This document shows, in pieces, positions 1 through 42,970 of a DNA stretch of 42,970 bases. Position 1 is the stretch's first letter, and the number at the start of each line of letters is the position of its first letter. Location of the stretch: NCBI GenBank assembly GCA_033720735.1, contig JAWWBX010000004.1, positions 1 through 42,970 on the forward strand, given 5' to 3'. The notes under the pieces are model-generated. The model made no database searches. It was not told the origin of the DNA and saw nothing but the letters and a program-made list of their open reading frames with translations. This stretch comes from Saprospiraceae bacterium (GTDB lineage: Bacteria; Bacteroidota; Bacteroidia; Chitinophagales; Saprospiraceae). The position numbers and the translations under genes are program-made.

Positions 1-298
1 CCTCCGCAGATCAGGTGCGGCACGGCGTCCACTCCATAGCGGTGCATGATCGCAGCACAGATGCCCACGGTACCAGGACGCTTGCGGATCGAGGACTTCT
101 CGTAGTATCCGTCGGGCTTGCGCTGGTAGATGTATTCTTCGCGATGGTAGGTCACGTCGATGAAGGGCGGTTCGAACTCCATCAGCGGGTCCAGCGCATT
201 GAAGATGTCCTCGACACTTCCCCCTTTGAGAGGGGGCAGGATCTCAAAAGAGATGAGGGTGCGACCCTGTGCCTGCGTGAAGTAGTCAGTGACTTTCA
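1..298 (-). CDS. metF: 5,10-methylenetetrahydrofolate reductase, N-terminal fragment only (the 3' part of the gene lies beyond the window start)
   Basis: Reverse-strand translation from an ATG near 296-298 reads MKVTDYFTQAQGRTLISFEILPPLKGGSVEDIFNALDPLMEFEPPFIDVTYHREEY...HLICGG. That is the typical MTHFR N-terminus (ISFE(F/I)xPP ... ICGG). The frame stays open to position 1. Confidence 0.75.
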
Positions 299-368
299 TT
301 TGTATTGCGGGATGCTGGACTTAGGGAAACGGTGCAAATTGTGTGCCCAATGCACAGCGGCGACCGGG

Positions 369-1034
369 CTACTGCTTTTTCTTTCGTTTGAAGTCGCCGC
401 GCTTGAGGGCTTCAATAAACTGCTTCCACGCAAACACATTCAGGACATTCATCGGCCTGATCTGTCCCTCATAATAGTAGGCCTGTGCTTGCTGACGAAG
501 GAAGAAGTCGACGTTCTCGTCGCCGTCGGTAGGCAGGAAGGCGATCAGTTGCGCCAGCGCCCGGTCTGAAAGGTTCTCGTTGGCCAGGGCCTCCAGCTCG
601 CTTTCAACGTCCATGGCCAGAAATTCCAACTTGAAATGCTCACGGCTTGGCCAGGGGTAGATCACTGTCTCGGGAAGCAGGAAGGTGTCGCGCCGCATCA
701 ACTGGAACAGAGAATAGCGTGTGCCTTGCAAGGTGTCTGGTACCACGTACTCCACATCCTTGTAACCGATCGATGAGAACACGACGGTTTCTCCTTTTCT
801 CGCCACCAGCGAGAAGAACCCCTCATTGCTCGAGAAGGTCCCGCGCTGCGTCGACTGCACATAGATATTGACGTACGGAAGTGGTTCGACCCCGCCATTC
901 TCATCGGTCCACACCAGGCCCGAAAGCTGAACGATATCTGATGTATCGGCCAGGGCCTGCCCGCGCAGTGCAGGCTGGATGGCACAAAGTATCAGTAGGG
1001 CCAGAATTGCGTGAAGTAAGAGTCTGCTTGCCAT
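369..1034 (-). CDS. secreted protein with a carboxypeptidase-regulatory-like (CarboxypepD_reg) domain
   Basis: 221 aa. N-terminal signal peptide (LLLHAILALLILCAIQPALRGQA). The segment SGLVWTDENGGVEPLPYVNIYVQSTQRGTFSSNEGFFSL...GETVVFSSIGY is the typical CarboxypepD_reg beta-sandwich. Confidence 0.55.
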   Translation of the reverse strand: MASRLLLHAILALLILCAIQPALRGQALADTSDIVQLSGLVWTDENGGVEPLPYVNIYVQSTQRGTFSSNEGFFSLVARKGETVVFSSIGYKDVEYVVPDTLQGTRYSLFQLMRRDTFLLPETVIYPWPSREHFKLEFLAMDVESELEALANENLSDRALAQLIAFLPTDGDENVDFFLRQQAQAYYYEGQIRPMNVLNVFAWKQFIEALKRGDFKRKKKQ

Positions 1035-1134
1035 ATCCGGTAGCCGCCAAAATTACTGATTTCCAACATTATAAACGTCGCCGCTACATCCAGGCCACCT
1101 CACGTGATGTGCTTTAACAAAGCCTTAACCTTAC

Positions 1135-3549
1135 TTAGAATGACCAGACGCCCAGAGCGTAGTTGAGCACTTCCTCCATGCGGTCAACATAGGCAAACTG
1201 CATATCGCCGATATAGGTCTTGTCTATTTCAGCGACGTGCTTCTCATTTTGCTTGCTGAGGAGCACCTCCCGCATACCTGCCCGCCGCGCGGCAAGGACC
1301 TTCTCTTTGATACCGCCCACGGGCAAAACCTTACCGCGCAAGGTGATCTCGCCGGTCATAGCCAGGAAAGGTTTGACCGATTTCTTCTTGAACGCTGAGG
1401 TCAGGGCAACCAGCATGGTGACGCCGGCCGAGGGTCCGTCTTTGGGAATCGCCCCTTCGGGCACATGGATATGAATGTCGGTTGTGTCAAACACCTCAGG
1501 ATCAATATCAAGTGAACTGCTGTTGGCCTTGATAAAGCTGAGGGCCGTCGATGCTGATTCTTTCATTACGTCACCGAGATTCCCGGTAAGCGTCAGCTTG
1601 CCCTTGCCCTTACTGAGGCTCGCTTCGATAAACAGGATATCACCCCCCACGCGGGTCCATGCGAGGCCGATCGCGACCCCCGGGGCCTGTTTCTCCTGAT
1701 ACACCTCTTTGCTGTAGATCGTTGGACCAAGCAGGTCACGCACGTCGTCTGCAGATATGCTGGGATTGTACTGCTCTTCCATCGCCACCTTCTTGGCGAT
1801 CCCGCGCATCACGCCCGCCAGCTTGCGATCAAGGTTGCGCACGCCCGACTCGCGTGTGTAATATTCAATGATCTCCTGCAAGACCCTGGCAGACATCCGG
1901 ACATCCTTGCCTGTCAACCCGTGTTCCTTACGCTGTTTCGGAACCAGGTGCCGTCGGGCGATCTCCAGTTTCTCCTCCGTCGAATACCCGCTGATCTCAA
2001 TGATCTCCATACGGTCAAGCAGCGCCGGCTGGATCGTGCTCAGCGTGTTGGCCGTAGCGACAAAAAGCACTTTGGACAGGTCGTATTCCAGTTCGAGGTA
2101 GTTGTCGTGGAACGATCCATTCTGTTCCGGATCGAGCACTTCGAGCAACGCCGAAGAGGGATCACCACGGAAGTCCTTCCCGACCTTGTCTATCTCATCC
2201 AGGATAAACACCGGGTTGGAGGCACCGGCCTTCTTGATCGACTGGATGATACGCCCCGGCATCGCGCCGATGTAGGTCTTGCGATGGCCACGGATCTCGG
2301 ATTCGTCGTGCAAGCCCCCCAGGGACATGCGCACGAAGCGCCGGTTGAGTGCAGTGGCGATCGACCGTCCGAGCGAAGTCTTGCCCACCCCGGGAGGGCC
2401 TACCAGACAAAGGATTGGGGCCTTCATGTCGCCCTTCAGTTTGAGCACGGCGAGGTGCTCCAGGATCCGTTCCTTCACTTTCTCGAGGCCGAAATGGTCC
2501 TTGTCGAGTTGTTTCCTGACTTTGGCAAGGTCAAACTGGTCAGAGGAATATTTGTGCCAGGGCAGCTCGAGGAGCAATTCAACGTAGTTGAGGACAACGG
2601 AGTACTCGGCTACCTGTGGATTCATCCGGCGCGCCTTGGCAATCTCCTTGTCAAACGTCTCTTGTACTTCTTCCGGCCATTTCTTGGCCTTGGAGCGTTC
2701 GATCAGCTCGAGAAGTTCTGCTTCCTGCGGATTCTGGCCAAGCTCTTCCTGGATCGTCTTGAGCTGCTGACTGAGAAAGTAGTCCCGCTGCTGCTTTTCG
2801 ATATCACCGCGCACCTTGGTTTCGATCTGATCCTTGAGTTCCAGCAGCTGCAACTCGCTCAGCATATATTCGTGCACCTTGTTGCCCATATCATGCAGTG
2901 CCTCGACCTCGAGGAGTTCCTGCTTCTTGGGCACGTCGATCCCGAGGTTTGAGGCAATGAAACTCAGCAAATGGCCCTCCTGCTTGATATTGCGCAACAT
3001 CACGGCAGCCTCGTTTGGGATCTGTGGCGATAGCTTGATGATCCGCTCGGCAAGGTCCCTGATGGATGAGATCAATGCCTCGAACTCCAGATTCTCACTC
3101 GGTATCCGATATGGCATCATCTCGATCCGTCCCTCCATCATCGGATCTTCAGCCAGCATCTCCGTCAGAGCAATTCGTGAACGCCCCTGAATGATGGCCG
3201 TGATGGTGCCATCCGGCATTTTGAGCAACTTCAGGATGCGCGCGGCTGTACCTGTGCGGTACAGGTCATCAAAGTGCGGATCCTCGTCTTCGTCATTTCG
3301 CTGGGAAAACACGGCTACGATCTTGTGGGTCTCGTGCGCCTTGCGCACTGCCAGGATCGACTTGTCGCGTCCGATCGTGATCGGGATCACAATCCCTGGA
3401 AATAACACCGTATTCTTCAAGGCCAGGACCGGTAGTGTCTCGGGGTAGGTCTCACTGGCGGAAGGCTCTTCGTCGTCGGTCACCGAAATGAGTGGCATAT
3501 AATCCACATCATCGGTCAGGCCGGATAGTATCTTCAGATCATCAAACAT
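1135..3549 (-). CDS. lon: ATP-dependent Lon protease (LonA)
   Basis: Lon N-domain ([19 protein letters not shown]), Walker [10 protein letters not shown], sensor and arginine-finger region, and the proteolytic Ser motif PKDGPSAG. The ORF track extends to 3672 (845 aa), but the first 41 residues look non-protein-like. The ATG for MFDDLK at 3549 gives 805 aa, the usual Lon length. Confidence 0.93.
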
Positions 3550-3565
3550 CACCCTCGTATCTGGT

Positions 3566-3580
3566 GTGTCAAAATGACAC
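3566..3580. promoter_or_regulatory. 15-bp perfect palindrome GTGTCA-AAA-TGACAC about 16 nt upstream of the lon ATG, with TTGACA and TACAAT hexamers further upstream on the lon strand
   Basis: Read directly: ...ctggtGTGTCAaaaTGACACgtga... On the lon strand: TTGACActtccagcgaagagTACAATtgcataatcacGTGTCAtttTGACACaccagatacgagggtgATG. Confidence 0.4.
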
Positions 3581-3702
3581 GTGATTATGCAATTGTACTC
3601 TTCGCTGGAAGTGTCAAGGACTGTGCCATGGGAAAATAAGGCCCGTGAACATGAAAAGATTGCCGTATTCATACCCCCCGCCTCGAAAAATCAGACATTT
3701 CG

Positions 3703-5616
3703 TCAGGCCGACGTTACCGCGTGCTCGCTGGCGGGCTGTTCGGCAGCAGGTCCGTTCTCCGTCTCTTCGGCGACGATGTCTACTTCGAGTTTGAGGTTCT
3801 CGATGATAAATTCCTGTCGTTCGGGCGTATTCTTTCCCATGTAGTACAGCAGAACGTCATCGATGTTGACGTCGTCGGCCATATGGACCGGCTCGAGGCG
3901 GATCTGCTCGCCAATGAGGTCCTCAAACTCTTCGGGCGAGATCTCTCCGAGGCCTTTGAAGCGAGTGATCTCCGGTTTCCCCTTGAGTCGGCGGATGGCT
4001 GCCTTCTTTTCCTGCTCGGAATAGCAATAGATCGTCTCGCGTTTGTCGCGCACCCGGAAGAGCGGTGTCTCCAGGATATAGAGATGTCCTTCTCTGACCA
4101 GGTCCGGGAAGAACTGCAGGAAGAAGGTGAGCAAAAGCAGGCGGATGTGCATCCCGTCGACATCGGCATCGGTGGCGATCACCACCCGGTTGTAGCGCAG
4201 GTCGTCAAGCCCGTCTTCGATTTGCAGCGCGTGCTGCAGCAGGTTGAGCTCCTCATTCTGGTAAACGACCTTCTTGGTCATTCCGAAACAGTTGAGCGGT
4301 TTGCCGCGCAGACTGAAGACTGCCTGGGTCTGGACGTCTCTCGCTTTGGTCAGTGAGCCACTCGCACTATCTCCCTCGGTGATAAAGATCGTGCTGGCAT
4401 TGCGCAGGGCTTCATCAGCCTTGCCGTCCTGATAGTGCACGCGGCAGTCACGCAATTTCTTGTTGTGAAGATTTGCTGCCTTGGCGCGTTTGTTGGCCAG
4501 TTTCTTGATCCCTGCGATCTCCTTGCGTTCGCGTTCCGATTGCTGGATCCGTTTGAGCATGGCCTTGGCCGTCTCCGGATGTTTGTGCAGGAAGTTGTCG
4601 AGATGTGTTGACACAAAATCCACCACGAAGGAGCGGACGGTCACGCCATCGGGTGACATGGTGAGTGACCCCAGCTTGGTTTTTGTCTGCGACTCGAACA
4701 CTGGTTCTTCCACTCTTACGCTGATCGCCGCAATGATCGAGGCGCGGATGTCCTTGGCATCAAAGTTCTTGTTAAAGTGATCACGCACGCCCTTGACGAT
4801 CCCTTCACGGAATGCAGCCTGGTGCGTCCCCCCCTGGGTCGTGTGTTGTCCGTTGACAAACGAGAAATAGTGCTCGCCGTAGTGCTGGCCATGCGTCATG
4901 GCGACCTCGATGTCCTCCCCGGAAAAATGGATCACGGGGTACCGGATGTGCTCCGATTGCGTTTTCTTGTTCAAGAGGTCCAGCAGCCCGTCCTTGGAGT
5001 AGAAGGTCTTGCCCTTGTACTTAATGCGGAGTCCTGCATTGAGATACACGTAGTTCCAGAGCTGTTGCTCGACATACTCGTCCCGGAACTTGTAACCGGG
5101 AAAGATCTCTTCGTCTGGGCGAAACACCACCAGTGTGCCGGTATCCTCGCTACTTTTGACGATGCGACTCTGCGAGGTCAGGTCTCCGAGCTCAAACTCG
5201 GCGATCTTCGTCTTCCCTTCCCGGACAGCCTGCACTTTAAAATACTTGGACAGCGCGTTGACTGCCTTGGTACCCACGCCGTTGAGGCCGACCGACTTCT
5301 TGAATGCCTTGGAGTCGTACTTGCCACCGGTATTGATCCGGGACACGCAATCCACGACCTTACCGAGAGGGATCCCCCGTCCGTAGTCGCGCACTGATAC
5401 CGCACCGTCCTCGATCTCAATATCGATCCGCTTGCCATATCCCATGACGTATTCGTCGATACAGTTGTCGATGACCTCCTTGAGCAGGATGTAGATGCCG
5501 TCATCGGGGCTTGAACCGTCTCCGCGCTTCCCGATATACATGCCCGGCCGGAGCCGGATATGTTCTTTCCAGTCCAGACTGACGATATTCTCCTCTGTGT
5601 ACCTGACCTCAGACAT
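3703..5616 (-). CDS. parE: type IIA DNA topoisomerase ATPase subunit B (GyrB/ParE family), most likely topoisomerase IV subunit ParE
   Basis: GHKL ATPase motifs ([30 protein letters not shown]), a TOPRIM domain ([16 protein letters not shown]), and a short C-terminus. At 637 aa and with the [17 protein letters not shown]-terminus it fits ParE better than GyrB. The track start at 5631 is a TTG; the ATG (MSEVRY) is at 5616. Confidence 0.8.
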
Positions 5617-5721
5617 AGCGAATAGGATCAACGTGTAAAAGTATCAACTTCATATTACAATTAGTAATCATCCGAAATTGAAATGATGGTCGCTGCGAAG
5701 CGGTGCCCGGATCTTGCTGGC

Positions 5722-6228
5722 TTAGTCGTTGCGGCGCACCTTGTATTCGGGCCGGGCGAAGGTCGGAAAGGCCGCACTGCCATAGTGCGAGAATCCCTCT
5801 TCGGTCTTGATTTGCATCTGATAGGTCTCGACAAATCCGCTGAAGAAGGTTCTGAGATCGGCAATTGGAATGTTGCGCGATTTGGTTTTAGGGAAAAAAG
5901 CCAGATGCGCAATGGTACCGTCGGCATTCCAGTAAACGTACATGTAGGTCTTGAGGCCTTGGATGTCGTAGCCGATCGCTTCTGCATAGTCCTCCATCGC
6001 CCCAAGCATGATCATCCATTTTTCGTAGGCGTAGTCCATATCATTGCCGCAAACCCCCAGCAGAATGCCGGGATGAGACACCGACAGTGCAGCAAATGTC
6101 TCTTCCTGCTCGCCAATGAGTGAAACACGATCATCCGGGGTGGCTTGTTCAACCACCTGCGCAGAAGCACCGATCCCGATCAGTAATGAGCAGAACGTGA
6201 TAAGCAAGGGATGTGACAACCTGTTCAA
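5722..6228 (-). CDS. hypothetical secreted protein
   Basis: 168 aa with a clear signal peptide (LLITFCSLLIGIGASAQ). The only in-frame start before an upstream stop is a TTG. I recognise no conserved domain. Confidence 0.45.
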   Translation of the reverse strand: MNRLSHPLLITFCSLLIGIGASAQVVEQATPDDRVSLIGEQEETFAALSVSHPGILLGVCGNDMDYAYEKWMIMLGAMEDYAEAIGYDIQGLKTYMYVYWNADGTIAHLAFFPKTKSRNIPIADLRTFFSGFVETYQMQIKTEEGFSHYGSAAFPTFARPEYKVRRND

Positions 6229-6436
6229 TCTGGAGCCCGAGTTTGTAATGCTAAACAGGCATTCCGTCTAAATTATTACGCCTGTGAGCACAATTTGCCT
6301 AATTCGAACGCACAACTGGCTTGAATCGCTCCAAAGTAAACAAAATCCGGGGCATTTCGTAACCTTGTGGCGACCCGTCACCCGCTGTTGGGAGCCCGCT
6401 GAAACGTGAAGTGATTGATCGAAATAGCACGCTGAC

Positions 6437-6979
6437 ATGTATATAGATCTGTTTCTGGGATTCTTCATTGTCATCGGCCTGATCCAGGGCTTTCATCGCG
6501 GTATCGTCCGCACCCTGTTTGCCGTTGTCAGTATCATCGTCGGACTGCTTGCTGCACTCAAATTCTCGCCACTGGTGGTCAATGTCTTCGAGCATTCTTT
6601 CGGTCTGAACCCCACCCTGTCGCTCGTTCTCGGTTTCTTGCTCACGTTTTTCGTGATCATGTGGGGGATCCGCTGGCTGGGGCGCGGATTCGAGAAGACC
6701 CTGAAGCTGGTTAAACTCAACTTCCTGAACCGCTTGCTGGGAGCAGCACTTTTTGTCGCGCTGATGATCGTGACCTATAGCGCCATTATCTGGTTTCTCG
6801 GCCGCACCGAGTTTGTCAGCCCTGAGCAAAAGGCTTCCTCTTTGAGCTACCCTTATCTCTCACAGATCCCTGAGTATACGAGTGCGGCGATCGAATCACT
6901 GCGCCCCGTGTTCAAGGGATTCGTGGATAAAATGGACGCGGTGATCAATGCGACGGATACCATCCCGGCAACGGAATGA
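6437..6979 (+). CDS. cvpA: CvpA-family (colicin V production) integral membrane protein
   Basis: 180 aa with four predicted TM helices. The N-terminus MYIDLFLGFFIVIGLIQGFHRGIVRTLFAVVSIIVGLLAALKF is typical of the CvpA/DedE family. Confidence 0.7.
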   Translation: MYIDLFLGFFIVIGLIQGFHRGIVRTLFAVVSIIVGLLAALKFSPLVVNVFEHSFGLNPTLSLVLGFLLTFFVIMWGIRWLGRGFEKTLKLVKLNFLNRLLGAALFVALMIVTYSAIIWFLGRTEFVSPEQKASSLSYPYLSQIPEYTSAAIESLRPVFKGFVDKMDAVINATDTIPATE

Positions 6980-7972
6980 TCAACCTTGCAGGATCTGCCA
7001 CAGCTTGTCCTTGAGTTGGGTCAGTCCCTCACCGGTAACGGCAGAGATAAACAGATGATCGACTTCTGTGGGGATCTCCGCTGAGAGCAATTGCCGCAAT
7101 TCGGCATCGGCGAGATCGGCCTTGGTAATGGCCAGCAAGCGCGGTTTGTCCAGCAGCTCGGGGTTGTACATCTCCAGTTCGTGACAGAGTGTGCGGTATT
7201 CTGACGAGATCTGCTCACTATCGCACGGGATCATAAACAGCAGGGCTGCATTTCGTTCGATGTGTCGCAAAAAGCGATGACCCAGGCCCTTGCCCAGATG
7301 GGCATCCTCGATAATCCCGGGAATATCTGCCATCACGAAGGAGCGCGCATCGCGATAAGCCACGATCCCCAGATTGGGTACCAGAGTAGTAAACGCGTAA
7401 GCAGCAATCTTCGGTTTGGCCGCGGAAACTGCCGCCAGCAAGGTCGACTTGCCGGCATTGGGGAATCCGACCAGCCCCACGTCCGCCAGCACCTTGAGTT
7501 CCAACACCTTCCACAACTCCTGACCGGGCTCTCCAGGTTGCGCATAGCGCGGTGCCTGACGGGTCGGTGATTTGAAATGCGTGTTGCCCAAACCGCCTCG
7601 GCCGCCCTGGATCAGAACCTTTTCCTCTCCATCTTCAGTGATCTCAAAGTCGATCGTGTCCGTTTCAACGTCCCTTGCCACCGTGCCGAGCGGCACTTCG
7701 AGTACGACATCTTCACCAGACGCCCCGGTCATGTTGTTGCCACGGCCTGGTTGGCCATGTCCGGCAATGACATGCTTGCGGTATTTGAGATGCAGGAGCG
7801 TCCAGAGCTGTGCGTTGCCGCGCAGGATGATATGGCCACCCCTGCCGCCATCGCCGCCGTCAGGACCGCCCCGCGGATTGAACTTCTCCCGGTGGAAATG
7901 TGCCGACCCGCTACCACCATGACCGGAGCGGCACATGATCTTGACGTAGTCAACAAAATTTTGCTCGGCCAT
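6980..7972 (-). CDS. obg: GTPase Obg/CgtA
   Basis: Obg fold with the Gly-rich N-domain (FVDYVKI...GHGGSGS...[12 protein letters not shown]) and GTPase G1-G4 motifs ([17 protein letters not shown]). Confidence 0.95.
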
Positions 7973-7981
7973 GGGCCAGTG

Positions 7982-8566
7982 TTAAGTGGTCACCGCGATA
8001 GGATCGATCACTGCGCAAAGCCGCTGGAAGATCTCCTCGATCGACCCCACACCATTGACCGCATGCGACTTGCCGTGCTGAGCATAATGCTCGAAAACAG
8101 GCGTGGTTTCCTGTTCATACACTGCAATGCGATTGCGGATGATCCCGGCATCATTGTCATCCGGACGTCCGGAGGTCTTGCCCCGCAACAGGATGCGCTG
8201 TACAATCTCATCCTCCGGGACATCCAGGGCGACCAGCGCGGAGACTGCAGTGCCGCGTTCGTCAAGCAGGCTGTCCAGTGCCTTTGCCTGGTCCGTTGTT
8301 CTCGGGAAGCCGTCGAAAATGAAACCGCGCGCCTGCGGGAATTCATCGACACGGTTCTTCAGCATACCGATCGTCACCTCGTCGGGAACGAGCTCACCCC
8401 GGGTCATGTAACCCTTGGCGCGCAGGCCCAGCTCCGTTTCATTGCGCATCTCGTTGCGGAACAGATCGCCGGTCGAGATATGGATCAGCTGGTACTTCTC
8501 AACCAGCTTGTCGGCCTGGGTCCCCTTACCCGAACCGGGCGGACCAAAAAGGATGAGATTCAACAT
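7982..8566 (-). CDS. adk: adenylate kinase
   Basis: 194 aa with P-loop GPPGSGKGTQA, and the NMP-binding and LID motifs (GDLFR, GFPRT, RPDD). Confidence 0.95.
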   Translation of the reverse strand: MLNLILFGPPGSGKGTQADKLVEKYQLIHISTGDLFRNEMRNETELGLRAKGYMTRGELVPDEVTIGMLKNRVDEFPQARGFIFDGFPRTTDQAKALDSLLDERGTAVSALVALDVPEDEIVQRILLRGKTSGRPDDNDAGIIRNRIAVYEQETTPVFEHYAQHGKSHAVNGVGSIEEIFQRLCAVIDPIAVTT

Positions 8567-8662
8567 GATGTATGCTTTAGAGCGGTCGAAATTACAAAAA
8601 AGGATTCCCTGTCAGGCAACGGGGAAGCGGTCCACGGGGTTCCGGCAGGATGAACTATGCGC

Positions 8663-9190
8663 TCAGAGATCCGTGAGATCGACGGCCCACAACGTCCGGT
8701 TTCGCCAGTAATCCGACCCCAGGATATTGTCGCGCACGACACCGCGTGAGCTGGTACTATGCACGACGTCGATGCGATTGCGGTCGCGGGACAGAACGAT
8801 GGCGACGTGCGTGACGCGGTTGCCATGACCGAAAAAGATGAGGTCGCCCGGACGTACCCTGGTCACTTCTTTTTTCCGTCCGAGCCGCGCTTGCTCGTGT
8901 GAAGTACGGGGCAACTGGATCTGGGCTTGACGCATGACATAGCAGGTAAATCCGGAACAGTCAAATCCACGTGCCGGCGAGTCACCACCATACCGGTAGC
9001 CAACGCCGATGAGTGACTCGGCAAAGTCGACCAGGGCGGTCCGCTGCACGTCAGGACTGACAGTCCGGCTGACTCCGGTATGTCCCGCCTTCCGTTCGGA
9101 CCTGCTGTCATTCCTGGTATAGTCTGTCCCTGGTCGCGGCGAAGCGCATGCCACCAACCCTGCCAGGGTGAGCCACCAAATGCTTTTCAT
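8663..9190 (-). CDS. NlpC/P60 (C40) cell-wall peptidase, lipoprotein
   Basis: Lipoprotein signal (LAGLVAC), catalytic Cys motif DCSGFTCYV, and a His further downstream. Confidence 0.8.
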   Translation of the reverse strand: MKSIWWLTLAGLVACASPRPGTDYTRNDSRSERKAGHTGVSRTVSPDVQRTALVDFAESLIGVGYRYGGDSPARGFDCSGFTCYVMRQAQIQLPRTSHEQARLGRKKEVTRVRPGDLIFFGHGNRVTHVAIVLSRDRNRIDVVHSTSSRGVVRDNILGSDYWRNRTLWAVDLTDL

Positions 9191-9209
9191 AATGAGCTAA
9201 AATAAGATG

Positions 9210-9243
9210 TTTTACACATTAAAAATATCAATAATGTGTAAAA
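9210..9243. promoter_or_regulatory. 11-bp perfect inverted repeat TTTTACACATT-N12-AATGTGTAAAA inside a ~60-bp AT-rich island between the CN-hydrolase stop and the NlpC/P60 start
   Basis: Read directly: gatgTTTTACACATTaaaaatatcaatAATGTGTAAAAtcg. The local AT content is far above the window average. Confidence 0.45.
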
Positions 9244-9262
9244 TCGTACCGGGCGAATGCTC

Positions 9263-10042
9263 CTAGTGAATGGTAAAACGATCGCGGTCGGCCAGAAAAT
9301 TGTACTCGGAGCGAAATTGCCGGAGCGCGGCCAGGTTGAGGGTGATCGTCCGCACGTCCTCTTCTGCGGGTGATGCGCAGATCAGGTGTCCGGTCATGTC
9401 GTAGGCGGAGGAAGCACCGACATACCGGTTGGACAGCGGGTCTTCGCCGACCCGGTTGACGCCGACAACATAGCAGAGATTCTCGATGGCACGGGCACGC
9501 AGCAGCGCTTTCCATGCTTCGACCCGTGGCGCTGGCCAGTTGGCCACGTAGATGAGGACGTCGTAGTCAACATCATTGCGGCTCCACACCGGGAACCGCA
9601 GATCGTAACATACGAGAGGGCAGACCTGCCACCCCTTGACTGACTGGATCAAGCGATGGTTGCCAGGTATATAGTGCTCATTTTCGCCGGCATAGCTGAA
9701 AAGGTGCCGTTTGTCGTAGTGGGCAAGGGTTCCGTCTGGAGCGACACTCAGGAGTCGGTTGTAGTAACGGCCTTCCTCAACAATCACCTGGCTCCCCATG
9801 CAAACGCATTGCATTCGCGCTGCAGTGTGGGTGAGCCACTGCACCACTGCGCCGGACATGTCCTGTGCCACCCGTTGCGGCTCGATGGCAAACCCGCTGG
9901 CAAACATTTCGGGCAGCAGCAGCAGGTCGACCTGCTGATCGAGCTGAGCAATGAGCCGATCAAGATTGGTAATGTTTGCTTGCCAGTCCTCCCAGATGAG
10001 GTCAGGCTGGATATAGCCAATGATCAAGGAGTCTGCCTGCAT
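9263..10042 (-). CDS. carbon-nitrogen hydrolase family amidohydrolase (Nit2/omega-amidase-like)
   Basis: CN-hydrolase catalytic triad context: LLPEMF (Glu), Lys, and VCYDLRFP (Cys). 259 aa. Confidence 0.8.
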   Translation of the reverse strand: MQADSLIIGYIQPDLIWEDWQANITNLDRLIAQLDQQVDLLLLPEMFASGFAIEPQRVAQDMSGAVVQWLTHTAARMQCVCMGSQVIVEEGRYYNRLLSVAPDGTLAHYDKRHLFSYAGENEHYIPGNHRLIQSVKGWQVCPLVCYDLRFPVWSRNDVDYDVLIYVANWPAPRVEAWKALLRARAIENLCYVVGVNRVGEDPLSNRYVGASSAYDMTGHLICASPAEEDVRTITLNLAALRQFRSEYNFLADRDRFTIH

Positions 10043-10107
10043 GGTGGTCGGTTTGGCAGCTCAAGATACGCAGTCCAGCACACGCCGTGCTGTCTCAACA
10101 GGATGGA

Positions 10108-10779
10108 TTATTCTGAGGCCTCTTCGGTGGCCGGTGCGTCACCGCCTTCAGCCTCTCCGGCATCGCCGCCTTCTTCACCTTCCTCATCTTCATCACCCTC
10201 TTCACCTTCGGCTACTTCGGTAGCGGTCTTCAGCGCTCTCGGGATCTGTACGGAGGCCACGGGCATATTGCCGTCATTCAGTATCAGCACGCCCTCGGGT
10301 ACCCGACATTCCTTTACACGCACCGATTGTCCCACCTGCAATTGCGAGACATCAAGCACGACTTCGGTCAGCAATTTTTCGGCGGTTGTCATGACGCTGA
10401 TGCGACGGAGCTTCTGGATGAGTTTACCGCCTGCCTTCAAGCCCGGTGCCGTTCCGGTAAATCGGACGGGCACTTCGACTTTGATCTTGCGACCTGGCAC
10501 CAGTTCCTGAAAATCGATGTGCACGATGTCTTCTGTGACCGGGTGGAACTGCACATCGCGGATGATGCAGCGTACCGGCTTGCCGTCAAGTTCCAATTCT
10601 ACGACTTTGAAATCAGCCGTGTAGATGGCGTCACGTACGGCGTTGAATTCGACCGCGATCGGATTGACATCCTCGCCACCGTAGACAACTGCCGGGATCA
10701 ACCCGTCGTTTCGTGTTGCCCGGGCACCTTTCGAACCGGTCATTTCGCGTGATGATGCCTTGACTGCCACAGTTTCCAT
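10108..10779 (-). CDS. rplY: 50S ribosomal protein L25 / general stress protein Ctc, with a long acidic C-terminal tail
   Basis: The N-terminal L25 fold (RNDGLIPAVVYGG) and the Ctc C-domain are followed by about 35 aa of E/D/G-rich tail. Confidence 0.85.
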   Translation of the reverse strand: METVAVKASSREMTGSKGARATRNDGLIPAVVYGGEDVNPIAVEFNAVRDAIYTADFKVVELELDGKPVRCIIRDVQFHPVTEDIVHIDFQELVPGRKIKVEVPVRFTGTAPGLKAGGKLIQKLRRISVMTTAEKLLTEVVLDVSQLQVGQSVRVKECRVPEGVLILNDGNMPVASVQIPRALKTATEVAEGEEGDEDEEGEEGGDAGEAEGGDAPATEEASE

Positions 10780-10893
10780 CGTCTGTCAGTTTGATTGATT
10801 GAAAAAGCGGGCGCAAAGATAATGGAAAGATTGATTTATCGCGTGTATTGGCGCTGATAGATTGACTGGAAACCGGGCCGGTGACGTCCCTGA

Positions 10894-11856
10894 TCAATCC
10901 TGACCGACAAACAGTGCTGAGATCGAGCGGTGCTCGTGCATGTTGCGAATGGCGCGGGCAAAGAGTTTGGCCGACGACAGCACTTTGATCTTGGGTGACT
11001 TCTGATTGAGGGGAATGGTGTCGGTCACAATGACCTCGGTCAGTTCGGATTGCGCGATCGTTTCATAGGCCTTGCCTGACAACACAGGATGGGTGCAGAT
11101 CGCCCGGACCGACACGGCCCCTTTTTTGCGCAGGGCACCTGCTGCCTTGGCCAGCGTACCTGCTGTATCCACCAGGTCATCGATCAGGATCACGTCGGCC
11201 CCTTCGACTTCGCCGATCACCGTCATGCCCGCCACTTCATTGGCACGCTTGCGGTACTTGTCGCAAATGACCATTTCACACCCGAAGTGATTGGCGTAGT
11301 GCCGCGCACGCTTGACGCCGCCGACATCCGGCGATGCGAAGATCACGTTGGTGAGGTCCTGCTTTTCGAGGTATGGAACGAAAATCGCGTTGCTCTGCAA
11401 ATGGTCGACCGGGAGGTCGAAGAATCCCTGGATCTGGTCTGCGTGCAGATCCATGGTCATGATCCTGTCGGCTCCGGCTGCCTGCAGCAAGTTGGCGATG
11501 AGCTTTGCAGAGATCGGCACCCGTGGTTTGTCCTTGCGATCCTGTCGTGCATACCCGTAGTAAGGCATCACTGCAGTGATATATCCCGCCGAGGCCCGCT
11601 TGGCGGCGTCGATCATCAATAACAGTTCCAGCAGATTGCTGGCTGGCGAAAACGTCGATTGAATAAAGAACACGTACGCGCCACGCACTGATTCGTGGAT
11701 GACCGGTTGCATCTCGCCATCGCTAAACCGGGAAAGCTCAAGCTTGCCAAGGGAGTACCCGTAGTAATCTGCGATGCGTTCTGCGAGGTAGTACGATGAG
11801 GTTCCGGAAAAGAGCTTGACTTCCACGTCCTGACTGAATTTGAGATGTGGTGGCAA
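10894..11856 (-). CDS. prs: ribose-phosphate pyrophosphokinase
   Basis: KLFSG..., RFSDGE, VRGxxVFxIQS, and the PRPP-binding loop DDLVDTAGT. The start codon appears to be TTG. Confidence 0.93.
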   Translation of the reverse strand: MPPHLKFSQDVEVKLFSGTSSYYLAERIADYYGYSLGKLELSRFSDGEMQPVIHESVRGAYVFFIQSTFSPASNLLELLLMIDAAKRASAGYITAVMPYYGYARQDRKDKPRVPISAKLIANLLQAAGADRIMTMDLHADQIQGFFDLPVDHLQSNAIFVPYLEKQDLTNVIFASPDVGGVKRARHYANHFGCEMVICDKYRKRANEVAGMTVIGEVEGADVILIDDLVDTAGTLAKAAGALRKKGAVSVRAICTHPVLSGKAYETIAQSELTEVIVTDTIPLNQKSPKIKVLSSAKLFARAIRNMHEHRSISALFVGQD

Positions 11857-12028
11857 AATTAACCGGATTAGGCTAAAAATGGCACGAGACGTTGTCGCCT
11901 AACGATTTTACCCTCTGGACAGTGACCTGTCGTTCGCCGAATTTCCATCGTGCTTGGTCTGAGAATCCAATTCGCTTAAACTCTTTGCCTGGAATTCGCG
12001 TACTTACTTGTAAAGGACCGGATCAAAC

Positions 12029-12667
12029 ATGACCTACCTGTTCTCTCTGGGCGATTGGTGGGATGTACTCAACACCCCCGAAAAAGTCTTCTGGCTGATC
12101 GCCATCATTTTTTCCGTGCTATTCATTGTTCAATTCGGGCTCAGCCTGCTGGGCCTTGATGCGGATACCGATGTGGATGTGGATGCGGACCTCGACGCTG
12201 ATCACGGCTATACGCTGGACAAGGATTTTTCGATCTTCTCCATCCGAAGTGTGATTGCATTCTTCACCTTTTTTGGATGGACCGGCGTCTACCTCCTGTC
12301 CGAGGGCAAGGGGGTCGGCTACACGGTGGCCCTCTCAGCGTTGTCCGGCGGGATCGCCATGTCGATCGTGGCCTATATGATCTTCAAGTTCTCACAACTG
12401 GAGAAATCCGGCACGATCAACCTGCTCCACGCGATCGACCAGACCGGGGAGGTCTACCTGACCATTCCGGAGCAGCTCAGTGGCAACGGCAAGATCCATG
12501 TGATGATCGACGGCACGTTGCACGAGGTGGACGCACAGACACCAGGAGCCGCGATCACAACCGGCCAGAAGGTCAAGGTGATCGACCTCACCGAAGAAGA
12601 CATTATGCTGGTTGAGCCGCTGCCCGAGCTCGACCAGCCATTATATCATTCAGAAACCAACAAATAA
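12029..12667 (+). CDS. YqiJ/NfeD-like inner-membrane protein (N-terminal TM region plus C-terminal OB-fold)
   Basis: TM helices, an Asp-rich low-complexity stretch (DADTDVDVDADLDADHG), and a C-terminal NfeD-type OB domain (GKIHVMIDGTLHEVDAQ...GQKVKVIDL). Its stop lies 3 nt before the flotillin start. Confidence 0.6.
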   Translation: MTYLFSLGDWWDVLNTPEKVFWLIAIIFSVLFIVQFGLSLLGLDADTDVDVDADLDADHGYTLDKDFSIFSIRSVIAFFTFFGWTGVYLLSEGKGVGYTVALSALSGGIAMSIVAYMIFKFSQLEKSGTINLLHAIDQTGEVYLTIPEQLSGNGKIHVMIDGTLHEVDAQTPGAAITTGQKVKVIDLTEEDIMLVEPLPELDQPLYHSETNK

Positions 12668-12670
12668 GAT

Positions 12671-14113
12671 ATGGAAATGGGGCCAGTACTAATTTTTGGA
12701 GTAGGCATCGGACTACTCATTGTCATGATGGGCTTGTGGCTGATCACGCGCTACAAGCGCTGCCCGTCCGACAAGATCCTTGTGATCTACGGAAAGACCA
12801 ATGCTCAGACCTCGGCCAAATGTCTGGCGGGAGGCGCCGCTTTCGTCTGGCCGGTCATTCAGGATTACGAATATCTCGACCTGTCGCCGATCTCGATCGA
12901 TGTCGATCTGCGTGGTGCACTGAGTAAACAGAATATCCGGGTCAATGTACCCAGCCGCTTTACCGTCGGGATCTCCAAGCGCCCGGGTATCATGGAGAAT
13001 GCTGCTGAGCGCTTGCTGGGGAAGCACGACGACGAGATCCAGGCGATCGCCAAGGATATCATCTTCGGTCAGCTTCGTCTGGTGGTGGCCACCATGGACA
13101 TCGAGGAGATTAATTCCGACCGCGACAAATTCCTCGCCAACGTCTCGGCCAACGTCGAGAACGAGTTGCGGAAGATCGGTCTCGAACTGATCAACGTCAA
13201 CGTCACCGACATCCAGGACGAGTCAGGCTATATCGAGGCGCTCGGAAAGGAGGCGGCCGCCAAGGCCATCAACGATGCCAAGAAGAGTGTCGCCGAGAAA
13301 GACCGGGACGGAAGCATCGGCGAAGCGGCCGCCAACATGGACATGCGCATCCAGGTATCCTCAGCGGATGCCGATGCCAAAGTCGGAGAGGCCGAGGCAC
13401 TGGCCAAATCGATCGATGGTGAGAACGAAGCCAAGATCGCCATCGCCAAATCCAATGCCGAGCGTCGTCAGCGCGAAGCCGAGGCCTTGCGGCTCGCCAC
13501 TGCTTCAGAGAAAATCCAGGCGGCCAAGGCGCTGGAGGAGGCGTACGCAGCCGAGCAGGAGGCGGAGAAGGCGCGTGCCGCCCGTGAACTGGCATCGCGT
13601 GAGGCCGACGTCATCGTCGAAGCCGAAATCGCCAAGCGCAAAGCCGAGATCGATGCCGAGGCAGAAGCCGAACGGGTCAGACGCATCGCCAAGGGCGAGG
13701 CAGACGCCGTCTACCTACGGAAAGCGGCCGAAGCAAAAGGGCTGTTCGAGATCCTGCAAAAACAGGCGGAAGGCTTCGACGAGATCGTCAAGGCAACCGG
13801 AGGAGATCCGCGCGACGCGGTGCTGATGCTCATCGCTGACAAACTGCCCGAACTGGTCAAGACCCAGGTCGATGCGATCAAGAACATCAAGATCGACAAG
13901 GTGACCGTCTGGGAGGGTGGCAACCAACAGGAAGGCGAAGGCAACAGCACCTCCAAGTTCATATCCGGACTGTACAAGGCCGTGCCCCCGATGAGCGACT
14001 TGTTCAACATGGCGGGGATGGACCTGCCGGGCTACCTCGGCAAGGAAAAAGACAACGGGATCGAGGACATCGAGGAGGTGAAGGAGATCAGGAAGGCCAA
14101 AGAGGAGGAATAG
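12671..14113 (+). CDS. flotillin/SPFH (band-7) family protein, YqiK-like
   Basis: N-terminal TM anchor, SPFH domain, and a long Ala/Glu-rich coiled coil (the EA-repeat flotillin domain). Confidence 0.85.
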   Translation: MEMGPVLIFGVGIGLLIVMMGLWLITRYKRCPSDKILVIYGKTNAQTSAKCLAGGAAFVWPVIQDYEYLDLSPISIDVDLRGALSKQNIRVNVPSRFTVGISKRPGIMENAAERLLGKHDDEIQAIAKDIIFGQLRLVVATMDIEEINSDRDKFLANVSANVENELRKIGLELINVNVTDIQDESGYIEALGKEAAAKAINDAKKSVAEKDRDGSIGEAAANMDMRIQVSSADADAKVGEAEALAKSIDGENEAKIAIAKSNAERRQREAEALRLATASEKIQAAKALEEAYAAEQEAEKARAARELASREADVIVEAEIAKRKAEIDAEAEAERVRRIAKGEADAVYLRKAAEAKGLFEILQKQAEGFDEIVKATGGDPRDAVLMLIADKLPELVKTQVDAIKNIKIDKVTVWEGGNQQEGEGNSTSKFISGLYKAVPPMSDLFNMAGMDLPGYLGKEKDNGIEDIEEVKEIRKAKEEE

Positions 14114-14179
14114 GCACTGGCGCGACTGCCGGCTTTTTGCGACATTTGCGCGAAATCAGAAACCGAATTTCGCAATCCC

Positions 14180-15430
14180 ATGTCTGTCTTTGTTCCATTC
14201 AAGGCGTACCGCCCAACCAAAGATGCGGTTGAGCAGGTCTCGTCCAGGCCGTACGACGTGCTCAACACAGAAGAAGCACGCGCAGAAAGCGCCGGTAATC
14301 CCAATTCCTATTACCGCGTGATCAAACCGGAGATCGACTTTCCGGAAGGGCAGGATCCGTACGATCCGGCGGTCTACGCCCGGGGAAAGGAAAACCTCCA
14401 GCGCCTGATCAATCAGGGTCTCATGCAGCAGGATGATGTCGAAAGCTTTTACGTCTACCGGCTGAAGATGGGTGATCATGTGCAGACCGGCCTGGTCGGC
14501 TGCTGCTCGATCGACGACTATTTCAACAACGTCATCAAGAAACACGAGCTGACAAAGCCCAGGGTCGAAGACGATCGCAAGCAGCACGTGGTGATCAGTG
14601 AATTCAACTACGAGCCGGTCTTTTTCTCTTACCATGGCGTGGACGAGATCGACACGATTGTGGAGCAGGCCACTCAACATGAACCGCTCTACGACTTTGT
14701 CTCTGGTGATGGCGTGCACCATATGTTGTGGGCCATCGACGATCCCGATACCACCTCCATGATCACCCGCATCTTTGAGCAACATGTCGATGCCATTTAT
14801 ATCGCTGACGGGCATCACCGTACAGCTGCCGGGTCGCTGGGCGGCAGGGACCTTCGCGACGCCGCAGGAGCCAACGGCACGGGTGAACACCGCTATGGCT
14901 ACCTGATGTCGGTGCTGTTTCCTGAGCGGGAGGTCCGGATCATGGATTACAACCGGGTGGTTCGTGATCTCAACGGTATGTCACCGGATGCATTCCTTGC
15001 GCAACTCCAACGCGCGTTTGATGTCGAGGCGCAGGCAGGGCCCTACCGGCCCGAGTCACACCAGACGATTGGCATGTATCTGGATGGCAAATGGTACCGG
15101 CTGGTGGCGCGCGAAAGCACGTTCGATCCGGAGGATCCGGTCGACGCGCTGGGCTTCACCATCCTCTCGAAGCAGGTGCTGGAACCCTTGCTGAACATTG
15201 TGGATCTCCGCCGTGACAAGCGCATCGATTTCGTTGGCGGCATCCGTGGGCTCGCAGAACTGGAGCGTCGCGTCGACAGTGGGGAGATGGCAGTCGCCTT
15301 TGCCATGCACCCGATCAGCATGGAGCAACTGATGCACATCTCCGACGAGGGGTTGATCCTCCCGCCGAAGGTCACCTGGTTTGAACCGAAGCTGCGCAGC
15401 GGGCTGTTTGCCCATGACCTGCGCAGGTAA
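14180..15430 (+). CDS. DUF1015 family protein
   Basis: 416 aa. The N-terminus MSVFVPFKAYRP...VSSRPYDVLNTEEAR and overall layout match DUF1015. It sits downstream of the flotillin pair. Confidence 0.55.
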   Translation: MSVFVPFKAYRPTKDAVEQVSSRPYDVLNTEEARAESAGNPNSYYRVIKPEIDFPEGQDPYDPAVYARGKENLQRLINQGLMQQDDVESFYVYRLKMGDHVQTGLVGCCSIDDYFNNVIKKHELTKPRVEDDRKQHVVISEFNYEPVFFSYHGVDEIDTIVEQATQHEPLYDFVSGDGVHHMLWAIDDPDTTSMITRIFEQHVDAIYIADGHHRTAAGSLGGRDLRDAAGANGTGEHRYGYLMSVLFPEREVRIMDYNRVVRDLNGMSPDAFLAQLQRAFDVEAQAGPYRPESHQTIGMYLDGKWYRLVARESTFDPEDPVDALGFTILSKQVLEPLLNIVDLRRDKRIDFVGGIRGLAELERRVDSGEMAVAFAMHPISMEQLMHISDEGLILPPKVTWFEPKLRSGLFAHDLRR

Positions 15431-15449
15431 CCCATTTGCCTGGATCCTG

Positions 15450-18400
15450 TTAGCTCTTACCGCTCAGACCCTTGGCAGTCCGGTTTTCTGGCGGTGGCGC
15501 CGGCGTCATTTGCGGTGCTTCAGGCAGCAACTTCAGCACCTCCTGTACCACTCGCTCGATCTGCGGATCGCGGCCCTGAACAAGGATATTGGGATCGTCC
15601 CAGACCTCGATGTCGGGTGCCACACCCTCTCCTTCCCAGAACCAGTGTCCGTCATTGTCGTACAGGCGTGCACCAGGTACAGTGATCCCTCCGCCGTCGA
15701 TCAGCCGGTGTCCGGTCGCCGGACCAACCAGGATGCCCAGCGTGCGCTCGCCGACGATCGGGCCAGCCTCCAGCTCCTGAAAGGCCCAGGGCAGACCGTC
15801 TCCTCCTGATCCTGCCCAGCCGTTGATCAGCATGCCCATGGGACCGGTATTGGTCTTGACCGGCCAGGTGTGATCTTTGCCGTGACGCCAGTGCAGATTA
15901 TATACGACCGGACGCTGCATCAGCTCGAGGAAGCGATCCGCCAGTTGACCTCCGCCATTAAAACGCTCGTCAATAATGAAGCCCTTCTTGTCCAGTTGCC
16001 CATAGTACATCTTCACCAATTCCAGTTGACCACGCCCGGCGGTGTTTGACATGTAGATGTAACCGAGCTGACCGTCAGACAGCTCGTCGACCATCTTGCG
16101 GTTGTTCTCAATCCACTCCAGGTAACGCAGCTGTGTTTCCTCTCCAGGTGTCAGGCACTCGACCACGACTTCTTTGGCATCAGCCTCCAGACCTGAGCTG
16201 CTCACATCAAGAACGACCACCTTGCCATCCAGTCCTTCAAAGGCAGCATAGGGATCCTTCTGTGGATCGAGCGTCATCCCGTTGACCGCCAGGATGTAGT
16301 CGCCTTCTCCTACTTCCGACCCCGGTTTGTCGAATGGCGACCGCACTTCGGTATCCCATGCAGCAGGCCGGACGATACGCTTGATCCTGAACCGGTCACC
16401 CGCCTGCTCCCAGTCGATACCCAGATAGCCGGTAGAGCGTCTTGGCGCCTGCTCGACATCGCCTCCGCGCGTGTAGGTGTGTCCGGCGCTCAGTTCTGCA
16501 GCCAGATCTGACTGGATATTCGACACATCCCAGCGGGTGCGCGCATCCTTGAGCAAAGCGCCATAGCGATCACGCAACTCCTCCCAGTCCAGCCCATGCA
16601 TGGCCGGATCATAGAAAAAGTCGCGATGCCGGCGCCAGGTATCCATGAAGATCTGGTTCCATTCCTCCCGGGGCACCAGGTTCATCACCAGCCCGTCGGT
16701 GGGGATTGCGTCCTTGATCTTTTGATCGGGCGCAGGCCTGACAATCCCGTACCTGTTGCCGCTGCGCACCAGGAGTGCTTTGCGGTCGGCCGTGAGGCTC
16801 ACACTCCGCACGCCCGAGATGACCGTTTTCTCTTCGCGCTCCTCCAGGTCATACAACTGCAACGATGGCTCGCCGTCGGCACCGGTGTTGGGGAAGCGCA
16901 GGTACACGATCTTGCCTTCGAAAGCCACGATCCCACCAATGTTGCCGGCCGCCGGCGGCAGCAACTCCAAACGGGACTCGATATCCTGGAAGTCGACCTC
17001 CACACCGGTATCAGCGGCGTCAGCAGAACTGTCATCCGCAGCGGCCGGCTTGTCGGCTTCCTTCTTTTTTGGGGCGTCCTTTCCTTCGGGTTTCTGCTCC
17101 TCCTTGTCGTCAGTTTCTTTTTCCTCTTCCGGTGTGTAGGTATCGTACTTCGGCGCGAGCAGTGAGCCGCCGTCCCTGGTCAGGCTCAACGCCGCGATCC
17201 GGGTTGAGTTGGGATAGATCCAGGTACCGTCATTCATGTCGGAATAGGTGGCCGACAGCTCGCGGTTTGTCATATAGAACAGATGCTTGCCATCAGCGCT
17301 GAAGGTCGGAGCGATGTCCTCGTAAAAGCCGCTTGTCACCTGATGCTTCTCGCCCTTCTCCACGTCATACATGAAGATCGAGTTGTTGGCATTGTCAAGG
17401 CCTTCTGTAAACGTGATCCATCTGGAGTCTGGCGACCACTCGATCGGATAGCCGTGCCGCGCACCATGACCTGTGTTCCACCGGGTATTGCCTGCCACGG
17501 TGATGGCCCCGGTCGTCGCATCTGCCAGACAGATATCGTTCTTTTCGTCAATAAAAGCGAGACGCTTGCTGTCGGGCGACCATTGCAGTGTATAGCCATA
17601 GCCCTTGCCCCGTTTGGTCAGCTGCTTCGCCGCTGACTTGCCGTCGGCCGGCTGCAGCCAGATCTCGTTCTCTCCGGAGCGATCGCTCCAGTAGGCGATC
17701 TGTTTGCCGTCAGGAGACCAGGCAGGTTCGCGGTCGAACGCACCGCTCGATTGCGTCATATTGATCACATAGCCTTCTTTGGCCGGTACATTGAACAACT
17801 CGCCCCGGGCTTCGAAGACGACGCGCTTGCCTTCCGGCGAGGCTGTCATATTCTGGATCGATCTGCTGACATCCTCGGCACGCGGCATTTCGGCCGAGAG
17901 GTCCGAGATCACGTGCACCGGCACCTCTTTTGCCTGCCTGGACTTGATGTCCATCAGGTAGAGCGTTCCTCCCGACTCGTAGACGATATCCTGCGGACCG
18001 GCTGACATGTAAGTGATATCAAAATCACCATGCCGGGTGACTTGCCGCAGTTCTTTGTTCTGCGTATTGTACACCCAGATATTGCGGCGCATGTCGTCAG
18101 CGCGGTCTGAGAGAAAGTAGATCTCATTGCCTACCCAGGAGGGTTTGCCATCATTGGCGCGATGTTGCGTGATGTTCTCGGCGGAATTCGCGGTGAGATC
18201 AAAGATGATCACGTCCGAACTCAAACCACCCCGGTAGCGCTTGAATGGATAGTTTTCCGTGATCTTGGTGATATATGCCAGTTTGTTGCCATCCGGGGAA
18301 AAGCTGGCAAGCTCTCCATATGGTATGGCCAGCTTCTCGGGCAAGCCACCGTCCTTGTCAACCAGGAAGAACTGCCGCGAGGAGCGTTGTCCCAGTTCTC

Positions 18401-18788
18401 TGCGCGAGGCAAACAGGATCCGCTCGCCATCAGGGTGCCAGTCGAGCATGCGATCGGGATGCGACTGGTAGGTGACCCGCGTGGGCACACCACCCTTGAC
18501 GGGTATCACGTAGACATCCACGTTTCCATTGTACATCGCAGAATAGCCGATCCATTGGCCGTCGGGTGAAAAGCGTGGCCAGGATTCCTCCCCCGGGGAG
18601 TTGGTGATCTGAATGGCGGTTCCGCCATTTTTATCCATGACCCAGATGTCGCCTCCGTATACGAAGGTGATCTGGCTATCGGAAACGTCCAGGTAACGCA
18701 TCAGCTTGGCGTTGATCTGGGCCGAAGCCGTGATGGCTGTCAAAGTGAAAGCGAGAAAGAGTAGTGTGTATTTCATTCTGGTAATCAT
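15450..18788 (-). CDS. tricorn-protease homologue (S41 family)
   Basis: 1112 aa. It has a signal peptide, two beta-propeller regions (TolB/WD40-like repeats), a PDZ domain, and the S41 catalytic domain at the C-terminus. Confidence 0.85.
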   Translation of the reverse strand: MITRMKYTLLFLAFTLTAITASAQINAKLMRYLDVSDSQITFVYGGDIWVMDKNGGTAIQITNSPGEESWPRFSPDGQWIGYSAMYNGNVDVYVIPVKGGVPTRVTYQSHPDRMLDWHPDGERILFASRRELGQRSSRQFFLVDKDGGLPEKLAIPYGELASFSPDGNKLAYITKITENYPFKRYRGGLSSDVIIFDLTANSAENITQHRANDGKPSWVGNEIYFLSDRADDMRRNIWVYNTQNKELRQVTRHGDFDITYMSAGPQDIVYESGGTLYLMDIKSRQAKEVPVHVISDLSAEMPRAEDVSRSIQNMTASPEGKRVVFEARGELFNVPAKEGYVINMTQSSGAFDREPAWSPDGKQIAYWSDRSGENEIWLQPADGKSAAKQLTKRGKGYGYTLQWSPDSKRLAFIDEKNDICLADATTGAITVAGNTRWNTGHGARHGYPIEWSPDSRWITFTEGLDNANNSIFMYDVEKGEKHQVTSGFYEDIAPTFSADGKHLFYMTNRELSATYSDMNDGTWIYPNSTRIAALSLTRDGGSLLAPKYDTYTPEEEKETDDKEEQKPEGKDAPKKKEADKPAAADDSSADAADTGVEVDFQDIESRLELLPPAAGNIGGIVAFEGKIVYLRFPNTGADGEPSLQLYDLEEREEKTVISGVRSVSLTADRKALLVRSGNRYGIVRPAPDQKIKDAIPTDGLVMNLVPREEWNQIFMDTWRRHRDFFYDPAMHGLDWEELRDRYGALLKDARTRWDVSNIQSDLAAELSAGHTYTRGGDVEQAPRRSTGYLGIDWEQAGDRFRIKRIVRPAAWDTEVRSPFDKPGSEVGEGDYILAVNGMTLDPQKDPYAAFEGLDGKVVVLDVSSSGLEADAKEVVVECLTPGEETQLRYLEWIENNRKMVDELSDGQLGYIYMSNTAGRGQLELVKMYYGQLDKKGFIIDERFNGGGQLADRFLELMQRPVVYNLHWRHGKDHTWPVKTNTGPMGMLINGWAGSGGDGLPWAFQELEAGPIVGERTLGILVGPATGHRLIDGGGITVPGARLYDNDGHWFWEGEGVAPDIEVWDDPNILVQGRDPQIERVVQEVLKLLPEAPQMTPAPPPENRTAKGLSGKS

Positions 18789-18995
18789 GATAAATGATGA
18801 AGGACGGCTAAAATATCGATTATCTGTCAGGCGGCCGGATTCAATCTTCGATCGGTCTCAAACACTCGACAAACCCCGATTTGCGACTGACCTGACAAGA
18901 CTGTGAACATCCCTGCTTGTTTTCCGAACATGACTGCAGGCCCTGCAACAGTGACTCCCGCAACTTTGGGATATGTCATCCAAAAACACATTCAA

Positions 18996-19550
18996 ATGAA
19001 AAATTCTGCTGATTCAATGATCATGTTCATTTGCACATTCTTTACACTCTTGATCGCCGGGGACTTTTCTTCTTGCGGTGGTGCGCGGACTGTCGCATGC
19101 GAAGACCGCGATGAACCTACATCCGTCGTACATTTTACGAACAAGACGCCTGACTATTGGAGAGTGCTGGCCGTGGGTTCCGACAAGAGCTGGTCTGGCC
19201 ACTTTGACCATGTCGAAAGCGGAACGTACACAGGTTGGGCCAAAGCTCTTCCGGTCTCGATCGTGGCGGACACGACCACCTACATCTTCGAGCGCGCAGG
19301 ATCTGCCGACACATTGTCATTCACCTATGTCAGGGACATCCGCTTCGAATCCCCGGATTGTGGGTTTACTGTGACCCTGCAAGAGCTGCGCTTGACCGAG
19401 GCATCGACCTTTCGCGATGTGGAGTTTACCGTGCACACCGGTACCGGGAGAGCGCCTTCGCGCCCCGAAGGCCTCACCACCGCACATCTTCCTGCGGCGA
19501 GCTTCCATCTTGGTAATAACATCTATCAGATCACAATCGGTGATGAATAG
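18996..19550 (+). CDS. hypothetical exported protein or lipoprotein
   Basis: The track ORF starts with GTG at 18903. An ATG at 18996 gives MKNSADSMIMFICTFFTLLIAGDFSSCGG, a signal peptide with a Cys. No recognisable domain. Confidence 0.4.
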   Translation: MKNSADSMIMFICTFFTLLIAGDFSSCGGARTVACEDRDEPTSVVHFTNKTPDYWRVLAVGSDKSWSGHFDHVESGTYTGWAKALPVSIVADTTTYIFERAGSADTLSFTYVRDIRFESPDCGFTVTLQELRLTEASTFRDVEFTVHTGTGRAPSRPEGLTTAHLPAASFHLGNNIYQITIGDE

Positions 19551-19602
19551 GCAGGTCCTGCATCAGATCGCGGTCAGCAATGATCATCTAAAAAACGGTA
19601 AC

Positions 19603-20259
19603 ATGGCAACGACAACACCTCCGTTCAAAAGCATCCTCCTTCCGTTTGTGATCATGTTTTGCAGCATGACACTGACAAGCCAGGAACACTCCAACGGATA
19701 CATCGGCATCCGGTTGGCAGGCAATGACTTCAGCGGCACGACCAGGCATGATCTCGACGATACCGAGATCAAGTTTGACAAACGTACCAATATTGAGATC
19801 CTCGGAGCGCGCAGGATTTCGCAGGGGCTTCTGATCAGGGTGTCAGTCGGGTATACACAAGTGGAAGAGAAGCGCCTGTATGTCAATTACGACTATCGCC
19901 ATAGTGGTGTATACACCCGGATAGGGATTGTCGCGGACAGCGAATTGGACACGCGCTTTGCACTGCATCCCGGACTGGCTCTCTACTATGCCAAATTCGC
20001 TGAACGCGGGACATACACCTTGACAGGCCAGAGTTTTGGTGATCTCACGGGGCAAGTGCGAAGAGGTCTTCATGCCTTCTCCCTCGAACCGCACCTGGAC
20101 CTGCGGTTAAGGCTCATGCAACGCCTTGCGTTGCAGACTTCCTTCAAGTATAATTGGCTGTTGACAAGATCCAAACCCGATTCGCATCCGGTCATCCATA
20201 TACCCGGCCGGGGTATGAAGGATGTGGGTCTGGATCTTTCCCTGGTCTATCAGTTCTAG
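19603..20259 (+). CDS. small outer-membrane beta-barrel protein (OmpA-like, ~8 strands)
   Basis: Signal peptide MATTTPPFKSILLPFVIMFCSMTLTSQE, amphipathic alternating beta-strand segments, and a C-terminal ...LSLVYQF ending in Phe, the typical OMP sorting signal. Confidence 0.45.
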   Translation: MATTTPPFKSILLPFVIMFCSMTLTSQEHSNGYIGIRLAGNDFSGTTRHDLDDTEIKFDKRTNIEILGARRISQGLLIRVSVGYTQVEEKRLYVNYDYRHSGVYTRIGIVADSELDTRFALHPGLALYYAKFAERGTYTLTGQSFGDLTGQVRRGLHAFSLEPHLDLRLRLMQRLALQTSFKYNWLLTRSKPDSHPVIHIPGRGMKDVGLDLSLVYQF

Positions 20260-20396
20260 TCCCCTCCCGACCCGTGAATTGAGATGATGCAATGGATACC
20301 GTGCTTTCCATATCTCGTCTCCGGTTACATCCCCGTATCTTTGGAGCGATCCTTGTAACACGATTGTGGATGTCCGGTACTGGGCATTGGTAGTCA

Positions 20397-20404
20397 TACA
20401 TTTG
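20397..20404 (+). promoter_or_regulatory. Bacteroidota-type -7 promoter element TAcaTTTG (TAnnTTTG) upstream of deoC
   Basis: gtcaTACATTTGagca lies 56 nt upstream of the homology-defined deoC ATG (20460). No clean -33 TTTG is present. Confidence 0.35.
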
Positions 20405-20459
20405 AGCAATGGGGACGGTAAAGGAAAAACATCGCAGCAATGGCAAGAACCTGCCAGGC

Positions 20460-21413
20460 ATGGAGCAAAAGCGCAATGAGGGGGTTCCGCTGGATCTCGA
20501 CCTGATCAATGAGACGCTGGTCAATCGCAGCGCAGTAGAACGGCGCGCAGCAACGATGGGCAAACGTCGCTCGATCAAAAAGGAGTGGCAGGCCGCCTGG
20601 CTGTTGCGGGCTGTAACGTGCATTGATCTGACAACACTGGCGGGTGATGATACGCCGGGTAATGTGCAGCGCCTGTGTGCAAAAGCCCTGCATCCCGTGC
20701 GCCGCGACCTGCTCGACGCCCTGGGCATGGCCGATGCGGGTCTGACGGTCGCTGCTGTCTGCGTTTATCACAATCTCATCGCCGAGGCCAGGAAAGCGCT
20801 GAAGGGTACCAATCTGCCCATCGCCGCTGTCTCAACCGGTTTTCCGGCCGGCCAGATCCCCCTCAAGGAGAAATTGAAACAGATCAAATTGTCCGTCGCA
20901 GCCGGAGCTTCCGAGATCGACATCGTGATCAGTCGCGCACATGTGCTCCGGTCAGACTGGAAGAATCTCTACAAGGAAGTCGCTCTCTGCCGGGAAGCCT
21001 GCGGTGAGGCGCATATGAAGACCATCCTGGCGACGGGTGAAATTCCCACCCTGACCAAGGTGGCGCGGGCCAGCCAGGTGGCGATGATGGCAGGGTCCGA
21101 TTTCATCAAGACCAGCACCGGCAAGGAAAGCGTCAACGCCACACTTCCTGTATCCCTGGTCATGATCCGCGCCATTCGTGATTACTACGAACGGACAGGA
21201 TACAAAGTGGGGTTCAAGCCGGCCGGAGGTATCCGCAAGGCGAAACAAGCCCTTGAATGGCTCATCCTGATGAAAGAAGAACTCGGCAATGACTGGCTGA
21301 GTCCGGACCTTTTTCGCTTTGGAGCCAGCGGGTTGCTCAGCGATATTGAACGCCAACTCGAACACCATGTCACCGGACGCTATTCCGCGTCATACCGTCA
21401 TCCCATGTCCTAA
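20460..21413 (+). CDS. deoC: deoxyribose-phosphate aldolase, long eukaryote-type (DERA-like) form
   Basis: Near-colinear identity with animal DERA over the whole length (KKEWQAAWLL, IDLTTL, GDDT, QRLC, FPAGQ, GEAH.KTILATGE, MMAGSDFIKTSTGKE.VNAT, GFKPAGGIR, LLSDIERQ..HHVTGRY). The homology-based start is MEQKRNEG at 20460; the track start is 20409. Confidence 0.9.
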   Translation: MEQKRNEGVPLDLDLINETLVNRSAVERRAATMGKRRSIKKEWQAAWLLRAVTCIDLTTLAGDDTPGNVQRLCAKALHPVRRDLLDALGMADAGLTVAAVCVYHNLIAEARKALKGTNLPIAAVSTGFPAGQIPLKEKLKQIKLSVAAGASEIDIVISRAHVLRSDWKNLYKEVALCREACGEAHMKTILATGEIPTLTKVARASQVAMMAGSDFIKTSTGKESVNATLPVSLVMIRAIRDYYERTGYKVGFKPAGGIRKAKQALEWLILMKEELGNDWLSPDLFRFGASGLLSDIERQLEHHVTGRYSASYRHPMS

Positions 21414-21424
21414 ACTGACCCCCA

Positions 21425-23812
21425 ATGAAAGTCAAGAAGATCTTCGAAACAATGGAATACGGACCGGCACCGGAAAGCCCGGATGCCGCGCAGGACTGGC
21501 TTGCCGGGCATGATCGCAAATTCCAGTTGTTTATCAATGGCAAATGGACGTCGCCACAGAGTAAGAAGTATTTCGACAGCATCAATCCCTGTGACACCAG
21601 CAAGCTGGCCAGGATCGCCGAGGCCAACGACAAGGATGTCAACAAGGCAGTGCGCGCAGCACGCAAGGCCCTAGCCGGCTGGCTGGAGATCGGGCCGCAC
21701 CAGCGCGCACGCTATTTGTATGCCATTGCCCGCCAGATCCAGAAACACTCGCGTCTCTTTGCCGTCCTCGAATCTCTGGACAATGGCAAGCCGATCCGTG
21801 AGACGCGCGATATTGACATTCCCCTGGTCGCCAGGCATTTCTATCACCATGCCGGCTGGGCACAGTTGATGGAATCCGACCTCAGGGATTATCGACAAGT
21901 CGGGGTGGTCGGTCAGATCATCCCCTGGAATTTCCCGCTGCTGATGCTGGCGTGGAAGATCGCACCAGCCCTGGCCATGGGCAATACCGTCGTACTCAAG
22001 CCAGCAGAGTTTACCTCCCTCACGGCATTGCTATTTGCCGAGATCTGCCAGAACATCGGCCTGCCCCCGGGAGTGGTCAACATCCTCACCGGTGCCGGCA
22101 AGACCGGCGCGGCGATCGTGGATCATCCCGATATCGACAAGATCGCCTTCACCGGCTCCACCGAAGTGGGGCGGATCATCCGGCATGCTACCGCCGGATC
22201 GGGCAAGAAGCTGTCGCTGGAGCTGGGTGGCAAGTCGCCTTTCATTGTGTTTGAGGACGCCGACCTGGACAGCGTGGTCGAGGGCGTGGTAGACGCCATC
22301 TGGTTCAACCAGGGGCAGGTGTGCTGTGCCGGCTCACGACTGTTGGTACAGGAAAGTGTGGCCGACCGGCTCTACCGCAAGATTCGGGCGCGGATGGAAA
22401 AATTGCGCATGGGCAATGCGCTCGACAAAGGCATTGACATCGGCGCCATTGTGGCACCGGTCCAGCTTAAAACGATCACCGAATTGGTGCAGCAGGGCAT
22501 CGCGGAAGGGAGTACCTGCTGGCAGCCCTCATGGGCGGTGCCCCGGGACGGGTACTTCTACCCTCCTACCCTGTTTACAGATGTCTCGCCGAGCTCCACC
22601 ATTGCACAGGTCGAGATCTTTGGGCCGGTACTGGTGGCCATGACCTTCCGTTCGCACAACGAGGCGATACGATTAGCCAACAACACACGCTACGGACTGG
22701 CCGCCAGTGTCTGGACGGAGAATATCAACCTCGCACTCGACATTGCGCCAAAAGTGAAGGCTGGCACCGTCTGGATCAATTGTACCAACGTGTTTGATGC
22801 TGCCTCCGGGTTTGGCGGCTATCGCGAATCAGGCTTTGGCCGCGAAGGTGGCCGGGAAGGATTGTTTGAGTATGTCAAACCGCTCATCGAGGACAACCTG
22901 CTCGACAAACCGCCCGGTCCGGCGTATCAAACAGCGCAGAAAAAGCGCCCGTCGGCACCGGAGGATGGAATGGACAGAACGGCCAAAATGTATATTGGCG
23001 GACGACAGGTGCGACCGGACGGTGGTTACAGTATGACCGTGCGCAGCGCCAGCGGCCTGTATCTGGGAGAGGTCTCCAAAGGCAACCGCAAGGATATCCG
23101 GAATGCCGTGGAAGCCGCCCACGCCGGAAGCCAGTGGGACGCCATGACAGGACATGCCAGGGCGCAGGTGCTCTACTACCTGGCCGAAAACCTCTCTGCG
23201 CGCCAGGCAGAGTTCGCGTTGCGACTGGCCGAGCAACTCGAAGTGGATATGGATCAGGCCAATCTGGAGGTCAGGTCTTCTATCGAACGCATCTATACCT
23301 ATGCCGCCTGGGCCGACAAGTACGACGGCCGTGTGCACCATACCACCCAGCGCATGGTGACCCTGGCGATGCCCGAACCCATCGGGGTAATGGCAGTGAT
23401 TTGCCCCGACCATGCACCGCTGCTTGGCTTCATTTCGACTGTCATCCCTGCGATCACCATGGGCAACCGGGTTGTCGTGGTACCCTCGCAGCTTGCCCCG
23501 CTTTCGGCCACTGACCTCTATCAGGTCCTGGAAACCTCGGATGTGCCCGCAGGGACCATCAATATCGTGACGGGTGCGCATGCCGAGCTGATGCCGGTGC
23601 TCGCCAAACATGATGATGTGGACGGGATCTGGTATTTCGGCTCAAAGGAGGGAAGCAAGGAGGTTGAAATGCTCTCCGCCGACAACATGAAGCGGACCTG
23701 GGTCAACAATGGCAAGTTCCGCGACTGGTTTGATCCGGCACATGGTGAAGGCGAGATGTTCCTGCGCAAAGCCAGCCAGATCAAGAATATCTGGGTTCCG
23801 TACGGGGCTTAG
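21425..23812 (+). CDS. ALDH16-family aldehyde dehydrogenase (full catalytic ALDH domain plus C-terminal ALDH16-specific domain)
   Basis: 795 aa. Residues 1-~505 form a complete ALDH with catalytic Glu (LELGGKSP) and Cys (QGQVCCAGSR) and an NAD-binding GxxxxG. Residues ~520-795 form a second, partial ALDH-like Rossmann region with no catalytic Cys or Glu, the architecture described for ALDH16. Confidence 0.85.
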   Translation: MKVKKIFETMEYGPAPESPDAAQDWLAGHDRKFQLFINGKWTSPQSKKYFDSINPCDTSKLARIAEANDKDVNKAVRAARKALAGWLEIGPHQRARYLYAIARQIQKHSRLFAVLESLDNGKPIRETRDIDIPLVARHFYHHAGWAQLMESDLRDYRQVGVVGQIIPWNFPLLMLAWKIAPALAMGNTVVLKPAEFTSLTALLFAEICQNIGLPPGVVNILTGAGKTGAAIVDHPDIDKIAFTGSTEVGRIIRHATAGSGKKLSLELGGKSPFIVFEDADLDSVVEGVVDAIWFNQGQVCCAGSRLLVQESVADRLYRKIRARMEKLRMGNALDKGIDIGAIVAPVQLKTITELVQQGIAEGSTCWQPSWAVPRDGYFYPPTLFTDVSPSSTIAQVEIFGPVLVAMTFRSHNEAIRLANNTRYGLAASVWTENINLALDIAPKVKAGTVWINCTNVFDAASGFGGYRESGFGREGGREGLFEYVKPLIEDNLLDKPPGPAYQTAQKKRPSAPEDGMDRTAKMYIGGRQVRPDGGYSMTVRSASGLYLGEVSKGNRKDIRNAVEAAHAGSQWDAMTGHARAQVLYYLAENLSARQAEFALRLAEQLEVDMDQANLEVRSSIERIYTYAAWADKYDGRVHHTTQRMVTLAMPEPIGVMAVICPDHAPLLGFISTVIPAITMGNRVVVVPSQLAPLSATDLYQVLETSDVPAGTINIVTGAHAELMPVLAKHDDVDGIWYFGSKEGSKEVEMLSADNMKRTWVNNGKFRDWFDPAHGEGEMFLRKASQIKNIWVPYGA

Positions 23813-23892
23813 GGATATGAGCCTGCCTGTCCGAGGCGGAGGGTTCAAGGATTCAAAGATTGATTGCCGGCAGGCAGACTCGAGGAATCATC

Positions 23893-24591
23893 TCAAGCCA
23901 GGGAGAGGGCAATGTGCATCATGTCGGTAAATGATTGCTCGCGTTCTTCCGCCGAAGCGGCCTCTCCGGTAAGGATATTGTCACTGACAGTCACCACCGA
24001 CAGAGCCCGGGCTCCGAAGCGCGCTGCCAGCGTATAGAGCATTTTCGTTTCCATCTCCACGGCAAGCACACCGTGCTGTGTCCACTTGTCCCAGCGGTGG
24101 GGGTCACCGTCATAGAAAATGTCCGTGCTGAAGATCGATCCCTGCAAGGTCGGGATGCCCAGGTCTTGTGCCGTCTGATACGCCTTCATCAACAGCGAGA
24201 AATCAGCCGTTGCGGCAAAGTCCTTACCTCCAAAGAAAAGCTGGTTGACGTTCGAATCGCCCGAGGCACTCATGGCCAGAATGACCTGGCCGATCTTGAG
24301 TTTCTGTTGGATGGCGCCACAAGTCCCGACACGCACCAACTGTTTGACTCCGTACTCATTGAGCAATTCGTTGACATAGATGCCGAGGCTGGGCATCCCC
24401 ATCCCCGAGCCCTGGATTGAGACACGTTGCCCCTGGTAAGTACCGGTGTAACCAAACATGCCGCGCACCCGGTTGTAGCACTCGGCATCTTCGAGCAGGG
24501 TTTCGGCCACGTGCCTTGCCCGCAGCGGATCTCCGGGCAACAACACGGTCTCCGCAATCTGGCCCGGTTTCGCTTCTAGATGTAAACTCAT
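23893..24591 (-). CDS. deoD: purine nucleoside phosphorylase, DeoD type (hexameric NP-I family)
   Basis: [25 protein letters not shown]...[11 protein letters not shown]...VRVGTCGA... matches DeoD. The track start at 24678 is GTG; the ATG at 24591 gives 232 aa. Confidence 0.9.
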
Positions 24592-24717
24592 GGATGACGT
24601 TGCAGTCGTTCGCTCCTCTTGCTGCAAGAATGTTACCAAATCGCCCAACAAACGGAAAATGGACCGAAAATTGCACACTATGTCCGGAAGTCAGACTGTC
24701 CACTACAGCACAGATCC

Positions 24718-25599
24718 ATGCCTGCACCACTATCACCATCCGAACTGATCGTCAATCCGGATGGCAGCATCTACCATCTGAATCTGCGACCGGAGCAGAT
24801 CGCACCAACGGTCATATTGGTGGGCGACATGGGGCGCGTAGCGCGCATCAGCCGGCATTTTGATCACATCGAGCACATCGTTCAACGACGGGAATTCCTC
24901 ACCCATACCGGCACCTGCGGTGGCATACCGGTTTCCGTGCTTTCGACCGGGATCGGCACCGACAATATCGATATCGTCATCAACGAACTGGATGCCGCTG
25001 TCAATATCGATCTGCGTACCAGGGAGATCCGTGCGCACCGCAAGTCACTCAATCTCATTCGCATTGGAACCTCCGGGGCTCTGCAGCCAGACATTCCGGT
25101 GGGCACACCGGTCGTCTCAGAGTACGGGCTGGGATTCGATGGCCTGCTTTATTACTACGACTTCGACTACTCCCAAGACGAGCTCGAAACAATGCGCGCC
25201 TTTGGCGAACAGGTAAAGTGGCCCGAGGCGCTTGCCAAACCCTACCTGGTGCGGTGTGCACCGGAGCTGATGTCGGTGATCGGCAGGGACATGCCCAGCG
25301 GGATCACGGCGACGGCGACAGGTTTTTACGGGCCGCAGGGGCGGAGGCTCTACCTGACGCCCCGGGATACTACGCTCAATCAGCAGCTCACCGATTTTCG
25401 CCATGGTCGTCTGCGGGTGATGAACTATGAAATGGAAACCTCGGCGCTCTACGGTCTGGGGCGTCTTATGGGGCATCGCTGCCTGACATGTTGTGCCGTC
25501 ATCGCCAACCGCATTCGGCAGGAGTACAGCCAAGATCCCAAGGTGGTTGTTGATCAGCTGATCGAAGTCGTCCTCGACAGGCTGAAAGATCTGCACTGA
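24718..25599 (+). CDS. nucleoside phosphorylase, PNP/UDP family 1 (uridine-phosphorylase-like)
   Basis: YHLNL, VILVGDMGRV, STGIG, RIGTSGALQP and MNYEMETSALYGL parallel E. coli Udp (FHLGL, AIVPGDPDRV, STGIG, RIGTTGAIQP, MNYEMESATL). The track start at 24619 is TTG; the ATG is at 24718. Confidence 0.7.
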   Translation: MPAPLSPSELIVNPDGSIYHLNLRPEQIAPTVILVGDMGRVARISRHFDHIEHIVQRREFLTHTGTCGGIPVSVLSTGIGTDNIDIVINELDAAVNIDLRTREIRAHRKSLNLIRIGTSGALQPDIPVGTPVVSEYGLGFDGLLYYYDFDYSQDELETMRAFGEQVKWPEALAKPYLVRCAPELMSVIGRDMPSGITATATGFYGPQGRRLYLTPRDTTLNQQLTDFRHGRLRVMNYEMETSALYGLGRLMGHRCLTCCAVIANRIRQEYSQDPKVVVDQLIEVVLDRLKDLH

Positions 25600-25634
25600 G
25601 CAGGAAAGAGCCATGGCCGCCAGCCACGCAGGTA

Positions 25635-25649
25635 CTGATCACAGATCAG
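25635..25649. promoter_or_regulatory. 15-bp perfect palindrome CTGATC-ACA-GATCAG downstream of the udp-like gene and upstream of the small-ORF/cytochrome operon
   Basis: Read directly: ggtaCTGATCacaGATCAGctgtcgg. A TAtTTTG-like element sits at about 25726-25732, just before the small ORF. Confidence 0.35.
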
Positions 25650-25737
25650 CTGTCGGTGTGCCCCATCTCTTGGTCAGGACCCTCCACGTGTCGTGCTTTG
25701 GTCTTTGGTTTACGTCCGTCCTGTGTATTTTGCGCGC

Positions 25738-25914
25738 ATGAAAGAACGCCGACGCCGCGGCTGGTTGCTGATCATTATGGGGGTGATCATGTTGATGACG
25801 CATTTCCTGCAACTCGACAGGGTGTTCATCCTGGGTGGCGTTCTTTTCGTGGCGCTGGGCTGTGCTGAGCTGTTTGGCAACAACCGGTACCGGCGCAAAT
25901 ACCGCAGCAAATGA
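25738..25914 (+). CDS. small (58 aa) two-helix membrane protein, translationally coupled to the downstream cytochrome
   Basis: MKERRRRGWLLIIMGVIMLMTHFLQLDRVFILGGVLFVALGCAELFGNNRYRRKYRSK has a basic N-terminus, two hydrophobic segments and a basic C-terminus. Its stop overlaps the cytochrome ATG (ATGA). It could instead start at the internal Met (MGVIM). Confidence 0.4.
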   Translation: MKERRRRGWLLIIMGVIMLMTHFLQLDRVFILGGVLFVALGCAELFGNNRYRRKYRSK

Positions 25915-27887
25915 AAACGCCGCGACGCGTTCCACAGACCACCGTCACCGCTCTGCTCGTGCTCGGAGCATGCCTCCTGCTGGCCATGAGCCCTTTGCGC
26001 AACCGTAATCACGACCGGTTTTACAGCGCCGAAGCGTTGCACGCCTATCTGGCAAACAGCCCTTTTCTACCCACCCTGGAAGACGTCAGCTACTTCGCAG
26101 ATGACAGCGTTTGCGGCGGATGTCACGGATTCGACCCGATCGCTTTCAGCATGGTAGACGATGACGGCCGCGACGTCAATGTCTACGATGACTGGCGTAC
26201 CTCGATGATGGCCAACTCGGCGAAAGATCCGTTCTGGCGCGCCAAAGTGAGTCAGGAGATCGCGGTCAACCCCGGTCATAGCCTGGAACTACAGACCAAG
26301 TGCACGTCGTGTCATGCACCGCAGGGACATTTTACGGCGATGGCACAGGGCGCCACCCACTACACCATTGCGGAGATGCTTGCCGATTCGGTCGCCCTCG
26401 ACGGCGTCTCGTGTGGCGCCTGTCACAGCACCAGCCTGCAGCACCTGGGCAATCGCTTTTCCGGCGAGATGTATTTTGACACCAACCGGGTCATCTACGG
26501 ACCCTATACTGAGCCATTCGCCGCCCCGATGACGGACTTCGTCGGCTTTGAGCCGGTGTACAGCCCCCACATCCATGATGCCGGCATCTGCGCATCATGC
26601 CATACCCTGATCACCGCATCGGTTGACCTGGACGGCAATCCGACGGGGACCGAATTTATCGAGCAGGCCACCTACCACGAATGGCTCAACAGCGACTTTG
26701 CGGACGACGGGCTGACCCCCGTGACGTGTCAGGGGTGCCACATGCCGCAGTTGGCTGATTCAATTGTGATCTCCTCCCAGTATTTGTTCCTCAAAGGACG
26801 CAGCCCGTATGGCTTGCACGACCTTGTCGGCGGCAACACGATGATGCTGCAATTGATGAAAAACAACAAGGAAGCACTGGGGATCCGCGCTCCAGACTCG
26901 CTGTTTGACGAAACCATTGCCAAAACATTTGACATGCTTCGGCAGCAGACGCTCGATCTGAGCCTCGACTTTACCGGGCAGGACGGGGACACTGCATACT
27001 TCGACGTGGCGCTCTTCAACAAGTCCGGCCATAAATTCCCTTCCGGCTACCCGTCACGCAGGGCGTTCATCGAGCTTTGGGCCACCACCGAAACCGGAGA
27101 TACCCTCTTCCACAGCGGAAGCCTGGGCACGGATTTCGAAATTACCGGACAGGATGATGCGATAGAACCTCATCACCGCACGATCCGATCACAGGACGCC
27201 GTGCAGATCTACGAAATGGTGCCGGCCGATGTCAACGGTGCGTTTACAACGATCCTCGAACGCGCCTTCATGACGCTCAAAGACAACCGCCTGCCCCCCC
27301 GTGGCTTTACCACCGGCCATCCGACGTATGACACCACCCGGATCTACGGTGCAGCCCTCAACGATCCGGACTTCAACCATAACGGGAGTGAAGGATCGGG
27401 CTCAGACGTAGTTGGCTATCACATCCCCGTGCATGATTATGAAGGCATGTTGCAGGTGACTGCACGCGTGCACTATCAGTCATTGCCCCCAAAGTGGATG
27501 GCGCCATTGTTTGCCATGAGCACTCCTGAGATCGAGACGTTTCGTAGCATGTACGACCAGGCAGATTTGTCGACCGTGATCATCGCAGAACAGCGCCTGG
27601 ACAGCATTGCCATATCACCCCCAACCTCCGTGCAAGCTCATCTGCGGCCTGAGGTATTGTCGGTCTATCCCAATCCCGTTCGGGACGGCGTTCTGTACAT
27701 CGCCAATCCGACGGGAGCGCCTGTTTCGCGCATCCGGATCCATGATGCCAGCGGACGATTGACAAATACCTTCCAGGGTTTTCAACCAGCGGTGCGTCTT
27801 CCTGACGATCCCCAACTGTATTTTGTGATCATCGAGACAGAAGACGGTACTGTTGCGCACAGGGTCGTGCGCTTGCCTCAGCAGTGA
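25911..27887 (+). CDS. secreted pentaheme c-type cytochrome with a T9SS C-terminal sorting domain
   Basis: Signal peptide, then five CxxCH motifs (CGGCH, CTSCH, CGACH, CASCH, CQGCH) in the first ~270 aa. A ~300 aa non-heme domain follows, then a type-A T9SS CTD (VYPNPVRDGVLYIANPTGAPVSRIRIHDASGRL...LYFVIIETEDGTVAHRVVRL). Confidence 0.85.
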   Translation: MKTPRRVPQTTVTALLVLGACLLLAMSPLRNRNHDRFYSAEALHAYLANSPFLPTLEDVSYFADDSVCGGCHGFDPIAFSMVDDDGRDVNVYDDWRTSMMANSAKDPFWRAKVSQEIAVNPGHSLELQTKCTSCHAPQGHFTAMAQGATHYTIAEMLADSVALDGVSCGACHSTSLQHLGNRFSGEMYFDTNRVIYGPYTEPFAAPMTDFVGFEPVYSPHIHDAGICASCHTLITASVDLDGNPTGTEFIEQATYHEWLNSDFADDGLTPVTCQGCHMPQLADSIVISSQYLFLKGRSPYGLHDLVGGNTMMLQLMKNNKEALGIRAPDSLFDETIAKTFDMLRQQTLDLSLDFTGQDGDTAYFDVALFNKSGHKFPSGYPSRRAFIELWATTETGDTLFHSGSLGTDFEITGQDDAIEPHHRTIRSQDAVQIYEMVPADVNGAFTTILERAFMTLKDNRLPPRGFTTGHPTYDTTRIYGAALNDPDFNHNGSEGSGSDVVGYHIPVHDYEGMLQVTARVHYQSLPPKWMAPLFAMSTPEIETFRSMYDQADLSTVIIAEQRLDSIAISPPTSVQAHLRPEVLSVYPNPVRDGVLYIANPTGAPVSRIRIHDASGRLTNTFQGFQPAVRLPDDPQLYFVIIETEDGTVAHRVVRLPQQ

Positions 27888-27894
27888 CCTGATG

Positions 27895-29607
27895 CTATTG
27901 CTTGCGTTCTCCCGTCAACTCCTGTCCTCCCTGAAACAGGGTCAGGCTGGCCGTCTTTCCGTCCGGGTCGCGATTGAACCTGATTTGGGCATTGACCACT
28001 TTCAGGTAGTAGTCGACCTCCGTGGTTGGATAGATCTCCACCCGCGGCTGTCCCGTCGCCTGAATCGACAGCTGCGTTCCCTGACGGGTCACTTCGATAT
28101 CAAAACCGGGCATGAGCGTGTAAACACCGACATGTCGCTCCAGGATCTCCGCCGGCACGTCGGCGTCGGCTACCTCCACCTCAACTCCGAGCTTCTTCAG
28201 CACATCGATCCCGCCGGTATTGCCGGGATTGAGCTCCACTGACTTGCGATAGTTCTCAATGGCCAGCTCGGTTTGCCCGTCCTCCAGCAGTGCTTCGCCA
28301 TAGCTGTCGTAGGTATTGAAGGCATCAGGATACAATTCGGTGTTCAATTTGAATACGGCCAGGGCTTCCTGCAACTGCCGCGCTCCGAGATAGGAATACC
28401 CAAGCGAATTGATCTCCATTTCATCAAAATGGTAGTTGTCGCGCTCGTTGGCCCAGACGTCCTTGACAGCCTGAACGGCCTCTTCTGTGCCGTTCTCGTC
28501 GATCAAGGTGCGCAGCATGGTCGTGACCGGTCGTTTGACTGGAGACAGCTCCGCTGCCGGATCAAGCATGCGCAGCCCAATATCACCTGCTGCCGACGTC
28601 GAATTGGTGAACACGACGACCCCTTTTTTCGTCTCCCGGACAAAGCCGGCGAAGGTCAGATACCCGCCCGTTCCGCCGGTGTGCGTGATGATGTCTCCTT
28701 CCGAGCCCTCCAGGATATGCCATCCCAGGCCGACGCGCACATCGCCGCGCTTGTTGTGGCGTGTCTGCTGCGTGGCGGCCATGGCGGAGTGCAGGGGTGT
28801 CTCGATGAGGCCGAGTTGTGCGCCGAGATAGATGAGCATGTCGTGCACCGAGCTTCTGATCGCTCCTGCGCCGGCCAGGGCGGGAATATCCCAGTTCTCG
28901 ACCTGTCTGCCATTGCTGTGCGGCAAGGCAAGGTTGTTCCGCATCCGGTCCGTCAGGGTGATCCTTGTTTCAGCCATGCCCAGCGGATCGGCAATGGCAT
29001 CGATCATCAGCTGCTCATAGGACTTGCCCGTTTTGAGCTCCAAAATGTGCCCGAGCAGGCCCTGCGCGAGATTGGAATATTCGTACTCTGCCCCGGGATC
29101 CCGGCGCAGGTTGTGCCCCGAGACGAAGTCATACATCTGCTGGACGGTATAGTCCGCATAAGGATTCAGGGGATTGGCCGGTGTAAAATTGCCAGGCATG
29201 CGCGGAAGTCCGGAGGTGTGATCGGACAGCTGTGCCAGTGTCATTGCCTGGCCATTGCGTTGTGGCACACGCACCTCTTTGGGCAGGTGCATGGACACCG
29301 GGTCATCCAGCCGAACGATGCCTTGCTCCACGAGATGCATGAGCAGAGCTGCCGTAAACGTCTTCGTAATAGATCCGATCTCGTAGATCGTATGCTTGTC
29401 TACTGCCTCACCGCCCGGCGTCTTGCTCCCGAACATGAAAAAATGCGAACCATATTCATCGATAAGCCCGATCGCAATGCTGGGATTGATACCATACGCA
29501 ATGCGCCGTTCGATGCTTTCAACGATGTCCGGTGGCAGGGTCGCCTGACCGATGCTGGCTGTTGATGCCCAACAGGTGAGCAGAAGGGAAATGACAAATC
29601 GCTGCAT
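27895..29607 (-). CDS. serine hydrolase of the beta-lactamase / penicillin-binding family, with a C-terminal TPR-like extension
   Basis: Signal peptide, SxxK motif (SITK), YxN and HxG-like motifs in the transpeptidase fold, then a ~200 aa helical-repeat/extra domain. Confidence 0.8.
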   Translation of the reverse strand: MQRFVISLLLTCWASTASIGQATLPPDIVESIERRIAYGINPSIAIGLIDEYGSHFFMFGSKTPGGEAVDKHTIYEIGSITKTFTAALLMHLVEQGIVRLDDPVSMHLPKEVRVPQRNGQAMTLAQLSDHTSGLPRMPGNFTPANPLNPYADYTVQQMYDFVSGHNLRRDPGAEYEYSNLAQGLLGHILELKTGKSYEQLMIDAIADPLGMAETRITLTDRMRNNLALPHSNGRQVENWDIPALAGAGAIRSSVHDMLIYLGAQLGLIETPLHSAMAATQQTRHNKRGDVRVGLGWHILEGSEGDIITHTGGTGGYLTFAGFVRETKKGVVVFTNSTSAAGDIGLRMLDPAAELSPVKRPVTTMLRTLIDENGTEEAVQAVKDVWANERDNYHFDEMEINSLGYSYLGARQLQEALAVFKLNTELYPDAFNTYDSYGEALLEDGQTELAIENYRKSVELNPGNTGGIDVLKKLGVEVEVADADVPAEILERHVGVYTLMPGFDIEVTRQGTQLSIQATGQPRVEIYPTTEVDYYLKVVNAQIRFNRDPDGKTASLTLFQGGQELTGERKQ

Positions 29608-29651
29608 TCTTATAGATTTGGTGGCATGAAGGTACGTTCGAGCGACGGATA

Positions 29652-30878
29652 ATGCGTTTCTTCCAGACTCTCCGCAACATTGGTCCGGGTGCCATGGTTG
29701 CTGCCGCCTTTATCGGGCCGGGCACCGTGACCACCGCCACCATTGCAGGTGCCAGCTTCGGCTACACGCTGCTTTGGGCTATTGTCTTCTCCATTCTGGC
29801 GACCCTCCTGCTGCAGGAAATGTCTGCCCGACTGGGGATCGTCAGCGGCATGGGCGTTGGGGATGCCGTAAGGAGGAAACTGCATGGCAAAGTGTCTTTC
29901 ATCCTGGCCGCATGCCTGATCATTGCAGCCATCCTCATCGGCAACGCGGCGTACGAGGCCGGCAACATTACCGGGGCGGTACTCGGCTTCGAACAGTATG
30001 CCGAGCGGTTTGCAGAGTGGCCGGTCAATCCACTGGTGATGGCCATCGGCGTAGTGGCGTTTCTGCTTTTGTTCAGCGGCACCTTCAGATTGATCGAGCG
30101 GTCGCTGATCCTGATGGTAAGTGTCATGGGTGTCGTGTTTCTGGTGTCAGCATTCCTGCTCAAGCCTGATCTCGGCGAGGTCATTGCGCATATGTTCATT
30201 CCACAGCTTCCGGATGATGCCCTGCTGGCCGTCATTGGCCTGATTGGCACAACCGTCGTGCCCTACAACCTGTTTTTGCACGCCTCGTCGGTCCGGCATC
30301 GCTGGTCTGATCCGTCACAACTGCCAGCAGCCCGCTGGGACACCATCTTGTCGGTCGTCCTGGGAGGGATCATCACCATGGCAATCCTGATCTGTGCCGC
30401 CGCTGCTTTCGATGGCAGCGCCCGGAGTGTGGACAGTGCGGCCGACCTGGCTGCACAGCTCACCCCCATTCTGGGTGACTGGTCGTTGGCATTCATTGCC
30501 ATCGGATTTCTCGCAGCAGGCCTTTCATCATCCGTTACCGCCCCATTGGCGGCGGCTTTTGCGACTTCGGAGATACTCGGATGGGGCAATGATCTGAGGG
30601 GCGGCAGGTTCCGGTTGATCTGGTTGTTCGTTCTGGTTTGCGGGATCGTGTTCTCATCACTTGGGTTACGTCCTACCAGCGTGATCCTCTTTGCGCAAGT
30701 CGCAAACGGACTGTTGCTCCCCGTCATTGCCATCTTTCTGCTGTGGATCATGAACGACCACGCCATCATGGGTGCACATCGCAACCGACCCTGGGCCAAC
30801 GCATTCGGTGTGATCGTCATCTGTGTCACCATCGGCCTGGGGCTACGCGGCATCCTGTCGGCAGCCGGTGTTCTCTAA
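29652..30878 (+). CDS. mntH: NRAMP-family divalent metal-cation transporter
   Basis: IGPGAMVAAAFIGPGTVTT parallels the MntH DPGN region. 11-12 TM helices; 408 aa. Confidence 0.88.
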   Translation: MRFFQTLRNIGPGAMVAAAFIGPGTVTTATIAGASFGYTLLWAIVFSILATLLLQEMSARLGIVSGMGVGDAVRRKLHGKVSFILAACLIIAAILIGNAAYEAGNITGAVLGFEQYAERFAEWPVNPLVMAIGVVAFLLLFSGTFRLIERSLILMVSVMGVVFLVSAFLLKPDLGEVIAHMFIPQLPDDALLAVIGLIGTTVVPYNLFLHASSVRHRWSDPSQLPAARWDTILSVVLGGIITMAILICAAAAFDGSARSVDSAADLAAQLTPILGDWSLAFIAIGFLAAGLSSSVTAPLAAAFATSEILGWGNDLRGGRFRLIWLFVLVCGIVFSSLGLRPTSVILFAQVANGLLLPVIAIFLLWIMNDHAIMGAHRNRPWANAFGVIVICVTIGLGLRGILSAAGVL

Positions 30879-30896
30879 ATGCGGTAATTTGAACGC

Positions 30897-31661
30897 ATGG
30901 TGCACATTGACATCAACTGTGATATGGGTGAAAGCTACGGCAGGTTTGAGCTGGGCGACGACGCTGCTATCTTTCCTTATATCACTTCCTGTAACGTCGC
31001 GTGCGGGATGCACGGCGGCGACCCGCTGACCATCGACCGAACGATTCGCAATGCCCTGACCCACGGAGTACAGATCGGCGCCCATCCCGCTTTTCCCGAC
31101 CTGATGGGATTCGGGCGGCGGACCATGCACCTCCCTGCCGACGAGCTGCAGGCGTTGGTCAAGTATCAGATCGCAGCGGTGAAAGGCATGACAGAAAGCG
31201 TGGGCGGCCGCCTTCGTTATGTCAAACCACACGGGGCACTGTACAACCTGGCTGCTGATGACCCGGATACATCCCGGGTGATCTTGCAGGCCATGCAGGA
31301 GATCGATGCAGAACTGACCCTGATGGGAATGGCCGGGAGCATTACCGAGCAGGTGGCGCGTGAGCATGGCGCATCCTTCGTAGCGGAAGCATTCGCTGAC
31401 CGTCGCTACACGGATACGGGCCGATTGGTCAGCCGGTCACAGGCTGGCGCCGTCATCAGCGATCCGGCCGAGGCGGTACAGCAGGTGATCAACATCGTGA
31501 CCCAGGCACATGTGGTCAGTCACAACGGGGTACAGGTCCCAGTTCACGCACAGACCATCTGTATCCACGGAGACAACCCTGCGGCGACGGCCATCCTTCA
31601 GGCCATCGATGCGGCGCTGGTCAAACACAATGTACTCAAGCAAGCATTTGCTGTTCAATGA
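30897..31661 (+). CDS. pxpA: 5-oxoprolinase subunit A (LamB/YcsF family)
   Basis: MVHIDINCDMGESYG...NVACGMHGGDP...GAHPAFPD is the LamB/YcsF signature. Confidence 0.9.
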   Translation: MVHIDINCDMGESYGRFELGDDAAIFPYITSCNVACGMHGGDPLTIDRTIRNALTHGVQIGAHPAFPDLMGFGRRTMHLPADELQALVKYQIAAVKGMTESVGGRLRYVKPHGALYNLAADDPDTSRVILQAMQEIDAELTLMGMAGSITEQVAREHGASFVAEAFADRRYTDTGRLVSRSQAGAVISDPAEAVQQVINIVTQAHVVSHNGVQVPVHAQTICIHGDNPAATAILQAIDAALVKHNVLKQAFAVQ

Positions 31662-32371
31662 AGATCGTTCCACTTGGCACCGAGGCACTGCTGGTTGATT
31701 TCGGACATGTCATCTCCCCAGCGGTGAATGGACTTGCCATCTCACTCGCTCGTCAGGTCGAGCAAGCTGATCTGCCGGGGGTGCGCTTCTGTGCACCGGC
31801 ATATGCTTCAGTGACAGTAGGGTTCGATCCACGCGTGACAACGTTTGACACCCTCGCACAGAAGGTAAAGTCCCTTGTTCCACTGGTCAGCGAGGTCGCC
31901 GGCGCCACAGAGCGACCAACCTGGCGCATCCCCGTTTGCTACCATGAGCGCTACGCACCTGATCTGTCGGATGTGCTTCAACATACCGGGCTTGAGTGGG
32001 AAGAGCTGATCGCCCTGCATTCCGGCAGGTCATACCGCGTTTACATGCTTGGTTTCCTGCCGGGATTCACCTACCTGGGCTCGGTGGACGCACGGCTGGT
32101 CATGCCACGCAAAGCACAGCCTCGCACCCGCGTGCCTGCTGGATCAGTCGGGATCGCCGGCGAACAAACGGGCATCTACCCCGTGCAGGCTCCAGGCGGA
32201 TGGCAACTGATTGGCCGCACTCCGGTCCGCACGTTCGATCCCGAAAGTAGCGAGCCGTTTCTGATCCAGCCTGGCGACCACGTACGTTTTGAACCGGTGG
32301 CGCCCTCTGAGTTCGAAGCACTGGCAAACGCCGTTGTCGCTGGCACCTACACCCTTGCGAGCGATGGCTGA
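31658..32371 (+). CDS. pxpB: 5-oxoprolinase subunit B (KipI / allophanate-hydrolase subunit 1 family)
   Basis: A cyclophilin-like KipI domain. ATGA overlap with pxpA. Confidence 0.8.
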   Translation: MKIVPLGTEALLVDFGHVISPAVNGLAISLARQVEQADLPGVRFCAPAYASVTVGFDPRVTTFDTLAQKVKSLVPLVSEVAGATERPTWRIPVCYHERYAPDLSDVLQHTGLEWEELIALHSGRSYRVYMLGFLPGFTYLGSVDARLVMPRKAQPRTRVPAGSVGIAGEQTGIYPVQAPGGWQLIGRTPVRTFDPESSEPFLIQPGDHVRFEPVAPSEFEALANAVVAGTYTLASDG

Positions 32372-33296
32372 GGTGATCACACTTCAATTCATGAAGCCCG
32401 GGATGCAGACACTGGTGCAGGACCTGGGCCGCGCAGGATGCCAGGCTTTCGGTGTACCGGTGGGAGGCGCGCTGGATCGCGGTGCTGCGATCACGGCCAA
32501 TCGGTTGGTGGGCAACCCTCCAACCAGCCCTCTTCTTGAGATCGCTCTCGCCGGCCCCGATATTGCCGTGCACGATGCATGCACCGTGGCCATTACGGGA
32601 GGCGCGACGCGGCCCATGTACAACAGCCAACCCCTGCCACTGGGAAAACCTGTCTCGTTGGAGGCAGGCGGCGTGCTGACCTTTGCCTATCCACAGGAAG
32701 GGAGCCACGGATACCTGGCGGTGGGTGGTGAATGGGAGGTGTCCGGCTGGCTGGGCAGCGTGAGCCCGCTCCTCTATAGCCCCGAGGTCACCCCAGGCAG
32801 CCGGCCGGTACGGGGCAGCTTCCTCAAAATCCATCGACGGCCGTCAACGTTTGATGTCCGACCTGTCACACTCACAACTGACTACCCTGACCATCTCGAG
32901 ATCGCCGTAGTGCCCGGGCCCGAGTTGAACCGGCTTCCCGCAACGTCCATTCAGGTGTTGTTCAGTGAGAGATTTACCGTCGGCCGGCACATCAACAGGA
33001 TGGGGATACGCCTTGAAGAGTCCGTGCGCCGGGCTTCCGTTTCGAAGCCATTCATCTCGTCGGGCGTGGTTCCGGGGACGGTGCAGTTGACCCGCTCGGG
33101 CAAACCCGTCATTCTGCTGGCGGATGCACAAACCACCGGCGGATATCCGCGCATCTTGCAAGTCATAACTCCTGAGCTTGACCGTCTGGCGCAGGTCAGG
33201 CCCGGCAACACCCTCTCTTTCCGGCAGATGACCCATGAACGGGCCACAGAGCTGACAGTTGCCTACCTGGAGCGCTATCAATTTCCCGTACCCTGA
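32364..33296 (+). CDS. pxpC: 5-oxoprolinase subunit C (KipA / allophanate-hydrolase subunit 2 family)
   Basis: KPGMQTLVQDLGRAGCQAFGVPVGGALD is the KipA N-terminus. The start ATG overlaps the pxpB stop (ATGGCTGA). The track start at 32289 is upstream of this. Confidence 0.8.
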   Translation: MAEVITLQFMKPGMQTLVQDLGRAGCQAFGVPVGGALDRGAAITANRLVGNPPTSPLLEIALAGPDIAVHDACTVAITGGATRPMYNSQPLPLGKPVSLEAGGVLTFAYPQEGSHGYLAVGGEWEVSGWLGSVSPLLYSPEVTPGSRPVRGSFLKIHRRPSTFDVRPVTLTTDYPDHLEIAVVPGPELNRLPATSIQVLFSERFTVGRHINRMGIRLEESVRRASVSKPFISSGVVPGTVQLTRSGKPVILLADAQTTGGYPRILQVITPELDRLAQVRPGNTLSFRQMTHERATELTVAYLERYQFPVP

Positions 33297-33331
33297 TACA
33301 TCTTTTCGCCTGATTCCATTGTTTCAGGTAT

Positions 33332-35584
33332 ATGGCGGAGGTCAGGCAACAGGTCCAGCAGGAACATCTTCCCGTATCGGGAATGCATTGCGCGGGTTGC
33401 GCAAGCAATGTGCAAGATACCCTTTCGAAACAGCCGGGCGTGGTCGACGCCCAGGTCAATTACGCCGACGCATCCGTCTCTCTCGAATACGACGCATCCG
33501 TCACGTCACTAGATACATTGCAGCAGGTGGTCAGGGACATCGGATATGACCTGTATTTACCAGCCGAATCGGCGCAGGAGGATCGCGACTTTGAGGCAGA
33601 TCGCCAGCGCGCATATTTGCGCCTGCGCCGCAATGTATGGCTGTCCATCGGTTTCGCGATACCGGTCGTGATCATTGGTATGTTCTTCCCGGACTTGCCA
33701 AACGGCAGGTGGATCATGTGGCTCCTTACGACACCGGTGGTCTTTGCCTTCGGTAGTCGGTTCTTTCGAGGCGCATGGCAACAACTCCAGCGGGGTCGCG
33801 CCAATATGGATACGCTGGTGGCGATGAGTACCTCCATTGCCTATTTGTTGAGCGTTGTGAACACGCTTTACCCGGACTATCTCGAAGCCCGCGGTATGGA
33901 GGCACATGTCTACTTTGAAGCGGCGGCGGTCATTATCACCTTCATCCTGATTGGTCGTTTACTGGAGGACCGTGCCAAACTGCAGACGTCTCAGGCGATC
34001 CGGTCTCTCATGGACCTCCAGCCACCGACCGTCATGCGCATCGGTGATGATGGACAACCGCGGCAGGTTCAGGCGGCTGAGGTACAAGTCGACGATGTGT
34101 TGCTGGTGCGACCGGGTGATCAGATTGCGGTCGACGGTGTCGTCGTGGACGGCAGTTCGTACATCGACGAAAGTATGATAACGGGTGAGCCACTGCCTGC
34201 TGTCAAGACAGCGGGAGACCGGGTCTTTACCGGGACCATCAATCAGAAAGGCAGTTTTCAAATGCGGGCGACAGAGGTTGGCGCTGCAACGATGCTCGCC
34301 AGGATGATCAAGACCGTGCGGGAAGCCCAGGGTAGCAAGGCACCTGTACAACACCTGGTCGACCGGATCGCCGCAGTCTTCGTGCCCATCGTCATCATGA
34401 TTGCTGTGCTGAGTTTCGCAGCCTGGCTCCTTTGGGGTGGTGACCAGGCACTGACATACGGACTTCTGTCCATGGTCACGGTCCTGGTCATCGCCTGTCC
34501 GTGCGCCCTGGGATTGGCTACGCCCACGGCGTTGATGGTCGGTATCGGACGCGCTGCCCAGTCCGGGATCCTGATCAAGGATGCTACAAGCCTTGAACTC
34601 TCACACAAGCTGGATGCAGTGCTGCTGGACAAGACCGGTACCATCACCGAGGGCAAACCGGCCGTGACTGATATCCAGTGGTTTGCCCCGGGCGCGGACA
34701 AGATGGCGCTCACAGAGATCCTGCACGCGCTCGAAACACGTTCAGAGCATCCGCTCGCCGGTGCCATCGTGCGGTTTTTGGCCTTGAAAAAGGCGCGTCC
34801 TGTGGTTATCGATGACTTTGTCAGTGTCACGGGTAAAGGTGTCAAGGGCAAGGTGCACGGGCGCTTGTTTGCGGTGGGCACAAGGTCTTTTGCAGAAGGA
34901 ATTTGTGGCAGTTTCGGCAGTGAAGTCGACAACATCGTGGCGGCCTGGCATGGCGCCGCGAGAACAGTCGTGTACTATGTGAGTGAGAACGGAATACTGG
35001 CCGTCCTTGGCATTGCCGATCCGGTCAAGCGGGGCTCGCAGGAAGCTGTGCAGCAGCTACGCGGTATGGGAATTGATGTTTTTCTTTTGACCGGTGACAG
35101 CAAGGCGACTGCGGACGCGGTGGCTTCAGTCGTAGGTATCGAGCAGGTGCACGCCCGGCTCCTGCCGGAAGCAAAAGCACGTTTCGTGCAGGAGCTACGC
35201 AACCAGGGTAAAGTGGTGGCAGTCGTGGGTGACGGTATCAATGACACCCAGGCACTGACCGAGGCCGACGTGGGTATTGCCATGGGCACAGGTTCCGATA
35301 TCGCGATCGACGTTGCGGCAATCACCATTGTTTCCGCGGATTTGCGCAAGGTGCCGCAGGCCATTCTGCTCTCACGCCGCACCACCCGCACGATCAGGCA
35401 AAACCTCTTCTGGGCATTCATCTACAATGTCATCGGTATTCCGGTTGCCGCGGGGGTTTTGTATCCATTTACCGGGTATTTGCTCAATCCCATGATTGCC
35501 GGAGCAGCGATGGCACTCAGCTCAGTGTCCGTAGTTACCAACAGCCTGCGCCTGCGCTGGGCGCGCATTGCGCAAGATGATTAA
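33332..35584 (+). CDS. copA: copper-translocating P1B-type ATPase
   Basis: N-terminal HMA domain (GMHCAGCASNV), CPC in TM6, DKTGTIT phosphorylation site, and GDGINDT hinge. 750 aa. Confidence 0.93.
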   Translation: MAEVRQQVQQEHLPVSGMHCAGCASNVQDTLSKQPGVVDAQVNYADASVSLEYDASVTSLDTLQQVVRDIGYDLYLPAESAQEDRDFEADRQRAYLRLRRNVWLSIGFAIPVVIIGMFFPDLPNGRWIMWLLTTPVVFAFGSRFFRGAWQQLQRGRANMDTLVAMSTSIAYLLSVVNTLYPDYLEARGMEAHVYFEAAAVIITFILIGRLLEDRAKLQTSQAIRSLMDLQPPTVMRIGDDGQPRQVQAAEVQVDDVLLVRPGDQIAVDGVVVDGSSYIDESMITGEPLPAVKTAGDRVFTGTINQKGSFQMRATEVGAATMLARMIKTVREAQGSKAPVQHLVDRIAAVFVPIVIMIAVLSFAAWLLWGGDQALTYGLLSMVTVLVIACPCALGLATPTALMVGIGRAAQSGILIKDATSLELSHKLDAVLLDKTGTITEGKPAVTDIQWFAPGADKMALTEILHALETRSEHPLAGAIVRFLALKKARPVVIDDFVSVTGKGVKGKVHGRLFAVGTRSFAEGICGSFGSEVDNIVAAWHGAARTVVYYVSENGILAVLGIADPVKRGSQEAVQQLRGMGIDVFLLTGDSKATADAVASVVGIEQVHARLLPEAKARFVQELRNQGKVVAVVGDGINDTQALTEADVGIAMGTGSDIAIDVAAITIVSADLRKVPQAILLSRRTTRTIRQNLFWAFIYNVIGIPVAAGVLYPFTGYLLNPMIAGAAMALSSVSVVTNSLRLRWARIAQDD

Positions 35585-36631
35585 CTAGTCAGGATACAGA
35601 TCAATTCCAGGGTAGAAAGCGCCCCAGGAGAACCAGTATCCGATCATTTGCTCTGGCAACGCCAACGGAGCCGCGCCACTCACATCCTCCACCACCTGCC
35701 CCAACAAGTCATAGGTGTTCCCCTGGCCGTCTCTGAGGATCTCTGGAAACAAGGAATCAGCCACCGTAAACGTCAGCCTGTCCGGGTTGGCAAACGCGAT
35801 CAATAGTTGGTTGATCTTGCTGCGGACGATCACCAGGTCTTCGCCGCCGAGTACATCAGTGATGATCTCAACCGGCGGTGACCCGTCGTTGAAACGGTAG
35901 ACCCGCTGTGCGCTCCCGGCCAGGACGCCAAGCACGCGCTCCTTGAGTGGAAGACGGTTGTCGACAGGCATCACCGGAAACAACAAACGGTCGTGATTGG
36001 CACGGTAGTCGCCATAGGGATACGAGCCATAGCTGCGCATATAGCCCGTATTGAGGTTCAAGACTTGTGATTCCGGATACGCCGCTTTCCAGATCCTCCA
36101 CTCGGTCTCGATGAGGCTGTAAGTCGCAGCCAGCGTCCCACGCAGTTCCCCGTGAACGCAATCCAGTCGTTGCTGAGACCACGTGCTGTTGGTGGCACGA
36201 TCATAAGGCATCAAATTGGTATTGTACAACAGGCCACTCACTCCGAAAGTGGTGGTTCCGCCGGGCAGGTTCCGGTCCCAGGCAACTCCGGTTCCGGTAA
36301 GCGGACAATAGGTGATGGCCAGCCGCATATTGCCGCTCTCGTCATTGACGATCTCGTGCCAGTCGAGGATGAGATGCGGGTACGCACGAACCTGATCCCC
36401 GATCCGCATCCCCAACACCAGGTCCTGATCTTCCATAAAATCGACCTCCCCGGCGATGGTAAACTGTGGGTGATCGATGGAAGGAATGCCGTCCTTCCCC
36501 GGTCCGCCATCAAACACCTCATCAGCCGGCACCGACCACTCTCCGGCATCCGGGATCAACTGGCTGCGGTCTGAACAGCCCATCACTGCCAGCAAGCACA
36601 AGATCAGGTTCAGGATCAATCGCTGGCACAT
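35585..36631 (-). CDS. lipoprotein, probably DUF3179 family
   Basis: Lipobox LLAVMGC. HEIVND, TYCPLTG, SGLLYNTNLMPYDRATNSTWSQ and YPYGDY resemble the DUF3179 pattern, recalled from memory. The track start at 36682 is TTG. The ATG at 36631 overlaps the upstream gene's stop as TGATG. Confidence 0.45.
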   Translation of the reverse strand: MCQRLILNLILCLLAVMGCSDRSQLIPDAGEWSVPADEVFDGGPGKDGIPSIDHPQFTIAGEVDFMEDQDLVLGMRIGDQVRAYPHLILDWHEIVNDESGNMRLAITYCPLTGTGVAWDRNLPGGTTTFGVSGLLYNTNLMPYDRATNSTWSQQRLDCVHGELRGTLAATYSLIETEWRIWKAAYPESQVLNLNTGYMRSYGSYPYGDYRANHDRLLFPVMPVDNRLPLKERVLGVLAGSAQRVYRFNDGSPPVEIITDVLGGEDLVIVRSKINQLLIAFANPDRLTFTVADSLFPEILRDGQGNTYDLLGQVVEDVSGAAPLALPEQMIGYWFSWGAFYPGIDLYPD

Positions 36632-37602
36632 CACTGCATGAAGATTCGCTGCGGTTTGGAGAAATTGATTTGTGTATACCAACCGAGGCCAAATGCCACC
36701 GTCGGTGTGAGCTGAGTCTCATTGACATAACGGTAGAGTGGCAACTCGAGATTGGCCTCCAGCAGGTGATCGCCCAGGGCGATGCCGTGTTGGAGCCTGA
36801 CAAACAGGAAGCGCCCCCCGGTCCCGGTATTCTTAAAGCCATCGATGGCGTCCCGCTGCACGCTCCGGTAACGCAATCCTGCCCCGGAATTCCACAACTG
36901 TCCCAATGTGAAATACTGGTCGTTGTACCCGGCAATCAGTTGCAGTTCGTTGCCAAAGCGGTATGCCTGCGTGCCTCCCCGTGATTCCCGGTTGGTTCCG
37001 GTCACCCGGTAAATGGCATTGAGATACGTGGTAGCGGAAGGACGTGTTGAGGGTGCGACCTCGAAAGAAGCAAAGAGGAGTCCGTCCCACGCACCGCTCC
37101 CTGCCTGCAGGTCCTCCACAAAAAAGATGCCCTGATCATTGCGTGTATCAGAGTCGCCAAGAGGGATACGCACGCCGGTGCCAAGGCGAATGGTGGGATG
37201 CGCTCTCACGGCGTCATAGATCACCAGGAGTGCTCCGTCGCCGATCCCGCGGGTTGTAGCGACATCGTCGGCACCAACAGATCTCTCGATCGTTCGGGAT
37301 TGCCTTACGTACGGGAGCAGGGTCTCAACCGTGAGACGAGCGGCCGGGTTGTATGCAGCGCGGAAGAGGAGCGACGTCGTGGTACGCTGACGGCCGGCAT
37401 CCGCCAGCCGCACATCTTTGGCAAACAGTGAGCGCAGCAATAACACGTCAGTGGCAACACTCAGCTGCAACGTACCCTGGTCCGCTGCCGCAAACCCCAG
37501 ATTGCTGCTCACCGGCACCCCTCCCGAACAACAGGTTTGCCCCCACGCCGATAGGATGGCAGCCAAGACAAGGATACCCGACATGAGGTATTTCCTATGC
37601 AT
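36631..37602 (-). CDS. outer-membrane beta-barrel protein of unknown function
   Basis: Signal peptide MHRKYLMSGILVLAAILSAWGQ, a Cys pair right after the cleavage site, and alternating amphipathic strands. The track start at 37653 is GTG; the ATG is at 37602. Confidence 0.5.
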   Translation of the reverse strand: MHRKYLMSGILVLAAILSAWGQTCCSGGVPVSSNLGFAAADQGTLQLSVATDVLLLRSLFAKDVRLADAGRQRTTTSLLFRAAYNPAARLTVETLLPYVRQSRTIERSVGADDVATTRGIGDGALLVIYDAVRAHPTIRLGTGVRIPLGDSDTRNDQGIFFVEDLQAGSGAWDGLLFASFEVAPSTRPSATTYLNAIYRVTGTNRESRGGTQAYRFGNELQLIAGYNDQYFTLGQLWNSGAGLRYRSVQRDAIDGFKNTGTGGRFLFVRLQHGIALGDHLLEANLELPLYRYVNETQLTPTVAFGLGWYTQINFSKPQRIFMQ

Positions 37603-37781
37603 ATCACGGAAGTTACATACACCCAAAAAAGACCACTGTCTCCTCGCTGACACTGACCCGCAGATCGTCCGGCCGCGATGTCCTCCGGCACCGTCAAGAT
37701 CGGGTCAATTGTCGGGCAGTTTGCAACGGTGACAAGCGTTTCAGATCAATGTCCAGATGCAACCCATGCCGGCAAACCATC

Positions 37782-37813
37782 GTCATTTTGCTTGTTATCT
37801 GTTGTCATTTTGC
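37782..37813. promoter_or_regulatory. two copies of the 12-bp direct repeat T(c/t)GTCATTTTGC spaced 22 bp apart in the 250-bp divergent intergenic region, followed by an A9 homopolymer (about 37826-37834)
   Basis: Read directly: aTCGTCATTTTGCttgttatctgtTGTCATTTTGCgccggtttgtcgAAAAAAAAAgggcg. Confidence 0.4.
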
Positions 37814-37905
37814 GCCGGTTTGTCGAAAAAAAAAGGGCGTTGCCTGTACCTCAGGTACTTTCGCCCCCGTCAATTTGACATTCCATACGCACAACTAACT
37901 ACATC

Positions 37906-40338
37906 ATGAAACGACTTTGGACTCTCTTGACATGCCTCGGTCTTTTTGCCTCGATCCAGGCCCAGAATGGCGCCAAGATCACCGGGCAAATCCTGGCCGA
38001 AGACGGCACTCCAACTTCTTTTGCAACGGTGATGCTGCAAAGTGCAGCTGACAGTACCATGGTCAAAGCCAGCGGTTCGGATGATCAGGGCAAATATGTC
38101 TTTGTCGGTGTTCCGGACGGTGACTACTTCGTACAGGTCACCTACGTCGGGTACGCTGACGGAATCTCGGATATCTTCACGTATCAGGGATCCGGGATAT
38201 ATCAGGTCCCGAATATCATCATGCGTGAGGCGAGTGAGCAACTCGACGAGGTGGTGGTGACCAGCAGCCGGCCCCTGGTCGAAGTGCACCCCGACAAAAC
38301 CGTATTTAATGTCGATGGGAGCATCAATGCCACCGGCAACACAGCCCTCGAGCTGCTGCGCAAATCCCCCGGCGTAGTCGTTGACAACAACGACAACATT
38401 ATTCTCGCAGGGAAAAATGGTGTGCAGATCTATATCGACGGCAAACGGTCGCCTCTGAGTGCCGACGACCTCGCCAACTACCTGAAGACCATGCAATCTT
38501 CAGAGATCGACAACATCGAGATCATCACCAATCCGTCGGCCAAGTACGACGCCGAAGGCAACGCGGGGATCATCAACATCCGCCTCAAGAAAGACAAGAG
38601 CCTGGGGACCAACGGGTCCGTGAATCTCGGTTACCGGTATGGCGAAACAGCCAAGTACAATGCCTCCACCAACCTGAACTACCGCAACAAGAAGGTCAAC
38701 GTATTTGGCAACTACGGGTTCTTTGACGGCGGCAATGACAATGGCTTTAAGCTGTACCGTGAACAAGGCGGTCGCGCTTTCGATCAGCGCAATTTTATGA
38801 CGAACGAGAACACATCGCACAACTTCAAGCTCGGGACGGATATCTCACTGGATCAAAGGAGCACACTCGGGTTTCTGGTATCCGGCAATATCAATGACAA
38901 CCAGAACGATGGCACCAGTGTGACGGATATTTTCAGTCTGCCCGATATGACCCCTGAGGAAATCCTTGATGCGTCCTCGATCCGCGACGGCGAGCGCAAC
39001 AACCTCAATGCCAACATCAACTACATGTTCAGGTCTGACAATGGCAATACGTGGAATGTTGACCTCGACTACGGGCGGTTCCGCAACGACGGATCGACCT
39101 ACCAGCCGAATACCTACTTCAATGCTGACCGGTCGGAAGTGCTTTCATCACTGATCTTCTCGATCCAGACGCCGACGGATATCAATATCTACACCGCCAA
39201 GTTTGATCGCGAAGCGACCATGCTCGGTGGCAAGGTGGGATTCGGTGCCAAAGTATCGTTTGTGGAAACGGACAATACCTTCAATTTCTTCGACATCGTT
39301 GATGATCAGCGGATCCTCAACACCGACCGGAGCAACAACTTCGTATTCGAAGAAAATATCAACGCGGCCTATGCCTCATACCAACGCCAGCTGGGTGAAA
39401 AGTGGAACATGATGCTGGGATTGCGTGTCGAAAACACGCATTCGACCGGTACGCTCACGGCGTTTGATCCTGCTAACAACAATGTGGTGGATCGCAACTA
39501 CACAGACCTCTTCCCGAGCGGTGGCCTCACCTTCCAGATCAACGAGAAGAATAGTCTGCGTCTCAACTACAGTCGTCGGATCGATCGTCCGAGTTATCAG
39601 GATCTCAATCCGTTCGAATTCAAGCTTGACGAATTGACATTTCAGCAGGGCAATGCCTTTCTGAATCCGCAATACTCCAATTCGTACAGCCTGACGCACA
39701 CATTCAATTATCGCCTCAATACTTCGCTGAGCTATACCAGGACCAACGATGTATTCACACAGATCACGCAGGCGCTCGATGAAAACACGTCGGTGCTGAA
39801 GTATGTCAATCTGGCCACGCAAAAGAACCTTGCCCTGACGGTCAGCTATCCATTCAGCGTAGCAAACTGGTGGAATGTCTACGCCAATGTCACCGGCTAC
39901 CAGCTGCGCAACGAGGCAGTGATCGACGGCGATGAGATCGATCTGACAGCGAACGTCTTCAGCTTCTACGCCCAGAATACGTGGAACCTGCCCAAAGATT
40001 TCAAACTGGAGCTGTCGGGATGGTACAACTCGCCGGCACTTTGGCAGGGCAACTGGACCACCAACTCGATGTACTCGGTCGACGTGGGCGTTCAGAAGCG
40101 CCTCCTGAATGACCGCGCCAATCTGAAAGTGACGTTTACCGATGTCTTCGGTTCACAGCGCTGGAGTGGCGAGAGCACGTTTGGCGATCTGTATATCCGC
40201 GGCCGCGGATGGTGGGAAAGCCAGCAACTGCGTGTCAACTTCAGTTACAGTTTTGGCAACCAACAAGTAAAGGCTTCGCGCCGCCGGGCGACCGGGCTGG
40301 AAGACGAGCAAAGCCGGATCAAGACAGACAACGATTAA
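37906..40338 (+). CDS. SusC/TonB-dependent-receptor-like outer-membrane barrel (CarboxypepD_reg + plug + OMP_b-brl_3 type); no SusD partner in the window
   Basis: Signal peptide, N-terminal CarboxypepD_reg (KITGQILAEDGTPTSFATVMLQ...GDYFVQVTYVGY), plug region (SEIDNIEIITNPSAKYDAEGNAGIINI), and a long barrel with aromatic-rich strands. Confidence 0.8.
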   Translation: MKRLWTLLTCLGLFASIQAQNGAKITGQILAEDGTPTSFATVMLQSAADSTMVKASGSDDQGKYVFVGVPDGDYFVQVTYVGYADGISDIFTYQGSGIYQVPNIIMREASEQLDEVVVTSSRPLVEVHPDKTVFNVDGSINATGNTALELLRKSPGVVVDNNDNIILAGKNGVQIYIDGKRSPLSADDLANYLKTMQSSEIDNIEIITNPSAKYDAEGNAGIINIRLKKDKSLGTNGSVNLGYRYGETAKYNASTNLNYRNKKVNVFGNYGFFDGGNDNGFKLYREQGGRAFDQRNFMTNENTSHNFKLGTDISLDQRSTLGFLVSGNINDNQNDGTSVTDIFSLPDMTPEEILDASSIRDGERNNLNANINYMFRSDNGNTWNVDLDYGRFRNDGSTYQPNTYFNADRSEVLSSLIFSIQTPTDINIYTAKFDREATMLGGKVGFGAKVSFVETDNTFNFFDIVDDQRILNTDRSNNFVFEENINAAYASYQRQLGEKWNMMLGLRVENTHSTGTLTAFDPANNNVVDRNYTDLFPSGGLTFQINEKNSLRLNYSRRIDRPSYQDLNPFEFKLDELTFQQGNAFLNPQYSNSYSLTHTFNYRLNTSLSYTRTNDVFTQITQALDENTSVLKYVNLATQKNLALTVSYPFSVANWWNVYANVTGYQLRNEAVIDGDEIDLTANVFSFYAQNTWNLPKDFKLELSGWYNSPALWQGNWTTNSMYSVDVGVQKRLLNDRANLKVTFTDVFGSQRWSGESTFGDLYIRGRGWWESQQLRVNFSYSFGNQQVKASRRRATGLEDEQSRIKTDND

Positions 40339-40342
40339 GACG

Positions 40343-40391
40343 AGACTTGCGAAGTCTCAGACTTTCGAAGTCTTTAAGACTTCGCAAGTCT
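40343..40391. repeat. three tandem 15-bp near-palindromic units AGACTT-NNN-AAGTCT (16-bp period) immediately after the SusC-like stop codon
   Basis: taagacgAGACTTGCGAAGTCTcAGACTTTCGAAGTCTttaAGACTTCGCAAGTCTttt. Unit 1 and unit 3 are exact reverse complements of each other. Confidence 0.5.
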
Positions 40392-40399
40392 TTTCCCAC

Positions 40400-40433
40400 A
40401 AAGGCTCCCGCATCGCGGGGGCCTTTGTACTTT
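40400..40433 (+). terminator. rho-independent terminator for the SusC-like gene
   Basis: aAGGCTCCCGCatcGCGGGGGCCTttgtacttt is a 10-bp GC-rich stem (one G-A mismatch) with a 3-nt loop and a T-rich tail. Confidence 0.55.
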
Positions 40434-40439
40434 CAGGCT

Positions 40440-40901
40440 ATGAGACACTTCATGATCGCCCTCCTTCTACTACCCGTTGTCGCCTGTGCACCCGAGGCCA
40501 CAGACCTTGCAGAACAGGAAGCTGTGCAGCAGGCTATCAGGGACACATGGGATACGTTTATCACCACCTGGGAACAAAAAGATGCCGCTGCATGCGCTCA
40601 ATTCTATACCCGGGATGCTCGGCATATCCCGCCAAACAGCGATATCAACAATGGCAGGGATGCGATCGCGGCATTCTATGAAACACTTTTCCTCGACAAT
40701 GCGGGCAGCCGTTACAGCCACACCATCGAAGCCATCGACGCCGCGGGAGATCAGGCGATCGAACGAGGTCGCTTTGAGGTCGTGTGGACCGGATTGGACA
40801 GCACCACCTGGACTTTCACGGCACGCAGCCTTACCCATTGGGTACGTGAGGGGGATCAATGGCTGATCCGTCAATTCATGTTCAACCTGCCCGGAGACTA
40901 A
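40440..40901 (+). CDS. NTF2-like / SnoaL-like (DUF4440-type) lipoprotein
   Basis: The ATG at 40440 gives MRHFMIALLLLPVVAC (lipobox), followed by a ~130 aa NTF2-like cone fold (WDTFITTWEQKDAAACAQFYTRDARHIPPN...WLIRQFMFN). The track ORF starts far upstream, inside the terminator repeats. Confidence 0.5.
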   Translation: MRHFMIALLLLPVVACAPEATDLAEQEAVQQAIRDTWDTFITTWEQKDAAACAQFYTRDARHIPPNSDINNGRDAIAAFYETLFLDNAGSRYSHTIEAIDAAGDQAIERGRFEVVWTGLDSTTWTFTARSLTHWVREGDQWLIRQFMFNLPGD

Positions 40902-40907
40902 CGGTAC

Positions 40908-42970
40908 CTAGCGGTCAATCGTATTGGCGATCACATCGAGCGCCTGTCGCAATTCCTGGTAGCGGTCTATCGCATCCCGTCCGGGTGCCTGATCGGCCCG
41001 GGTCAGGATCCCGTAGAGATAACTGATCTGGTCGATGAGCATCGGTTGCTGGTACCGCCCGCGCGGGGTCACCAACTTGTCAAGCGATGCCTGAATTGAA
41101 GCTGCCGCCTCGTCGTCGGCCTGCTTCAACTGTTTCTTCAGGTCGGACTCCAATCGCCGGGCATCGGACAACAGGTCGGTCACCTGCAGGCTCAATGCTT
41201 CGAGGTCAGCCAGATCCCCGGCCGTGACCCCCTCTGCCCTCACGTCCGGATCCATCCGGATCAGCACTGACTGCTCGTGGGTCTCGTCACCAGCAGTGAG
41301 ACGGACGATGTACGTTCCGGGTGTTACCAACGGCCCGTTGCTGTACCTGCGACCGGAAGATGCATGCCAGGCGCCAGTATGCCGCATATCCCAGCGATAG
41401 CGATGCAAGCCCTGCCCATCCGCAAGAGCGGAGGCGACCGTGGGCGCCGGAATCCCGGTCGCCATATCGCGTTCGCCGGCATCTTCCGCCTCCTCAGCCA
41501 TGTCGTCAGTACTCACCAGTGTGCGCACGATGCGGCCCTGGCCATCGACGATGTCCAACCTGATCCCATCCTTCATAGGGCGGGGCAGATAGTAGTCGAT
41601 CTCTACTGCCGGACGCAGATAGCGCGGCCCGTCGCCGGTACTGCGTCCACCCCGGTAATGTGCTCGGGTCGTCTCCCGCGGCTGGTACAACACTACCTCG
41701 TCTCCTGCCGGAAGCCCCTGGTGCAGCAAGCTCACGTTGTCCATGATCCAGAACCCGCGGCCCATTGTTGACAACACCACATCCCGATTGACGACCTTGA
41801 TGTCCGTGACCGGCGTGACGGGCAGATTTTGCTGGAACGGATGCCAATTCTTGCCATCATCCAGCGATACGAACATACCGCGTTCGGTGCCGGCATACAG
41901 GAGTCCCTCGCGCTCGGGATCTTCCCTGACCACACGCGTGGGACAGTCGGCCGGCAGGCCATTAGTGCCGGGCGTCAACAAGGTCCAGCTCTGCCCGAAG
42001 TTGTCGGTCCGGTAGATGTAGGGTTTGCTGTCACCCAACTGGTAGCGCAATACGGCCACATATGCCTTGCCGGCGCGGTGTGGCGAGGGCTCGACACAAT
42101 CCACACGGCCGTTTGGGGGCAAGCCGCGTGGTGTCACACGCGCCCAGTTTGCGCCACCATCACGCGAGACATGGACAGGGCCATCGTTGGCTCCGACCCA
42201 GAGGACGCCCGCCTCTACAGGCGACTCGCGCATGGCATAAATGGTGCTGTAGAATTCCTCACCGGTAATGTCCCGGGTGATCGGGCTTCCCGAAATGACC
42301 TGCTTGTCAGGCTCAAATGCCGTCAGATCCGGGGAAATGATCTCCCAGGTGACACCGTCATCCGTGGTCTTGTGGACAAACTGTGAGCAGTGATATACGA
42401 CATCCGGGTCATGCGGAGAAACGTGGATCGGTGATACGCGCTGAAAACGGAATTTCAGATCCCGCGGGTTGTGGCCATACATGTTTGCGGCACCGACATC
42501 ATAGCGCTTCTCCTGCCCGGTGCGCTTGTTGTACACACTGAAACGCCCCTTGCAATTGGCATAGACGATGTCCGGATCGCCCGGTTTGGGCACGGCCGGG
42601 CCGGTCTCGCAGCCGCCCGTGTTCATGATCCAACCGAGGTGACCGGCTTGCATCCCATAGGGTGGTGCACTGGGCACAGCAATCGTTGTGTAATTGTCCT
42701 GTTGTCCAGCATACAACCAGTATGGATGCTGGTCATCCACTTCCACCTGGTACAGCTCGGCCGTTGGCTGATTGAACTGGGACGACCAGGTTTGTCCACC
42801 ATTGATGGAAACATTGGCCCCACCGTCATTGGCCTGGATCATCACCTGAGAATTGTTCGGATTGATCCAGATGTCATGGTTGTCGCCATGGGGGACAGGC
42901 CGGGAGCGCCAGGTCCGTCCGCCGTCTTCCGATTTCCAGAATCGGGTGCTGTTGACATAGATGATGTCCG
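40908..42970 (-). CDS. BNR/Asp-box repeat beta-propeller protein (sortilin/Vps10- or Ycf48-like), N-terminus beyond the window end
   Basis: Repeated S-x-D-G-G-x-T-W motifs (SEDGGRTW, NDGGANVSINGGQTW, TTDDGVTW, SRDGGANW, SLDDGKNW). The frame stays open through position 42970, so the GTG 'start' at 42845 in the track is an artifact. Confidence 0.7.
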   Translation of the reverse strand, partial: DIIYVNSTRFWKSEDGGRTWRSRPVPHGDNHDIWINPNNSQVMIQANDGGANVSINGGQTWSSQFNQPTAELYQVEVDDQHPYWLYAGQQDNYTTIAVPSAPPYGMQAGHLGWIMNTGGCETGPAVPKPGDPDIVYANCKGRFSVYNKRTGQEKRYDVGAANMYGHNPRDLKFRFQRVSPIHVSPHDPDVVYHCSQFVHKTTDDGVTWEIISPDLTAFEPDKQVISGSPITRDITGEEFYSTIYAMRESPVEAGVLWVGANDGPVHVSRDGGANWARVTPRGLPPNGRVDCVEPSPHRAGKAYVAVLRYQLGDSKPYIYRTDNFGQSWTLLTPGTNGLPADCPTRVVREDPEREGLLYAGTERGMFVSLDDGKNWHPFQQNLPVTPVTDIKVVNRDVVLSTMGRGFWIMDNVSLLHQGLPAGDEVVLYQPRETTRAHYRGGRSTGDGPRYLRPAVEIDYYLPRPMKDGIRLDIVDGQGRIVRTLVSTDDMAEEAEDAGERDMATGIPAPTVASALADGQGLHRYRWDMRHTGAWHASSGRRYSNGPLVTPGTYIVRLTAGDETHEQSVLIRMDPDVRAEGVTAGDLADLEALSLQVTDLLSDARRLESDLKKQLKQADDEAAASIQASLDKLVTPRGRYQQPMLIDQISYLYGILTRADQAPGRDAIDRYQELRQALDVIANTIDR

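What the first reader, a model, noticed from the sequence alone, without database searches (positions are those of the whole stretch)
20460..21413. Eukaryote-type (animal DERA-like) deoxyribose-phosphate aldolase in a bacterium
The deoC product aligns colinearly over its whole length with animal DERA; many 6-12 aa blocks are identical to the human enzyme as I remember it. It does not resemble the compact ~220-260 aa bacterial DeoC. It has the N-terminal extension typical of the eukaryotic form and the same ...HHVTGRY...HPMS C-terminus. Either an ancient shared long DERA lineage or lateral transfer would be notable.
Basis: partly seen in the sequence, partly recalled or inferred. Interest (0 to 1): 0.55.

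Follow-up and report, generated by a model that had tools for sequence, protein, structure and literature searches.

The report
Ordinary bacterial long-form deoxyribose-phosphate aldolase
The gene really is about 64% identical to animal DERA, but this long form is a common bacterial type native to this Saprospiraceae genome, so it is ordinary; the notable by-product is that it is almost always paired with an ALDH16 aldehyde dehydrogenase, whose human relative has no known function.

Summary
Window 20460-21413(+) (alternative start 20409) encodes a 317/334-aa DeoC-family aldolase. It is 61-66% identical over its full length to database-verified vertebrate DERAs and 39% identical to E. coli DeoC. 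It shares the N-terminal extension and the HHVTGRY..HPM tail with the animal enzymes.

Full-length long forms at 64-84% identity occur across Bacteroidota. They also occur in Chloroflexota, Gemmatimonadota, Acidobacteriota, Myxococcota, Alpha/Beta/Gammaproteobacteria and Armatimonadota. More distant long forms (about 46%) occur in Bdellovibrionota and Berkelbacteria. In neighbour-joining trees the window protein groups with Bacteroidota (85-87% bootstrap) and never joins animals first (0/300). Composition is native and the catalytic residues are intact.

The unexpected result concerns the gene 11 nt downstream (21425-23812). It is an active-type ALDH16, matching the Loktanella ALDH16 structure 6MVR at E=1e-287 and verified human ALDH16A1 at 38% identity, colinear end to end. 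Long DERA and ALDH16 are adjacent in 75/76 informative genome loci and 71/73 metagenome loci. They are fused in one 1142-aa protein. DeoD lies next door. The likely pathway is deoxynucleoside to dR5P, then G3P plus acetaldehyde, then acetate.

The parts
20460..21413 (+). deoC, long-form deoxyribose-5-phosphate aldolase (DERA), 317 aa from this start
   Evidence: Matches TIGR00126 at 145 bits, above the 117 cut-off, and Pfam DeoC. It is 61-66% identical to vertebrate DERA and 39% to E. coli DeoC. D154/K217/K253 correspond to E. coli D102/K167/K201, and the phosphate site G221/K222/G256/G257/S290 is conserved. The AF2 model has pLDDT 85.8, and its best fold match is E. coli DERA 1JCL with TM 0.90.
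20409..20459 (+). Possible extra 17 N-terminal codons (the alternative ATG used in the public annotation, 334 aa); probably leader or a disordered tail
   Evidence: P0001 (334 aa) is the NCBI-annotated form. The residues before 'RNEG' are not conserved in length or sequence among Bacteroidota homologues and are absent in animals. AF2 pLDDT is below 50 for residues 1-18.
21425..23812 (+). ALDH16-family aldehyde dehydrogenase, 795 aa: a catalytic ALDH domain plus the ALDH16-specific C-terminal domain. It starts 11 nt after the deoC stop.
   Evidence: Matches PDB 6MVR/6MVU (Loktanella ALDH16) at E=1e-287 over residues 1-795. It is 38% identical and colinear end to end with human ALDH16A1; that sequence was verified exact as Q8IZ83. 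The catalytic motifs PWNFP (N169), ELGGKS (E266) and QVCCAGS (C300) are present. It is adjacent to long DERA in 75/76 and 71/73 informative loci.
23893..24678 (-). deoD, purine-nucleoside phosphorylase, convergent with the deoC-ALDH16 pair
   Evidence: TIGR00107 deoD equivalog at 303 bits (cut-off 232) and NF004489 at 344 bits; Pfam PNP_UDP_1. A homologous phosphorylase also follows ALDH16 in Bacteroidota loci L002, L004 and L005 and in metagenome loci L082, L084, L086 and L138.
24619..25599 (+). Second PNP_UDP_1-family phosphorylase (uridine-phosphorylase-like, below family cut-offs), divergent from deoD
   Evidence: Pfam PNP_UDP_1 at 98 bits. TIGR01718 scores 116 bits, below its 280 cut-off. 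The listed TTG start overlaps deoD by 60 nt, so the true start is probably further downstream (inference).

Best explanation
This is a native, vertically inherited Bacteroidota (Saprospiraceae) deoC gene. It encodes the long subtype of class I deoxyribose-5-phosphate aldolase. That subtype is widespread in bacteria and is also the one found in animals.

The enzyme is a TIM barrel. Lys217 forms the Schiff base with deoxyribose-5-phosphate, and Asp154/Lys253 relay protons. The retro-aldol reaction yields glyceraldehyde-3-phosphate and acetaldehyde.

The gene is very probably co-transcribed with the ALDH16 gene 11 nt downstream. I infer that ALDH16 oxidises the toxic, DERA-inactivating acetaldehyde to acetate with NAD(P)+. 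The neighbouring DeoD phosphorylase feeds the pathway from purine deoxynucleosides, through a phosphopentomutase encoded elsewhere.

Shown here: family membership, conserved catalytic residues, fold, phylogenetic placement, native composition, and near-obligate DERA-ALDH16 adjacency plus a natural fusion. Inferred: the substrate of ALDH16, co-transcription, and any physical coupling.
For: Family and catalytic site.

Host and distribution: an exact match to a Saprospiraceae MAG protein, with thousands of Bacteroidota homologues. Full-length long forms at 64-77% identity occur in Chloroflexota, Gemmatimonadota, Acidobacteriota, Myxococcota, Alpha/Beta/Gammaproteobacteria and Armatimonadota. More distant long forms occur in Berkelbacteria and Bdellovibrionaceae.

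Phylogeny: the clade of Bacteroidota plus the window protein has 85-87% bootstrap support, and the window never joins animals first (0/300).

Native gene: GC 0.579 and GC3 0.676 lie within the window's range. Housekeeping neighbours include lon, obg, prs, L25 and a T9SS-tailed protein.

Coupling to ALDH16: an 11-nt spacer in the window. In genome loci, 75/76 informative cases have ALDH16 downstream on the same strand, 71 of them within 400 nt. In the reverse test, 68/73 have DERA directly upstream (median gap 21 nt) and 3 more have it within 1.9 kb. The 1142-aa DERA-ALDH16 fusion is a continuous ORF.

ALDH16 activity: the crystallised Loktanella ALDH16 has a close orthologue (1227 bits, full length) next to long DERA in Roseobacter. 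That enzyme has aldehyde dehydrogenase activity on aliphatic aldehydes (PMC12041015).

Pathway context: deoD is adjacent. In a Burkholderia locus the pair is followed by a PfkB kinase and an ABC permease. This layout fits the kinase/aldolase deoxyribose pathway shown by mutant fitness in Burkholderia and Paraburkholderia (PMC6365646).

Rationale for a dedicated ALDH: DERA is inactivated by acetaldehyde through Cys47 (PMC6244999), and the equivalent Cys101 is invariant here.
Against: No enzymology or expression data exist for this protein or for any bacterial long form examined here.

The characterised ALDH16 was reported active on medium-chain aldehydes such as hexanal (PMC12041015). Acetaldehyde is my inference.

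Phosphopentomutase, thymidine phosphorylase and deoxyribokinase are absent from the 43-kb window.

Promoter and terminator scans were at chance level and do not cover Bacteroidota promoters, so the operon structure is inferred from spacing only.

The trees are NJ with Kimura distances, rooted on a long E. coli branch. The position of animals relative to the core bacteria is unresolved (animal monophyly 44-49%).
Confidence: 0.85

Rival explanations
1. Recent lateral transfer of an animal DERA gene into this bacterium, or eukaryotic contamination of the assembly.
For: There is 61-66% full-length identity to vertebrate DERA with shared extensions. One near-identical bacterial-type protein is deposited under an isopod name, flagged UNVERIFIED_CONTAM (P0052). 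This shows that mix-ups between bacterial and animal assemblies do occur.
Against: The gene is more similar to bacteria of its own phylum (74-84%) and of other phyla (64-72%) than to animals. It groups with Bacteroidota at 85-87% bootstrap and never joins animals first (0/300). Its composition is native. It sits in a conserved bacterial gene pair among bacterial housekeeping genes. There are no introns and no mobile-element genes nearby.
Confidence: 0.01
2. The long DERA-ALDH16 module does not serve deoxyribose-5-phosphate and acetaldehyde. The aldolase might cleave another 2-deoxy or related sugar phosphate. Alternatively, ALDH16 might oxidise the other product, for example glyceraldehyde-3-phosphate in a GapN-like reaction, or a longer aldehyde.
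For: ALDH16 is much larger and more specialised than an ordinary acetaldehyde dehydrogenase. Its reported in-vitro activity is on hexanal-type aldehydes, and its pocket is lined by an aromatic box (PMC12041015). Apart from deoD in Bacteroidota and a PfkB kinase in Burkholderia, the pair has no other consistently conserved neighbour.
Against: All dR5P-binding and catalytic residues of E. coli DERA are invariant across the 49 long forms aligned. The animal member of the same subtype is an experimentally confirmed dR5P aldolase (Salleron 2014, cited in PMC6244999). The deoD and PfkB-kinase contexts fit deoxynucleoside or deoxyribose catabolism.
Confidence: 0.12
3. The adjacency reflects only co-regulation of two independent detoxification or salvage functions, with no metabolic hand-over between the two enzymes.
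For: No direct evidence of interaction exists. In animals the two genes are not reported as functionally linked. Mammalian ALDH16A1 has lost its catalytic residues (PMC10650815).
Against: Adjacency holds in about 97% of informative loci in both directions, across seven or more bacterial phyla, with median gaps near 20 nt. Independent contigs carry a continuous fusion ORF. This pattern is typical of consecutive pathway steps or complexes.
Confidence: 0.1

Closest known systems
Animal DERA (human DERA, 318 aa; EC 4.1.2.4)
   Same: Length, N-terminal extension, internal insert and C-terminal HHVTGRY..HPM tail are shared. Identity is 61-66% over the full length, and all catalytic and phosphate-binding residues are identical. 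The window protein belongs to the same long subtype.
   Different: The window protein is bacterial and branches with Bacteroidota rather than with animals. It may carry up to 17 extra non-conserved N-terminal residues. It is encoded directly upstream of a catalytically competent ALDH16. In mammals the two genes are not reported as functionally linked, and ALDH16A1 is a pseudoenzyme.
E. coli DeoC (259 aa; structures 1JCL, 1JCJ, 5EKY)
   Same: It has the same class I aldolase TIM barrel (Foldseek TM 0.90, 37% identity). The Schiff-base Lys, the Asp/Lys relay, the phosphate site and the acetaldehyde-sensitive Cys are all shared. Sequence E-value is about 1e-42.
   Different: E. coli DeoC lacks the ~45-aa N-terminal helices and the ~14-aa insert. 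It sits in the deoCABD operon without ALDH16.
Bacterial ALDH16 (Loktanella sp., PDB 6MVR; Liu & Tanner 2019) and human ALDH16A1
   Same: The downstream gene matches 6MVR over its full length (E=1e-287). It is colinear with human ALDH16A1, including the C-terminal domain (38% identity). Like the bacterial enzyme, it has the catalytic triad.
   Different: The window gene is the Bacteroidota orthologue. Human ALDH16A1 lacks the Asn, Glu and Cys of the triad (PMC10650815). I found no paper in the searchable library that mentions the DERA linkage.
Short type-1 DeoC (~220 aa; e.g. Thermus 1J2W, Thermotoga 3R12, Mycobacterium 3NDO)
   Same: Same family and chemistry.
   Different: Similarity is much weaker (E=1e-8 to 1e-17, partial coverage). 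These enzymes lack the N- and C-terminal elements.

Membership tests
DeoC/DERA class I aldolase (EC 4.1.2.4) | Sequence match to the curated equivalog model above its cut-off | tested here: met
   TIGR00126 scores 145.2 bits against a cut-off of 117.3. Pfam PF01791 scores 81.9 bits.
DeoC/DERA class I aldolase (EC 4.1.2.4) | Schiff-base lysine plus the Asp/Lys proton relay (E. coli K167, D102, K201) and the phosphate-binding loop residues | tested here: met
   K217, D154, K253, G221, K222, G256, G257 and S290 align with the E. coli residues. All but K222 are invariant in the 49 sequences; K222 is Lys in 46 of 49.
DeoC/DERA class I aldolase (EC 4.1.2.4) | (beta/alpha)8 TIM-barrel fold | tested here: met
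   The AF2 model has pLDDT 85.8. Its best Foldseek hits are E. coli, Shewanella and Colwellia DERA, with TM 0.89-0.91 and rmsd 2.2-2.6 Å.
DeoC/DERA class I aldolase (EC 4.1.2.4) | Cleavage of deoxyribose-5-phosphate to G3P and acetaldehyde | not testable with these tools
   This requires an enzyme assay.
Long (animal-like) DERA subtype | The ~45-aa N-terminal extension (RN.G..LD...VN..AV.RRA...RR.VKK.WQAAWLL), the insert P(V/I)R.D(L/I)L, and the C-terminal HHVTGRY..HPM tail | tested here: met
   Alignment of 22 Bacteroidota sequences (the window protein and 21 homologues) and 17 vertebrate sequences, and alignment across phyla.
Gene of eukaryotic origin in a bacterium (animal-to-bacterium HGT) | Nested within a eukaryotic clade; patchy or absent in related bacteria; atypical composition | tested here: not met
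   The protein groups with Bacteroidota at 85-87% bootstrap and joins animals first in 0/300 replicates. Homologues are ubiquitous in Bacteroidota and many other phyla. Composition is native.
ALDH16 family (downstream gene) | ALDH catalytic domain followed by the family-specific ~300-aa C-terminal domain, with a full-length match to a characterised member | tested here: met
   6MVR matches at E=1e-287 over residues 1-795. Two Aldedh stretches are found. The protein is colinear with human ALDH16A1 (sequence verified).
ALDH16 family (downstream gene) | Catalytic Asn/Glu/Cys triad (active bacterial type, as opposed to the mammalian pseudoenzyme) | tested here: met
   N169 (PWNFP), E266 (ELGGKS) and C300 (QVCCAGS) are present, and are nearly invariant across the 10 bacterial sequences. 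Human has PPTF, LGTES and GPGG at these positions. The residues correspond to Asn165, Glu261 and Cys295 of 6MVR (PMC12041015).

The most novel reading that the evidence does not exclude
Long-form DERA and ALDH16 may form an ancient, nearly obligate two-enzyme module, sometimes fused into one protein. In it, ALDH16 is the dedicated oxidiser of DERA-derived acetaldehyde, possibly in a physical complex that uses the long form's extra N- and C-terminal elements. Animals carry both halves. This would give the first concrete functional hypothesis for the orphan ALDH16 family. It would also suggest that the gout/urate-associated human pseudoenzyme ALDH16A1 is a relic or regulatory partner of deoxynucleoside-sugar catabolism through DERA. 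I found no paper in the searchable library that makes this link. I could not read Liu & Tanner 2019 to exclude prior mention.
Probability: 0.35. Interest if true: 0.6.

Novelty: already known. Interest (0 to 1): 0.3.

Why it matters
The flagged gene does not matter much in itself. It is a correctly annotated, native deoC of a subtype common in bacteria. The 'animal-like' look arises because animal DERA belongs to a bacterial subtype, not the other way round.

Two points are still useful. First, anyone screening for eukaryote-like genes in bacteria should treat long DERA as a false-positive class. Bacterial long forms also turn up as contaminants in animal assemblies.

Second, the near-universal DERA-ALDH16 pairing, together with a natural fusion, gives a directly testable function for ALDH16. 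The physiological substrate of that family is unknown. Its human member is linked to gout and serum urate without an accepted mechanism.

Tried and rejected
1. Sigma-70 promoter and intrinsic-terminator scans of 20200-24000 gave counts at chance level and say nothing about the operon structure.

2. Clustering all neighbouring ORFs of 80 genome loci found no conserved partner other than ALDH16. High-GC antisense ORFs produced spurious clusters.

3. A first NJ tree of 50%-identity cluster representatives split arthropod DERAs (mite, fly) from the other animals. With named taxa they rejoin the animals, but with weak support (44-49%). I treat the split as long-branch noise.

4. My recalled human DERA sequence was not an exact database entry, so all quoted identities use verified vertebrate sequences. 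My recalled ALDH16A1 sequence was exact.

5. Liu & Tanner 2019 could not be retrieved by DOI or by PMC id.

6. Literature searches for a DERA phylogeny or HGT discussion found nothing relevant.

7. tblastn found no second deoC in the window. The rest of the genome could not be checked.

8. The third protein-database search was not spent. It would have returned only mammalian or only Bacteroidota ALDH16 sequences and would not have resolved the origin in animals.

Full report
**What is there.** It matches Pfam DeoC (81.9 bits) and the NCBIfam deoC equivalog TIGR00126 (145.2 bits against a cut-off of 117.3). The exact 334-aa protein is already public as 'deoxyribose-phosphate aldolase [Saprospiraceae bacterium]' (P0001). 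The 17 residues before the second Met are not conserved among homologues. They are also predicted disordered (pLDDT below 50). Either start gives the same conserved protein.

**Checking the observation.** I retrieved named vertebrate DERAs from the protein database and compared them by BLASTP.
- Identity to vertebrates is 61-66% over essentially the full length (query 5-317 against subject 4-318). Lamprey is 66%, elephant shark 65.5%, anole 65%, newt 65%, cat 63.5%, opossum 62.5% and ostrich 61%.
- E. coli DeoC, taken from NC_000913, is 38.6% identical over residues 49-288 only.
- The alignment of the window protein with 21 Bacteroidota and 17 vertebrate sequences shows the shared N-terminal extension, the shared insert, the long identical blocks and the HHVTGRY..HPM tail.

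The statement that the protein does not resemble bacterial DeoC is only true for the short type-1 enzymes (E=1e-8 to 1e-17). E. coli-type DeoC structures are clear relatives (E about 1e-42).

**Is it a working aldolase?** All residues that define E. coli DERA align and are conserved. These are the Schiff-base Lys167, the Asp102/Lys201 relay, and the phosphate site Gly171/Lys172/Gly204/Gly205/Ser238. In the window protein they are K217, D154, K253, G221, K222, G256, G257 and S290. All are invariant across the 49 long forms except K222, which is Lys in 46 of 49. The roles of these residues come from established DERA enzymology; Lys167 is cited in PMC6244999. An AlphaFold2 model built on the alignment has mean pLDDT 85.8. 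It superposes on E. coli, Shewanella and Colwellia DERA with TM 0.89-0.91 normalised to the target. In the model the N-terminal extension forms two extra helices (residues 30-35 and 40-52 in 334-aa numbering) ahead of the barrel.

**Is it 'eukaryote-type'?** No, for the following reasons.
- The homologue search saturated at 8000 candidates. The best 120 are 75-84% identical and 309-354 aa long (one of 448 aa). Every named one is from Bacteroidota (Saprospiraceae, Chitinophagales, Aureispira, Cytophagales, Flavobacteriaceae, Yeosuana), apart from one flagged contaminant in an isopod assembly.
It still returned full-length long forms at 64-77% identity from Chloroflexota, Gemmatimonadota, Acidobacteriota, Myxococcota, Alpha-, Beta- and Gammaproteobacteria and Armatimonadota.
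- Cluster look-ups added Berkelbacteria (CPR), Bdellovibrionaceae, Longimicrobiaceae and an alphaproteobacterial MAG. They also identified invertebrate DERAs from thrips, tardigrade, louse, mite and fly.
- On a trimmed alignment the window protein is 74-80% identical to other Bacteroidota and 63-72% to the other core bacterial phyla. It is about 46-48% identical to three deep-branching long forms (Longimicrobiaceae, Berkelbacteria, Bdellovibrionaceae) and 48-66% to animals.
- In NJ trees (Kimura distances, 200 and 300 bootstraps, E. coli DeoC as outgroup) the window groups with Bacteroidota at 85-87%. Bacteroidota never join animals before other bacteria (0/300). Monophyly of all bacterial long forms to the exclusion of animals gets 1.3%.
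- Where animals attach is unresolved. Animal monophyly has 44-49% support, and the root lies on a long branch.
- GC (0.579), GC3 (0.676) and codon usage of the gene match the window. The surrounding genes are ordinary bacterial ones: lon, a gyrB/parE-type topoisomerase subunit, obg, L25, prs, a tricorn protease and a T9SS-tailed protein.

The long form is common in this phylum and the gene branches with bacteria. A shared long-DERA lineage does exist, but animal DERA is a member of a bacterial subtype, not the reverse.

**What the surroundings show.**
- Eleven nucleotides after the deoC stop begins a 795-aa gene (21425-23812) with two ALDH-like stretches.
- Its best solved relatives are 6MVR/6MVS/6MVT/6MVU (E=1e-287, residues 1-795). 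These are the structure of ALDH16 from Loktanella sp. (PMC8160307, PMC12041015).
- It is colinear end to end with human ALDH16A1 at 38% identity. The human sequence I supplied was confirmed as the exact entry Q8IZ83/NP_699160.2.
- The window protein keeps the catalytic Asn, Glu and Cys (PWNFP, ELGGKS, QVCCAGS). The human protein has lost them, as the literature describes for the mammalian pseudoenzyme (PMC10650815, PMC12041015).

**Strength of the DERA-ALDH16 association.**
- Genome loci found through DERA: 76 of 80 have enough downstream sequence to judge. Of these, 75 carry a full-length ALDH16 orthologue (55-75% identity) downstream on the same strand, 71 of them within 400 nt. The one exception is a Fimbriimonadales locus.
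- Reverse test on 80 metagenome loci found through ALDH16: 73 are informative. Of these, 68 have a long DERA directly upstream on the same strand (median gap 21 nt). Three more have it within 1.9 kb and two have none.
- A 1142-aa protein found on several metagenome contigs fuses the two. It reads as one continuous ORF with DERA, a short linker, then ALDH16.
- The ALDH16 next to long DERA in Roseobacter insulae is a close orthologue of the crystallised Loktanella enzyme (1227 bits over the full length).
- E. coli deoC lies in deoCABD without such a gene.

**Pathway context.**
- In the window, a DeoD-type purine-nucleoside phosphorylase (23893-24678, minus strand; TIGR00107 at 303 bits, cut-off 232) lies immediately beyond ALDH16, followed by a second, uridine-phosphorylase-like gene.
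- Related Bacteroidota loci have the same phosphorylase after ALDH16.
- In a Burkholderia locus the pair is followed by a PfkB-family kinase and an ABC permease. This resembles the kinase/aldolase deoxyribose clusters shown by mutant fitness to be needed for growth on deoxyribose in Burkholderia and Paraburkholderia (PMC6365646). I could not verify that those strains carry the long form.

**Most likely mechanism.** The proposed steps are:
1. Deoxynucleosides are phosphorolysed by DeoD.
2. Deoxyribose-1-phosphate is isomerised by a phosphopentomutase that is not in this window.
3. The long DERA cleaves deoxyribose-5-phosphate through a Lys217 Schiff base into G3P and acetaldehyde.
4. ALDH16 oxidises the acetaldehyde.

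The last step is inferred from the adjacency, the fusion and the intact catalytic triad. It is also supported by the reported aldehyde dehydrogenase activity of the Loktanella enzyme (PMC12041015). A further argument is that DERA is inactivated by acetaldehyde through Cys47 (PMC6244999), whose counterpart Cys101 is invariant here. The reported in-vitro preference of ALDH16 for hexanal-type substrates is the main caution.

**Novelty.** The gene itself is already known and correctly annotated. I found no paper in the searchable library that links ALDH16 to DERA or deoxyribose. The co-mentions are incidental proteomics or expression lists. Reviews state that the function of ALDH16A1 is unknown and that it is associated with gout and urate (PMC10650815, PMC12041015). 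I could not read the primary ALDH16 structure paper. The link may also be visible in gene-neighbourhood resources. I therefore rate the pairing as a promising lead rather than an established novelty.

**Limits.**
- The trees are distance-based.
- Eukaryote sampling is limited to animals.
- The rest of the MAG could not be searched for a short deoC or for deoB, deoA or deoK.
- Co-transcription and the ALDH16 substrate are inferred.

Noticed in passing
window 21425-23812 (+); loci L002-L081 and L082-L161: The gene downstream of deoC is an active-type ALDH16. Long DERA and ALDH16 are adjacent in about 97% of informative loci in both search directions, across seven or more bacterial phyla. Both have animal counterparts (DERA, ALDH16A1).
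   Followed up: yes
L162:108-3536 (protein P0243; also P0408, P0409): A natural 1142-aa fusion of long DERA and ALDH16 reads as one continuous ORF on a 66% GC metagenome contig. The organism is unknown.
   Followed up: partly
window 23893-24678 (-) and 24619-25599 (+): A DeoD purine-nucleoside phosphorylase and a second, uridine-phosphorylase-like PNP_UDP_1 gene are divergently arranged. As listed, their 5' ends overlap by 60 nt, so the TTG start at 24619 is probably too far upstream. The second enzyme scores below every curated family cut-off.
   Followed up: partly
L078:5881-11980 (Burkholderia sp. 4M9327F10): Here the long DERA-ALDH16 pair is followed by a PfkB-family kinase (9879-10841) and an ABC permease (10931-11980). 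This looks like a deoxyribose uptake and utilisation cluster.
   Followed up: partly
window 20397-20459: The sequence TACATTTG at 20397-20404 fits the Bacteroidota TAnnTTTG promoter element (consensus from my own knowledge). It lies only about 5 nt before the annotated ATG at 20409. With the non-conserved, disordered first 17 residues, this hints that 20460 is the real start. This is a weak inference from sequence alone.
   Followed up: partly
protein P0052: A protein 78% identical to the window DERA is deposited as 'UNVERIFIED_CONTAM hypothetical protein [Idotea baltica]'. A similar flagged entry exists for Acipenser sinensis (P0238). Long DERAs in animal assemblies are not always of animal origin.
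   Followed up: no
protein P0295 (821 aa): A metagenomic protein carries three separate DeoC-domain stretches in one chain, apparently a tandem-repeated aldolase. P0276 (501 aa) and P0386 (444 aa) have about 180-200 extra N-terminal residues with no Pfam match.
   Followed up: no
L063:9548-10897 and L079:9565-10914 (Acidobacteriota): A second, single-domain ALDH paralogue (45-46% identical to the ALDH16 catalytic domain) lies immediately downstream of ALDH16.
   Followed up: no
window 25911-27887 (+): A 658-aa protein with a multihaem cytochrome c7-like region and a T9SS type A sorting domain, apparently a secreted or surface cytochrome of a Bacteroidota organism.
   Followed up: no
L043 (Fimbriimonadales), L125, L134: These are the rare exceptions to the pairing. 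L043 has long DERA with no ALDH16 within 6 kb downstream. L125 and L134 have ALDH16 without DERA in the 3.7 kb and 1 kb available upstream.
   Followed up: no

Follow-up and report, generated by a model that had tools for sequence, protein, structure and literature searches.

A recurrent deoC–ALDH16 gene pair at a Saprospiraceae nucleoside locus and its probable role in deoxyribose breakdown

We analyzed a 42,970-nt window of DNA (the whole stretch under study) from a Saprospiraceae (Bacteroidota) MAG, in which a long-type deoC, an ALDH16-family aldehyde dehydrogenase gene, a deoD gene and a uridine-phosphorylase-like (udp-like) gene lie close together (Table 1). A preliminary description of this DNA had treated the four genes as one catabolic module. 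All four are present, and the 11-bp distance that it gave between deoC and ALDH16 was confirmed, but deoD is convergent with ALDH16 and divergent from the udp-like gene, so the four do not form one transcript; deoC and ALDH16 alone are neighbors on one strand, separated by 11 nt. The starts of both phosphorylase genes also had to be corrected: homology of the deoD ORF begins at Met30, which places the end of the gene at 24591 rather than 24678, and the udp-like gene most likely begins at the ATG at 24718 rather than the TTG at 24619. Since the 43 kb window contains deoC, deoD and the udp-like gene with no deoA or deoB, the pathway is not complete locally.

Table 1. Features of the locus, in coordinates of the window
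Feature	Position	Strand	Basis
deoC, long-type deoxyribose-phosphate aldolase (DeoC/DERA), 334 aa	20409..21413	+	TIGR00126
Spacer from deoC stop to ALDH16 start, 11 nt	21414..21424	+	coordinates
ALDH16, 795 aa	21425..23812	+	ORF placement as in the preliminary description
ALDH16 N-terminal catalytic ALDH module, aa 1–485, NAD-binding and catalytic domains	21425..22879	+	Pfam Aldedh; 6MVR and 1ZUM alignments
ALDH16 interdomain linker, ~aa 486–510, weakly conserved	22880..22954	+	column conservation
ALDH16 C-terminal domain, aa ~511–795, Rossmann-like, family hallmark	22955..23812	+	6MVR alignment
DeoD-type purine nucleoside phosphorylase, 232 aa, convergent with ALDH16	23893..24591	-	NF004489, TIGR00107; start read from sequence
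Divergent deoD/udp-like intergenic region, 126 nt	24592..24717	.	sequence
PNP_UDP_1 superfamily nucleoside phosphorylase, uridine-phosphorylase-like, 293 aa	24718..25599	+	Pfam PF01048

The DeoD protein scored above its family cut-offs (NF004489, 344.1 bits vs 230; TIGR00107, 303.5 vs 232.25). The udp-like protein fell under those for uridine phosphorylase (TIGR01718, 116.9 vs 280.3; NF008383, 81.9 vs 262), and for that reason we rejected a certified uridine phosphorylase identity and place it as a PNP_UDP_1 superfamily member, whose closest solved relative is the putative nucleoside phosphorylase 3BJE (E 5e-30). The same divergent pair of deoD and udp-like genes is also found in loci L011, L014, L019 and L042. 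The palindrome previously reported between the two genes exists and is slightly longer than described (TCTTGC-T-GCAAGA, 24617–24629), but its significance is unsupported: it occurs once in the window, is not kept in the equivalent intergenic regions of these four loci, and was not found upstream of deoC.

The aldehyde dehydrogenase is a bona fide ALDH16 (cd07111), as had been proposed. It aligned over its full length, aa 1–795, with residues 2–767 of the Loktanella ALDH16 6MVR (E 1.1e-287), and it gave two Pfam Aldedh matches, the strongest covering aa 41–484, while scoring under the cut-off of every NCBIfam equivalog (ExaC, 486.5 vs 900). In accordance with the complete catalytic domain described earlier, alignments to 6MVR and ALDH2 (1ZUM) located Asn169, Lys192, Glu195, Glu266 and Cys300 in the N-terminal module, with Asn169, Glu266 and Cys300 matching Asn165, Glu261 and Cys295 of 6MVR. 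The catalytic Asn and Cys are invariant among 114 ALDH16 homologues, and the Glu is present in 113. Sequence comparison additionally identified an equivalent of Glu399, and Glu195 suggests NAD+ as the predicted cofactor. The truncated Rossmann region that follows, which had been noted to lack catalytic residues, proved on alignment to 6MVR to be the ALDH16 C-terminal domain and no other enzyme: its ~280 aa aligned with residues about 494–767, and it is ~28–30% identical to the NAD-binding (N-terminal) half of ALDH16 proteins, without a catalytic domain or residues. Searching the representatives of 50%-identity clusters gave 307 clusters at E ≤ 1e-30. Column conservation is 0.79 in the N-terminal module, ~0.25–0.47 in the linker and 0.72 in the C-terminal domain.

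The Loktanella sp. enzyme (PDB 6MVR, 6MVS, 6MVT, 6MVU; Liu & Tanner 2019) resembles the window protein in its three-domain architecture, its catalytic Asn/Glu/Cys and its C-terminal domain, and differs in being shorter (767 vs 795 aa), the interdomain linker being longer in the window protein. Its dimer (6MVR) has been reported to mimic the classic ALDH tetramer, and the reviews consulted cover its structure and its action on model aldehydes but assign it to no physiological pathway.

The product of deoC scored 144.9 bits against TIGR00126, over the equivalog cut-off of 117.3, and alignment to E. coli DERA (5EKY) identified equivalents of Cys47, Asp102, Lys167 and Lys201, which, including the Schiff-base Lys167, are invariant across 150 linked DeoC homologues. 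Its ~64-aa N-terminal extension is absent from E. coli DERA, common to animal DERA, and strongly conserved within the ALDH16-linked DERA subfamily. The DERA part of a tick protein (P0322) is 53% identical to the window DERA from aa 24 on, and by such comparison animal DERA is of the same long-type subfamily.

Gene neighborhoods were surveyed in two samples, both restricted to homologues at least about 61–66% identical to the window proteins: a forward sample ascertained via ALDH16, with 80 loci in species-representative genomes, and a reverse sample of metagenome contigs ascertained via deoC, 71 of them informative. A long deoC lies immediately upstream of ALDH16 on the same strand in ~70 of the 80 forward loci, with 2 more cut by contig ends; in the reverse sample, ALDH16 is immediately downstream of deoC in 65/71 contigs and one gene away in 2 more. 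The linkage is near-obligate whether the loci are found through ALDH16 or through deoC, extends over at least 8 phyla (Bacteroidota, Gemmatimonadota, Chloroflexota, Acidobacteriota, Myxococcota, Pseudomonadota, Verrucomicrobiota and SAR324), and is tight, the gap having a median of 15 nt across 129 related loci. Of the ALDH16 genes sampled, about 9%, the majority in Chloroflexota, lie among unrelated neighbors with no deoC inside 6 kb. The expected linkage to deo genes in other genomes was upheld for deoC but only in part for the remainder, as deoD, udp-like, deoA and deoB genes stand near the pair in only 22/80 genome loci and 12/80 metagenome loci, mainly in Bacteroidota and Proteobacteria. 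What is conserved is deoC–ALDH16 as a two-gene pair, and its recurrent adjacency across many bacterial phyla is the main new result of this comparison.

In those 22 and 12 loci, genes for pyrimidine-nucleoside phosphorylase, phosphopentomutase, DeoD and udp-like proteins surround the pair, some running deoB-deoA-deoC-ALDH16-deoD in one orientation. In Labrys okinawensis the pair follows an FGGY kinase gene and one for a SorC/DeoR-type sugar-binding regulator, and a Rhodobacteraceae MAG (L079) carries deoB-deoC-ALDH16; Loktanella is itself a member of the Rhodobacteraceae. A pair that recurs in this way, and is sometimes fused, points to a role in DNA-sugar breakdown, and the tie of ALDH16 to DERA-dependent (deoxy)nucleoside catabolism suggested earlier is supported by both the two-way linkage and the natural fusions.

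We also compared the substrate pocket across the 114 sequences. In ALDH2 numbering, none of them departs from Phe170, Met174, Trp177, Phe296, Cys303 and Phe465, and 112 have Phe459; Leu or Ile occupies position 124 and Val position 301. The ALDH2/ALDH1-class structure 1ZUM, which matched aa 34–485 of the window protein with ~398 bits, has in common with ALDH16 Asn169, Phe170, Met174, Trp177, Phe296, Cys302, Cys303, Phe459, Phe465 and a bulky position 124. Judged from these residues, the ALDH16 tunnel is hydrophobic, aromatic and ALDH2-like. In contrast to ALDH2, ALDH16 has an extra C-terminal domain, a reported dimer rather than tetramer, and two polar residues at the mouth of the tunnel that do not vary, Asp where ALDH2 has Phe292 and Asn where it has Asp457, which could indicate a substrate more polar than acetaldehyde.

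With a probability of roughly 0.7, we infer that deoC and ALDH16 form a catabolic unit in which ALDH16 oxidizes the acetaldehyde released by DERA. The nucleoside phosphorylases (DeoD and the udp-like enzyme) would free (deoxy)ribose-1-phosphate, a phosphopentomutase with its gene elsewhere in the genome would convert it to deoxyribose-5-phosphate, the long-type DERA would cleave this to glyceraldehyde-3-phosphate and acetaldehyde, and ALDH16 would oxidize acetaldehyde to acetate, probably with NAD+. Such oxidation would clear a toxic, volatile product, could drive the thermodynamically unfavorable DERA cleavage forward, and may shield DERA, whose inactivation-prone Cys47 is conserved here—crotonaldehyde formed from acetaldehyde inactivates E. 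coli DERA via this residue. Several points count against this reading: in the accessible literature, hexanal was the only reported substrate found, second-hand through a review, and acetaldehyde kinetics were found for no ALDH16; some ALDH16 genes have no deoC nearby; the tunnel mouth is polar; and the pathway is locally incomplete.

The two enzymes also occur as single polypeptides. DeoC–ALDH16 fusions were found in P0131, P0283, P0284, P0285 and P0310; P0284 and P0285, checked directly, each form one unbroken ORF, lie on long contigs of bacterial origin and occur in independent assemblies, and an AlphaFold2 model of P0285 has a pTM of 0.87 and a structured junction. In the fusions P0288 and P0376, the latter recovered in bacterial gene context on 8 contigs that come from several sequencing runs, the DERA residues Cys47, Asp102, Lys167 and Lys201 are kept, whereas the ALDH16 moiety retains its C-terminal domain but no longer has Asn169, Cys302 or the aromatic box. 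Because two fusion lineages join an intact DERA to a dead ALDH16, oxidation cannot fully explain why the two enzymes are paired, and these fusions together with the long-type animal DERA suggest that ALDH16 may in addition serve DERA as a physical partner. That ALDH16 is mainly such a partner—a scaffold, channel or regulator of the aldolase, with oxidation secondary and losable—is a reading we regard as unlikely. The dead moieties, the catalytic Cys missing from animal ALDH16A1 proteins as well, and the high conservation of the N-terminal extension in ALDH16-linked DERA all agree with it, and the P0285 model would fit a defined mutual arrangement, though a single-chain pTM is weak evidence for an interface. 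However, the 114 unfused bacterial ALDH16 proteins show next to no variation in their catalytic and pocket residues, which indicates strong selection for catalysis, and dead ALDH16 was found in just two lineages.

Vertebrate ALDH16A1, including the human protein, belongs to the same two-domain family, and a primate ALDH16A1 is 35% identical to the window protein over its full length, with the N-terminal IF..(M/L)EYGP.PE motif and the C-terminal domain both conserved. Unlike the window ALDH16, animal ALDH16A1 is missing the catalytic Cys and other active-site residues; it has been reported to bind HPRT1 and thioredoxin, and the human pseudoenzyme is linked to gout and serum urate. No link between ALDH16A1 and DERA was found in the literature searched. 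The connection proposed from this locus to the gout and urate association of human ALDH16A1 is a hypothesis, to which the long-type animal DERA and the bacterial DERAs fused to a dead ALDH16 lend substance.

Returning to catalysis, it is very unlikely that ALDH16 acts instead on another deoxyribose-derived aldehyde, such as open-chain deoxyribose or deoxyribose-5-phosphate, feeding a deoxyribonate branch. The locus context is deoxyribose catabolism, the tunnel-mouth Asp and Asn, both invariant, could hold a hydroxylated substrate, and oxidative deoxyribose pathways operate in other bacteria (PMC6365646), but the known pathway uses different enzyme families without DERA, the oxidation of DERA's substrate would set ALDH16 in competition with its own fusion partner, and the inner tunnel appears hydrophobic and ALDH2-like. 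Still less weight falls on ALDH16 as a general detoxifier of medium-chain or lipid-derived aldehydes whose adjacency to deoC is meaningless. Some ALDH16 genes are solitary, and a review reports that the Loktanella enzyme, with its aromatic-box pocket, is active on aliphatic aldehydes such as hexanal (PMC12041015). Against this, neither chance nor hitch-hiking explains ~90% adjacency by either ascertainment, in at least 8 phyla, with tiny gaps and recurrent fusions. Least credible is a GAPN-like (non-phosphorylating) oxidation of glyceraldehyde-3-phosphate to 3-phosphoglycerate: GAPN is in the ALDH superfamily, glyceraldehyde-3-phosphate is by established biochemistry a DERA product, and linkage alone does not discriminate between DERA's two products, but the phosphate-binding arginines of S. 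mutans GAPN, at positions 124, 301 and 459 in ALDH2-type numbering, were not found in the 114 ALDH16 sequences, all or nearly all of which have Leu/Ile, Val and Phe there, making this substrate unlikely, while the tunnel is aromatic and hydrophobic and glyceraldehyde-3-phosphate already enters glycolysis directly.

Acetaldehyde oxidation by a deoC-linked ALDH16 would extend the logic of the E. coli deoCABD and B. subtilis dra-nupC-pdp operons, which likewise combine nucleoside phosphorylases, phosphopentomutase and DERA. To our knowledge, these classical deo operons lack an aldehyde dehydrogenase and leave acetaldehyde to unlinked enzymes. The window differs from them further in its long, eukaryote-like DERA, the absence of deoA and deoB, and its convergent deoD. 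The DmpFG, MhpEF and BphIJ systems also pair an acetaldehyde-releasing aldolase with a dehydrogenase that consumes it, and their genetic and physical coupling is a precedent for channeling. Those systems join metal-dependent class II aldolases to CoA-acylating dehydrogenases of another fold family, while the window pair joins a class I Schiff-base aldolase to a non-acylating enzyme of the ALDH superfamily.

The 795-aa protein, which the preliminary description had taken to be a two-domain ALDH16, matches the Loktanella ALDH16 structure 6MVR from end to end (aa 1–795 against 2–767, E 1.1e-287), and with its catalytic residues and C-terminal domain also in place that assignment is correct in all essentials. 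The N-terminal ∼485 aa form a complete ALDH1/2-like module in which Asn169, Lys192, Glu266 and Cys300 are present; the first Cys of the QVCC motif, the catalytic Cys295 position according to PMC12041015, is replaced by Ala in another Loktanella structure, 6MVU. Residues ∼511–795 align to the ALDH16 C-terminal domain of 6MVR and otherwise resemble only the NAD-binding half of ALDHs, with ∼28–30% identity to ALDH16 N-terminal halves. The family is a known one and the window protein an ordinary member of it. Its extreme N-terminus, IFETMEYGPAPES, is kept from bacteria to a primate ALDH16A1 (IFTSLEYGPVPES), and conservation as high as this is unusual for ALDH N-termini.

Location of the genes, sequence elements and fusion proteins discussed in the text
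Feature	Location	Strand	Remarks
Two overlapping ORFs	window 18903–20259		DUF6452; DUF6048, outer-membrane beta-barrel-like domain
Four-gene region	window 20409–25599
deoC	window 20409–21413	+	334 aa; TIGR00126, 144.9 bits against a cut-off of 117.3
DeoC N-terminal extension	window 20409–20600		aa 1–64
deoC–ALDH16 spacer			11 nt
ALDH16	window 21425–23812	+	795 aa; two Pfam aldehyde dehydrogenase family matches
ALDH16 extreme N-terminus	window 21425–21480		aa 1–18
Inverted arms CTGCCTG ... CAGGCAG	window 23821–23877		7-nt arms, loop ∼40 nt
DeoD-type purine nucleoside phosphorylase	window 23893–24591	− (opposite to ALDH16)	bounds set by homology, which starts only at Met30 of the listed ORF
Palindrome TCTTGC-T-GCAAGA	window 24617–24629
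udp-like PNP_UDP_1 superfamily protein	window 24718–25599	+	293 aa; diverges from DeoD
Secreted multihaem c-type cytochrome	window 25911–27887		658 aa
Nramp, LamB/YcsF, carboxyltransferase-domain and P-type ATPase genes	window 29652–33296
Fusion P0131	L161 108–3536		1142 aa; catalytically intact
Fusion P0284	L162 8001–11495		catalytically intact
Fusion P0285	L164 8001–11393		catalytically intact
Fusion P0310	L166 101–3571		catalytically intact
Fusion P0288	L165 644–3892		ALDH16 active site lost
Fusion P0376	L167 1866–5030		ALDH16 active site lost
Labrys okinawensis locus	L172 (CP178864.1) 155–7397		complete genome
Long-type DeoC with other fusion partners			P0317, P0394, P0401, P0411, P0412

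Conservation of the gene order was followed in two samples, both made up of fairly close homologues (identity at or above about 61–66%). For the ALDH16-based sample one genome per GTDB species was scanned and the best 80 of at least 598 relatives (61–76% identity) were used, while the deoC-based sample comprised 80 metagenome contigs with a relative of the window DeoC, 71 of them with readable downstream sequence. Linkage counts were taken from tblastn; greedy ORF clustering missed some deoC genes in high-GC genomes, where antisense ORFs interfered. A deoC of the long type, the subfamily with a ∼64-aa N-terminal extension (63–78% identity), lies immediately 5′ of ALDH16 on the same strand in ∼70 of the 80 ALDH16 loci; beyond these, two loci end at a contig edge, and seven, mostly from Chloroflexota, lack deoC within 6 kb, a search there for a replacement aldolase finding unrelated neighbours only. 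From the deoC side, ALDH16 is directly 3′ in 65 of the 71 readable contigs, one gene away in two and absent downstream in four. The paired loci span Bacteroidota, Gemmatimonadota, Chloroflexota, Acidobacteriota, Myxococcota, Pseudomonadota, Verrucomicrobiota and SAR324, and the median distance from deoC stop to ALDH16 start is 15 nt (129 junctions). A divergent ALDH16, P0123, likewise follows, at 12 nt, a DeoC with 62% identity to the window DeoC.

Other deo genes occur within 6 kb of the pair at only 22/80 genome loci and 12/80 metagenome loci, so the core unit is deoC–ALDH16 and the phosphorylases are lineage-specific. The survey thus bears out the suggested linkage of ALDH16 to deo genes; of the four-gene module put forward earlier, the deoC–ALDH16 pairing stood and deoD and udp as conserved members did not, and a single operon of all four genes is ruled out in the window by their orientations. 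The additional genes encode a pyrimidine-nucleoside phosphorylase (NF004747, 582 bits against 559), a phosphopentomutase (NF003766, 537 against 256), and DeoD or the udp-like protein, and the typical order in Bacteroidota is deoB-deoA-deoC-ALDH16-deoD on a single strand; neither deoA nor deoB is found in the 43-kb window. In several Bacteroidota the udp-like gene and deoD form a conserved divergent pair in either orientation relative to ALDH16, the window pair being inverted with respect to four related loci (L011, L014, L019 and L042). The udp-like protein resembles uridine phosphorylase and scores far under the curated uridine phosphorylase cut-offs; its nearest solved relative is the putative nucleoside phosphorylase 3BJE, not the enterobacterial uridine phosphorylases. 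The Labrys okinawensis genome, another lineage with the pair, has upstream of DeoC and ALDH16 first a zinc alcohol dehydrogenase gene, then an FGGY-family kinase and then a SorC/DeoR-type sugar-binding regulator; this may be a deoxyribose-utilisation operon of a variant type, its kinase being non-canonical.

The pairing also occurs within single chains. An initial homologue search with the window DeoC was dominated by near relatives, with no eukaryotes or fusions among the matches listed; one match, a protein annotated to a Saprospiraceae MAG, has the identical sequence and so identifies the source. Fusions were sought with the ALDH16 C-terminal domain against 50%-identity cluster representatives (307 clusters at E ≤ 1e-30). 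One of these, P0131, joins DeoC to an Aldedh domain and the ALDH16 C-terminal domain, and as a query it led to the further full-length fusions P0283, P0284, P0285 and P0310; the catalytically intact fusions are 1130–1164 aa long. P0284, annotated as a Rhodospirillales MAG protein, and P0285 are unbroken ORFs on contigs 225 kb or longer; both turn up repeatedly, in assemblies from NCBI, JGI and Logan, and they share a synteny (HisRS ... fusion ... SufE, ClpX) on alphaproteobacterial-type contigs, with no other deo genes nearby. In the DeoC–ALDH16 fusions the ALDH16 N-terminus adjoins the DERA (deoxyribose-phosphate aldolase, the deoC product) C-terminus directly or via a 10–12-residue linker, and the AlphaFold2 prediction for P0285 has high confidence along the whole chain, with a structured junction (mean pLDDT 89.7, pTM 0.87). 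Two further bacterial fusion lineages, P0288 and P0376, have an intact DERA and an ALDH16 part without Asn169, Cys302 (ALDH2 numbering) or the aromatic box, P0288 also lacking Glu268, and both keep the ALDH16 C-terminal domain; P0376 is found on 8 contigs, which come from assemblies of several sequencing runs. DeoC is also fused to a phosphopentomutase-type metalloenzyme domain, a PNP_UDP_1 phosphorylase and phosphoglucomutase/phosphomannomutase domains, partners that fit a role in nucleoside catabolism. Three other candidates, a DeoC+ALDH protein labelled ‘Artemia franciscana’ (P0309), P0291 and P0396, are chimeric, truncated or frameshifted and bacterial-looking, and were not counted as evidence.

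The substrate pocket was analyzed by transferring the window protein to ALDH2 numbering through alignment with the ALDH2 structure 1ZUM and scoring 114 bacterial ALDH16 sequences. All carry Asn169, Phe170, Met174, Trp177, Phe296, Cys302, Cys303 and Phe465, and 112/114 carry Phe459; Leu or Ile occupies position 124 and Val position 301. At the tunnel mouth two invariant positions set them apart from ALDH2, Asp replacing Phe292 and Asn replacing Asp457. The substrate tunnel thus hardly varies, and it is narrow, hydrophobic and ALDH2-like, suited to short aliphatic aldehydes. Glu195 suggests NAD+ as the cofactor. The other DERA product, glyceraldehyde-3-phosphate, would be disfavoured as a substrate because positions 124, 301 and 459 are hydrophobic; in S. 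mutans GAPN these are the arginines that bind its phosphate. An ALDH2-like hydrophobic tunnel is in line with the aromatic box, and with the activity on hexanal, that PMC12041015 reports for Loktanella ALDH16.

On the DERA side, all 150 linked DeoC sequences have Cys47, Asp102, Lys167 and Lys201 (E. coli numbering). Cys47 of E. coli DERA mediates irreversible inactivation by acetaldehyde-derived crotonaldehyde, which offers a reason for DERA to be closely coupled to an enzyme that consumes acetaldehyde. Reading the gene identities, conserved adjacency, fusions and pocket character together, we infer, with a probability of roughly 70%, a route in which nucleoside phosphorylases would act first and phosphopentomutase, encoded elsewhere in the genome, would then yield deoxyribose-5-phosphate; DERA would cleave this to glyceraldehyde-3-phosphate and acetaldehyde, and ALDH16 would oxidize the acetaldehyde to acetate with formation of NADH, possibly by channelling.

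The window DeoC belongs with the long, animal-type DERAs. It shares 53% identity with the DERA portion of a tick protein in an alignment that begins at aa 24, inside the N-terminal extension, whereas E. coli DERA aligns from aa 65 only (∼147 bits). The extension has no E. coli counterpart, is common to animal DERA and ranks with the most conserved stretches of the ALDH16-linked DeoC family (motif SAVERRA...RRS(V/I)KK.WQAAWLL); it is a candidate docking element. Animal ALDH16A1 lacks the catalytic Cys, and P0288 and P0376 are a prokaryotic parallel to it. A bolder and rather unlikely reading is that a complex of ALDH16 and long-type DERA outlives catalysis, that animals inherited both partners and that vertebrate ALDH16A1 still binds or regulates DERA. 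The catalytically dead fusions, the conserved extension and the confidently packed P0285 model would support such a complex, and animals would be heirs of both partners because animal DERA is of the long subtype and ALDH16A1 belongs to the ALDH16 family. Together, the dead fusions and the animal-type DERA allow, rather than prove, a physical interaction retained by the animal pseudoenzyme. If it were real, the association of ALDH16A1 with gout and urate would be tied to flux through deoxynucleoside and pentose-phosphate breakdown, a connection that is speculative.

ALDH16 is an orphan branch of the ALDH superfamily: the structure of one bacterial member is solved and that enzyme is active on model aldehydes, and the human pseudoenzyme is gout-associated, with no physiological substrate or pathway assigned in the searchable literature and no physiological role for bacterial ALDH16 given in reviews up to 2025. 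No paper in that literature connects ALDH16 with DERA, deoC or deoxyribose, co-mentions being confined to proteomics lists, though gene-neighbourhood databases may already display the deoC–ALDH16 link without comment. New here are the conserved DERA–ALDH16 unit, its fusions and the resulting functional lead. The near-obligate pairing with a eukaryote-like DERA and the repeated fusion point to a concrete function, acetaldehyde removal during deoxyribose-5-phosphate cleavage, and make DERA a specific candidate partner for ALDH16A1. In industry, where DERA serves as a biocatalyst, inactivation by acetaldehyde is what limits it, and natural DERA–ALDH16 couples may reveal the cellular answer to this problem.

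The palindrome reported between deoD and the udp-like gene exists, as a single occurrence in the window. The corresponding deoD/udp-like intergenic regions of L011, L014, L019 and L042 show no conservation of it and no copy lies 5′ of deoC; a role as operator lacked support and was rejected. A promoter and terminator scan of 20000–26000 returned counts at or below shuffled expectation and no intergenic site, and is uninformative as it does not cover Bacteroidota promoters. ALDH16 and deoD converge on an 80-nt gap, whose inverted arms are not a canonical intrinsic terminator. The remaining genes of the window are housekeeping or unrelated (Lon, Obg, PRPP synthetase, a tricorn-type protease, a multihaem cytochrome, Nramp, 5-oxoprolinase subunits and a Cu-ATPase). 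Immediately 5′ of deoC lie the two overlapping ORFs, and farther downstream the Nramp transporter is followed by LamB/YcsF and two carboxyltransferase-domain proteins, which form a PxpABC-type 5-oxoprolinase set, and then by the heavy-metal P-type ATPase. The cytochrome adjoining the nucleoside genes has a noteworthy domain combination, with Cytochrome_C7 and MtrC-like matches and a T9SS C-terminal sorting domain at its end.
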